From contig JAYWIR010000043.1 of assembly GCA_036172245.1 (NCBI GenBank), forward strand, positions 620,001 through 684,000: a stretch of DNA of 64,000 nucleotides, written 5' to 3'. Source of the stretch: Raillietiella orientalis (Eukaryota). The notes beneath the pieces were generated by a model. The model was given only the letters and a program-made list of their open reading frames with translations, searched no databases and was not told the origin of the DNA. The position numbers were made by a program, and so were the translations under genes. Within the stretch, counting starts at the first letter, position 1, and each line of letters starts with the position of its first letter. Positions 1 to 64,000 of this stretch are shown in pieces.

Positions 1-3000
1 TTGATGCAGCCTGTCTGTTGCTGCCCCCGCCTTAAGCATCGGTCAACTGCCTGAATGTCCCTTTTGCCAAAACCGGAAGAATGATTTGATAGTTGTTGTA
101 TGCTCGATGAGAATGGAGCGCCTATCCGTAAGCGGATGCGTGTTAGCAATTTCTGTTCTTCCAATCGGTGCTGCTCGATTTGGGTCAAACGTGCTTTCCA
201 CATCGGACACGTTGGTACATTTGGTGATGATTTTCAACCCATTGCAGCATTTCTGTCGCATTACGGTTGCAGCACGTTGTGCGGATGATAATATCCAAAC
301 CAATGTACCAAACCCGAGCCAACCCTACATCCGGGAACACCTCTCGCCCCGGTTATCTGTAATGCTGATGTTCCTTGCGGAACATCTGGCTCTGTTTAAA
401 AGGTCTGCTGGAATATTTGGTCCATGAGCCAAACTGGTTCATGGTTTATGAATACTGCAAACCTTCGGTTTCATAGAGTTTTATTTACTCTATTTCCGCC
501 GTAATCCATGATGAATTTTCGGGTTTTGCTCCACCCTTGTCCTCCCTCGTCATCCCGCTCAGCCGGATCACTCTCAAGTCGATCAGCAGTTGCATATGCC
601 GACCTGGTTGTCACTTTTGCATTCTTCCTACTGGTTCGCAAGCTTGCTCCCGTGTGTTGGATTCTGTCGACGTCGTCGTCAAGTTGGCGGCCGTCTCTGC
701 GTGTGGCCGTCAAGAAGCCCAACGACAGCTTGCTCGCAGCTTTGCTGTCCGTCTTTTGACACTTCGATGGCCCCCAAAATGGAAAGATGATGCGCTACCA
801 TCAGCTTTTGGAATTTTCCGTCACCTGCGTTGCTTTTGCTGCAGTCGCCATTCAGTACGGATGTATAGAAGTTCCAAGACCACGGTAGGAATCTTGGAGC
901 TCCTGGTCAGCACAGTCCATTAGTTCATCCAAATGCTCTTCTACATTCTCCATAATTTACTCAAAGGTTTCGTTCACGTCTTCCAGCGGCACAAATGGGA
1001 GTCCAAACAACGTCGATGCACACTCACGGGTGTTACTCGCTGTTGTCACGTGCGCGCGTTTGAGGCCCAAAGAAGGTGTTTTTCTATTACAATCCAAGGA
1101 GGTTTTCCAAGCGTAGACCTTTCAGACAGGACGAAACATCAAGGACCACTTGCCGCTGGCCAAATGCCTCAGTGGATCCTTCGGACAGGAACGAAAATAT
1201 CCTCTAATCCATTGGGAGCACTTGGTTATATTTCAGTATGCCGTTTCCCCTAAACAATTCTGGGATTTCCTGAAAATGAAACGGGAAGTATTCAGTTTGG
1301 AAGCAGAAGTGTTCGTTTGGGTGAGGAAAATTCAATTTGAAAGGAAGAAAAATTTCATCGAAACGTACAGAAACAAACTGCCTGTCGTACTTAAGAGGAT
1401 GATAGATGCCATCCTACAGGAGTCGTGCTTCAAATCAGATCCTAAGAGAGAGAGAGCGAGGATGAAGAAGATCCAAGCAGTGTTTAGTGCCGCAAATGTT
1501 TCTGTCATTTGAGGCTCTCAACATTGATTTCCAGATATCACCACTGTGGATGGCAGTGGCGAATCTTTGCAATGAAGCAACGCCCGAATTGAAATTTTCA
1601 GCCGGGAGAAAGAACACAGTGAGCCTTTCTGATATTTTTTTTTACTATCTCTCGTGAAGAAGGAGTGTTGTGTAACCATCACTATGAACCCACGTGGCCC
1701 TTTGTGAATTTTTTGCCCTACTGCTTGTAACTGGATGTCTCCTCCACACAAGCACTGATGGATCTCTACTGAGCATTCCTCAAGGCATACTATTTGGAAG
1801 TGCTTATTTTGTCTTGATCCCTATAGTATAGGGAAGCTATGTTGTGGAGCTATTGGAAGCTATTGGAAACTGATTCAGAATAACTTCTGAATCAGTTTCA
1901 AAAGAAAGGCGTATGATCACATTTGAGGTAACCCCCATGGACTCACCAATGGTGAGCCTTCCTTCCGATCAGCGACCGATTTCGGAACCATCTCCAAATT
2001 TCTTGAATGGGATCCAGGGCTGCAACTAGTAGTAGCAAAGATTCCCTGCAACCCTACTGTTCCGCTCTGGGCGTGGAACAGGCATCCGCTTGTCAGAACT
2101 GAGGGAATTCTTCTTATACTGAAGAAGTGTGAACCTCAGCTGCCAGGAAGGACAGATTGATGGATTGTTTTCGATCTTCAGCGATGCGGTAGTATTCCGG
2201 ACCGTAATGACGCTGCACTTATTACGAGAATAGAAATGCCTACCACAATCCACGCTCTTGTCACGAGTAGAGACCCGCAACAGTGACCTTGTCGAAAAGC
2301 AGCGCTCTGTTCTTGCTGATTTTAAGGATTGGTCAGCTGCTGTCTAAGAATGCTATCGCAATCTTGGCTCGGAGTCCGTTCCTCTCACGCTTGGAGAGGG
2401 ATCCCACCGGAGCGGAGGGAGATCGCACCTCCTACCCTGGTTGTCTCCGAAGGGGAACCCAGAAGGAAATCTCCTTCCTCATTCTCTCCGGAGGGACACC
2501 CCCCTCTAACGGGGAGGGGCTGTCCTCTCCATTTCAACTTCTCCGAAGGGAACCCGGAAAGGGATCCGCTAGTGGGAATTTCTTCTCCGGAGGGAACCCG
2601 CAAGGGAACCGCTCCTGTTCACTCCTCTGAAGAGAGCCCGGAAGCGACACGTCCGAAACTCAGAAGGGGCGCTGCAGCTTCCCACAGGGAATCGCTCTCG
2701 CTTGTTTCCTTGCACTCTTGTGAAGAGGCGACGACTGAGAAGGTCCCCCCACGCAACAGGGGGACCTGCTCCTTTAAACAACTGGAGAGGTGCCCGTGAA
2801 GGCTCCTGCTCCATCCTGAACAAACCGGAGGGGTCCCTCCAGTGTAGGGGGTCCGCTCTCCGTTGCACCACAGGAGGGGGAACTCCCCACTCCTTGATTC
2901 CTGGAAGAACCCGAAGGTCGACTTCTATTGTTCCGGCCTACATCAGGGGAGCCTCCAGCTTAATCCACCGCCGATGCCACGCCCGAATACCTCGGCCAAC

Positions 3001-4527
3001 CAGCGCCATCTTGCAGGAGGAACCCAAACGACACAGTGGCGTCAGTCTCTGTCGGAGTATTGGAACCCGCGGCTCACGGTGCCACGCGTGGAAGCCTTAA
3101 CCACTAAGCCTCCGACGCGGGCTCTGTGGTTTGTGGCTCTTCCTCCCCCTCGGAAGAATGCCATGTGTTTATTCTTTCACAAGTGGAGAAATGGCTCGTT
3201 GATGGCATACAGTGAAGGTTGATGGTGATGGTATCGTAGTAACCTGTTGCATTACCGTTTCGGTTACCAGCAGACATAGGGAAAGGATGGAAAAATTACG
3301 GGAAAGAAAAGAAGAAAGAAAAGGAAGCTTTGAAATCCCATTCAAGTTCATTTCGGGTCGAGTAAAACTCGATGACATTTACGCTGAGAAAGAAGGCGAT
3401 CGGAAACATCGCAAAGTTCACATCTATGCCGCCTCGAATTTCAACTTCCAGCCTTCAGTCTGCTTGCGAGGGCGGCAAAGGCAAAATGACCGTTTCTCAA
3501 GAAGCGAAACTGACCAAGTGCTCAGCTGTCTCTCTTCCAAATCGCCCACATCTTTTACATTTCCATCAAGCATTTCAATTGTGGGTTTGCTGCCTGTAGA
3601 GGATGCCATAACTCAGTTCCTGTGAGGTTTTGAATGCAAAGGAAAAGCGAATTTCTCTTTGTGTGTGTGCTCGGCCTTGGTGACTTCTCGGATCGATGAA
3701 AGAGGTGTTCTCTATGGATGAATAGCATCAGTCACTTTACATAGCTAGGGTTTTCCGGTGGAACCTTGAGCAGCAGCTGCGTTGGTGTTGGCGAAATTCC
3801 TGAAAAGAGTTGCCTATTTTTCATAAGACTCCGTCCCATCTCCCACTTTTATTGCTCTGCCCTGTGGCAAAGCATCTTCTTGCATTTTCGTTTCCCTGCT
3901 ATCGAGATATCTGCCTATTGATTTTGACCCGAGAACGAGAAGAGTCACTTCACGTCACTGCTAGTGGGAAGTCTCAAGCCTCTAAGAAGGCCTTTTAAGA
4001 ACTTTGCTCTTGTTGACCGCTCGAGACTATCTATATGCTGACTGATGAAGAGCTTAAAAAGAACGTGAAGGGATTATGGCGTCCAGCAGCTTTGAGGATG
4101 GATGCAGCCGCGAAGGGAGATACAGATATGAGATGCTCTACGGAGAAATTTCCGTGGATGTAGTTCCGAAGCCATAATTTCAGACTCCAATAACCCACGC
4201 AAACATGTCAAAACATACGAAAGGTTCTTTTATCTGAGGACTCCTCCTAATTTGATGAGCATAGGGAACTCGAAGATCGATTCGGCGGGAATTTACAAAG
4301 ACCATCGTGGTCTGTTTTGAGAAGCAGCATCCTTGCGCTCACTTTCACTTGCATGCGTTGACTCTTCGAGACGGATGTGCTTGGGAAAAGGAGAACGAGC
4401 TGACTCGGCTTGTAAGATAAAATGAAAAAAAAAAAAAAAAAAGTTTCGATGAATCTTCGAGTATCGCAGATGCTAAAGATGCTGAGAGACAGGGATAAGA
4501 CTCAAGGAAAGGGCGCTGTCTTTTCAG

Positions 4528-7500
4528 GAAAGATCCGGATTGGGTGTGGGATGTTTTCGAGGAGTCGGTGCCGATGTCTACTTATCTTGTTGCGTTCGTT
4601 GTATCAGAGTTTACCTACGTGGAAAGTTACACGAAAGTCGATCGTTCCATCGGGAAGGCCATCAAGTTCCGCCTGTGGGCCCGACCTGACACTATAGCAG
4701 CAGCCAACTACTCAAGTTTCATAGGGCCTCGAATCCTCGATTTTTACAAGGAATTCTTTGGTGTCCCTTACCCCTTACCAAAGCTTGATATGATTGCGCT
4801 TCCGGATCTTGCTGCCGGAGCGATGGAAAACTGGGGACTAATAACCTACAGGTATTTTCCTTCTGGCCTGAAAGAGCGAACCTGGCCAGATACCATGGGC
4901 TGCTCAATGAAATCTGCTGTTTCCTCGAAGGGAGACCAGAGTGCTGTATGATCCTGCAAGTGGCTCATCATGGGATAAGCAAAGGATCGCCTTGGTCATC
5001 GCACATGAACTGGCTCATCAGTGGTTTGGGAACTTGGTGACTCCTAAGTGGTGGAATGATCTCTGGCTGAACGAAGGATTCGCGACTTATATGGAGTACC
5101 TAGGCACTGACTCGGTATGCAGTCTGATTCCATGCTGAATGCTTCACATCTCGAGATGAGCTCCATCCTCCGGAATCCTCAGCTCTTGTCTGAACGCTCT
5201 ATAAATTATTGGTCCGGTTTTTCTTTCTGCGATTGCTTCACACGTCTCAGATGCGGCGTATGTGAAAATATTCCAAAGACCCAAGAATCCTGCCAAGGGC
5301 ATGAGTCATCAAGGAATGAATCAGATGTTCGTGTTTGTTCTTTGCCGACTACTGCTTCTCCATCTTGTTTACTCCACGGACTGTTCTCGACAGACACGCT
5401 TCCGCTCTTGATTCACCTCCTGGGTGTCGACTGTGTCCAGATTCGTTGAAATCTTTCAAGGTGAAGCATTCCAGTTTTCCAGGTGCTTTTCTTACCTTTC
5501 TGTGAGGCCCTCGTCGGCATTTCCGATGCAGATAGGAATCCTAGTCCGAATAGCTTGCTCGTGAGGTGGATGTCGGTGTTTCCTGAAGAAGTTCTGAGAT
5601 GGCTAAATTAAATCCAATCATTGAGCCAAAATGTCTGGTCACTTTGCTTCCTGAAAGCTCCTGGAAAAAATATTGATACTTTGAGATAGAATCTAGGTTG
5701 ACTCGTTTCTTGGGAATCGTCTCATATCCTGTCCACCCTCCCCCCCTTTTTCTTTTCTTTTTCCACGAATTATAGGAAGCCTCGGAAGGAACTGGGAAGG
5801 AACACCCTTTTCTTTCGCATGCGGAAACAAGGATCTTGGATGAATCCTTTCCTTCCCAATAAACCCATTAACACTGAAGATTCGGCAAGCTCTCGTTCAC
5901 AATAGCAACCCGAAGTGGAGAGCAGCGAACGAATAGCTCCCACGTAGCTAGAAGATCGCCAGAAGTTCCTTGAAAAGGTTGGCAATTTGGATAAACTCCC
6001 AGGAGGTGTAGATTGGTGTAGATGTGGCAACATAGTGGGACTGTGATGATGGAACACAAACGATGGCCGTCATGAAGGTGCTCGAAATGATCGGAATGTG
6101 CAAACTCGATGACGATCTGATTTCCGATTTTGCATGGGAAGACGGAAATCGGAAAGCTTTCAGCAAGCATGAAGAAAAGGACTCCTCGTCCATAATTTTC
6201 CCTTTGAGGACATCTGGATGCTAAAAGAATAAGGTCACCTAACACTGATGCACTGAGGGCCGTTGCATCCGCGCGTTCTCTTTCGGAGGACATTTCAAAA
6301 TGAAAAAAAGAGCGAGGCTTTCCAGAACTGGGTTCTGGGAAGAAGAGGATAAGATGATGAGACAGGCAAAGCGACGAGTGGATGGCAGGAATAAAAAGGA
6401 GAGTGCAGATCATTCGCAGAATAAATGGAGAAGACAGGAAAGAAAACGGTCAGCATGATGTGCAGGCCATGCTCGTGGTGACCTGAGAAGCATTATGGAA
6501 CGAGTGGCAATCAGCTGCATCCCAGCAAATCACGAGATTGGCACGAGCAGTGCCACGGGGCTCGCAGCTCGGGGCAAGCAACTCTCTTCGATTCTGCCAC
6601 CACCTCAGATCGGATGGTAACCGATTCTCCAGTAGTCTTTGAAAACATCCAAATCTTCGCACAAATGCGAGTCCTGAATATCGAAGGCGGGGCTGTGTGC
6701 ATCCAGGAATGCAGCTCAGCAGAAACTTCTGGGCCTTTTGAGTCAGTGTTGGTGGAAGGCTGCAAGATGATTCCAAGATGAGGATAAAGTTCTTGGGAAC
6801 GCCTTCCAATAGCAAAGCATGAAGGAAACGCTTTTCTCGTCTCCGATGCAGATATCCTGTTGATGCAGTAGTGCGATGCAACGGCCCCTCGTGCAGATGT
6901 TTTCTTGTTGCCTCGGCAACAAGGGAGCGGAGCAGGAACGCCAATGTATCAGTGATCACATAAAATGGAACCGAGCCTGATGGGTAATGATTCTGGAATT
7001 CTTTGAGTACCTTTTTCCGATGCAGGTGCTATCCATTTTTTCAGTTAGCATATCTTGAAATTTCTGCTCTTAGCCTAATCATAATTTCGTTTATCATCCA
7101 TAGATAGGTCTAAAGACTGTTTTTTTATCAAAATAGAAAATTTAGGATGTGCTACTGATAATCCATTTTAAAGGTAGAGTCACGATGGAAGATCAAAGAA
7201 CAGTTTTTATACTTGGAAGTGTTCCCGGTTCTGAAGCTCGATTCCCTCTGCTTGACTCACAAAATCTCCCAGAGCGTCGACGATCCTAATGAAATCGATG
7301 AAATTTTCGATGGGATTTCCTATCAGAAAGGTAAAGGCAACACTGTTTTGTTCTTTTCTCTTTTCTTCCTTCATTCGGATCTCCGAGTCGACGAATCCTG
7401 AACCGAACTCTACTCGGGAAAGGGGACTCTTTTGGAAAGTAGCCCGGCTGCGAAACTCTCTAAGTGCTTTTCTACGCTTTCGTGGACCAGGAAATCATGT

Positions 7501-10500
7501 GGCGGCTGGGGGCAGGGCAAGGATGCTCTGTGCAGCAGCATGCGGTGCCCCCCCCCCTCTTACCGACAGCGCCCGTCTGCCGCGCTCTGCCCAATTCGAA
7601 TATCGGCGCGGTGCATTCTGCAAGGAACCGTCTTCGGGGGATGCTGAGCGCGGACCTCAGGAGTGGGAGACTCCCGAAAGCGGAAAGGAATTGCGGATTC
7701 ACGTAGGGACCGGAAGTATGACTCGAAATCTCTAGAAAGTCATGTAGGAGAACCGTTAGCGAGAGATCCGGAAAACACCACGAGGACGCTTTTCTTCCCT
7801 ATTAGAAGACGCGAATTCATGAGCACATGCCCGAAATACACGGAAATTCGTGCATTATGAGCATCCGTGCTTTCAGGAACCATTGCCGTCGAACAAAAAC
7901 TAAACCTACGTGTTAATGGGGATGGCTTTGTGTACTGCATTCTCCACTTTCACATTCAAGGATAAATCATCTAAAAGCTGGGGGCTAAGCAAAGACAACA
8001 AAACTAAAATCGTCTTCGAAATGGGTGAAGATTCAAAATGGCGTCATTGCATATGCAATCCAGATTGTAGATTGAGCCGAGCAGCTCTCATCTTGCCTAC
8101 TTTGGTCATCTTCGCAGCGGTGGGATTTGAAATTTGCATGTTCTCGATCCAAATGGCTTAGGTCCAGCAATTTTCTCGATGTATTGGTCTTCCTCATCTA
8201 TTCAATTTTCCGAACGTCCTGCTGCAATCACTGCTAAAGTATTCCAACGAACTCAATCCCATTCTCATGGCATGAAGGCTCATTCCTGAAAGCTCCACCG
8301 GAGGAATCGAATGACACCTATCCTGCGAGGTGTGAAAACGGGCTAAATCGTGGTGATGGACCAGTTGGAACGGAGAACCGAATCGGCGTGCGCTCGGCGG
8401 GTCAGCAAGGCTCCGCAAAAGTCTCCAACAGCTTTCCCGGTTCCTGTGGTGGTTTTGCTAACTCCGGTCCATCCAGCATCACATCTTGCCCGTGATGCTT
8501 TTCCTCAACGCTCATTCGTAGTGCGTACTGACGGGACCATTCCCTGAAGCACTTGTCTGCCCCTTCCATGTGCGCCTTACTTGAGTTTGCCCGCCTTGAA
8601 TTCGCTCCAGACACTCTCATGCGAGTGTTTCCTAATTCTTCTGCAAGCTGTGTTCTAAGCAGAGGAAACTGCTTCGAAGGTGTGCGTGGACTTGATGCCT
8701 GCTTGCTGCATCTGGATAATATCTTGAACACGAGTCAGCAGAGAAGATGGCTTCGAATTGCTCCTGGCAATTGCGTTTCGTTTCGAAGCAGGTCTTTTTG
8801 GGGGGACTTTTCCGATCCTTCGAACGAAAGGAGCGTTCTTTAGAGGAGATGATGAGCAGGACGCAAGAGGAAGCATCATCATCTTGGAAGAGGAATTGTT
8901 ATTCTCCTTCTAGGTTTCCCACCTTTGGAGATGGAAATATGAGTTCAGAATTGTGTGGAGTGGGATTAGAAGGCGATTTTCTGCTACCGCCTTGCAAGAT
9001 GCACTCTCCCAAATTCCCCACACATCAGTTCTTTGATGCTGCTCCGGTTCTTCTTGCTGGACGTTGTTTGCGTGACGGAAGAAGTGCACCGGATTTTCGG
9101 ATTTCCAAGAGCACGTCTACCGGAGTGACCGAAAGCAGTGCGAACTCTTTCCTTCACTGCCGAAGCTGTTGGGAAGATCTCGGTACCAATCCTCGAGGTG
9201 CATTCGTGAGCTCGTCATCCGACGTTACGCTGTTTTTCGAATCTTTCGCTTTGGTGCTGTTCCCCTTATCTCAGAGCCGACAACCAGCTCTCGGAATAAT
9301 GATGGTCTCTTTCAGCTGGCATGAGGAAACCCGATTGGTCCATGAATTGAATTAACTGCTTTATTCAGTTGTCTAATGCGCCGCGACCCGAATCGAGCCA
9401 AGTCATGAGAAATAAATTTAAAAACAATTTCAGTGACTAAACGCGTATTTGCCCACGAATTCCATTGATTGCTTTATTCAATTCTGTAATGCGCCGTGAC
9501 TGGGATGCCAAAAAAGCGCGGGATCCGAAAGATAAAGATGATTATCATAACACGAATTCTTTCGGCATCCCCCCACCGCGGACTTCGGCGTGTTGCAGCA
9601 AGAAGCAGTCTCCAGTTTCATGGAGGAAATCTTCAGGTTCGGAGAGACCTGCTCCCTTGGAAGCACAAACACAAAACCACAGGGACGAAAGCGTCTAAGG
9701 CAGACATGAGCGTGCAACCGATCCACATCCTCAACGGGAACACCCCATTCCTTGACGAAATGCTGTTGATGCATCCGGCTAGTTTGCGGGGCAGTCGTTC
9801 AATTAGTTCATGTGGGTCCTCCTGCCACAGCTTCTTGATGTCGATGGCAACGCGGATCCGGAGTTGCGACTAGGGAATCGGAAGACTATACCTAGAACAG
9901 AGTGCTTTCCTTTGAGTTCCACAAGAGATCGAATCAAGCGAATTCAGAATTGGAATATACATCGATTCTGTTCAGTTTTCTTGAAGAAAACGTTGTCACA
10001 ACAAATCCAAAGTGCTTTCCTTTTGAATTCGCTTTGCTTTTTTCTTTTTTTTTTCAAAGGATCCGCTCTCATAAACATGATGAATTCCTTCCTCGGCGAA
10101 GATACCTTCATCAGAGGCATCGGGAACTACCTAAAGGAACAGTCGTTTGGGAATGCTGATCAGGATGATCTCTGGGAGTACCTCACAAAGCAAGCCATCC
10201 TGGATGGAAAAAAGCTCCCATCTGGAGTGACGGTGAGAGAAATAATGAACACGTGGACGCTGCAGCTTGGGTACCCCATTGTGGAAGTTGAAAGAAACTA
10301 CAAGAACAACTCAGCCATCGTGACGCAGGTAAGGGAAAATCAGATTGCTTCCATCGAAAATGCTTTTCGAAATTCTCTACGAGTCCCTTCCATCTCGTTT
10401 TGCTCCCTTTCCTTCCTCCGTGACAGCAATTGCAACGAAACGTATTGCAAAGCAAAGTGAATCTTCCGATCCATCGATTCCACTCTTGCCGCTTGTCGTG

Positions 10501-13500
10501 GTAAATTTTCATTGCAGCAGTTCTTGTCCTGAGTTGGTCTGAGGTCACAATACCTATTTCCGATGAGACGCAAGATCATGCATTTCTGTCTCCTGTTAGT
10601 CGGGCATCACTTCCGAACCCATTCTGATCTCAGGAGCCAGGAAAGTCCGAGGGACCAAAGAGATACCATCCAAGCACATCCAGCCTTCAGCAGCAGCAGT
10701 GATGAGGTCAGCACTGCTGCTGGTTTTCAGGTTTCCATGAATCGTCAGCACAAATGCCACTTGCCATCGTCATCATCATTCTCTTTTACCCTCACTCCTA
10801 TATCCTCTGTTGGTATCACTTGAATGTCTGTTCTTAATTGCATATAAGGAAGTTCCTATTACCTGAAACCATAGACCTTGGATGGCTGCCTTTTTGCACT
10901 CGTCCTCTGAGGTCACCAATAGGTATTCTTCGTTTAAGTCCCAACCTCATGGAGAAGAAGATTCTCTATTCTTTCTCCAACAAGGAGCTCCATCGACCCT
11001 AACTGGAAATTTACCGGAATTTTCGGACTCAGTCACTCTGTTCTTCTAGCCCTAGTAAGAGAAAATCGTACGAAAGCGTTGCTAATATCCCAATCTAGCA
11101 GCACCTCTTGTTATCTGTGAAGTATTCGAGTTTTGAGTTTTTGTTGCATTTCTCTATTTATGCGCCCTCTACGGGAATCCATTTTTCATTTTTGTTCTAA
11201 TCGATTTCGTTTGCTGTTAGCATCCGCACGTCCATGTGATGAGCCCCAGAGGCACTTCTCTCCAGATCTATCTAAGGACAGCTGGACCAAGATCCTCGAA
11301 GCTCGAGGATTGCCTCGAAAGTGGAGACAGGGAACTCTCAAACAGTCAAGGAATCTTCCTCCTCATCAAGGAGGCAACCCCAAACCTCCGAACACTGGTC
11401 ATTGTGTTCCGCTGTTTCAGCTCCCAGGAGCGGTGCCGTTTTCCTTTTTGCCCTTCATGCTATCCAAAAAGCTTATAAACGGCTGCTTTCCGAGCTCAGG
11501 GCAGTAGAGAGAAGCGTGAGCACGATGAAGAGTCAGATAATTGTGACATTGTAACCACGAAAAGCAGCAGCAAGGGATTCCTTGGCTGTTTGAGAGTTCG
11601 CTGTCTCCACTTTCGAGGCAATTCTCGAGCTTCGAGGATCTTGGTCCAGCTGTCCTTAGATAGATCTGGAGAGAAGTGCCTCTGGGGCTCATCACATGGA
11701 CGTGCGGATGCTAACAGCAAACGAAATCGATTAGAACAAAAATGAAAAATGGATTCCCAGAGAGGGCGCATAAATAGAGAAATGCAACAAAAACTCAAAA
11801 CTCAAATGCTAGCCGTTTATAAGCTTCTTGAATAGAAATGAAGGGCAAAAAGGAAAACGGCACCGCTCCTGGGAGCTGAAACAGCGGAACACGATAGCAT
11901 CTCTTGTCACGTATCTCCCGGAGACTTGAATTCCGAGGATTGTCTGTAAAATCTGTGACGAAATACAGGAGAGCTCCAAGAAAGCATTCAGTGCAACGGA
12001 GAAGAAGCATTTTCGAGGCGAAAAGTTGCTGCTTCTTTTACGGAAGCGAGTCCACAATTCCCTAATATGTGGGAGGAAGAGTTGAGGCTAGCCCTATTTT
12101 CCATTTGAATGTGCCGGAAGTTACTGACTGAACACATAGCATTCCTGCCCCTCAGCTGTCATTAGATGAAATTGTTTTTCCTTTTTTTGAAAAATACATA
12201 TATATATATATATATATATATATCTTCAAATATATATATATATATCTTCAAATGAATCCCTCCTATGAGCTGTTTTCTTTGACTCCATCCAGTTCTCCAA
12301 ACGATGGAAGCAGAGAGAACTGAGACGAGTCATGCTTCGTCTGTCTTGAGGTCACACCAAGAGAAACGAATTCAACCCTTCTCTTGCGCACACGAAAAGC
12401 CTTAAAATTAAAGATGGGTCATCTTGAGTTCTGTAATGACTGCTCTTTGAAGAGAGACCTAGCACGGACGTTGCAAGATCCAGAAAATCTGTCTCAGCCA
12501 GATGGAATGGTTTCCCGAGCAGCGAGGCTGAAGGAAGTACGCATTAGTGTATAGGGATTGTTCGGTCCAGAGGAAAGCCTGAGTTGTACAAGTTGAATCG
12601 CCTTGGGATGCTCATCGGCCACTCTTCCGAGCGAAGTCACAGCTCGCTCTGCCATCTATCCTGCCCGCGGTCAACTTGAAAGAACTCGTCCGCCTCGCTC
12701 GCCAATCAGCCTGCTTTCCCGTGTCCAAACTTCCGCGTACGAATTGCGATTCGACACTTATTTTTCTGTATACACGCTAAGGAGTCTCCGTAAGGAAACG
12801 TTTTCAAGAAATTTCTTGAGCAGCTGATGTATGCTATTTCAGTCACCACTGCTATTTCAGTTCTTTTAGGAGGCTTTAGATTCGCAGATCAAGATGCTTT
12901 GCAGTCTGCCAAGCATCTTGATATTTTCCTTTGGGAAGAGATACAGGAAAGAGGTTGCCCCGAGGAGTTTGAAGCTCACGAGCATCATTGGATGAGTGAT
13001 GACTTCTGCCATCCGAACAGCAGTTTCTGCTTTGCAGTCGCTCCAGGAGCAGCATCTTGTGAAGATTCCTACTGGAGCAAGAAGCGGTTCCATTCTAAAT
13101 GGAAAAGTCTCTCTGGTTCCTTGAAGCAGCTTTCCTAAGGTGATTCTTCAAGGACGATATTCTTAAGATCCCCAGTCCCCGAGTGAATCTGTTTTGTCCT
13201 ACGTTTGTGGAACTTTTTTTGAACCTATCTCAAGGTTAAAGGGAACCTCACCTTCATTTCTCCGTAATGGGTCATCAGACCATGCTCCTTGCAAGCGAAG
13301 ATGTCCGGCTGAGATTCGTGTTTCAGTCTTTCGTCCTATACACTTAGGTATCCGTGTCTCACTTTAGAGTTTCGATCAGTGTTTTTCTGACTTCAGTATC
13401 GGTGGCACATTTCCTAAATGGAGATCTGCACTCTGCGGTCTCTCGATAACGAATGCGTAAACATTGGTGGAAGAGGAAAATAGGGAAGAGTTGGCAACGT

Positions 13501-16500
13501 GTGCACGAAAGCACACTTTTCCAAAAAAAAAAGCAAATAACAATGAGCGGATACTAAAAGCAGCATCATTGATCCTCGAAACGTGAAGCTGTCCTTTATT
13601 CTTCTCGCGAATTTTCCAAACGTGCCTTCTACAAATCTCTGCAGCGAATTTCGCAGTCTAGCGCGTGCTTGTTCTTCCGTTCTCGTCCTCCTATTCCAGA
13701 AAAAGTTTTCTACCATCCTAAACTGCACAACCGCGGAACCGACATACTGGTGGGTTCCCTTGACATGGATCTCTGAAAGCAGTAAGGATTCTACTTCCAC
13801 CGTACAGTGGCTCTATAAAGATTCGCTACCACTGTCCTTCGATATGGGGGTGCCGGGTGATCAACACTGGATGATCTTCAACGTCCAAAGCTCAGGATAC
13901 TATAGAGTCAACTACGACAAGAGAAACTGGTTCCTTATATCTGAACAACTCCTTCGCGACCATTCAAAAATTCAAACAGTGGACAGAGCGAAATTGTTAG
14001 ACGATGCGTTTGGGCTGGCAGAGATGTCGCATCTGGATTACAGCATAGCTCTGGACCTGACCAAGTATCTTAGCAACGAAACAGAATATGGTCCACTTTG
14101 TGTCGCTTTCCAAGAGCTGGAAAGCATCCAGACGAGACTTTCCTCTTCCACTGCATCTGAAGACTTTCGGGTTTGCTTCCCCAGAGCGAGGCGAGGTGAA
14201 TCTCATTCCTCTTCAGATGTACCTACTGGGGTTATTGGAAAAATTGTATTCTGGCATCGATTGGTCAATATTTCACGTCCTCGCAGATGAAGGCCATGAA
14301 GATGTTACTCAGGTCTACCGGGCTTTGATAATCGTGGAACAGTCGTGCATGTTAGAGTACGAACCATGTCTGGATTATGCCATGGATGTGTTTCGACGGT
14401 GGATGAGGAATGCCAACGATGAAAGACCATCGTAAGACTAGATCCTGTTCCAGCTTCTCGCACAATTCTGCTTCCAGAAGGATTCATCCCAATCTGAAGC
14501 AAGTGATATACTCAACAGCAGCCCGTTCCGGAACCACCTCGGAATGGCATTTCTTGTGGAAACACTTTCTGTCTTCAAACGATGAAACAGAGAGATACTC
14601 TGTGTTGCAAGCCATGTGCAGTGCGAAAGATGCATGGAAGCTGCAAAGCCTGATCGAAAAGAGTTTGAGCAGCACGTTGGGAATTCGTCGTCAGGATTCC
14701 TCTTCGATTCTGGGGTCCATCGCGAGGAACAGCAACGGAGCTCTGATGATACTGGAGCTCTTGAAATCCAGATGGTCCGACATGATCTCCCAGTAAGTTT
14801 CATCACTCCTCAAGGCTGAGGCGTTTTTGATGCTGAAGTCATCAGCAATCTCGTTTGGACTGAGCATCGCTAGTAGTACACCAAACAAGCAAAAGCAAAG
14901 AATGACAAAGAGCATCATAGTGGAAAAAATTCTCTCTGCTTTCTGCAGTTTGGAATCAGAGGTTCACCTTCAACTTTTCTCGGATTTCAGATGTGCCTCA
15001 CACTTCCTTGGAATTTCGTGCATCACTTTTTCTTGCCTTCTTCGGACCAGCATGACAAATAGCGAGAGTTAGATCTACGCTTCAAGGATACATTTCCTAT
15101 CCGTGCGAGTCTCCATGATAACACATATTTGGGTTATAGGGAAATGGATGCGAAAAACATGGCTTTGGGTACGATAATAATCTGAGTACATAAACTGTAC
15201 AGCAGCAGTCAGAGGTCATCGCGAAGTAGCGTGAATGTTTTCTTCGCGATAAAAAACACTGTATTTCTTGAGTGTATTCAGTGGGAAGCCATAAATGAAA
15301 AGTGGGATTGACGACCGCCATCCATAGCTAAGGAATCGGGAACGAGGGACGAGATCTACCCGATTTCGCTCGAGGATTGATTTCATTAATGGTTCAGAAG
15401 GATATTGGTGAGGGAAAGAATGACCCGAAATTCCAAGCAGCTTCTCTGAAGTTTAGAAAAGCATTTCGGAATGCTGGGAAATCCAAAGATCTCTCAGCAT
15501 CCCGGCTCTTCATCCGATGTTCCCCCGTTCCCGGATAATAGAGTATTCTCGTCGACCATTCTATTTCAATGTAGCATCCAAAGTACCGATCCTTTTTCAT
15601 GCTTTCTGAGCTGCCCAGCCCCCCCCCCCATATCCTTCCAAGTTCCGTGCAGCGCGTCAGCAGTCGAATCTCGAAATGAGTGCTCCGCGAAAGAATGTAT
15701 TACTGGAGTACGTCGTCGTCGTGTATTGATAGCAAACGGAATATCATCATTTACTGATGCTGATTTTCAACCTCGGATGGCTTTCCAATCAGCACAGATG
15801 CCGCCGCGTGAGAGTTGCTGACGATATCTTTTACTATGACGTCGAATTGAACCGCTCGGGATGCGAGGGATGAAGGTGCTCGATCGAGGAGCCCAAGTTC
15901 GAATGGCGGAAACCGCTAACGTCGACATGCTGAACCAATGACTGACTTCCACTGTGGTGGTCACACTATCGGGTCATCGGTGAATTTTCCCCCTCCTTCC
16001 CCAAAACGCGGGATGCAGCCATTGCTCTGTTGGTGTCCTCTCCTTTGTAATTCGTGCCCATCATCCGAATCATCGCGTAATTATTGAGTATGGATTTTTT
16101 TCTGCAGCTGTGGGTGGAGAATTTGTATTTATTTTATTCCTCATTTCAGTTTCGGCCGATCGACGTCTTTCGATAAAATATTTACAGCTCTGGCCGAGCA
16201 GCTGCACACCGAGCACCAGTTGAACGATGTAAGTAGCACACTTGTTTACATGCAGCCGACCTGTGCATGAAATCAGCCTTAATAGCTTTTTCACACGCAA
16301 CGGATGCTGCAATTTATTTTTTCTCCTCCTGACATTAGCTTACCTGCCTCGCGGAGGCCAAACGTGGGGGGGGGAGGGGACTTGATCTTCTTTCCGTCCT
16401 TTCATCTTGCTAGCGTTCGCAAGAGTACGTGCATCAAGTAGAATAATAAAACGGGAACTCGGACGGTAATGGGGAATAATCCACGAATGGTACGGAGGAA

Positions 16501-18044
16501 GGGATCATGCGGTCACCCTCTCCCCCGTAAACAAATGCGGCGGAACCGCTGTGTTCGGGGAGGTGGAATATCGATCCTGGAATGTGTACAGAGTGCCACC
16601 CGAAGAACGCAAAGAATCCGCACAAGTTCGCAGAATGAAACGCAATGTACAAGCGTGAGAGCGGAATGGACACTTTTCCGCAACGGAATCCACTTGTGGA
16701 GATTCAGTTCACGGAGATCAGGCAAGATGGTAACCCGCCTTGCTCTGCTCCAGCGAAATCAATGGGCAGTGACCGGAAAGGGAGGTCGTCTGGACAGCGT
16801 GACCCCCAGAAGAAGAAGAAAAAAGCGATAGAAACATTTTTCACTCCTGACGAAGTGGTGCTTATCCAGCGGCGATGAGGTGCTTGCAAGCATTTCCCTC
16901 CAGACAAACCTTCAGGTGAAACCAGTTCCCTATCACAGTAACTTCCGTGAAGATGCCTCAAGAGCTACTTCAAAACGGACCACCTCAAAGGATCCTCATA
17001 CTTCATAGTTGTGTTGCTTTGGTCCATCTACCTGGGATTCAAACAGAAACTTCATTTTCTCTACTGCAAGTCGTCGTCCACGCTGGAAGCCTCAGTGTGC
17101 TTTCATATTAAGAAATGGCACATTTGTGTTCTGGAAGATTGAAGTTCATCTCCATGGCAGCAGAGGAAAGCAGGGAGACGGTGACGATTCCACATCCATG
17201 TTTTTCCCGAATCCATGAGCGCGTGATTCCATTCACAAAATGAAAAGACGACCACTCAAAGAGATCATGTCAGAAGAATGCAGCATCAGTAATCACTGCG
17301 ATCTCCTTGGTGATCATTGGGGAAGGAGCAAACTAAAAAGATATCCACTGAAATGCTCGAATCACATGTTGAGCTCCGTACCGCCTCTCGGAGACCACCT
17401 TTGTGAATTCCCTTTTTTTTTTTTTTCACTTCTCTCCGGTCCATCTCTAGAGATGAGATGGTGCCCGTAGGTGGCAGGTAGGGACAACAGCAGCAGCGAA
17501 TTGATGATCACCGGTTGACAGTAAATTGCAACGCGAGGAAGAGACAGTCGAGACGAAGGTTCGCGTTCGTAGCGATGGATCCGACCGCAGATCCAACGCA
17601 TTTGATGACGACTGATGATGGGATGCTGATCCGCGGGTTTTGGATCTCGGCCGCTCCTGGAACCCGGGCATCCCGCCTTCGGTTTCCTCTCTGATCTGGG
17701 GACATCTTCGCAGCGCCATCCGCCTTCCCCGGGTCGTTTGGACCCCTTTTCGTATGCAAGTGCTTTCAAAATGGAGCCACCACGATGAACGCGACTTCAC
17801 AACTTCCGTGGCTCTGCAATGCCATAATCACAACAGACGCTTTTTCTTTTTCTTTTTTTCTTTTCAGATCATCAAGTTGAGGGAGGAGGTCTTTGAAAAA
17901 TATGGCTTTCAGTCCAAAGTCTTGGATAGAAGCATCGAACTCGTGCAGCTGAATGTAAAGTGGTTGGAGGAAAGGCACGCAGAAGTGGCTACCTGGCTCG
18001 CTGAGAACAAGGACTTCTACAATAAGGAAAATGCTATCGTTTGA
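4528..18044 (+). CDS. M1-family zinc aminopeptidase (aminopeptidase N-like), 5'-partial, 9 exons visible
   Basis: Exons with phase-compatible GT-AG sites: 4528-4851 (PMSTYLVAF...[34 protein letters not shown] motif), 4931-5114 ([27 protein letters not shown] = HEXXH-18-E), 7174-7330 ([10 protein letters not shown], catalytic Tyr), 10060-10328 ([11 protein letters not shown]), 13700-14170 ([14 protein letters not shown]), 14217-14431, 14478-14792, 16150-16228 ([11 protein letters not shown]), 17868-18044 ([11 protein letters not shown]...WL, stop). The N-terminal exons (ARxAFPCFDEP-type) were not found in the window. Confidence 0.95.
6600..6900 (-). mobile_element. Decayed non-LTR RT fragment (intronic)
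   Basis: [24 protein letters not shown] resembles the R..L...L...G.P...I..I segment that follows the RT KAFD motif; highly degenerate. Confidence 0.35.
11128..11892. repeat. Interleaved inverted repeats A-B-A'-B' in an aminopeptidase intron
   Basis: 11128-11355 is inverted at 11576-11803 with few mismatches; 11404-11484 is inverted at 11811-11892. Confidence 0.9.
12198..12253. repeat. (AT)n microsatellite with duplicated CTTCAAAT flank
   Basis: (AT)n-CTTCAAA-(TA)n-TCTTCAAAT seen directly. Confidence 0.9.
17285..17782. repeat. ~500-bp dispersed repeat, copy 1
   Basis: Near-identical direct copy at 21419-21927, differing by a 12-bp indel, poly-T length and a few substitutions. Confidence 0.92.
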
Positions 18045-18076
18045 GAGCATAGAGGTTCCCAGCTAATCATTTTCAT

Positions 18077-18082
18077 AATAAA
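18077..18082 (+). promoter_or_regulatory. Polyadenylation signal of the aminopeptidase gene
   Basis: AATAAA 32 nt after the TGA stop at 18044. Confidence 0.6.
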
Positions 18083-18395
18083 TGGTTCCTATCTAGTCTA
18101 CACTTGGAAGATTTGAATCCGTGCAACTTTCCTTTCGGGATAATGGCTTCTTTTTTTGAAGGGGGGGGGGGGTTTCGATAATAGAAGGCAGCATGGGTGC
18201 TTCTTTACTGAACGAAAATGAAATGGAGAGGGTCGTGCTTGGCCTGGGGAGCCGCAAGTTCCTGAAACTTCAAAGAAGGCTCTCGCAGAGGGAACTCCGC
18301 AGGTTTCGGGGAAGATTATGCATTTTTTTCGGGAACGTTCCATGGCAGTGACGAAGGGCTTCCGCAGGTCCTTTCGGAAAAGAGGATGCCACCAG

Positions 18396-18601
18396 GGTTT
18401 TGTGTAGAAAGAATAGGTGTATTATGGAGATGATTACTATGATGAAAGGTAGAATGAAGTGTAATGAGAAGAATCGGTTGAGGGTGGGATTAGACACGAA
18501 GAAGTTCCCCCAAAGGAATGAAATGATGTGTTGGCCAATGAGGGGGATGGTGGAGAATAGGTTAGTAATGACTGTGGCAGCTCAGAAAGATATTTGTCCC
18601 A
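18396..18601 (-). pseudogene. CYTB: NUMT: nuclear copy of a mitochondrial cytochrome b fragment
   Basis: With TGA=Trp and ATA=Met the minus strand reads [69 protein letters not shown], the cd1/cd2-helix D region of cytochrome b with both helix-D heme histidines. It ends abruptly on both sides in nuclear DNA. Confidence 0.95.
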
Positions 18602-21418
18602 CCGAGCACTGTTTAAATAATTTCTTCCTGGAATCGGAGAATAGCTGAAATGGGAGGATGCACCGGTACCAGGGGGGTTTGATCTCTCCAAGTATCGGTA
18701 AAGAAGAGTGTGACGGTTTTCTGCAAACCTGGACTCACTCAGGCTGAGGCATGGAAATGAAAGACTCTCTCTCATCTTCCAAACTGCAGCCAATTGGCAG
18801 CTGAGTCTCCTGCGATTTCTTTATAGGAACCGCACTACGTGTGGCTTCTTTTTTCTTTTTTTTTTCTGACAATGTGCTTGCATCTCCCTTTCGGAGGCTG
18901 TGGCAAGTGGCTGCTGTGCGATGAGAATCTCATCTTTGGAGTGGTTTATTCAGAAGACACAGCCGTAGGTATGTGGGAGCCAATAAGTCACTTTACACGG
19001 AGGTTTGATGTCCTCAGTCCTTGAATTCACTCACTTGAAAAGGAATTCCTCGCCGCTCAATCCTCAAGGATGCTGCCACCGACTTTGGTGCGCTCGAACA
19101 TGTCCCTCGTGCCGCTCTCCTGTCCTGGTTTTGTGTTTTCTGAGTATTTATTCTATGTATTCTATTTTACGAAAAAAATTGCGAGTCAGTGGCGAATGAG
19201 GTTGCCATTCGGGACGTAGGAGCCTTTGAGAGAGCCAACAACGCACGCGCAGGAGTTCGTCTTCCTTGAATCACTTTTAGTCCATCTTCACTTTCTCAGA
19301 TCTTTTTGAGTCTTTAACACGCCGTGCTGCTCTCTTATCCTTATGAATCTCCACGAAATGGGATGGCAAAACTGCATCAGGTCGCTTGACGAGGAAGCTG
19401 GAAAACGCATTGACCCCAACAAAGACACCGGAGCTTGATAGAATGAAAGCGTCATGAAGTAACCGATCCATGGATGTCTATCAGCTCCGCCAATTAAGGA
19501 ACCGTCGCTGTCCTCAAGTCCTGAATGTCGGCTTCGGTTGCCGCAGCTGGAAGCGTGCATCACGCTCACTGCCTAGGGACATTTCTGACCTCCAAGCAGG
19601 ACATCACGCTCCGGTTGAATAGCCTCCATCTCCCGCACCATCTTTATAATGCGTGCATGCGTATACAGCAAACATGGTACTGTATATGCAACCTAGGAAG
19701 CAGAACTCGTATTCATCATAGGCATTTTACTTGCAAAATGAAAAATAAATGGATAAATACTTTTCGCGGTTTTTCGCGGACTTGTTTGTTCCAAAGTGTC
19801 TACCGACATCCCTCGAATTCAGACAATTTGCCTTCTAGCGGCACTGCCGTTCACAACGGTAGCAAAAATTGTCCGTAAAGATGCCTCCAAAGTGATCCAC
19901 CCATCAGGATCGGTGGCACAGCTAACAGGAATCTGCGATTCGGAGTCCAAGATGGAGACGATTCGTTGCAATTTCGAGAAAAATAAGCATCACTTGCTTT
20001 GGAATGGGAAGCGGAAGATGAAGAAAGATGAAGATCAGAGGGGGTGGGTGGAGAATCGAGACTTCGGCTATCTGTAATTCCTCATCGTTTTTTGGGGGAA
20101 AATTTGCTCCGTTGGGAAAGTTTCCTTTCGCCCAAAGCTGCAGGACGAAAGAGTCCTGAATTCGAGCAGCAAAAGAGTGTTTCGATGAGGAAGCAGGTGG
20201 CATCTGTGGCAAGTTGCGCTCCAGCCTCCAGCTTTTCTGGACAAGAACAAGCAGGAAAGAGCGAAACAGTTCCATCTCGACCGTTTTGGAATGCTGATCC
20301 CCTGTTTTGGGAGGGGTGTGGAGTTCGGAATGCTCGAGAAACGCGAAACGCCGGCCGCAGGCTCGCACCGAACAGAAGGCTGGTCCATGCAGCATCGAGG
20401 AGGACTCGTGACTCGACCACCCTGCTTTCTTCACCCTTCGTACTGAGCGCGGAGTCCGATCTCTGAAGGAAATTTCGCTCACTTACTCGTGTGGATAAAC
20501 TCCTCCCGTGGACACGGTCCTGAGATGCTCCTGATCTCCAAAGCAGGACGCTTAGACTGAATTCACTTCCTTGCACTGTGGGTTCCCGAGTGAATAAGTG
20601 AATCCGGGAATGATATGGATTTTTGGCGTGCGTGCTTTGTGGAACGTTCTTCTACTTCTCTTGTTTATGGAGTTGCCATCAGAGCTGCGATTGCAGATTT
20701 CAGAAGCCACAAAACCCTGCTCTTTAGTATTCATATGTCCGTCGTGCATCATCTTATCATGCCCGTGACTCGAAAGAACAAAGTACCAAAATTGCTTACA
20801 GGATGCTTCTTTGTCCAGTTTAATGAATGCTTATTTAGTGGAATGACTCGGACGGGTTTCGGATATTTATCGGCTTCCTTGTTTTATTGCTTTATTTCTT
20901 AAGATAATGACGAATTATATCCCAGTGTTTGCTGACTGCGGATGCTTTTATCTGTCTTTGCTGCACTCTGGAGAACTCTACGCGAAGGCTCCGGAATTAC
21001 TAATCCCATAGCGTCATGGATCTGGAGCCGAAACTTGACTCTCCTTCTAAAGTCATTTGCCTTCATAAAACCCCAGGATCTTAGAAGGAAGTTTGATAGG
21101 CATAGTGAAGTTCTGAGAGTCCAGAAAACACTCATTTTCTTACAGTTCGACAGTGGAACATATATCCTTGAGGGGTGGTCAAGTTCTCGGGAGTTTCCCA
21201 ACAGCCATCTGAGCCATACATCCGTTTCAGAATTAGTAAAATTCATTGATGTCACGCATGAATCTCTCTTGCGCATGCGTGATCTCTGTAAGGCATACAT
21301 ATACCAAAACTGGAATGGAGAGCCCTCCTGCTCAAAGACTTCAGTGATTTTCACAAACGAAATATCTTTCAGATGTTGGATGCAGATTGTATTTCGGTGA
21401 AATCATCGAAAGACAAGA

Positions 21419-21927
21419 ATCAGTGATCACTGCGATCTCCTTGGTGATCATTGGGGAAGGAGCAAACTAAAAAGATATCCACTGAAATGCTCGAATCACA
21501 TGTTGAGCTCCGTGCCGCCTCTCGGAGACCACCTTTGTGAATTCCCTTTTTTTTTTTTTTCACTTCTCTCCGGTCCATCTCTAGAGATGAGATGGTGCCC
21601 GTAGGTGGCAGGTTTGGCAGGATGTAGGGACAACAGCAGCAGCGAATTGATGATCACCGGTTGACAGTAAATTGCAACGCGAGGAAGAGACAGTCGAGAC
21701 GAAGGTTCGCGTTCGTAGCGATGGATCCGACCGCAGATCCAACGCATTTGATGACGACTGATGATGGGATGCTGATCCGCGGGTTTTGGATCTCGGCCGC
21801 TCCTGGAACCCGGGCATCCCGCCTTCGGTTTCCTCTCTGATCTGAGGACATCTTCGCAGCGCCATCCGCCTTCCCCGGGTCGTTTGGACCCCTTTTCGTA
21901 TGCAAGTGCTTTCAAATCGAGCCACCA
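21419..21927. repeat. ~500-bp dispersed repeat, copy 2
   Basis: Direct repeat of 17285-17782. Confidence 0.92.
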
Positions 21928-24900
21928 GCTGTCGAGTGCGATGAATCTGAAGTGCTTCCACGGGTTCTCATCAAAGGGCCTTTGCTTTGGAAGGAATTTC
22001 CGAATCATGGTCGTCCCTTCTGTTTTCCCGCTTGTCGGATGGGCATCCTCTTCAAAGGACCGTTCTCTCCGTTGCCCAGGGCGCTCGAACAGGAACCTGA
22101 AGGAAAAACCCTGTAATTTTTAGAATTTTTTTTTTTTTTTTTTTCTCTTCTCCAGAAACTCGAGAATTTCCCGAAAAGAGGAAACATGGACGTCCTGTCT
22201 TCGCACTTTCAGTTCATAAGCAAAATCCATTCCTCCCCACCGGCCAAAGCACTTTCGTGGATCCACGGGACCGCATGCACGCAAATTTGCTGCACAAAAT
22301 CAATACAAAAAAACAGTTCGACTTTCGAGGATCCTCTCGTCCCGTATGAACGCAGACTCCGGGAGTCCTTACGAGAATTTCACGGGAAAAAGGCCCCTCG
22401 GAAGCATCGAATGGAGGACTCCTGATCATTTGTGAGGAAGCACGGTGGAAAGCTCAAGAAGATGCTCAGGTTTCCTCCGCACTTCCGGCATTCCACGCTC
22501 TATAAGCGAGTGAATCATGATGGGTGAGAAATTGGATGATAGAATGTGCCGATCAAGTCTCGGAGGTGGAACGAAAGAGTGATTCAGTTAGCATGGCCAA
22601 ACAAGGCGAAATATGAATACCGAGTTTTCACTTTCCGTAGAAAGTCCGATCTCTCTTGTTCGGGGATTGAGTTAGCAGAAGGGAATTCGATTCCGAACGG
22701 GAAGAAAGCCGTCCTCTGGAGGCGAATGGAGAAGTGTCGAAGCTCCTGTATTCATTTCGGTCAGGAACTTTATCTTCGGCGCAAAGGGGGTCTCTGCTCC
22801 TTCCCACGGAATATGGGAGCAGAGATCCCATCGGCGTGTTCCATGTTTAATTCCAGGCACCCTATTTTCCACGTGCCGCCTTTCTGCAGCCTCGAAAATT
22901 TCCACCGAATGCTCCGCTTCGACCGCTCATTCGAACGCGCTTAACGTCGTCATACACAAATTCACGTGCCTTATTCCACAGTATTTACGACCGAGGTCGT
23001 TCTTCATCTTTACCCCACAGAGCAGCTCGCGCAAGTTTGGCATCTTCCGATGGTTTGTCATCTCCCGATTGAGATGGCATTCCCAGATAAAAATCCGAAT
23101 GGCAACTTTTGCACGAGCGACGTGGTAATTAGGAAGACGGGAGTCCTAATTTCCTGAGGGTTTCCTTCGGTTGAAGAATGCAAATAGCGCATGCTCTTTC
23201 TTGCTGAGAGTTCCATCCACACAGGTAGATTCTTGGCCTTGTGTGTGACTCTTTGATGTGGTTTACTAACCAATGCGTTCCTCATGCTGCTTTCTTCATT
23301 CATTCACTGATTCTCGATTGGGTAAGTTGCATCACTTATTTCGCTACTGCCTGCTCCCTGCGTGACGTGTCACTGAATGTGTAAGGCATGGTGGGTTTTA
23401 ACGTTTGCTTTCTCGAAGATAATAAATAGTGGGGAATCGAGACGAGGAAACGGTCCATGAAAGCTGGACCGGCGCCGCGAGTGAAGTTCCGTTTGCCGAA
23501 TTGTGAATCTTGGAGTGAAAAGCTGTGATCTTAATTTAAGTGATCTTTGTGTGCCTTGCGGAGAGAACTTTGAATAAAACTCTGAACAATGAATGAAACT
23601 TTGAATCACTTCAAACAGTTATGGAAGCTCCTCCGTTCACTCATCTCTGTGTGTGAAGAGATGAGGTCCTTCAACCGTAAACGGTGTGTGCCTGCAATAG
23701 AAAATCACATCGTGGGTATTCATTTGATTAAGGATTTGAAGCAATCATTCCAGGAATGTGAAGCGATTTCCCAGTTGTTTCTCGTTTGCTCAGCTGCCGA
23801 GTCCACAGAAAACCAATCGTTCGAGCGTGCATTTTTCTGCTTAGCTGCTTCACCAAGTGAGCGAAGGATCAGCCTCTCCTTATCTGGAATCTGTTTATTC
23901 GAGGGCGACAGGCAGGACTGTGAACGAGAACCATGGCGGATCCTTCGTTTCCTAGAGATCATCCCTAGCTTCAGGACATGATTGGTTGCAATTGGGAATT
24001 GGCGTGTCAACCTATAAAAAAATTTTTGCCTCGTTCCGTGTCAGCCTTGTGCTTCGAAACCGCTCGCCCTGCCTCCCATGGTTTCCTCTTCCTCACCTCA
24101 CTTTGCTTCGGGAAGACACTTTTCCGGACCGTGGCTTTTCCTCCTCCTTTCCTGGACGAGCGTTTCCCATTCTCTTTCCGAATGCCGTCCTCTCGTTGTT
24201 CCACAACGTGACCCCAGGAGCCGAAAGGCGCGTTGCATTCAGTCTGTCATTGCATTTGAGGCATTTCTCGACAGTTTCATTCCGGGAAAATGAGCCCTTT
24301 TGGTTCCCATGCTGCCAACAACTGTTCTCCTGAAGCATACGCCAATCCTTTGCTACACTTTCTCAAGTTGAACCGGATGATGCAATCGAAGGCAAGTTGG
24401 CCAACTTGTCCATCATCTCGACAAACACTACAGGTTGAAACGCCGCACTTTTCCCGCAATAGCCAAGTGAATGTACATCACTTTGATAAGAATTATGATG
24501 TTTACATGTACGGAAAATTAATACCACCCTGCTTTTTGGGAATCTGAAATTGCTTTTCTGCAGAGCGGCTGGAAATCAAATTAAGATGAGACTAATCATC
24601 GGATGTTTTCCTGATCTCGTCAACCTTTCTCAATTAAGCTCCCAGTTAGCAGGTTGTGCGTTTGCGGCCGGTTAGGATGCGCGTTGCTTAGAAACCGCTG
24701 CCTTGAAACGTGCCCTGATAAAGCGCCTACCTAGAAATTGCCGGAGTCATTCAGTCTAAGGTTCAGTGAAATCAGAGCATCAGTAAGGACCACGAACTTG
24801 CAAAAAGGTAATTCACAATGAACCACCCTATGTGCTACGAGATAAAGGATTGTTCACGTCGCCCAGGTTACGAAAGACTGTCTCTAATTCTTATGAGCTC

Positions 24901-27900
24901 ATCACGTGAGGAAGATGAACCGACAGTGGTGAACCACTTTCATTCAAGTCCTCACGGTTTTCGCGTACCACAGGTTGCGATGGTGACTACACGGTGACTG
25001 AGATGAACGCGATTAGCGTCCACCGAATCTCCGAAGAAGGCAGGTGGATAGCTCCAGGAAACTCTGGGAAACTGTAGAGAGAGCGCTTGTGTTTTTATTG
25101 GGGATGCGGTAGCTGGATTAAATATTCTTTTGCTCATGTGCATGTGTCCATGATGAATCCTTTGCTCTGTTTGGACCGTTCTTCTAGAGGCAGCCTTTTC
25201 CCTCCTTTCGCTAACGCCGTCGACGACTTGATGTCAAACGTCCTTAGGATGGAGAGGACGAACACACTATTCCGATTCAGTGACGGCTACACCGAAACGA
25301 AGATCCATGCGGAGGTTCCAGATCCTTCCATCTCGTTTCCTTGCGGAAGAGGGAAGCAAACGGATTCCCCTTCGATCCCACTCAAGAGGCATGTGTGCCC
25401 TGGAAGATGTGATCCTCGAGTTTCATCTTCATCCTCGAGCATCAGTGAGACCTGAGATTTTGCATCGAACCTCCGGCTGCCCTCCAGTTCATCTGCACTG
25501 GCTCCTGACTCCAGTGAAATGAACACACCTGATCGATGACCGGCAGCATGCTATCTGCTTCTTCGACAAACGCTACACGATACGATCGTGTTCGGGAACC
25601 TGCGTTCCGCAAACATGCAACCTGAACAGGAACTTGCTGCGCAAGAGTCCAGCATCCCGCTCGTAGCATCCGAGCTCTCTCGTGGTCTGAAGAGAGGAAT
25701 CAGAGTAAGCGCGAGTTTGCTTGGACGCCCAGCAACTCGGAATGAAAAACATAGCGTGCGGATGTGTTTACTCTGCCGTTGACACCACAAAGTACCTTCG
25801 GACAAGACGTATAACTGGCGGACCATCTGCTTACTTACCGATTTCTCTCTTCTGACGACATCGATCTTTTTTGGTTTTCCGGATCCAACACACATTCTAG
25901 CTCTAGCAAGAAAAAGGGAAGAAAGAAAGAAAGGCAACGTTCGTTCTCTATTGCCTACACAGCTTCCGTGCTCCGTTCAGCTTCCGTCATGGAGTGATGC
26001 TTCAGGAATCCTTTTGATCGTTTTTTTTTTTTTTTTTTCATGTTTGGCAGAAGAAACACCCTGTCGAAAATGTGCTTGCAGGCAGATGTTGCAAAAAAGG
26101 CGTGTGCGGGCGCTGAGAATTTGCTACCTACTCTGCACCCTCGTCGAGTAGAGAAGATCTCCGCATCGGGCATTCATGTGAAGATGCAATATGGAGAAAG
26201 GGACTTATGCTTCACTTCATCTGGCGGTTCTTCGCCAGCTCCTTCTCCAACTGCGCATCCCAATGCCGTTTGACCAGTCCCGTTTTCGCGGCTGATTCGC
26301 TGACATCCCTTCGACAAGAGCCTCTTGAAATTTATCAACAGATGCGTGGAGATGATATGCATCCAACCTCTCATTTTTTCTTCTTCCCGTGGCAAAACCT
26401 TCGGAATTCCTGGTCGAGATTCTTAGAGAGCATGAGAGAGAGAGATCGATGTCGACAGAGAACTGTCACAGGCTTCTTTTAGATCAAGTCTTCATCCCAA
26501 TTCAGCTCGAGGCATTTATCCTCTAGAGCGCTCTTCCTTACATCTCCAGGAAGGAACTACGCTCCATCGAGAATGCATTCCAGGGAAACGAAGAGGAGCT
26601 CTGAGAACGCCTCTAAACGAAACTCCTTTAACGAACTCCCCGTAGGTCATTTAGGAAAAAAAGAGAATAAGCGTATCCATAACAACAGCGTCGGAAGGAC
26701 TTGAGGACGTTCTGGTGGTCTCTGGACTGAGTGGTGAGAATGATGCGCTACGGTGGAAAAAATCAGGAGACGATTGAGTGCGGCGATGGCAGGAGAGGGA
26801 ACCGTCGGTGTCCGCTCCTGCCTCCAGGAAGAGGGTTCCACTCGACCCCGCCCCTTTCCCGCTTTCCTCTCAGAAGCTTTAACTGGAGCATCCTCGGTGC
26901 CGTCTTGCCTTTCTCTTTCCCACAGGCCAAGACCCACTCTCATCCCGGACACTTCGCGCAGGGACTCGCACCGCTGTTGCCGCCGGTGCTCCGCGTCGTG
27001 AGCGTCTGCAGGGTGGTGGGGAGGGACGAACTCTTCCTCGGCCATCCAAGAAGCGACGTCGCCCTCCCTTCACCTTTTTTCTTCCAGATATGTGAATCTC
27101 TCCTTCCGTCGGACCGGAAGTGACTCTCTTGAAGCGTCAGTGGAAAGCGTCCCTCGGTGGTTCGGAAGCTGAGGAAGGGTAGCCTCAACCCTCGTCGTCT
27201 CTCCTTCGGCTCGTTGCGCTTCCTCATTCTCGCTTACAAGAGCAAAACTCCTGCAGCTCAGAGAACCGTCGGCTCAAAAAGAGACCGTCTTTGACATGCA
27301 AAGTCTCGTGGTCATTCTCCTGCTCCACGGTGAGTGAGGTGGGAAAGAGGAATGACTGCTTCATGCTGGAAGCAGCTCCTTCCGTGTCCTTTTTTCTTTG
27401 CCTCTCTCGCACTGGCGCATGCCTGTGTCCCCTGTTGCTCCTCCTCTTCTTCGCAAGGGATATGGCGGTCTGCGGAGAAGGAAGGGAAAACTTGGGCATT
27501 TCTCGAAGAGAAGAACATTCTTGATCTTCCATTTAGCTCGGCTCCAGAAACGCTTGCAGCCGATCTCCAAACGGAGAGCATCTTCAGACCTGCAGCCATC
27601 TTCCGATCACAGCACACAGAGATGAAGATTGAAACGTCCATCCTCAAGCTGTCCTGTTCTTAGAAAGTTCCCAGTTCCCTCCGTCCTTTTACCTCTCCCG
27701 GAAATCAAAGTTTGTGTCGTCAGCGAGCCTATACCTTTCCCTGGGAATCCTTCCCCCTCCCCCAGGACCTCTTTTTCGAAGCACCTCTAACGAAACCTCA
27801 AGCAGAGAATGGTGGAGGACCTCGACCCAATGATTTCTGGACCTCCAAAGGATGCGGTCTCGTTTAGTTGGAAGCTGATACTTCTCGGTTCATGCTGCCC

Positions 27901-30685
27901 CCTTCTCACACGGTGCCTGCCAAGATGGAGGAGTGATAGGGGGAGGGAGGTGGAGGAGGAAAGTTCCTGGAGCGCGTTTCCGGTTCCTGGAGCTAAGCCG
28001 CTGAAAGAACCGCCGCCCTTGTCTTCCAGGTTGCCTGGCGGACTCCTTCTCGCTCGCACCGTCGCCGTACTCGAGCAAGTTCCTTGCCGCCGGTGGCTCC
28101 CCGGGACCGTACCTCGATGGACTGTCCTGGTGGTGGTACGACGGCGAGGACGGAGAGGAGGGTGACGGAGGTAAATATGAGGGTGGGAGCACTTGGAAGG
28201 GGACGTAGAAGCAGGAGGAGCAGAATTGAAGACGGGGGAAGGTGATATTCTTTTAGAAAGATGCAGGAAGACGCGACCAGGGATCCCGAATACCCTACTT
28301 CTCCCAAAAAGGAAGGGAGGTGTCCTATCCAGCCTCCAAGAAGGGCACATTCCTCAAGAGATTTAAGTCCTGAAGGCTCTGGCTCTCTCCAGGGAGTGTT
28401 CCGCGCAGAGATGACAGTTGTGCCACCCGCGCAAAGACGGCGATGCCTGGCGGGGAAAAAGGCGAGGGCGGGGCAACGTCCGGAAATCCATAGCTGCATC
28501 CATCTGGGCGATGCTCCTTGCCTTCTTCGTGGAACTGGACTCGGTCCATGGACGGAGGGTGTATCCCGAGAAAGGCGAACTCTGCAGAACAAACCTTTGC
28601 GCCATCCAGGAAGAGAAGGGGTATAGGAAGCTGGAGAAATAAAAGGCAGGGAGGACAATGGGGGAAGCTGCATGCCTACTGCCTTCGAGAATGCCAGGAG
28701 GCTTGGGGCGGGTTGCTATCCAGGAAGATGGGAAGCGACTCATAACTGTTCTCCCAGAAGTGAAAATCTACAAGTGAGCATCCCTGGGATGGAGGTGTCG
28801 AGAGACGTTTCTCCTTGTTCTTCCTCTTTCTTTCGGTAATGGAGGGTGTGAATCCAGAATCCGTCAAGAGAAAATTGAGAAGTCATCAGGAGAGATTGTT
28901 GGTATCACTCGTCAGCAGAGATCTCTGAACATTTCAATATGAAGGAAGGAATTTGGATTTTGGCTCTATAGAAAAGCAGCCGTCGGTTGGAGTATTCAGG
29001 GAATATCAACGGATTTTTAATCGGAATTCTTCCATGCTTAAGATATTATCGCTGGAATAAGTTAGGACTCAAGGAACGCCTGCACTTCTATGTGAGGAAA
29101 ATGTGCCTTCTTGGAACGGACGTTGGTCCGCCTTCTCCCTTCTTTCTCATAGGGCAAGCTCTCGATCCCGTCAAAGACAGTGCTTCCTCTTAGTTCAGTA
29201 AGAAAAGGGACGCGCTTGAGCTTATTCCCTGCCCATGCGCCACTCGGTGATCTCATGGGTTTTGAACCGCAGGCACGCATGTGTGAGATTACGCACCCGC
29301 ATAATCATTCCACCTGACGTGCGTTGGACCATCGTGCAGAATCCTCCGTCGGCAGCTCCAGAGCACGCCATTGCGAGTGGCCTAAGCAGTTTCGTGGAAA
29401 AAGGCGTCCACGGCCAAGGACGTCATGCCTTGGGTTTGGAGACGTTGCTGGGAGCTTAGAAATTCCATCCCATTCGAGGATTTCACAAAATCTCCGAAGG
29501 ACCAACACAGCTTTTCCATCACTGGGAACTTCGCAGGATCCAAGAAGAGAAGAATTCCATGAGCACCAAGGAGTGGAAAAAACATCAACAAAATAAGAAT
29601 CGCCCAGAGGGGTTCAACAGATTCTGAGAAGGCAATCTTTTCACAAAAGATTTTCTGAACCAATCTAATGTAATCTCTCTTAAGATGGTCTAGAGATCCT
29701 TCACTTCGTATATAGCAGTGAAATTCGCAATTGAGCTGGAAAGTGTACATTGCAAACGCCAAAAAAGATTGCAGGGACACTGGACATGCGGAAAACAAAT
29801 GTGTTGTATCACGGATTCTGAGTCATGCATCATTCCTCGGAAGAAAAAAAAAAAATTGACGAACCATGTATTCGAAAATGTTTCCTCAATTAGGCGACTA
29901 AGAAACAGCTCTTCAAGGATACAGAAAATGGGTTCTTCGCCACAGCAGATGGGAAGAGGACACTGATCCTTATGAGAGGACTGAGTGCGTCCGAAAGAGT
30001 TGAGACTCTGACTCTGGTGGGATTTCAAGAGTCCTCCACTAGCTGCCCAAGTTAAACGCTGAAAACGACCACCTTCAATAGGGTGGGAGGAAACAATCTT
30101 CTGCTGTTTCTGAAAACTTCTCCGATAGGGGCAACTCCCAACACAACTCTGAGAGTCAAATCAAGGGGGATGTGCTTGTCACTCCTTCCCTTGCACTCTC
30201 TTCTCAATGTCTAGAACTGTCTCTCGGGGTCTCTTCGTAACTCTCTTGACAGAAACATTTGAAAACCTTAGGTGCCGAAGACTCTGCACATGGTGTAGGG
30301 CCATGTGTAGGAATTTCTCATTCTGACCTCGAAACATCAGGAATCATAATGGGAACATTTCATGGAGATGCTAGGAGTTGAAAAGCGTCACCAAACAAAG
30401 ACGATCCCTACTGCTGCATAAAGAAATGCCTAATCAGGCATTTTTGTGGTCTGCCATCTTTTTTTCTTGAATCAGTGCACGCGATACAAGTTCCTTTTTT
30501 CCATTTCATTCGTGAACGTGGGCGCCCATGGGTCTACATGTGCGCTCATTGATGCCTGATAAGTGTTCCCGTGCATGCTGACCCTTGAGCCGGTGAGGTC
30601 AACGGAAGTGATGCATGCACTGGCAGATGCCGTCGTGCCTGCGGTCAGAGTGAGCTACGAGCTCCCATTCCTCCTTTACACATAG

Positions 30686-31169
30686 GTGCAAGGGTTTCTG
30701 GCCACGCGCGAAAGCGTGAGCAGCCCGCACTATTCCTCCCAACAACGGATGCTGGTGAGACAGGATTTATCCCTGACGAGGTTCTTCTAGGTTCACTCAT
30801 TTTCTAACCTCTTCCTCTTCCCTCTCATTCGCAGGGTACCATGCTCTTGGAGACTACCGAGAGAGGATGCTGCGAGGAGCAAGCGATTATGCGGCAAGAG
30901 AAAGAAGATTTATGTACTACGTGGACGAACCCACAGAGGTCCTGAGTTCTCGCCTAATGCCACTTGTTTTTCGATCTCACACGCCCCAAACGACTCAGCA
31001 GCCTACCCCGAGAGGTACGACCCTTCATGTTCCATTTCGTGTTTCTCCAGACGAAGGTATGCTCTCAGGAGAGCACGGAACCTACGGAATGAAGAGAAGC
31101 AACTCCTGTTTAAGAAGATGTATGGCGCAAGGCCTCTTGCACCCAGCTCAATGCCATTCATTATGTTAA
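30686..31169 (+). CDS. Putative neuropeptide/peptide-hormone precursor, 3' exons (signal-peptide exon not located)
   Basis: Phase-compatible exons 30686-30754, 30835-31014 and 31051-31169, with polypyrimidine-AG acceptors, give ...GHARKR-EQPALFLPTTDAGYHALGDYRERMLRGASDYAARERR-FMYYVDEPTE...GTYGMKR-SNSCLRRCMAQGLLHPAQCHSLC*. The protein has basic cleavage sites and a terminal 4-Cys peptide. Confidence 0.6.
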
Positions 31170-34100
31170 GCTAAGGCCTTCTAGCAATATAAAGATCGAT
31201 TCCGATGCAGCAGCCGTGTCTGTGACTAGCTACAGGAATATTTTCCAGGTATTAAAGGAAAGCCTCCTGGAAAGCTTCCTTAGAGATGACGAGGAACAGC
31301 ACTTGCTCAGAACACGTGGCATTCCAGTAGCTTCTGTATCTCCTTTAGCATGCAGCCGGCGCCAAGTGCGGATACAGAAGTTTCAAAGACCTCCTCTGTT
31401 CGTTGGAACTGAAGGATTCCTTCCGTTTCCTTCTGACTCTCTTTCGTTCGCTCACGCCTGTAGATCGAGAGCAGCATAGGGTCAGCGAAGGTCGACACGG
31501 CTCTTCGGGAGGGAAGGAAAGCGTGGATCGTCAGGAGAAAATTAAGCAGTCGTCAGGAGAGACGGCTAGTGTTTCTAGTTAGAAGAGATCCCTAGGACAT
31601 TTTCAGTGTGGTGGGGAGAATTTAGATTTTGACCGCATCCAAAGCAGCCGCTGACACAAAGTATTTAGGGAGTATTGACGAATTTCCTATCGGAATTCCT
31701 CCGTGCTTAAGATTTTAGTTGAAATAGGTTAGGAGGGAGCAAGGAATACCTGAACTGCTTCATGAGGAGAAAAGGCCCATCGTGGATTCGTCTATTTGAT
31801 GGAAAAAAGCAACGAAAACCTTGCACAGTCGAATGCTTCTTTTCAAAAGCTCAGGGAAGCTTCCTTCCTTCCTTCAAAGAAAGAAAGAAGGAACTTTTCA
31901 TCTTCTCACCCTTGACAGAACTGGAAATCAATTCAAATAGAAGGCTGAAGAATGTACTTTGAACAACTTCAGCTTCAGTATCTCGAAAAAGTCTCTCGTG
32001 AAAGGGACCGACTCGGAGCTTTGCGATTCGGTAAAGATGCTTTCATCCTCTCTTCTAGTGGACCACAGATTACGAAGCACTGCCAGCTCATTGCCTCTGA
32101 CCTCATCGAGCAAGTCAGAAAGCTTATATCCTCGACTTCTTGGATCCCAGATACGACACAGGAAAGATTTCCCAATTCGCCTTCTGTAAGCAAACGAGAA
32201 AAAGGAGTGCGCTTGTGATTCCTCATCATGGATGCAGAGTTCAAGGTCTCGAAGATCCTTCCATATGGGAGCAAAAGTCTGTTTCGGGTGCGAAAGAGCG
32301 AAGTAGATGGCACAAGCGAACGGTTCATGAGCGGCATCAAGGACCAACCAGCATTGCAGAAAGCTTTTTGTAGAAGAATTTTTTCTTCTTTAGGTTTCCA
32401 AACCAACTCCTTCCGAATGGGAATCAAAGGTGTGTGGATTTATAGAATGACTTCTAGTGGGTTGAAATTCACATAACGTAAATGCAGTCTCCAGAAAGAA
32501 CAACAGCATGTTTCATCCGCCTGGAATGTTGAAAATTGGAGTAACAGGTGCTTCTAGATAGGTATTCTTGGGGTTCCTCCCTCTTCTAAGCAAATATGAT
32601 CATTGGCCCTCCTACTGAATCGGAAGACGCGGAGAGCCTATCCTTAATTCTCAAGTCAGGATACCAAAACTATGAAATGTATTGGAATGCTCGAAAGACT
32701 TTCTTTTCGAAGAATAGTCTTGAATGAAACGTTGGCATCTGACGTAACTCTTAACCCCTTCACATGCGCTCTAACAATCAGACTTACAGCATCATTCATC
32801 TTCATGTACACATTGATCTTGGATGTAGGAGCACATCATCTCGTATGCATGCAGTGCAAATGTGTACATGCATGATTCCGTGTATTTCTGTATACGCATG
32901 GTGCTATACTGTCCCAGTCATGCACTGAAGGTGCACATAATTTGTACACTTTGCGCTATCGTTAAAGCGATTTTGCGCAAATCGTAGGAAGAAAGTGGAA
33001 TTCACTGTTTTCGATGCCCCCTCGCCATCTTTCACAGGTTACTGTATGCTTCTCCTGTTTCGTTGAGGGCTCCTTCGAGAGTGAACGGTCCATTATGGAG
33101 AAATTGTCCATCTTGACATTTTCACTTTTTCTAACAGTGGCTTTTATTTTTTCTCATTCATGCTGGGTTTTTTTTTCCCCTTTGAATCTCACACTAAGAC
33201 CTCATGGAATCTCCCGTCCACCGACTGGGACAGAGGCTGCAGGTAATAAGATCACTCTGTCAGGAGCTAGAAAGCTTGGAAGATGTTCCGAGAAGCAGCC
33301 GCATCCGTAGTGGTCAGGCAGTCGGAGGGAAAACCCACAGGCTCTCGCTGGAATGGAGGTTTGCTAGAATAGCATCACTGGCGAATCTCAGTCTCCAGAG
33401 CAGAAGTCTCCCAATGAAAAGGAAGCTGTGAATCAGGAACTGTGCGTCGTCTTCACCATGAAATGTCGCACTTGCGGATAATCTTCCTTGCCTTTCTTAT
33501 CGGAATCCGTCTTCCGAGACGATGAGATCCTACGAGTGGGGGGGTGCGTTGCTGTCTGTGCGCTGGGGCAGGGGATTGGGATTTTGTTTGTTCAGTTAGA
33601 GATGCGTGGGTCACTATGCTGCTGCTCATGGACCCAAAGTCACTGCTCGTACTTTTAGGTCCATTTTGACAGTGAAAGTCGAAGTTGTAAAATTTTCATG
33701 TTGCCAACTGACTTGGTTCCCTTGGATTTCCTAATCTACTACATGAAAAAATGGATTGTCCGTGGGTCTATGAAAAATCCTTGGAATCTTTCACGAAACT
33801 TGAATTGCTATAAGTTACAATTTTAAATAAAATATAACCCTATGCATTCAGTCAGAACTTCTGCGTGTCTGCAAGCAAGGGGAAATGTGAATCAAATAAA
33901 AGTTTTCAGCAGGCTGATTTTTCCGAGATCTGCTCGTTTCATTTGTTTTGCACACTCCGGGTCGTTTTCTAGGAGAACAAACTGTGACCTTTCGCTTGAA
34001 CTCCCACATGGCTACTTTCCGATACGGATTACAATGTCACTGCTGATTTCAAGAGAATGGTCGAGGCACTCGGCTTATTACTTATGATGCGGAGGATTCT

Positions 34101-37100
34101 GCAGAAAAAGAGGTCACGTGACTGTTGTTCCCTCTAATAAATGAATAGAACGAATGCGTTTGCATATCCATCAAAGGTATGGGGACAGCACCAAACATCA
34201 CTAGGGCCATTACTCAAGCTAGCCTCAACTGCCATTGAAAGTACTGCTCATTCTGACGCGCTTCTTTCGTGAACCGTGTTTTGCAAGCAGTGAAAAAAAT
34301 TAGAGTACCATCAGTTTCCGGGGATGGCAGAGAAGGATGGCGAAATCGACGCAGGCGTTTTGCGGAGATTCGTCGACATCCTCTCCGACCAGGATCCCGT
34401 TCCATGGAGGATTTTCTCGACCGGAATGTTCTCCACTGTGAGAGGACTGCTGCAGATTCTGCCGGGCTCGGAACGAGGGCCTTTCGTCAAACTTGTGATG
34501 CTTCCTCATGAGCCTGCTCTTCAAGATGCAGCCTCAAGATGCTCACGGCCATCTCCGAGTTTGCTGGGAATGGCAGTCGTGACGCAAAACCGACACGCTG
34601 GAATCTCCTGAGCAAATCCTGCTTTTGGTCCAGATGAAAGCTGAAATTTTCATCTCTCAGCAGTAGCAGGAGCACACTGTAAGCGCCCCAAGAGGAATAA
34701 ACGTGAGCCGCTAAACCAAGGTCCAAATTTCTCGAACAGTCTAATCCGAATTTTGTCAGGCGATTTGGGATCAAAGCATTAGCACTTGGGCTGTAGGCGA
34801 ATGAAAAGTGTTTCAAGTTTATGAAATGCTGATGGCTTTTTCACTTGAAGATAAGAGAAATCCAGAAAGTTTGCTGTTATCTGGATAGAGCATCCCGTAA
34901 ACTCCCTGTACCCATAAATTCTCTTCACAGCCATTCTCCTTTCTGCATTTTGTGACTTATTTTTTTGCGACTCTTGAATTTGGAAACAACTCTCCGAAAA
35001 TAAGGGATGCAGATGTCGGATTATTCAAAGGATGTGACGTGGAATGAAAATGCAACAAGACGCAAAGGAAGTGAAGGGCAAAGGAATTGAATGCACTGTT
35101 TATTCCCCCTAAAAATCCATCTTCTTCGTGGTTTCTTCCCAATTCATCCTTCGGTTTGTGCCTGATTCGTCAACCGGAAGTTGTCAGCATCCCTGAAAGC
35201 TTCCATCACGGATGGCGGTAGCACATCTGAAAGGAAAGTAAGATAAGGAATGACTTGAGAAGCGAGTAAGGTCAAACACTGCGTCAGAGACAACGGATAT
35301 TCTGAATATGAATATAAAGTATTGGAAAGCACATTCAGCACGAGCGAACATAGGGATTCCCTTTTTTTCGTTGGTTTCGAGGCTGTGGGCAGCATAAATT
35401 TCATAAACCGCCTGTGGAGAGCACTTCCTGGTGCACTTCCTGACGTGTTGCTGGTGCGAAGGCTTCGAATCGCGCCAACCAAGGAGGATTCACCTCAAGA
35501 GGTTGGTTGCAGCACGTCAGTGGCACCATACCTTCTCGAAAACACTGGAAATCCTCGCAGAGGGGGCGTGTCACACCATGGACCATCATCAGCTTTCAAA
35601 GGCAAATCTCTGTTAATCTCTATTCGTCCGATCCTGCTGCAAACCCTCTCTCTCCGTTTTAAACTGGACCCGCCAGGGAGGATTTGAGAAGCGACGAAAA
35701 GCCAATGCTTTTCCATAACGAGTGGACTTCCTGGGATGTGATCATCAAAACGGGAAACAGAATGCTTGCATTCGGGTTTCTTCGCCATGACGCATCCCAA
35801 GTGCACGTAGCAAACCGTAGGATGCAGCAAAGTCGGAATCATTTTTTTCCCCCAAAAGTGTATCAATGAAACACATCTGCATTTTGGTCGAGGTTGATTT
35901 CATGATTAGAATGTGTGGAAAGGAGAAGGAGGAGTGGGTTGAACTCTTCACCGTTGCAGAGTGCATCTTCCTAGGCAAAAAGAAGCATTGCATTGTTCCG
36001 ACTCCAGAGAACTCCCCATTTTGGGGTCCATTTTCAATAAGTAGCACTGGAAACATCAGATTCCCTTCTAAATCCATAACTACGGACCATTGCTGCACTC
36101 TTCAGCCCAGGCTGACCAGGCTCGTTTGCATCTTGTAGAACGGAAGCTGGACATTCCCCCCCAGTGATGGAGCGCAATTCTACCGTTGGTGAAATGGAAA
36201 CTGCACACTGCAAACACCTTTGAAAACTAGAAAAGGTTCGAGTGAAAGGCATTTAGAATTTCTCTTCAAGACCAGGAACAAATCATTTTTGCGTCTTCAT
36301 CATATCTTTCATTATGCTCGCATCCATCTTCAGAAGACGGGAAATGCTGCATTTTACCGCATTCTTCGAAAGTCGACTCGGTGGAGGAAGGAAAATGTTT
36401 GCAGTTCTTGCGAAAGTTCACATCTGCAACACATATCCACGTATGCATATCCACGAACTCATCCTCATCACGGCTTCCGTGTTTGTCCGTTGCCTGTGGT
36501 CGAGCTGCTTTTGGTTGGTTTCGGTCATTGGAAAGTCTTCAGATTCCTTGTTGTTCCCGAAACCAAGAACTGCTGTTTGGTGCCAAACAACAAAGTGAAA
36601 CTCTCCTTCCTTCAAACGCAATTCTCCTTTCCTTACAAGTTTCTTTGAACCCTTCCGAAGATGGAAGGGTAGAAAAGGAAATTTTTCATGCTCCAGCGTG
36701 AGTTCTAGGTCTTGGGCTCCAGGTTGGACTCCGTGCACGTTGGCCTTCTACCCTGACGTCCTCGGAGCACAGAGTCGACTTCTATTCTAGTGCTCGGGCC
36801 ATTCGGTTTCCGATGCACACAATGTGTCAAATGCGATTCCCACATGCAGGTCAAATGGGGAGCAGCAAGGTCATTCCAATAAGGTGGTCAGTTTGTTTGC
36901 TGCTGCATTTGATTTAAAGCCCAACTCACCAAAAGTGCTGCACACGTCTTGCTGTTTGCGAATGAGCGCGGGTCAAGAGCGGCGAACGCTCTTCGGAAAA
37001 GGAGGCTGTGGAGTGAGCACGTCACGAGACGAAAAAGTGCTCTTCCGACAAGTGGCTTGCGGGTCTCTCGGAATCGGTGCTGAATGAAATGAAGGTCCCA

Positions 37101-40100
37101 CGTCCCGGCAAGGGAGACGCCCGCCACGGGGATCACGTGATGCGGTTCGGTCCTTTCGTGCTGCCGTCTGAGATCGGGCAAAAGCCTCATCCTCTGAGGA
37201 GCAGTGCATAAAGCTGAGTTGCGATGAATCGCTTTGGGAAACGGAATCTGAGCTTGGTGACACACATGGATCCTGAACTTAGTGATCATCACGTGTTGCT
37301 GATTCCAACTGTGTTCGACGTGGATCAGGCTCAGCATCGATTGCTACTATGGAAAATTACTGTTAAATTGCTATGCAGTAAGAGTAAATGAATTTTCTTC
37401 AATGTTTCTGAATATGAGTGGGAGGGGAGGAAGACGCTGGACAGTTTCTCCTGCAGAATTCTTTCTGGCTAAAAAGGGATGCTGCAAATTTCCCATGGAG
37501 TGTCTTGATAATTGATTATAGGGAATGGAAAAGCCCTGCTATCTTCTTGCATATATTGATTTCGTTGAAAATTTTCACATCTTCCTATGGATTTTTGTGA
37601 CAACTGACTGATTAGGATCATCGAAAATCATTGCGTTTTGATCCACATTGAGCAGATCCCTATTGAGCGAACTTTATTCATTTGAGCCATTGAAGGCTGA
37701 CAAACCTCCGTATTTGTGGGTTTCTCCTCAATAGCGGTTATCTGCAGTTCTGAGTGCTATGAATGAAACACCACTCGTGCATACATACAAATTCGTCAGT
37801 AAAGCACAAAATTGCAGTTCATCATTGGAACAGCAAAACCGAAATCGATCCGATTTCTGCTAATTTGGAAAACGCTGGAAAAAGTTTGGACGCTAATTCA
37901 TCAGCCAGTGAGACCCCCTTGATGGATTGCCAACTTTCTTAATTAATAGGCTTCATAGGGGCCACGTCACCGGCCCTAGCGAGCAGCCGTCTCCGCACAT
38001 CGTCCGAGTGGCTGATGAGCCTTCTTTCTCAGAGCAGCATCTCAGCGGGGCATCGCATCTCGAGACAAATGAGCTTCCTTAACTTTTCTTGCGGCTCCGT
38101 TCGCGTGCAATTCAGCACCTGTTAACTTCGGGATCACATCCCCCATGTTTTTGAGACGGAATTTTTAATCCTGCACTTTCCAAAGTCATTATGTGCCACC
38201 TTTCATCTGCATGTACCCTTCTATGAAGTTTCTTGTTCTTTAGGATGCGAACATGACTCATACTGTCCTCCGCCCCTTTATAAGTAAACAAAAGTTTGCC
38301 AACTGCTGATGGTCTACTGATATCCTTAAATTCCTCCATTTTTTTTGGTTTTTTTGAATACAGTTTGCGCCAGTCTTCATCTTAAAAGATAAGGCAGTAT
38401 AATCGACGTCATGAACAGAGTGCTGTCATTGAAAAGCTGTCAAGTGTGTCGAATGGTATCCTCAAGATCCAGGAATGTTTACAACCAGTGGGACAGACTG
38501 CTGCTGAAAAGTGCGGGATGCAAGTGCACCACGGCCTACTAAGGCGTTTTCCACACGAGGTTGCTGTACCCAACATCACCCATCAACTAGATTTGCCTTG
38601 ATTCCACCTATTCCATTCTGGACCACGGGTTCAAATGCAAACTGACTCCTTCCAAGTACCTGCCGGAGTCTGAGCCAATAAACTTCTGATCTTGAGCTGT
38701 AACAGAAGAAAATCCAGCTCGTTCCGAAGAACCTCTCTCTTTTCCTCCATGATCAAGGTTTTTTTGCGTTTCCTGTTGATTGCTGGCAACCACCCTCGAG
38801 CTCCCCCTCGACGATGAGGAATGGGTGTTCATATACAAACATCCAAAGCTGCCCTTCTAGTTCTACCTATCACGAACTTACAACTGAATAAGAATAAATG
38901 GTTCGATCGCAAAAGAAAAGTCAGGCCACGAGAAGACCCTTGGAGAAACTCAAGGGCTCACAGGACCCCCTGAGTTTCTCCAAAGATTTTGAGCCCGTGT
39001 GAGCCCAATTTAGGTGACTGAAATTTTTTAGATGTAAGGAGTTGCTCAAACTGGAAGGAACGTTAGGCAGAGATGAGGCGAGGTTTTTCAATGGAAGCTT
39101 TTCTCAGCGATTGCTATCCTTCCTCGGTCCTGTCCTTCTGAATTCACTCTTCTTCGTATCGATCACCGAGGATTTATTTGGCTATTGGTTGTAGGAAATT
39201 GCTGCCGTTTCCGAGAACACAGCTAGAATGTGTTTTGAATAAATAGAATGATACCTTTGCCGTCATCGTTGTTACTTTAGGCAGCAGTCATATCTCAACA
39301 TTCCATTATTTATTAGCGAGAATCCAGTTTCTCACTTCCAGCTGGTCTCACATGAATGTCGTGTTTTTATTTATTTTTTATCCCGTTGGATCTCTCCCTT
39401 TTTACGAACACGCGAAAGCTTTTTTGGGAGAAACAAAACCCCAAGGCCCCAAAACTACGTGTGGATTTTCCCAGTGCTGACAGCTCTCAGAGAAGAATGC
39501 GCTCCACCGCTGTTCTTCCTTGGTGACACTTTCCTCTCCGAGAGAGGAAGCATCACCTGGAAAGAACGGAGGCGAATTTGGAATCAGAAAGTTCCTATAT
39601 ACAAAGCACCACCAGTGACAAGAAGAGGAACGGGGTGGAAGGGGGAATCGTGGGAACAGAGAACCTATGGCTGCCATAGAAAGCCCCTTTTGACCTCAAA
39701 TCAAGAACTCCACAAAATGCAACCAAAGCTAATTGATGGCATGCACTCGCAGAACTGAACTTTACGTGAAAGGTTTTGTATTGGTTCGATTGGGTTCCGA
39801 CGACTTGGGAGTTAAAAATTCCTGCTCCTCGGGGGACAACCTTCCTTTGCTCGCTTCCTTATTCAGGTAAGATACCAACTTCAGCACAACACTTTCCTCT
39901 TCATCGTTTTCTAACCACAAAAGATGGAATCGGATTAGTGAAAAGAAAAATCGGGGAAAGAATTTTGAGTTATTCCTTTAAATGAAGCCGCTCGGTGTGA
40001 ATTGGACAAACCTTTAGACCTGAAGCTTTATTCTTTGGAAAGGTGAAGTTTCACCTGAGGGCATGACCGGCGATCAGCAGCTTGCAAGCATACATAAGCC

Positions 40101-41339
40101 AATTCTCTTCACTCTCGAGAAACATAAAATAAAGTCATCCGGAAGGATCCAAAGGGTTCTCATAAGCACTCATGCGACGCGGTTATGAAGTCATGAAAGA
40201 GATGGGAGCCGTGACGATGATAGCAATTCGGTTGGAAGATTCGGAAAACCTTAGAACGCTTATCTCGCGGATCAGAGCATGAGCCACTGGCCACTCCAAG
40301 TAAGAGATCCGACACCTCCAGCACGCGAATCCTCTTGCTCGAAGAGGAATGGAACAGCTAATGCCTTTTTTCTCTTCAGCAAAAAGGAAAAGAAATTTAT
40401 TGGATCCCGAGCCCGTTCAAATGCATGCTATGGAAAGGAATAACTACAGCGTTGGAAGAAACTAGTCCTTCCTGGTGGACACTAAAGTATGGAAAAGTCA
40501 GCTCACATGCCACCTCGTGCATAGGACTCCAGAAATCGCTGGGCCACTTTGAGTCTACGATCCAGCATACACCGATGGAACATGATCACGAAACATGGAC
40601 GCAATTTGAGGAGATGGTTGACCAGCTGACCTCAAAAAGGTGGCACCAGTACTGCAAGGCAGGGAAAAGGAGTTTTACGTTTTCCCTCAGTGAGCTATGA
40701 GGTATGCACACTATCCCGTTAGTTAGGTGATGAGCTCGCATCATCAGCTTCCACAGACTCTTAATGAATCCAGGGGATCGTGAGAGAAAAGCTTTCAGGT
40801 GATAAGAATTGTCACCACGAAAATTCGAATCGTCCTCGTCGACCGTTGTTGCTATTAGAAATGCCTGCCCGAAAACGCCCTGTGAGAGATGTGCAGCTGA
40901 ACATGAAGAAACTCGGATCGGGCAAAGTTCATTCACGGTCCTGAGGTCGCAACCCGATTGCACGCTAGAGATAGAGCCAACAACGCAGGATGTTTCCTTA
41001 CAGATACATCAGCGGTGCTCGTAGAAACAGTAATTCATCCTGGGTGCTCCCTCTAGATCGATTTTCTGAGTGAAAGGTACTGATAGCGGCTGAAACAGAT
41101 GGTTGCTAAAGAAGTTTCAGGGTAGCTCACAGTGGTGAGGGAACAACCGCAGAAAGGAAAGGTGCGAAGAAGAACGAAAAAATGAAATTGCAAAAGACTT
41201 TGCTAATGGGACCACCTTTCCAAATTGCGTTCATGAACCAAGAAAATTGCTTGCCGAGTCATTCAATTCACAAGAGACATAAAAGCTGCAGACGCAGAGA
41301 GCTGTGACAGCACAAGGTCTCGATGGTCGTCTCCAAGAA

Positions 41340-41860
41340 GCTGCTAGTGGAAAAGCGGAAAGGTGGATTTTCCAAACTGTCACAGAAATCTGCGAGTATC
41401 CGGCGTGCTAAAGTTCTCCCTTCGGGACCAACTGACCTCAGGTCCACCTCTTATTGGGTTCTTCTCTGTCCTCTCTTGCGGTCATCCGTCTGCAGCCACT
41501 CGCTGGAGCAGCCTCATGCGGCGAAGCCGGAGAGATTGCTTAGCAGACTCCCACACGGCTAATGTCGATGGGGATGCGAATTCCGTCGAACAAGATCACC
41601 TTGGCATGCAGCGATCTGCTCCGTGACGACGGGAGCAAGTTTCCCTGATTGAACCGGAAAACCACCTTTTTTCGCTGGCTTCTGTTCCCAAAGAGCTGCT
41701 GCCCCTTAAACGGGATGTGCGACCCTGCGTGGAGTGCCAGGGAAAGATGCACTTTCTTGCACTGTTCGTAAATTGAAGAAGAGTTGTGTGTGGTATTTTC
41801 ACCCTCAAGAGAATCGCTGGACCATATGCAGTTCACCATATGCTTGTCCCTTCTTTCTCC
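41340..41860 (-). mobile_element. Decayed RTE-like LINE C-terminal fragment
   Basis: SIYEQC... and AREDREEPNKRWT*GQLVPKG resemble RTE-clade post-RT motifs (F.QC.LP; AR...RWT....W.P); interrupted by stops and frameshifts. Confidence 0.3.
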
Positions 41861-44800
41861 CAGCCACGATGCATAAGAGTCTGATACATAGATTCACAGC
41901 TTCTTACTAATCTCACTCGAGAGAAAACGATGCTTCAGCAAACGTGTAAATTCTTATGCCTCCATTCATTTAGTCACTGCGCTGTCGTTATAAATCCCAC
42001 GTGCACAGACTCATGCAAATGCACTCATCCAGAAACAGATACTTACTGTGCCTCAGAGCAGGATCGGCATTGCGCTTGAGACTCTGAAAAGAAATAATGC
42101 AATTTTTCTTAGTAATTCTCCAAAAAGAATATCCTTCTGGTTCTCATGCACTCATGCTATTTAACTGTGCAAGGGAAGAAGGGAAGAAGCCAAAGTGCAT
42201 TTTAATAAAGCACAGTCAGCTTCGAGATCCTCAGATGCCTCACCAGGCTCTTCAGCCGAAGCGAGAAGAGAACCGAAAAAGCCCAAATGCAGCGTCACGT
42301 AAAATTCGTAAAGAACAGCAGCAGGCCTATTTTATTTCAGATGTTTTCTTTGAATATTTCCTCCCATTCAGACCGTCCGCAGCTGAGTTTCTTTTTTTTT
42401 TTCCTGGTGTGGCACAAAAAGGCGCCGAATGGGCCACACCGCCCGTTCGTTTCGAGACTTCACTGTGCCAACTGGAAGATGATCGACCTGCTGGAGGTGA
42501 ACTGCAGCGCGGACCTCGTCGATGGAAGCACCAAACCGCTTCTTCGGGAAGCATAGGGACAGATGCCTCAACCAACTTCAGAATTTGCCTCCCAAGGAGG
42601 CGAGCATGGAATCTTCGATGGTTTCTTCTTCGATGTTCATACGCCTCGCTAGCTTTGTGTCCTTCCCTGCTCCGTGCATTCAAGTTCTTCCATAAAAAGA
42701 GGATTCAGTTCGAGTGATGGACAATGTTTAGGAATGTCCGAAAACAGTACGTCGGCAGAAGAACGGAATTTCGAACCCAAACTACAAGGATTGCTTCGCA
42801 GTGTGGACCTTCGTCCTCGAGGGTGCTGATGGACCCATTTCGAGATGACAGGGGATCGATGAGAAAAACACGCATTCCAACACACGTTTGAGCCGAATTC
42901 AAACGACTTTCGAGGGGTTCTTCTGTGAGACGAAAAAATTTCATCTTCAGTTCGAATTACTGAATCCTGGTTATGTTCTGAGAACTGCTGGCAATAGTTA
43001 AGAAGATCCGATTTACACGGATTTCGTGAGACACTGTAACACATGGGAGTTGGGGTGGACGCACACATTGGCAACATGAAAAATCACCCTATATGAGATC
43101 GGATTCCCGCGCACAGACCATTACACATCAGTAAGATCGTTGCTACTTTCAGAAACGTGTTTTTGGTTCCATTCCTATGATTGCATGCTAAACTTAGCAG
43201 TTAATGTGTCGTTTTATACAATACACGTCGTACTTGCTTCGCTTGTGTACACGCAAGTCTGTTACGTTTGCATAATGAAATTTCCTCTTAGATTCGTAAG
43301 ATTTTCTCTCAATCTAGGAGTCAGAACGCATGAAATAGATGAATGCATTGAAATCACTAAGGCGGTCTTCTGAAGCACCTTGGAAGACACAGAAGAAGAA
43401 TTCATGAGACAAAGCAAGCAGTGAGATCATTCGCACGGAAGCTGTGTGGAAGAAGGCTGTTAGGAAGTCTACGAAAGTATTACGTCAGCAAAACACTATA
43501 GAAAAATTGCTGATGGCTAACAACCTAAAATGGATGGCCCCTAACAGCAAGCTGTATCCAGGTTTCCGCAGTATAATAGTATGGGTCGTAGGAACAGTAT
43601 GGGTTGAATCCGTATCCGATAACAGCATCAGCACATTCAGGTAACAGAAGAGATGCCAAAGGGAAAAACGAGAAAGCAAATCTTTGAAATCTTCCATGAA
43701 TGCGTGAACTTGGGCTGCCCCAGGAATTCGGGGTCGAAGATTCATTCCTGCCAGCAAGACGTAATTGTCGCGGAAGAAACTTTTCATTGGGAAACGAGCA
43801 AAATTCCACTCGTGTGTACTGAAACTGTGCACGCAATCAGACATCTGCATCGGTGCATCTGCAGATAACGGGTATTGCAACAGCCTGTATTCAGCGGATT
43901 TCTCACGGACTTTCCGATCGATCGATTCAGCTTCACCAATCCGTTAGGTCACGCGGATTCCGATCAGTGCAGCAGCACGTGGGCAGACCTTCGCCCATTC
44001 AACAGTCATGCAACAGTAAGTAGGCACAGTACCTTCCCTACTGCCAGACGATTCCCCATTTCCTCCAAGACATCTCTTCCCTTCCAGGTATCCAGTATGT
44101 GCTTCACCATATCAGCCAAGTTTTCGACCTTTGTCCAAGTGCTGAAGAGAAACCTAGCAAGATGATCCTTCCGTACCTTCGAGTTCTTTGACTTTTCTGC
44201 CACAACGACTCCGTTACGAAACACCAAATGGCTGTCCATGTCTTCGCGGGGCACTTTGATATCCGCCTCGATGACCGTTTCCGGGGAGCTGTCGTCTTTA
44301 GCCCTGTGCGACTTCATGGCCGTTTTTAAGGAAAGCAGTAAATTTCCATTGTGCTTCACTGGAACGAACGGTCTCGTTAAAGCGAGAAGAGCAGTCGAAA
44401 GTGATGCGGCATCCGTGTGCAATATGGAAAGATGCCGAGAGATCATTTCGCTCTCTGCGACAGCATAATCGAATAGCATGCCGCGTCCCTTACCATCATT
44501 CTTAATGCATGCTGCGCGCAACATGACACGAGGAATAGGTTACATTACATTTGCACAATCTCTAATTTAGAGATTGCAGTTTTGCAGGGATTGCAACCTT
44601 CACGTGTGCCACGCCACACCGAATGGGCTCCGCGTCAGCACACACGGCAAACGTGCTTTGCTGGAGGGGGTTGCCTTGGAAACGTCACTGGTTCTACCCT
44701 GGACCTTTTCCGTGCACACTGCATCAGTTGTAAGGCACGATTGGTGGTGGAAACGCAGGTGAATTCGCAGGTCGCGTTTCGAGATGGCGTGGGTCCACGT

Positions 44801-47800
44801 CGGCAGACACCGGAAAACACGGATTTGTACCGCTCTCCGTGGAAAACGAACGGAACCGCAGATGGTCGCTTCTGGCACTTCAGTTTCTCGCGCGCGTCTT
44901 TGAATATCTTACTGAACTTCTAAATTGGAATCTTTTGGCGCTCGTGGCCCAGTCGAACAACCAAAGGGGAAAACGGCAGGAAAAAAAAAGGGGGGGGGGG
45001 GGGAAGCTCCTTTCTCTTTCAGCGATAAGCAAAGGGATTGACTTATTCAACAAGGCGCAGAATTAAGGCCAACTTTTCAGAAGATTCAGGTCATCTTTAA
45101 CATGTCTCCCTTAAGTATTTGTACTGTTCAAGTTTCCCACACCTTCGTTCCGATTCTGAATCCCGCATTTATGGGAACCATTTACTTGTACACTTCCTTA
45201 GCAGGGATTACCTTAAGTGCCTTGTTGAAAAACTGAAAAGTGAGGTAGATATACGGAGGATGAATTACGAGAAACCCACAGATGCTGACCAAATGAAAGT
45301 ACCAGATTCAAGATTACTGGGCATTAAAAACTGTGTAACACGTGGACCCCTTTTTGGTGAGTTCCCCCAACACCGAGCTGCAAAGTTGCCAAAATGGGTG
45401 GGTGTACGAAAAGAAGCCATGTTTACATGACTCTTAGGTTTGTAACAAATTAGAAACGTGTTTTCTCGTTACTGACAATTTCCTTAGAAGAAAGCAATTT
45501 ACCTTCCTCCACGGATTGTCCACGATGCGACTCCTTGCCATCAATTTCGGAGAAGACATGCGACTTGGACATGAGCAAACTTGAGGATTCCAAAGGACGA
45601 TTCTAAAATGCAAGACAATTGGAAGCGACTCGGGAATTCGCTGATTGAGCGATGGAACATTCCCTCATCTCCGAAGCACCGGATGATCGTTTGCAGAAAC
45701 TTCGCAGATTTGGAAATCGCATCACTGCCTTCCAGAGCAAATTTCACGAATCGACGGGTGAAAAACGAATAACTCAAAGCAAAGCGTCCCATCTCGGGCA
45801 AACTCCTGCCGTCTTTCGCTGACCGGGAGGGAGGAAATCCAAGGGGAACGGAGCACCCAGGATGAAAACCTCGCCTCACATGCTCAAATATGAAATACAC
45901 GATCTGTAGGATCCGAGTGCTTGAAGCAGTTTCCTTCCCTAATGCCAGACCCGTGAGAGCTTCCCGGACACATGGTTTTGCTCCGGAGTACAAACCGGGA
46001 AACGTGCGGGAATTCGATCGGGGTCAGACGCCTGGAAAACGTCTTAAATCGCCGTAGTTCATTCGCTTGAAGCGCATTCCGACTGGACCGGAATTCACGT
46101 TACTTCTCGGCTATGTCGGAAGTGATTGAGATTGAATATGAGTGGGATGGAAGGAGATCACCAAAGGAACCACCAAGACTGAAACGTAATGCGGAAGTAG
46201 GATCGTCTTTCGGGTTTACGCTCACACAGCCTTCACAAAAATGTTTCATGCAAGAGGTTGCGTACGTTCACTTAAATTCATTGCAGAAAATGCCTTTCCC
46301 TCAATCCATCCTCCTCATGTAATGTTTCTTCCAGTATGGTCCTATAAAAGACGATCACTGCGCAGAACCAACGGGATTTCGAATTGCACACGGGAAGCCG
46401 ATGCACCCCTATGAGGAGTAATCAAATTGTAGGTCCTCGCTGTGTCCTCAAGGAGTTCCCTCGTGCATCGAGATGAACTTTTCAAAAGGCGCTCTTCGAG
46501 CTCTCGGAAGAATGACACATCGGAGGAGGAAGTCGATGCAAGACGGATCGTTCCAATGGACTTATTGAAGGAGAGAAAAGGAGGAGGCGGAGCTCCTACG
46601 TCTCTGTCCAGTTCCGAGACGGATTCACTTTTCCTGAGGTGCCCTGGTGACTGTCCTCATGGAGCTGCAGTGCTCCTTGGCGTTCGCAGTGGCAACGCAA
46701 TCTGCCCAACGAAACCATTCGTACCATCGACAAACTCTCGGAAGGGAGCAATGGCTATCAAGGAAGATTGCCTGAGTTTCCCCAAAGTCTTTCCGTTCTC
46801 CACGTCCTTGAATCAGCTTTGAAATGGCACATGAATAGTGGTACTTGTTCCCATCCTCCTCCTACGATCTTGAAAAATCTGAACGAAATTGAAGATCACA
46901 TCAAAGGACTTCTTATGAGTTCGAAACTTTTACCGCATCACGTGAAGCACTCGAAAATAAGACGCAGCAGTTCACTATTTTTCTGAAGGATTCTTTTTCA
47001 GAAATGCATCTTTCAACTGGGAAGGACAGGACCGACACAGAAATTGGACTCTGGCAATCAGCAATAGAGGGCTGAGTCTTACTGCTCGTGGATTCGAAGC
47101 AAAGCACAAACTTCCCTTTCAAAGAGTCACAGTCCAAAGATACCAGGAAAATTCACGAAAGCGTGGGTTAGCTGCTCCAAGATGAAACTCGCAAACTGAG
47201 ATTACAAAGAAAAAGGAAAGAAAATTCCGACCCTGTGCGGGAGGGCACGCCTGCGAAGGACACGGAAGCCTTCTTCGAAGTTCCACTGGCTACGGCAGCC
47301 AAACTTGTTTCTTCAAGGAGGCAGACTCCCCACACAAAATTACTGTGCGAAGTTTTCCCGATGAATGTCCAACCGATGTGCTTTCCACAATGGAGGAGAC
47401 ACTTTCCCTAATTTAGGTACCCAAGCAGATGGACCAGGAAGCTCTCATTTGCCTTTCGGGATTTTCAGTTCGAAAACAGAGGGAACGTCTGCTGCATAGG
47501 ATGCCCTGCCTCGAATCGATGCAATTTGTCACCCGTTGCTTCTGCACCAGATGGGCAGTCCTCGATAAGACTTCCTCACAAGATGCTCCCCCAGCAGCAT
47601 GCCCCAGCTTTGGATTGAGCGTCTTCGAAGATGATGAAGGTAGTAAAATTTGGTCAAGTTTGCTGTAAAGCACGGCCGGAGACGAATGACTCCATTCACA
47701 AATCTTGATGGTTTTGCATCAAGGACGCTGCCTGTAATAGGAAAATTGAGTGCTTTTCCGAGGCTTTCACGCGAAACGGACCTACTAGGAGCCACTTGCT

Positions 47801-49799
47801 ACTTGTGCAAATAAGCCAAAGGCGTTCTTATATGCACAAATAAGGAAAGGCTGGGCTCTCATCCGCCGAATTCGGTGACCATACTCGTTAAGAGAAGCAG
47901 CTGAGAGACAGTTTGTGAATAATTCGCGGTTTCCAGAGTGGAGTGGAAACTACGAATTATTCGCCGCAGACCCTTCGGGATTCGTCTTTTGGGCAGGGCA
48001 TCTCATCTGTCATGGCGGCAACGGTCATCCTCCCTGACAAGTTGACCCTCTCCTATTCACCCGTACACATATCTCCTACAACTTCAGCTGGAATGGAGCA
48101 CTTCTCGGTTGCCTTCTCCTTTCTCAGTTAAAACGGTAACTTTTGATCGGACTGCAAAACAGGTTTGCACTCCAAGATACACGCAAGGAAAATTGGAGCA
48201 CCGAATGCACCTGAGGGACCCTTCCGTAGGAATTTCGAGAGCTTTCCGCCTCCATTGGGTTCGTATCCTTGAAGTTTTCTGGTGATTCAACACTTAAAAC
48301 AGCTCTGGCACTCAACTATCTACTCGCGAACTCTCTCCCGTTAAAAGAGCTGCCCAGATTAGCACGCGCTGCAGGGACAGCAACAGCAGCATTATTAGGG
48401 ACCATCTAATCTGATCAGATCACACTGATTTCAAAACTTCCTGAAACTGAGAATAGCTGGCAAAAGGATAGACGCCCCGTTCTTGGGTAGCCCTTGGATG
48501 GTGCTGCTTAACCCCTTTCCAGGCAGTCTTCAGGACGACCCTCCTAAGAAGCAAGTGCGATGCCTCCTCCCTCTAAAATGGAGGACAGAAAAATACGCAA
48601 ATAACATCTGTCTTGGACACTCCAGGCTCTTTCTTTTAACCTTCTCTCTGTGAGCAGAACTTAGACAACCAGGGTGCCTCGTCCACTGCAAGAAGGCTGC
48701 AAGAAGGAAAAGAGCATCGGTCGATGGCTCTCGCTAGGAGAGCTCTGGCTTCGGAAATGTCCTTCTTCAAGAGGCCGTCATTCAAATCTGAGAGTTGAAC
48801 CAAGAGACTTTGCTAGCGATAGCTAGCTGAAGACAAACGGTCGCCACTAAAGAAATAAACAGTTCAAGTGTGGAACGAAGAAGATGGGGTGGAGATGGAA
48901 AGATTGGGCATCTCCTTCGCTTCGACGCACTCCGATCTGAGGGGATCAAATGCCCTTCCCCACTTCCTCATTTATCAACGACCATTCTGATACATGTTTC
49001 AAGATCACGACTCTCTCAAGATATATGGACCTACCCCCGAGAGTTGCACAGAGAGGCCTGGAGGAAGAGGAACTGGAAACGAACCGAGCTACAAGAATGA
49101 GATAGTATAGCCGCAGAGTCAGCATGGAACATCGAATGAGAAAGTCAAAGAAAGGACAATCCGGCTTACCTGCTGCCTATAGTCCTCTTTGGCTGCATGA
49201 AAAGACAAAAGGGAAAAAAACAAAAAAAAAAACACATTTCATTTCAGACACATGCTTGGTTGGTTGAGCACAAGAAACATTCCCTTTAGCTCATGCACTC
49301 CAGGGCATGGAAGGCATTCCCGAAAAAATTGGCTTCACTGAGTGCACAGCCACCTTACATACATTACAGAAAAAAGATTCAAACTTTGTCAACTGTTTTA
49401 ATGGGTTTCTCATGTTTAACTGTTTTCAGATGGGCCGCAGATCTTGAGTGAGCCACCCTTATTTCTTCTTGCTTTTTCCCCTTTGACGTTTCAAAACCGA
49501 GTCAGCACTGGCAGAAAGAATGGTTATAATAGATGGTGAAGAGGCAAATCAAGAAACGGACTGATAAGTCAAGGACGGCCAAAAAAAAAAAATGGAGGAG
49601 GAAGATTGGCCATACACTTCAGCACCATCAGCCCGTCATGTCAAACAACAGAGTGAACGGCATTTTTCTGCAACAGGAATTTTATCTACTCGTCTCCCTT
49701 CATCTTATGCTTTGTTCGAAGCCAGAGGCGCTTTATAGAGTCCCCGCAGAATCGCTCTCAGGCATCATCACTGATACCACCGGACAAAGTGTCACTCGA

Positions 49800-50260
49800 A
49801 CACCTTCAACTGAAAACATGGACTGCTGCAAAACCATGGTAATGTGCAAAAGTTCCACCCTCGATTCGATGTGGATTGGCATGGACACGCGAAAACATTG
49901 CACTGTTCCATGTTCTCAGAAATCCAGAACGACGCTCATCAGAAAGATTGCACCAGCAGGACGGGGACGTACGAAACAAACTTGGAGCACACGGACTTCT
50001 GATGACTTCCGCCCCGTGGCTCCTCTCTCCACAGTCGAAAAGATGGTGACCAGGACGGTCACCGGGGCAGCGTGCCGCCAGGAACTTCAGCAGAGCGAAC
50101 GACGCTGTTCTCCTGCTGTGCTTTTTTTTTGGCGTTGATACTTTCGCTGATGGATTGTGGGAAAAGACGAAGCATCGGCACAACATCGACCCCCGATCTC
50201 CCCTGAATTTTTCATGTGATGATACGCGACAGTGTTCATCAATTTTTTAGGGTCTGCGCA
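49800..50260 (+). mobile_element. Decayed non-LTR retrotransposon reverse-transcriptase fragment
   Basis: VPCSQKSRTTLIRK...DDFRPVAPLSTVEKMVTRTV resembles RT P..WK.S...LIPK...DYRPI.LLS...K; after frameshifts TVFINF resembles the F.D..KAFD motif. Confidence 0.55.
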
Positions 50261-52922
50261 ACCGATGGGTTGGGCAGATCCTACAAATGTCCACAGAAAT
50301 GTTATTTTCTTTCAGGCGAGATTACATAGAGCGCAGATGTGCAAAGCAGGTCGTGGCTTGGATGCGTCAGCAGCGAAAAACAAAGTTTTCAACCCATGTG
50401 GAAAGAACTTCTGGGGAAAATCCCCAATTCTTAGGATTCACAGGTACAACCCAAATGCTCATCGATTCACGGGCTGCAGCCACTTCGCTTCCAAAATGTT
50501 TCGCCCATGCTGAGCGTGTCTCATATGAAGGAAACGAAATGTTGGCAGCATAGGGTCTCCTACACACTGTTAACCTATTGTGGTGTCCGCATCATTTGCA
50601 AAGCTAAGAGCCTACGATAGAGAAGAGTCTATTCAGCGGCATCCTTAACAGCCTGCTGCCGCTGCGCTGCCGTCAAGATGGGAGTCGCAGACGAATTTGG
50701 CGGCAGCATCGAGGAGTGCAGGAAGACGTTCCAAAGAGTGGCATCCCGTCAAGAGGTCGGTTCATGGAATTTTGGAACTGATAAGCTGCCGGGATCGGAT
50801 ACTATCCAACGGCAGTCGATCCAGCGGGAACGACTGAGATCTAAATTAGAAAGCTTCATTCATTGGGTCTCAGCAGTGTCTTCGAAGACCCCGCTTGTAT
50901 CATACTGGTTTGCATGGTTAAGGGCAGCGATAGCATCACTTCAGATCCTACATCAAGGGGCGTGGCTGCGATGTTGCTGCCCGTTTCATTTTTTAAAGAA
51001 TAATTACGGAAAATTCCTGTAGATTTTCGTCGTTTTTTTTTGTTACGAATTGTGCGCAGGATTTTTCCGAAGCTGTTGGGCAAGCAATCACGAACAGAAA
51101 ACAAATCAATGCAAGAATCTACTTCATCTTACATAGAGGCAACGAGGCGTGTTTTCAAGGATTCTAATGGTTGCGAAAGTCAGTTCACATACCCATGCAA
51201 ATTCGTTTCTTGGATGCAGGTCCTCTGCAGGTAACGAGACGAAGCCCACATTGGCAACGCTAATGCGAGAACGACCAAAGTTGCCACTGCCTTTCTCTAT
51301 GCTGAAAATTTCAAACAGCAAGGCCACTTGTGATGGAAGAGAAAGATTTCCGAGGATAATGCAGCGTAGTTGGTCGCCCCACGCAGCGTTGGCCTATTTT
51401 CTCATTCCGGAGCATTCCCAGCTGGCATTTGGAACAACTCCCGGACTACTCTAGGGCGACGTGGGTACCCCCTTCGACCCCTCCCCTTCCCATTTGCATT
51501 GGTTGGAACGATTCACCCATCGGGCTCTGGGAGACCTTAGGATCCTGTGCTTCCCTGCACGAAGATTGCAAGATCGAATCATGCAACGAGCCTCCATCCA
51601 CAATCATACCCCTTTCGATCCCTATTTGCATTTGTGGTCGCATAGTTTGCTCGCCTTTCACCGTGCCCGGGACATCAGTTTTGAAAAAAAAAAAGGAGAA
51701 AAAAGGAAAAACAGCCGTGCATTTTTTGCCCAACTACATAGACCCTTGCCCTTTGCCCAACTAAAAGAGCAGGCGAACGCGAGCACGTAAACCTGCATGG
51801 CGGAAGTTTTTTTTTTTTTTTTTTTTTTTGGCCCTCCGAAACATATGTGGCGTTACACGTCGGTAAATTTACACGGACACGCACACGGCTCTTGGCTCGA
51901 GGATTTCGACAAATGAGAGAATTGCATAGGAACACTCTTTGCAGAATGCATTCCGTGCGTGGGCGTGCTAACCCCACGTTTGCTTCCGAAGCACAACTAT
52001 CTTATTATTTCCGCAAAGGGAAACGCCCGAGTGATTGGAATCGACCCAACGCAGCGCGAGGCGAAGAGGAAGGAATCACCAGAAATCATACCTCGTCTTC
52101 CTGCGTTCACGGAAGCTGCAAGGTGAAGAGCTACAAAGTATGCACACCAGCGCCAACTTTTCATCGCGAAAAATTTCACAGTTTCCGAATCATTTCATCC
52201 CGAAGACTGAAGTCAGGGGTGACCCGAAGTTGCTGCTGCGGCCGTTCCTTTCGGATCCTTGCGAGGCCAATCGATTTGCCACCACGCAGGGCGCATGCAA
52301 GAAAACACGTGAAAGTACGCAACCTTCCCACTTTATTAGCCTCAAGATCCTCAAGACTATCACGTTGACAGCATCTCTTCAACCGTAGCCATGTGGTACT
52401 GGTGAAAATCTCCCGGAATTTCGGAAACATCTGGGAAAACAAAATGCACGATTGTGCAATGCAAGAGGATCCCATTCGTACACCGCCCGCGCGACCCCGC
52501 TTCAGGCTGGCGCGAGGGACCTTTAGCCATTAACCAAACGAAATGCTATCGTCCACTACATCATTCCATAATAAAACGTGGTTATCTGATGCAAATGGCT
52601 GACCGTCCACGGCTAAGAAGGTAATGCAGGTTTGCTGAAGGTATGAAGGGGGGCACGTTTGAAACACAGATACCGCAGGAATAACCTGGGTAACATTTAT
52701 TCCGTTCAAATAGCCGCAGTAGAAAATGAACAAAAGTCCTGATACGACTGTAAGGAAAGGACCCACGAACCCCACACACCTATTTGGGAAGGCATTTAAA
52801 ATCGAATCGTGCGCGACATGGAGGTGTTTTAACGTTTCCCATGTCAAACCCTACGACGAAACACTGAAAACAGACGATTTCTTACCGAGTCCCTGACCCA
52901 TAAAAATAGGCAATGATCACAG

Positions 52923-54873
52923 TCAAGCATCAACACCTTTAAGAGAGAACGAATGCGCTCTTTGGCTTTCAACGTCATTCAACAAACCTGCTGGCCATGG
53001 TGCAGCATGCAATGCATTCAGTTCATTTTGGCTGAATGCAAACACATGGGTCACTCCCATCTTGGGTTTAACACCGTGGAATCTCAATTTCCATAATGTG
53101 GGAGACTGTCTAAAATGTGCCGATGTAACATTTTGCAGAGTTATCACCAATACCTTTCAAGCTGTGTGATAAGTGCTGCTGTTTTGGTATCAAAGCGAAA
53201 CTGTATGAGTTGATTTGGCATACACTTCTCAGTCACTTGCTGCAGTGCACTCTTGCAAAAATCAAACAGCAAAAGATCTGACACACGTAAATATCGCTGA
53301 CATAAAGTTGCGACTTCTAATACAGCATGCAGCTGATACAAGCATAAAAGCTTTGAGTGAAGATTCTGCTGATCGCATCTCTTCTTGAGAGACTGTAATT
53401 GCTGGGTGCTCAGCAAAGGTTTTGACACTAGGATCCATTGTCAAAAGAAGAAAAAAACACATACGCACAACCTGTCAGCAATTCCACATAATCTCGAAAC
53501 AGTTTGTCGATTCCTATCTCGGCTAGCAATCGGAGAGGTAGGTTACCTTCCAAGTACTCTTGATGCAAATTAACACCATTTTGATATGCCTCAAGAAGCA
53601 GTTTGGCCAACTGGTTGCTACTTTCATGAATCTGCAGCCAAAATGAGTTACTCAAATCTTGGGCATTAAATTAATTACCCAAGGTCGATGGCGATGTTCT
53701 TGCACTTCTTTAAACAATAATTGGAAACAAGCTACCAGATCAGAATGAGAACAGCAATCTGCAAATAACATGACAATGTTTCCCAGGATCTTTCAGAAAA
53801 CCTTTGAGAATGTTCCAAAGAGAATCTGTAAGATCTAGTTTGCGATTAGCCCGAAGTTGCAATGCGTCCCCTTCTATTTCCATGTAAGGTGGAGAGACAG
53901 ACAATATTTTGTGTATTTCGGGAACTTGCGCTGAACCATGTTGAAGAGGCCACGACATTTGCTCCCCATCAATAGTGTCCAATATCATCTCCACAATGAG
54001 CAATTCCTTGTGATAACTTGCCAAGCAGCTGCTACTCAAACTTGGATTCACCCCAGCAATCTAATTTGAAATCAAAACTGTGATGAAAAACTCATACTTG
54101 CCACATGGCAGTGAGCATGCATAGGAGGAAGTTCTAACACTTTTGAACATGGCAACCAATGAAAATGAACACTTAGGAAGTCCGATTTTGTATTGGGATG
54201 GTTAAACACGTCAAAACGGGCTTCTGTCTCTACATTTGTCTGCTTGTAACTGAATAGAATAAATTTCTTTATTCCTCTTACGATTTCGGAACAACCACAT
54301 AAGTTTTTCAAATCTGCGAGGGAGGGCAATGAGCTGCATCTGTTAAGCTTCCATATGGCACCTTGAAAGATCAATGTGTTGCTGACATGAGTACCAATCA
54401 TCAATGTATGACGTGTGTCCTCTCCATCACAGATTGCCCACATTTCCCTTTTTTCACCTTTCTTACTCTTCTCCGACAATGTTATTCTAGTGCTTCATAC
54501 AAAGACTAGTTTCTGTTTTTAAGTACCTTGCAAGTGAGAGAGTGAGAGGTTGCATGGAAGAAACCATTTCAGTTTCTTCCACAGATATGAACCTATTTGG
54601 AAATGTGTGCAGCACACGATCTTCTGGATCCGGTAATGGTGACCCAGTTATATCAAGATGATCGACTTTGGAATCGGCATTTTCCCGGAATTTTTCGGAA
54701 AGGCACAAATCATCAATCAGGTAATCAACACCAGAGGTATCAACTGCATTTGTGGTAAGTTCATCTTTGGTTCGTTCTTCAGCAGACAGCAAGAGAAATC
54801 CATTATCTGGCTGGACACCAAAAATGGAAAGGAAAGGCCAATCACGAACAAACTGTTCCTTGACATTGCCCAT
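52923..54873 (-). CDS. ZWILCH: Protein zwilch homolog (RZZ kinetochore complex), multi-exon
   Basis: Exons separated by ~40-50 nt introns encode Zwilch-type motifs: MWAICDG, HW..VLELPP..A, RKLDLTDSLWNILK, DLVACFQLLF...RPW-IHESSNQLAKLL, PLRLLAEIGIDKLFRDY, LYQLHAVLE and PTLWKL. ATG at 54873, stop at 52923. Confidence 0.88.
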
Positions 54874-54922
54874 CTTATCTGAAAAAACAGTTCACCCAGA
54901 ACGCTAATCAGTCTCTGTTATT

Positions 54923-54928
54923 TTTATT
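54923..54928 (-). promoter_or_regulatory. Polyadenylation signal after BCAS2
   Basis: AATAAA on the minus strand 9 nt after the BCAS2 stop and ~40 nt before the TTTTTTCAG acceptor preceding the Zwilch ATG. Confidence 0.6.
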
Positions 54929-54937
54929 ATTCCCAGA

Positions 54938-55743
54938 TCATAGTCCCCTCTTTTGTTTGGCACACTGGATTTCATTTTCCAGTCGTAGCAAAGCCATCTC
55001 AATTTCATAATTTTTAGATACCAGTCCCACCCAATTCTGCTCTAACTGCCTCAACTGCTCTCCAGCCTCTGTTTGGATGCTCTTTCTCTCCCAGTTCAGC
55101 TCTTGGATTTTTTTTCTACCATACATTATTAATGTGGCAACAGTAAAATGCTAAATGTCCTCACTTCACTAGCTGCAATTGCTTCTGAGCACTAAGTAAC
55201 ATCTGCATAAGCACTTCATTGAACATTTTCCAACATTCACCACCATACTCTAACATGAGTTCCAAATTACATAGTCTGCAAGGAATCAGATGCTTGAATA
55301 GCAGATATTTTGCTGACCTTGTAACTTGGTGCTCCAGTTGAGCCATTGAATTTTCCACACATTCATTCCAAGCAGATACATCTGTCATTTTACCAGCAGG
55401 AGGAGGAGGCAACTCGTAGCGTTTCATGCTCAACATTTCCATAGGCTGGCGTGCTAACAGACGTTCAAATTCAGTTCGAATAATATCTGTCTAAAGAAAA
55501 CGCTTAAGCACAAATCTCTTTTGAAGTAAAAACCTCAAAGGCATGTAGTGTTAAGGGTGGCAAATGTTCTAAGTAGTTCTTGGTAGGACGGTAACGTTTT
55601 GTTTCTTCTTCCACCATAGCCAATGCCTACCATAATTTTGAAAGAAGAATTGTGAAAAGCGTACTCACCGCCTCTCGAACACCAGGTTCATCATAACCCT
55701 GGTCGATATATGGTAAGGCATCTACAAGCACGTCAGCAGTCAT
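54938..55743 (-). CDS. BCAS2: Pre-mRNA-splicing factor SPF27 (Prp19 complex)
   Basis: Five exons (55669-55743, 55534-55626, 55318-55490, 55165-55275, 54938-55115) give [44 protein letters not shown]...[15 protein letters not shown]...NSMAQLEHQ...[16 protein letters not shown]. Introns are 42-49 nt. Confidence 0.97.
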
Positions 55744-55905
55744 TGCTGAAGTAGGGAGAAAAAAACTACAGCTACTTAATGTATACATAATAGAACTTTG
55801 ACCATGATTATGGGTCTCTGGGATCTGGAGCTCACCAGAATACCCTCCCCAACATTTCTCAAGACATAATCAGTTGTTTTCTTTAGAATACATTCCAGAA
55901 AGTAG

Positions 55906-58900
55906 TTAGGCATACAAATTATTCCTCGCTTTTTCTAAAAGTTCTTTGGAAATCTTAGAGAAATCAGGATAAATGTGGAGAGTCTTCTGACAGATATCAA
56001 TAGCATCTGTATAGCGCTTTGCCTTCAGTAAGCTGTGAGCAAATCTGTACCCTGCTCTCAGAAGTGCAAACGGTAACAAATTAGTTTTAAAATACCAAGA
56101 GCTGCCCGAGGTTTCTTGTTACACCTCCAGGCTGTTTCATAATGATTCGCAGCTTCCTTATAACATTGTTCTTTCTCCTTGATATAACCCAGGTATTCAT
56201 GGGCCAAACAACTGGATTTGTTATAATGTACTATTCTCTGTAACAGGCAGTATTTCAGGAAACATACATTAATGCAATACACACCTGTAATTGATCAGAA
56301 GCAATATCATATTTGCCAGCCTGAATATAAATATCTGCCAAAAGTAGCCAACAGCATTCAAGTTCTTCCCGCTCTTGTAGTGTCCAGCGCTGCTTGGCAA
56401 CTCTCTTCAATAAGTTTTTTCCTTTTTGCAACTGGCCTAAAGTGAGGTGAGCAACAGCAGATAACCAAACAACTTCTATTTTCTCTTGTGCACTGCCACC
56501 CAACTTTGAAAGCAACTGGAGTGCTTGTTCTGCTCCAGTTTTTTGCTTAGTGGTGAGGAGTGCCAATGAAGACAAAGTAGTCACAAGTAAATTTTTTCCA
56601 TCCCAGGCTGCCAACAGTGCAAGCAATTTATTGGTCAGCATATGAGCTGCTTCTTGTTCTTCATTCTGAGAATCAAATTGCTCAGAAGTACCGAGGGTTA
56701 ACTCGAGTGCTTTTCCACCCAAAAGATGACAGTCAAGGTTGAGACAGATACGAATCATTTGAATGACTGATAACAATTTCCACTGGTCATCTTTGTAAGC
56801 AGCATTCAACAACTGAAGTGCTTGATAGGTATTTCCCTGATAACTGCAAGCCATAGCATCTTTCACTTTGCTAGCTTACAATTCACATAGAGCAGAACAA
56901 TAACTCCAGCCTGCATACTGATGAGATCGAACACACAAGGATCGTGCTCGCACCAGAAAGGGCTCAGCTTCTTCTAATCTTCCCAAGCATAACAAAGTCT
57001 TCACCAACTTCTCCAAAACTCCAAAGTGTTGAGGATTTCTAGCTGCTCAGAACTGTTCAAATTCTCAACTAGCCTTACACACCTAACACTTGTTCCTGCT
57101 GCAATACTGCCGTTTCCAGGTCTATTCTTAGAAGAGCTATTTCAGCTAGCAGATGAAAAGCACCCACATTCTCTGAATTCATCTGTAGAAGCTGCATACA
57201 GCAATCTTGACACTGATCCAAATCACCTAGTTCCAGGTACAACTCAGCTACTTGCATCATTTGTTTGCACGCTGACTGGCTACAAACTAGAGCCTCAGCA
57301 AGGCAAACATGGGCCTGAGATACATTTTTCTGAGAACGATAAATGCGAGCCATCTCACATAGCAGTCTGGAAGATAAAAAGTAGAAAGATGTAAAACAGA
57401 CTGATATCTCTCACTCTGCAATTCTCCAGTTTTCTATACCAGCACTAGAAGTAGCGTCCTCTGTGTGCTGAAGCTGTTCCCTTGTATTCAACAAGCTCCT
57501 CACGTCTTTTGCCAACTGTAAATTGTCATGAGCTTTTTTCATATCAAGCTGCTTTATATTTATCTAAAATATATCATAAAAGAAAACAAAGTTCATAGCT
57601 GTAAGAAAAACAGTGCCTGAGATTTAATATAGAAAATGTCAAGAATGGGTGAAAACACACCTGCACTGCTAGCAAATAGAGTTTCAATTTGAGAACTAGA
57701 CTAGAATTTTCTTGTCCATCATTCACTTGCCTTAATCCCTGATGAATGCTCAGTTGTGCTTGTTCCAATTGCTGCATCTTTAATTGAAGTTCTGAAAGAT
57801 GAATGCTATGTAAGAAGCAGTCAGATAAGTCTTGAACTGATTTCAACAATCTCATTACCTAATCTGCGAATCTGGACATTTTTCCCAAGCAGTTTTGTAA
57901 TGTTGAATGGCTGCAGAGAACTGGTATGTTTCCACTAAAGCATTTCCTAGACGTAAGATTAACTCGAGATTTTTAGGATCCAACAACGAAGCTTTCTCAT
58001 AAAAATCTATAGCTTTCCATGGTTCACTAACTGCCATATAAGCATCTCCCAAAAGCATGTAGTTGGTAGCTGATGGTGCATGTTGGGCAATGTCTCTATA
58101 ATGCAAATAGAGCTTTCCCAAGATTCAAGGCATATTTACTGATAACAAGCAATGAAGCCTGGTGTATCTTGAAGGTAGTCAAGATAGATTTGTGCTATCT
58201 GCTTCTGTGCTACCCAGAAAACAGGCTGGTCTTCTTTAATTAAATGCAATAGCTCCAAAGAGTGTTGAATATTCTGCTGGGCCAATTCCAATTCAGCTTT
58301 TATCAGCAGCAAACGAGGATGAGTTTGCTGGTTCTAGAGAGAACAGTGTACAACACTTCCAGGCAGTAGCTTACGTGAAGCTGCTTTTGCGCCTGATCTA
58401 TGAACAAAGTGGCTTCATCCAAATGTTTCTGCTTGAGTTTAATTTCCGCTAAGGATATCAATGCCTCCAAAAGATCTCTTCCAGTAAGTTTGTCATCCTC
58501 AATTGCCTACTGCAATAGATGCGTTCTTATTTGCTAACCAACATACATTTGATAATTCAATGGCTTTGTTTAAGAAATGGACTGCATCTCCCAACTGATT
58601 TCTTTGTTGCAGCATTTTACCATTCAAAAGATGGAAACGGGACTGGTTCTGAATCTATGAGAAGCATGTGAAGACCTGCTTCAAGTTTATAAGCAAGTAC
58701 CTTCAAATCAGAACTAAGTGCTGCTTCCAAAGACTGACTAGCCTGATCTGTGTTTTCATTTTGAAGGTAAATTTGGCACAATAAGAGATGAGCCTGTACA
58801 TGGCAAGGATCTAAAGTACATTCTAATTTTTTGCATCTACCAATAAATTTACCAATTTCCTCCAGAAGTTGCACAAGTATGGAAGTAGCTTCTTGTGTTC

Positions 58901-61900
58901 TATCTTGGAACATCATTGCTTGGGCAAGAAGATACAGTCCTCTAGGCATTTTGCTGCATACAGAAACCAAGCGTTCCAATAAGATTTGACACAAACTCAG
59001 GATACGTAATACAGATGTAATGGGTGACTATTGTGTTGTGATGATGCCACTTGTTTTTCATTTATTATTTCATCTAACCTCTTGAACCAATTTCAAGTGC
59101 TCTTCCACTAACTCTATTATAAGAGTTCCATTGATAGCAATCAGATAATCAACACTAAAAATATGTTTTCTTAGACATTCATCGTGCCGATCTACAATTT
59201 CCTGCAAAGTATCTACAGAGACCGATAACAAACCATTTATTTCCAGAAAATTAACAAACCTAGGACAATATGAAGAGGATCTTCCTGCCTAATGGCCAAT
59301 AGAGACTTCAGTGAAAGAAACTCTGGCATAATTTCCACAGTGTTATCAAGTGAAGCCAATAAATCCAGATGATGGATTGTGCTATTCCAATCCCCTTGAA
59401 GCAAAAAACAACGGGCACAACCTGTAATTTGAACAGGACAAAAGCAATGAATGTAATGAAAGCAATGAAGTTAGATCACCTAGCAGAGCAAAAATGCATG
59501 TCCCATCTACTTGAATTGCTTTTCTAAAAAATTGAATAGCTTCTGCTGGAGAATTGGATATTAATTGATGGTGAGCTAATTCACTTAGAACTACAGGATC
59601 TCTTGGAGCTATTTCAGCTGCATATTCTACGAATTGCATACTATGCTGAAGAAGTCTAGCATCCTGACTGTTCTGTGGGCCAATAAAAAATCATGTCAAA
59701 TAGCGCTTACCATTTGTCGAAGAGCACAAGCAGTTTGCAAGAAGATTTGTGCATTGTGTGGTTCTTCACTCTTTAATGCCACCAACAGATCATTTAATTC
59801 ATGATTCAAAAACTCCTCTTCGATACCACCATGATAAACATGAGCTAGTAGCTGAAGACGCTTGCTTTCAATGAAATAATTTGGCAAACACACATCCAGA
59901 CACAAAGCAACCTCCCAGTCTCTCAGTGATAAACAGACATGAATCTGTTCAAGTAAAGCAAATCCTCTTGGAAAATGATGAATGGAAAACTTCTCAGATG
60001 CTTTTTTCGCTTTGTCCAATTCCTTCTTCAAAATACATGCATGAATCTTTCCTACATGGGCCAGCAAAGAATCTGGTTGCTCCCTACAAAAATCATCAAA
60101 ATAAAAAAATAAAAAAAAATTCACGATTGACTAACTAACCTAAGGGAAATCTCAAAATGAGCAATAGCAGCATCAAAGGCCATAGGAAGGCTAAGCCATC
60201 CTAACAACCAATGGATTCCTTCGTTGTTGCCCCCCAGCTGTATACTCCTCTCCACATAATCATGAGACTTATCTTTCCGATCCATAAGCCAAAGGAACAT
60301 GGCAGCGTAGTAGTATGCCTATACCAAACAAATGAACTTCTTCCATTCAGCATGCATCCTTCATATTTATATTATTGTGACTACAAATAGCTATAATAAT
60401 ATGACTTTCTGTTGTGACCAGAAACTGTTCTGTTTCCTTGCACTTTAAACAATGTTTAGCATTAAATTGTGAGTAATTTCAAGAGTAAATTTCATTAGAA
60501 AACAGACTACAGATCAGATAAATAAACAGTGCTAAGAAAAAGTGTTTGCTAAAAATAAGATTCTGAAGACTATCAATCTCAATGAAATGTAAAAATACTC
60601 AAACATCAAAAGACATAGGATGACTTCAACTGCTTGTAAAAAACAGAAACAAAGCAAAATACTGTATCGCATAGTATTCCATTTATCTGTATGTTTTGTT
60701 CCCATTGCAGAGTATACACAAAAGCAAAAAAGCAGTACATATACACCAAACTGAAATAAAACAGCTGAAATGTTACCCTTCATATCAGTATTATAAACAA
60801 GAACTATATAGAATGAAAAATTGCTTTGAAAATAAAGACAACACTAAAATAGGAGAAAATCCAACAAAAACGTGTTTAAATTTGATCAGTTATCTCAATT
60901 CCCAGATTCAAGTATAGTTTTAACTATAAACTCAGATACCTGTGCATTTGCCTGTCGTCTCTTTTCTTTTAATTGCATTTGAAGAAAAGCAGCTACTTCT
61001 TGATTTCCAGAGTGCAATGTTTTGTGAGCAAACAGTAGTATCAAACAGGATGTTAAACCAACATTTGCATCATTCTAGAACAAAACTGCACTTTACAAAT
61101 GTTCCTCAACTGCAAAATGCTTTGAGTACAGATTACATTGTGCAACTTTTGATAATATAAAAGTATACATTAATTTAGAAAAATGTGCTCCAATCCACAG
61201 CTGTGCTCTCTATAGTATCACTAATTAACAATATTATCATTAATTTTGCAAATTCCACTGGAACAAAAGAACTTTCAAAACAGCTAGCTGATCTACATCA
61301 AAATAAATATCAGCAATTAGAGGAAAAAATTACAAAAACAATTTTTTTTCTCCATTCTCTGTAAAATTCAATTCATTGGGATAATCAGCAATTAATTATT
61401 GCAGGAGCAATAAGATAGTCTATAAACTTTACTATAATGCTTAACTTTACCATAGAATTACATTGAAAACCTGAAATTCAATTTCTGCGTATTTTGGAAT
61501 GGACTTGCTATTTGATTTGCTTCCAGCATATATATGACACAAAGTATGCATCTTTCTAATTACCTTTTGCAACTCTTTTGAAATATGAGAAAATGACTCC
61601 TAGTTTATTGTCAAGTATTTTCACCATAAATAAATCAAACTATTAATGGATAACCAAGATACATGTAAACTACAAAATCATTATCATCATTGTCCGAAAT
61701 TTCCTCAAGGCCTAAATGAAACCCACTAAATTCAGTAAGTTTGTTTTTTGACAGAAATGTGGAAAAATTATTTTCACTTATATTAGGGAGCCAGGGATTA
61801 CCATCAAAAGATCACTCTCCTTTTTCCCATCTTCTATCTTCCCTTGAAACAGCAGTGACAAGGCATACAAATTTCGGAACACGGCATTGCCTGGAAACAA

Positions 61901-62242
61901 CTTCAGTCCTTTCATAGAAGCACCTTGCATTTGGCAAAAGTATTTGTAAATGCAATAATAGCATATTTCGTGCTGAAAATGAACACACTTTTAAAACACT
62001 AATAACTTTACATCTAAATATGGCAAAACATGCATTGAAATTTGATACAGAGAAGAGTATGATATCAACAGACAGATAAGATTTGATTGAATTTCATTCA
62101 AATGTTTGCGTCATGAAGTGACCGCACGGTGCCTATACGGTAGTATTGCTTCCAAAACATATTAACACACTATGTTTACCAAAAAAACTTTCTTTGGGGC
62201 AATACTCACCACTAATTGGGTATCCGTTTGAAATTCTGCCAT
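55906..62242 (-). CDS. TTC21B: Tetratricopeptide repeat protein 21B / IFT139 (IFT-A complex), multi-exon
   Basis: Exon 62210-62242 (MAEFQTDTQLV), 61802-61972 (ICYYCIYKYF...GNAVFRNLYALSLLFQGK), 60940-61074, then AYYYAAMFLWLMDRKDK, many TPR exons (LLGDAYMAVSEPWKAIDFYEKA; CWLLLADIYIQAGKYDIA; NKSSCLAHEYLGYIKEKEQCYKEAA) and the C-terminus GYRFAHSLLKAKRYTDAIDIC...KELLEKAR, matching TTC21 termini. Confidence 0.93.
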
Positions 62243-62423
62243 TGCTAAATATTTAGAAACAGCAGTTCACATGACAAGTGCATAAATATGACACGGCTTT
62301 CATGGAAATTCATGATTAAAATATACATTTCCATTGCAGACATGGCTTTCTAAAGATGAAAACATCACAACTCCTATAAACATAACAAACGCAAAACATT
62401 TTCGAAAATCAGTTTATACTCAC

Positions 62424-62750
62424 CGATATCAGTGACTCTGATGATTAAAGTTGGGCGTTTCGTAAAAACGGCACACCTAGAACTAAACAGGAGAAATTAT
62501 CTTTTGGGAAAAACATAAACACTCTTCTTTCATAGATCCTTCTTTTTCGCAGCTTCAGCCGCACTCGCGCATCCAAATGTATTTCGAAAACGACCCGACG
62601 GTGTGACATCGGAAAACCGAGGGCACGATTAAGTTAATGACCGTCTTGTAATTACTTTTTGCTTAATACGGAAATAATGAAGAATCCCTCCGTCACTCGA
62701 GGTTCGAGTGAGATGAACATTAAGCATATGGTTTTGACAGGGAAAGGCCA
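62424..62750 (-). promoter_or_regulatory. Probable promoter and non-coding leader exon of TTC21B (or of the whole cluster)
   Basis: Consensus donor G|GTGAGT at 62424/62423, acceptor TTTAG at 62245 just before the ATG, and a local return of CpG dinucleotides at ~62.45-62.8 kb. The outer boundary is approximate. Confidence 0.45.
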
Positions 62751-64000
62751 TCCGTGAGTGCCCAGGTCACTATGAGGCCAACGTCGAAAGACTCGATTTT
62801 AAAGTGCACACAAAGAAACTTCCATGAAACTTCACATTATTTCCAATGTAAAAAAAGGGCAGAGGACCGATTCAGCAAAAAAAAAAGGAATGGTTGCAAG
62901 CGGCCACATGCGGGAAGAATCGTGGCTAAAGGGCCTTGGAAGGAGGGAAAACTCCTCATTTAGCTTGAAACTTGGTATCGAAACGAAATTTTGCTGGGAA
63001 GAAAACAAAAGCTATACCATAGTCCCTTTCGGTTTCAGATGTTACTCGAATAAAGAAAAGTCTCCAATAGAACCTGTGGAGCCAACAGACTTGAGTGCCC
63101 CATAAGGGCGCCGAGTCGTCATCCCCAGAGGGCTGGCAGTTCCACTTCCTGAAGATCCAAGAGCCAACGTTTGCAAAAGGTCTTTTGTGTGTAAACCACG
63201 GCACACAGAACTCAAACATGCAACGAATCATCCCAAGTTACAGATGATGATTCACCATTTTGTATTTCATGGTCCTGACTATGCTCATTACTATGTTACT
63301 CGACGCTATAATGCTATTTATTAGATGATATTGAACTCTACAGAGGTGCTCTTTCGAGGGTTTCCTATAATGTGAGAAAATCAAGTGAATCATCCACTGA
63401 TTTGTAATCAAAGAAGTCTTGATTAATAGTTACTCTGTTCTCCAGAAGCAAGAATTATTCAACGATCAACTGGGAGGTCTGAATTAAAGGCTTCTAATTT
63501 CAACTCAACAATAATCCTTGGAAATTCCAGAAATTGATCTCCAAACATTGATTAATGATCGCTATTTAGTAGCGAACTTCAATGAGCTTGAATGCTTTTG
63601 CTCTGTGACTGTATTCACTAGAGGGAAAAATGCAGATTTTTATTATAAGCTATAGTACAATTTCCCAAGATATGACTAATGAAATTATGGAAAATACAAT
63701 CAAGTAATGAATAATTAGAGTATTTTGGGTGAAAGAATTTTCTGTGTGTGAAAATTAAGACATGTCCTCCCTAGAGTTCCAATGGAATTTAAGATTTTCC
63801 ACCAGAAGACAAGGCAGGGAATCAGCCTGCTAAAAAAGAAGGCAGTGAGGAATCCACTCCTGAGACTCGTTGGTTCTCTGATATAAGCCTCCATCCAGTT
63901 GTCGAGGTGATGGCTTGCTTCATTCTTCCCATGATGGCGTTGTGTCGGTCTTGATGATAGGATGAGTGCCTCGTTCAGTGGTCCAAAATGTGAGACAGGG

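Follow-up and report, generated by a model that had tools for sequence, protein, structure and literature searches.

A TTC21-BCAS2-Zwilch gene cluster with one operon-like junction in a probable relative of spliced-leader-using crustaceans

Three unrelated genes lie head-to-tail on the minus strand of the window (the whole 64,000-nt stretch of DNA analysed here), in the order TTC21/IFT139, BCAS2/SPF27 and Zwilch. The junction between the last two looks like that of an operon resolved by spliced-leader (SL) trans-splicing, whereas the junction between the first two does not. We tentatively favour, at somewhat less than even confidence, two transcription units, TTC21 on its own and BCAS2 together with Zwilch, in a crustacean-like arthropod using SL trans-splicing. 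The broader proposition is that an arthropod here has a genuine polycistronic unit, made up of BCAS2 and Zwilch and perhaps also TTC21, whose messages are separated by SL trans-splicing; in our estimate it has nearly, though not quite, an even chance of being correct.

The cluster consists of the following curated gene models and probable 3' end.

55906..62242, minus strand: TTC21/IFT139 gene, 20 exons, 1321 aa; ATG 62242-62240, stop TAA 55908-55906
54938..55743, minus strand: BCAS2/SPF27 gene, 5 exons, 209 aa, introns of 42, 43, 42 and 49 nt; ATG 55743-55741, stop TGA 54940-54938
52923..54873, minus strand: Zwilch gene, 7 exons, 563 aa, introns of 40-47 nt; ATG 54873-54871, stop TGA 52925-52923
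52696..52701, minus strand: first AATAAA 3' of Zwilch, 222 nt downstream of the stop; probable 3' end of the cluster

The spliced models of all three genes are open from ATG to stop, and of their 29 introns, 25 fall in the range 36-58 nt, the shortest measuring 36 nt. The same-strand spacers between the genes are very short (162 and 64 nt). Every coordinate given in an earlier note on this DNA, including these two gaps, held when read on the minus strand, and the names TTC21, BCAS2 and Zwilch were borne out by Pfam domain matches. A fourth gene was not found in the flanks (Pfam family in 0 of 8 flanking ORFs). Motif counts reported below for the cluster refer to 9,320 nt.

TTC21 matched the Pfam families ARM_TT21_C (E 4.9e-22) and ARM_TT21_5th above their cut-offs, with ARM_TT21_2nd and ARM_TT21_4th below theirs, and the 1321-aa model was colinear with a mollusc TTC21B across residues 53-1319. 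The 36-nt TTC21 intron at 56879-56844 was favoured by all eight homologues compared, and the homologue search with a TTC21 exon returned no match above 41% identity. PF05700 matched two BCAS2 exons (E 4.8e-17 and 5.7e-16), the protein was 70.9% identical to amphipod SPF27 over 199 columns, and the top matches of a BCAS2 exon were crustaceans at 81-86%; the same search revealed no same-species BCAS2 protein with an N-terminal extension that would expose the 5'UTR, the best match being at 86%. For Zwilch, one of the five ORF pieces scanned matched Pfam (PF09817 on exon 5, 31.7 bits against a cut-off of 25) and the other four were silent, while the human zwilch chains 3if8_B and 7qpg_B also matched exon 5 (E 2e-5 to 4e-5), at residues 386-439 of 591, colinear with the model. 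Exon 1 of Zwilch was silent in a lenient Pfam scan and had four matches among 1.84 billion representatives, and because all four were long repetitive proteins the start codon was unconfirmed by homology; its provisional placement follows ORF structure and colinear length only.

The BCAS2-Zwilch junction carries the following features.

54923..54928, minus strand: BCAS2 poly(A) signal AATAAA, starting 10 nt after the BCAS2 stop
54874..54937, minus strand: BCAS2-Zwilch spacer, 64 nt, with GTs at 24, 17 and 10 nt from the acceptor
54879..54890, minus strand: orphan acceptor CTGTTTTTTCAG, 5 nt before the Zwilch ATG; candidate spliced-leader acceptor

The 9,320-nt cluster holds just six AATAAA hexamers, the probability that one begins within 30 nt being ~0.019, and of the two gaps only this one contains one. 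From the end of the hexamer to the AG of the acceptor is 44 nt. No cis intron fits the gap, because the longest possible would be 24 nt and the shortest real intron is 36 nt. The acceptor has 9 of 10 pyrimidines, a value reached by just 3 of the 29 internal acceptors, and ranks only in the top 10.7% of AGs by a position weight matrix (PWM) derived from the introns, which is low in information because the internal acceptors have weak pyrimidine tracts. Requiring an acceptor to have at least 9 of 10 pyrimidines ahead of its AG, and the exon to start 0-7 nt upstream of an ATG, left 42 of the 2403 ATGs in the window (1.75%), and both downstream genes have such a site. Neither gap contained a match to TATA[AT]A or to the initiator TCA[GT]T[CT], and just two CpGs lie within 200-300 nt upstream of the Zwilch ATG. 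We also considered whether both downstream "acceptors" might instead be TATA-plus-Inr promoters with a TCAG initiator; this was ruled out by the resulting 5'UTRs of 4-7 nt and the lack of TATA/Inr matches in the gaps. Taken on its sequence features, the BCAS2-Zwilch junction resembles an SL-type operon junction, and the Zwilch message probably acquires its 5' end through leader splicing, out of a transcript that also carries BCAS2. The pairing of a poly(A) signal with an unpaired acceptor, which the earlier note had named as the hallmark of SL-trans-spliced operons in nematodes, tunicates and flatworms, was found here (AATAAA present, no donor that fits); the TTC21-BCAS2 junction, with donor 55835 and no canonical signal, lacks it.

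These features bear on the possibility that the cluster consists of three ordinary, tightly packed genes with their own promoters, the Zwilch start lying inside the last exon or 3'UTR of BCAS2 and the acceptor being either unused or leader-spliced from its own short outron, with no polycistronic precursor. A Zwilch promoter would then fall in CpG-poor BCAS2 coding sequence (0 CpG at 55,400-55,001 and 2 at 55,000-54,901), no core-promoter motif is present in the gap, a start after the BCAS2 poly(A) site would leave an unspliced Zwilch 5'UTR of at most ~40 nt, and an acceptor placed like this ahead of an ATG would seldom arise by chance (1.75%, as given above). In its favour, a cluster of six CpGs lies in Zwilch exon 1 (54,700-54,601). 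The CpG bins of Zwilch (8, 5, 6, 8, 6, 4) show no 5' gradient either way, which tells against the two-unit reading. Linkage was not conserved, as neither Zwilch nor TTC21 adjoined BCAS2 in any of 20 metagenomic BCAS2 loci (tblastn, E<=1e-3), most of which were short or from unrelated animals. Copepod and amphipod operons, moreover, had not been reported as of 2021, according to the available text of PMC7986045, and searches of the literature for crustacean operons or leader splicing turned up no later report. Together with the evidence from the TTC21-BCAS2 side given below, this makes three independent genes a possible explanation, though one we consider less likely than the two-unit reading.

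At the TTC21-BCAS2 junction the features were of another kind.

55744..55905, minus strand: TTC21-BCAS2 spacer, 162 nt, holding donor 55835 and the acceptor ending at 55746
55746..55835, minus strand: candidate 90-nt intron, CTG/GTGAGC ... TTTTTTTCTCCCTACTTCAG/CA-ATG, which would give BCAS2 a cis-spliced 5' exon
55400..55790, minus strand: CpG-rich patch at the BCAS2 5' end, containing 8 of the 12 CpG-richest among 888 sliding 200-nt windows

A hexamer scan of the 162-nt spacer found neither AATAAA nor ATTAAA after TTC21, the nearest poly(A) variant being an AATAAT at 55923-55918, within the coding end of TTC21. The BCAS2 acceptor was the best of the region (score 6.8, top 2.4% of AGs, 9 of 10 pyrimidines) and is not unpaired, since donor 55835 sits 90 nt upstream of it. 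That donor (CTG/GTGAGC) scored 8.6, which places it in the top 1% of GTs and above 27 of the 29 true donors under leave-one-out scoring. It could nonetheless be a chance site: the cluster contains four unused donors scoring at least 7.5, or five when 55835 is counted, which gives a ~5-6% chance of one such donor in a suitable place. The first ~340 nt of BCAS2 are CpG-normal and are followed by 400 nt with no CpG; the CDS bins hold 11, 1 and 0 CpG, introns 1 and 2 contain one CpG each and introns 3 and 4 none, and arginine is encoded by CGN in 7 of 8 early codons as against 1 of 4 later ones. A patch of this kind in a CpG-depleted domain hints at an own promoter and suggests a separate 5' end for BCAS2, although it could also stem from selection on conserved arginine codons and not from hypomethylation. 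Overall, the TTC21-BCAS2 junction does not look like an SL-type operon junction.

The 5' end of TTC21 is marked by two features.

62245..62423, minus strand: candidate 179-nt TTC21 5'UTR intron, with donor TCG/GTGAGT at 62423 and acceptor TTTAG ending at 62245, 2 nt before the ATG
62450..62750, minus strand: CpG-rich, promoter-like island upstream of TTC21, 19 CpG, o/e 1.4; the sole such island adjoining the cluster

Donor 62423 scored 7.6 (top 2% of GTs). The acceptor is weak, with 6 of 10 pyrimidines and a PWM score of ~0, no better than 36% of all AGs; the intron-derived matrix does not single it out. An acceptor had been claimed ahead of every ATG: acceptor strings do end at 62245, 55746 and 54879, and the one at TTC21 is of poor quality. 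Twenty CpGs lie 300-600 nt upstream of the TTC21 ATG. A scan of the window for RFX X-boxes was uninformative: 69 loose matches were returned where 49 were expected, and the one closest to the TTC21 promoter, at 62757-62770, had two mismatches. TTC21 and BCAS2 both show a layout common in arthropods (a non-coding exon 1, an intron and AG/CAATG), which, like the CpG patch at the BCAS2 5' end, argues for genes with their own promoters.

On a larger scale, a single CpG-depleted block spans 62,250 to ~52,950 (o/e 0.34, compared to 0.87 in the flanks), and CpG o/e returns to ~1 directly after the Zwilch stop. The depletion affects the genes but not the repeats. This coarse pattern of one block and one island is equally compatible with one unit of three genes and with two units, and it agrees with the earlier proposal that one promoter at ~62.5 kb serves all three genes. 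In such a full operon, leaders would be added to a TTC21-BCAS2-Zwilch precursor at 55745 and 54878, with polyadenylation of each upstream message just before the acceptor that follows it. The continuous block with its lone island at the 5' end, the scarcity of CpGs ahead of the BCAS2 and Zwilch ATGs (just 1-2 over 200 nt), the 9/10-pyrimidine acceptors 2-5 nt before both of these ATGs, and the absence of TATA/Inr matches from both gaps are all consistent with it, as is the strong CpG depletion of TTC21, which is also seen in crustacean housekeeping genes (as described in the available part of PMC6172769). A copepod BCAS2 mRNA is also leader-spliced: a cDNA-like contig encoding a protein with 70% aa identity starts with 31 nt of the calanoid leader (two mismatches), which ends 15 nt before the ATG.

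The proposal of a single promoter is weakened at the TTC21-BCAS2 junction, by donor 55835, by the missing poly(A) signal and by the BCAS2 CpG patch. In read-through RNA so strong a donor would be expected to capture the BCAS2 acceptor in cis, as an upstream donor reportedly does in C. elegans outron experiments. TTC21 has no AATAAA or ATTAAA of its own, and the 5' end of BCAS2 is CpG-normal. The gene content would also be functionally odd: BCAS2 belongs to the Prp19 complex and Zwilch to the RZZ kinetochore complex, both required in proliferating cells, and such an operon would be led by TTC21/IFT139, a cilium-specific gene. We therefore regard an operon of all three genes as unlikely.

The donor-acceptor pair in the TTC21-BCAS2 spacer and the lack of a canonical poly(A) signal there could also be read as signs of cis-spliced sharing, in which a leader exon (ending at 62424 or 55836) is alternatively joined to BCAS2 or Zwilch, or of a dicistronic TTC21-BCAS2 mRNA exported as one molecule minus the 90-nt intron. 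Dicistronic mRNAs are known from Drosophila. In this case BCAS2 would require internal initiation after a 1321-codon ORF, and for a shared leader exon to reach the Zwilch acceptor, an intron of 7.5 kb or 0.96 kb would have to be spliced out, skipping whole genes in a cluster where 25 of 29 introns are 36-58 nt. No sequence feature specifically calls for either arrangement, and nothing specific favoured the shared-leader-exon option that the earlier note had offered; we consider this explanation very improbable.

The preferred reading, of two units, would proceed as follows. Unit 1, TTC21/IFT139, would be driven from the CpG-rich region at ~62.45-62.75 kb and would probably have a short non-coding exon followed by the 179-nt 5'UTR intron. 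In Unit 2, BCAS2 would have a transcription start of its own, located inside the 162-nt spacer or a little upstream of it. Its transcript would open with a short non-coding exon that ends at 55836, followed by the 90-nt intron, the acceptor of which is 2 nt ahead of the ATG. Polymerase would continue beyond the BCAS2 AATAAA into Zwilch, and 3'-end cleavage of BCAS2 would free the Zwilch message, coupled to leader addition at the orphan acceptor, so that the leader would provide the cap and nearly the whole 5'UTR of Zwilch. The identities of the genes, their spacing, the CpG landscape and the signals, with where they lie and how rare they are, were established here; from them we infer every RNA-level step, from the transcription starts and read-through to the addition of the leader and splicing from donor 55835.

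The leader required for this has precedents in crustaceans. SL trans-splicing is documented in copepods (in the available text of PMC4664967) and in amphipods (likewise for PMC5111886), and the host lineage is probably related to these SL-using crustaceans. A search with a cytochrome-b fragment shed no light on the lineage, its matches being bacterial-type cytochrome b only (about 66% over 59% of the query). An SL RNA gene was not detected in the window, where Rfam gave 0 matches at gathering score and Parhyale-type and copepod-type leader-plus-donor patterns gave 0 matches, so that no gene of either leader type is present in it. The parts of the CopepodSL and Parhyale studies available to us (PMC4664967, PMC5111886) describe leader addition alone, without operons. 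The calanoid leader that ends 15 nt before the BCAS2 ATG has a parallel here in an acceptor directly ahead of the ATG.

Among known operons, those of Ciona intestinalis likewise join unrelated same-strand genes, as does the minor SL1-type class that the same source mentions for C. elegans (PMC1488885, in the part available). In the Ciona operons described there, an upstream poly(A) signal precedes by tens of bases (here 44 nt) an acceptor just ahead of the downstream ATG, and there is no space for a promoter or a cis donor. They differ from the present case in that the poly(A) site is the acceptor AG and leader use was proven by full-length cDNAs, whereas here the poly(A) site and the leader are predicted; the lineage here, unlike Ciona, is arthropod-like. 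For the chaetognath Paraspadella gotoi, the available text of PMC12460157 gives an operational definition of operons, as same-strand genes that are <250 bp apart and of which at least one bears a leader. Both gaps here (162 and 64 nt) lie within that distance, whereas the leader here is a predicted one. The housekeeping or germline-biased character of the P. gotoi operon genes we count as a likeness, whereas P. gotoi methylates transposons and not gene bodies (same text of PMC12460157), unlike the CpG depletion in genes but not repeats found here. Judged against ordinary tandem arthropod genes with a 5'UTR intron ending near the ATG, TTC21 (donor 62423) and BCAS2 (donor 55835) fit exactly, unlike Zwilch, for which the 64-nt gap holds no possible donor.

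This locus alone proves nothing; it offers a clean, testable candidate in which one junction is operon-like and the other is not. SL-resolved operons occur in nematodes, tunicates, flatworms, chaetognaths and a few other groups, with several independent origins thought likely, and to our knowledge none have been described in Arthropoda. If our reading of BCAS2-Zwilch is true, SL-type operons exist in that phylum as well. Confirmation would add one more independent origin of operons, in the best-studied animal phylum, would provide a system in which operons occur alongside gene-body methylation, and would change the annotation of crustacean genomes.

Read on the minus strand, the three genes that the earlier note had placed in tandem were all complete, and the gaps it gave were borne out (162 nt for TTC21-BCAS2 and 64 nt for BCAS2-Zwilch). 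The gene names were supported by a Pfam scan of 13 ORF pieces of the cluster.

Genes of the cluster, from the strand reading and Pfam
ATG 62242, TAA 55908-55906, minus strand: TTC21/IFT139
ATG 55743, TGA 54940-54938, minus strand: BCAS2/SPF27
ATG 54873, TGA 52925-52923, minus strand: Zwilch

TTC21 matched TT21 ARM/TPR domains (ARM_TT21_C, E 4.9e-22), BCAS2 matched PF05700 with two exons (E 4.8e-17 and 5.7e-16), and Zwilch matched PF09817 with one exon (31.7 bits, cut-off 25), the other four Zwilch ORF pieces having no Pfam match even at E up to 10. Two human zwilch chains, 3if8_B and 7qpg_B, also matched the PF09817 exon, with E 2e-5 to 4e-5; the matched residues, 386-439 of 591, are colinear with the Zwilch model. 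Reading frames were taken from a curated model of all three genes, with open frames of 1321 aa (TTC21), 209 aa (BCAS2) and 563 aa (Zwilch) and 19, 4 and 6 introns, respectively. TTC21 residues 53-1319 aligned to the mollusc TTC21B homologue P0001, and BCAS2 was 70.9% identical to amphipod SPF27. Intron lengths were 36-58 nt in 25 of 29 cases, the remainder being 97, 237, 621 and 727 nt. The 36-nt TTC21 intron (56844-56879, minus strand; GTAAGC...TTGCAG), near the lower size limit of spliceosomal introns, was favoured over a 66-nt alternative by 8/8 homologue alignments.

The cluster is an island within the window. When another 150 ORFs, each 95 aa or longer, were scanned, the only Pfam matches came from four M1 aminopeptidase ORFs and one cytochrome-b fragment; none of the eight ORFs flanking the cluster had a Pfam family, and Rfam gave no match over the window. 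The M1 aminopeptidase/ERAP1-like gene (plus strand, window 4499-14793) has exons split by kilobase introns, and its large introns and CpG observed/expected (o/e) of 0.83 contrast with the cluster 40 kb away, where introns are tiny and CpG is depleted. The cytochrome-b fragment (18273-18581, minus strand; PF00033, E 5.5e-21) is isolated among repeats and probably represents mitochondrial DNA copied into the nucleus. Near-identical ORF translations ~4 kb apart at 17365-17827 and 21499-22119 (minus strand) suggest a dispersed repeat, and a single peptide found on both strands at 11.2-11.7 kb (11121-11801) suggests an inverted repeat. Downstream of the cluster, in GC-rich, CpG-normal DNA, a ~23-A run at 51807-51832 (minus strand) is possibly a retroposed element's tail. 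A further acceptor-like CTGTTTTCAG lies 59 nt past the Zwilch stop (52841-52873, minus strand; 8/10 pyrimidines, AG ending at 52864), followed after 21 nt by an ATG opening with MGNVK, the first five Zwilch residues, in an ORF of just 20 codons; the sequence beyond yielded no gene.

CpG o/e was 0.34 across 52,923-62,242; the 40-52 kb flank gave 0.87 and the aminopeptidase gene 0.83. This profile matches the pattern outlined for crustaceans in PMC6172769, where housekeeping gene bodies are methylated and CpG-poor and repeats are hypomethylated. A peak of 1.4 at 62,450-62,750 marks one promoter-like island for the whole block. That island and the single depleted block agree with the one promoter at ~62.5 kb previously proposed, from which a full three-gene operon would be read, but a CpG patch at the BCAS2 5' end does not, and we consider such an operon improbable. 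The 12 CpG-richest of 888 sliding 200-nt windows all fell in one of two stretches, 55,790-55,391 (BCAS2, first ~340 nt) and 54,810-54,581 (Zwilch exon 1). Along BCAS2, CpGs numbered 11, 1 and 0 per 300 nt of CDS, Arg was encoded as CGN in 7/8 early and 1/4 late codons, and introns 1-2 contained CpGs while introns 3-4 had none; Zwilch bins were flat (8, 5, 6, 8, 6, 4). Transcription starts generally stay unmethylated, and the BCAS2 patch hints at an unmethylated 5' end of its own. An independent promoter for each of the three genes would suit this patch; we consider that arrangement rather unlikely.

The acceptor that the earlier note placed ahead of each ATG has 9/10 pyrimidines at BCAS2 and at Zwilch and is weak (6/10) at TTC21. 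Internal acceptors of the cluster have weak pyrimidine tracts, with 9/10 reached by 3/29. Across the window, 188 of 8473 AGs had 9/10 pyrimidines, and a strong acceptor at 2/2 downstream genes is unlikely by chance because such a site, with the exon starting 0-7 nt upstream, is present at just 42 of 2403 ATGs (1.75%). Scores from an intron-derived PWM, which is less telling than the pyrimidine count, were 6.8 (BCAS2), 4.0 (Zwilch) and ~0 (TTC21), equalled or exceeded by 2.4%, 10.7% and 36.5% of 4263 AGs.

The expected poly(A) signal followed by an unpaired acceptor was found at BCAS2-Zwilch but not at TTC21-BCAS2. AATAAA (54928-54923, minus strand) begins 10 nt past the BCAS2 stop, and the Zwilch acceptor ends 44 nt beyond it; with six AATAAA in the 9,320 nt of the cluster, P is ~0.02 for one within 30 nt. 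GTs in the 64-nt gap lie only 24, 17 and 10 nt from the acceptor, below every intron length here. The TTC21-BCAS2 gap lacks AATAAA and ATTAAA (the nearest is AATAAT within the TTC21 coding end) and carries the donor CTG/GTGAGC at 55835 (score 8.6, top 1% of GTs), 90 nt ahead of the BCAS2 acceptor. Four other unused donors in the cluster score at least 7.5 (five including 55835), and by our own arithmetic the chance of one in a suitable place is roughly 5-6%. The TTC21 5' end has the same layout (donor 62423, score 7.6; 179-nt interval; AG/CAATG). Such donors could supply a leader shared in cis, or dicistronic forms could arise, but we think either very improbable. We tentatively favour two transcription units, TTC21 alone and BCAS2-Zwilch, whose RNA-level steps are all predicted: TTC21 would be transcribed from its own promoter, BCAS2 would start independently and carry a 5'UTR intron of 90 nt, and Zwilch would be co-transcribed with BCAS2, its message freed by leader splicing at 54879.

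Among the best 120 of 631 matches to a BCAS2 exon, the top (86%) were a Logan protein and a record labelled contaminant in an isopod assembly, followed by krill (84%), amphipod (81%) and barnacle (81%); none listed was 100% identical, and the best are crustacean. The TTC21 exon search gave nothing above 41% identity. Trans-splicing of a spliced leader (SL) is known from calanoid copepods, as PMC4664967 describes, and in Parhyale, as PMC5111886 describes; copepod and amphipod operons are not reported according to PMC7986045, and our literature search found no later report. Neither Zwilch nor TTC21 was nearby in any of 20 metagenomic BCAS2 loci. One of these, L010, on a metagenome or metatranscriptome contig, has an intron-less BCAS2 ORF (70% aa identity), and the first 31 nt of L010:1-48 match the last 31 nt of CopepodSL, the calanoid leader, with 2 mismatches, ending 15 nt before the ATG. 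This makes L010 a leader-spliced copepod BCAS2 mRNA, so that BCAS2 receives a spliced leader in one crustacean or more. The R. orientalis cluster is a real and well-delimited candidate, in which the BCAS2-Zwilch junction appears operon-like and the TTC21-BCAS2 junction ordinary.
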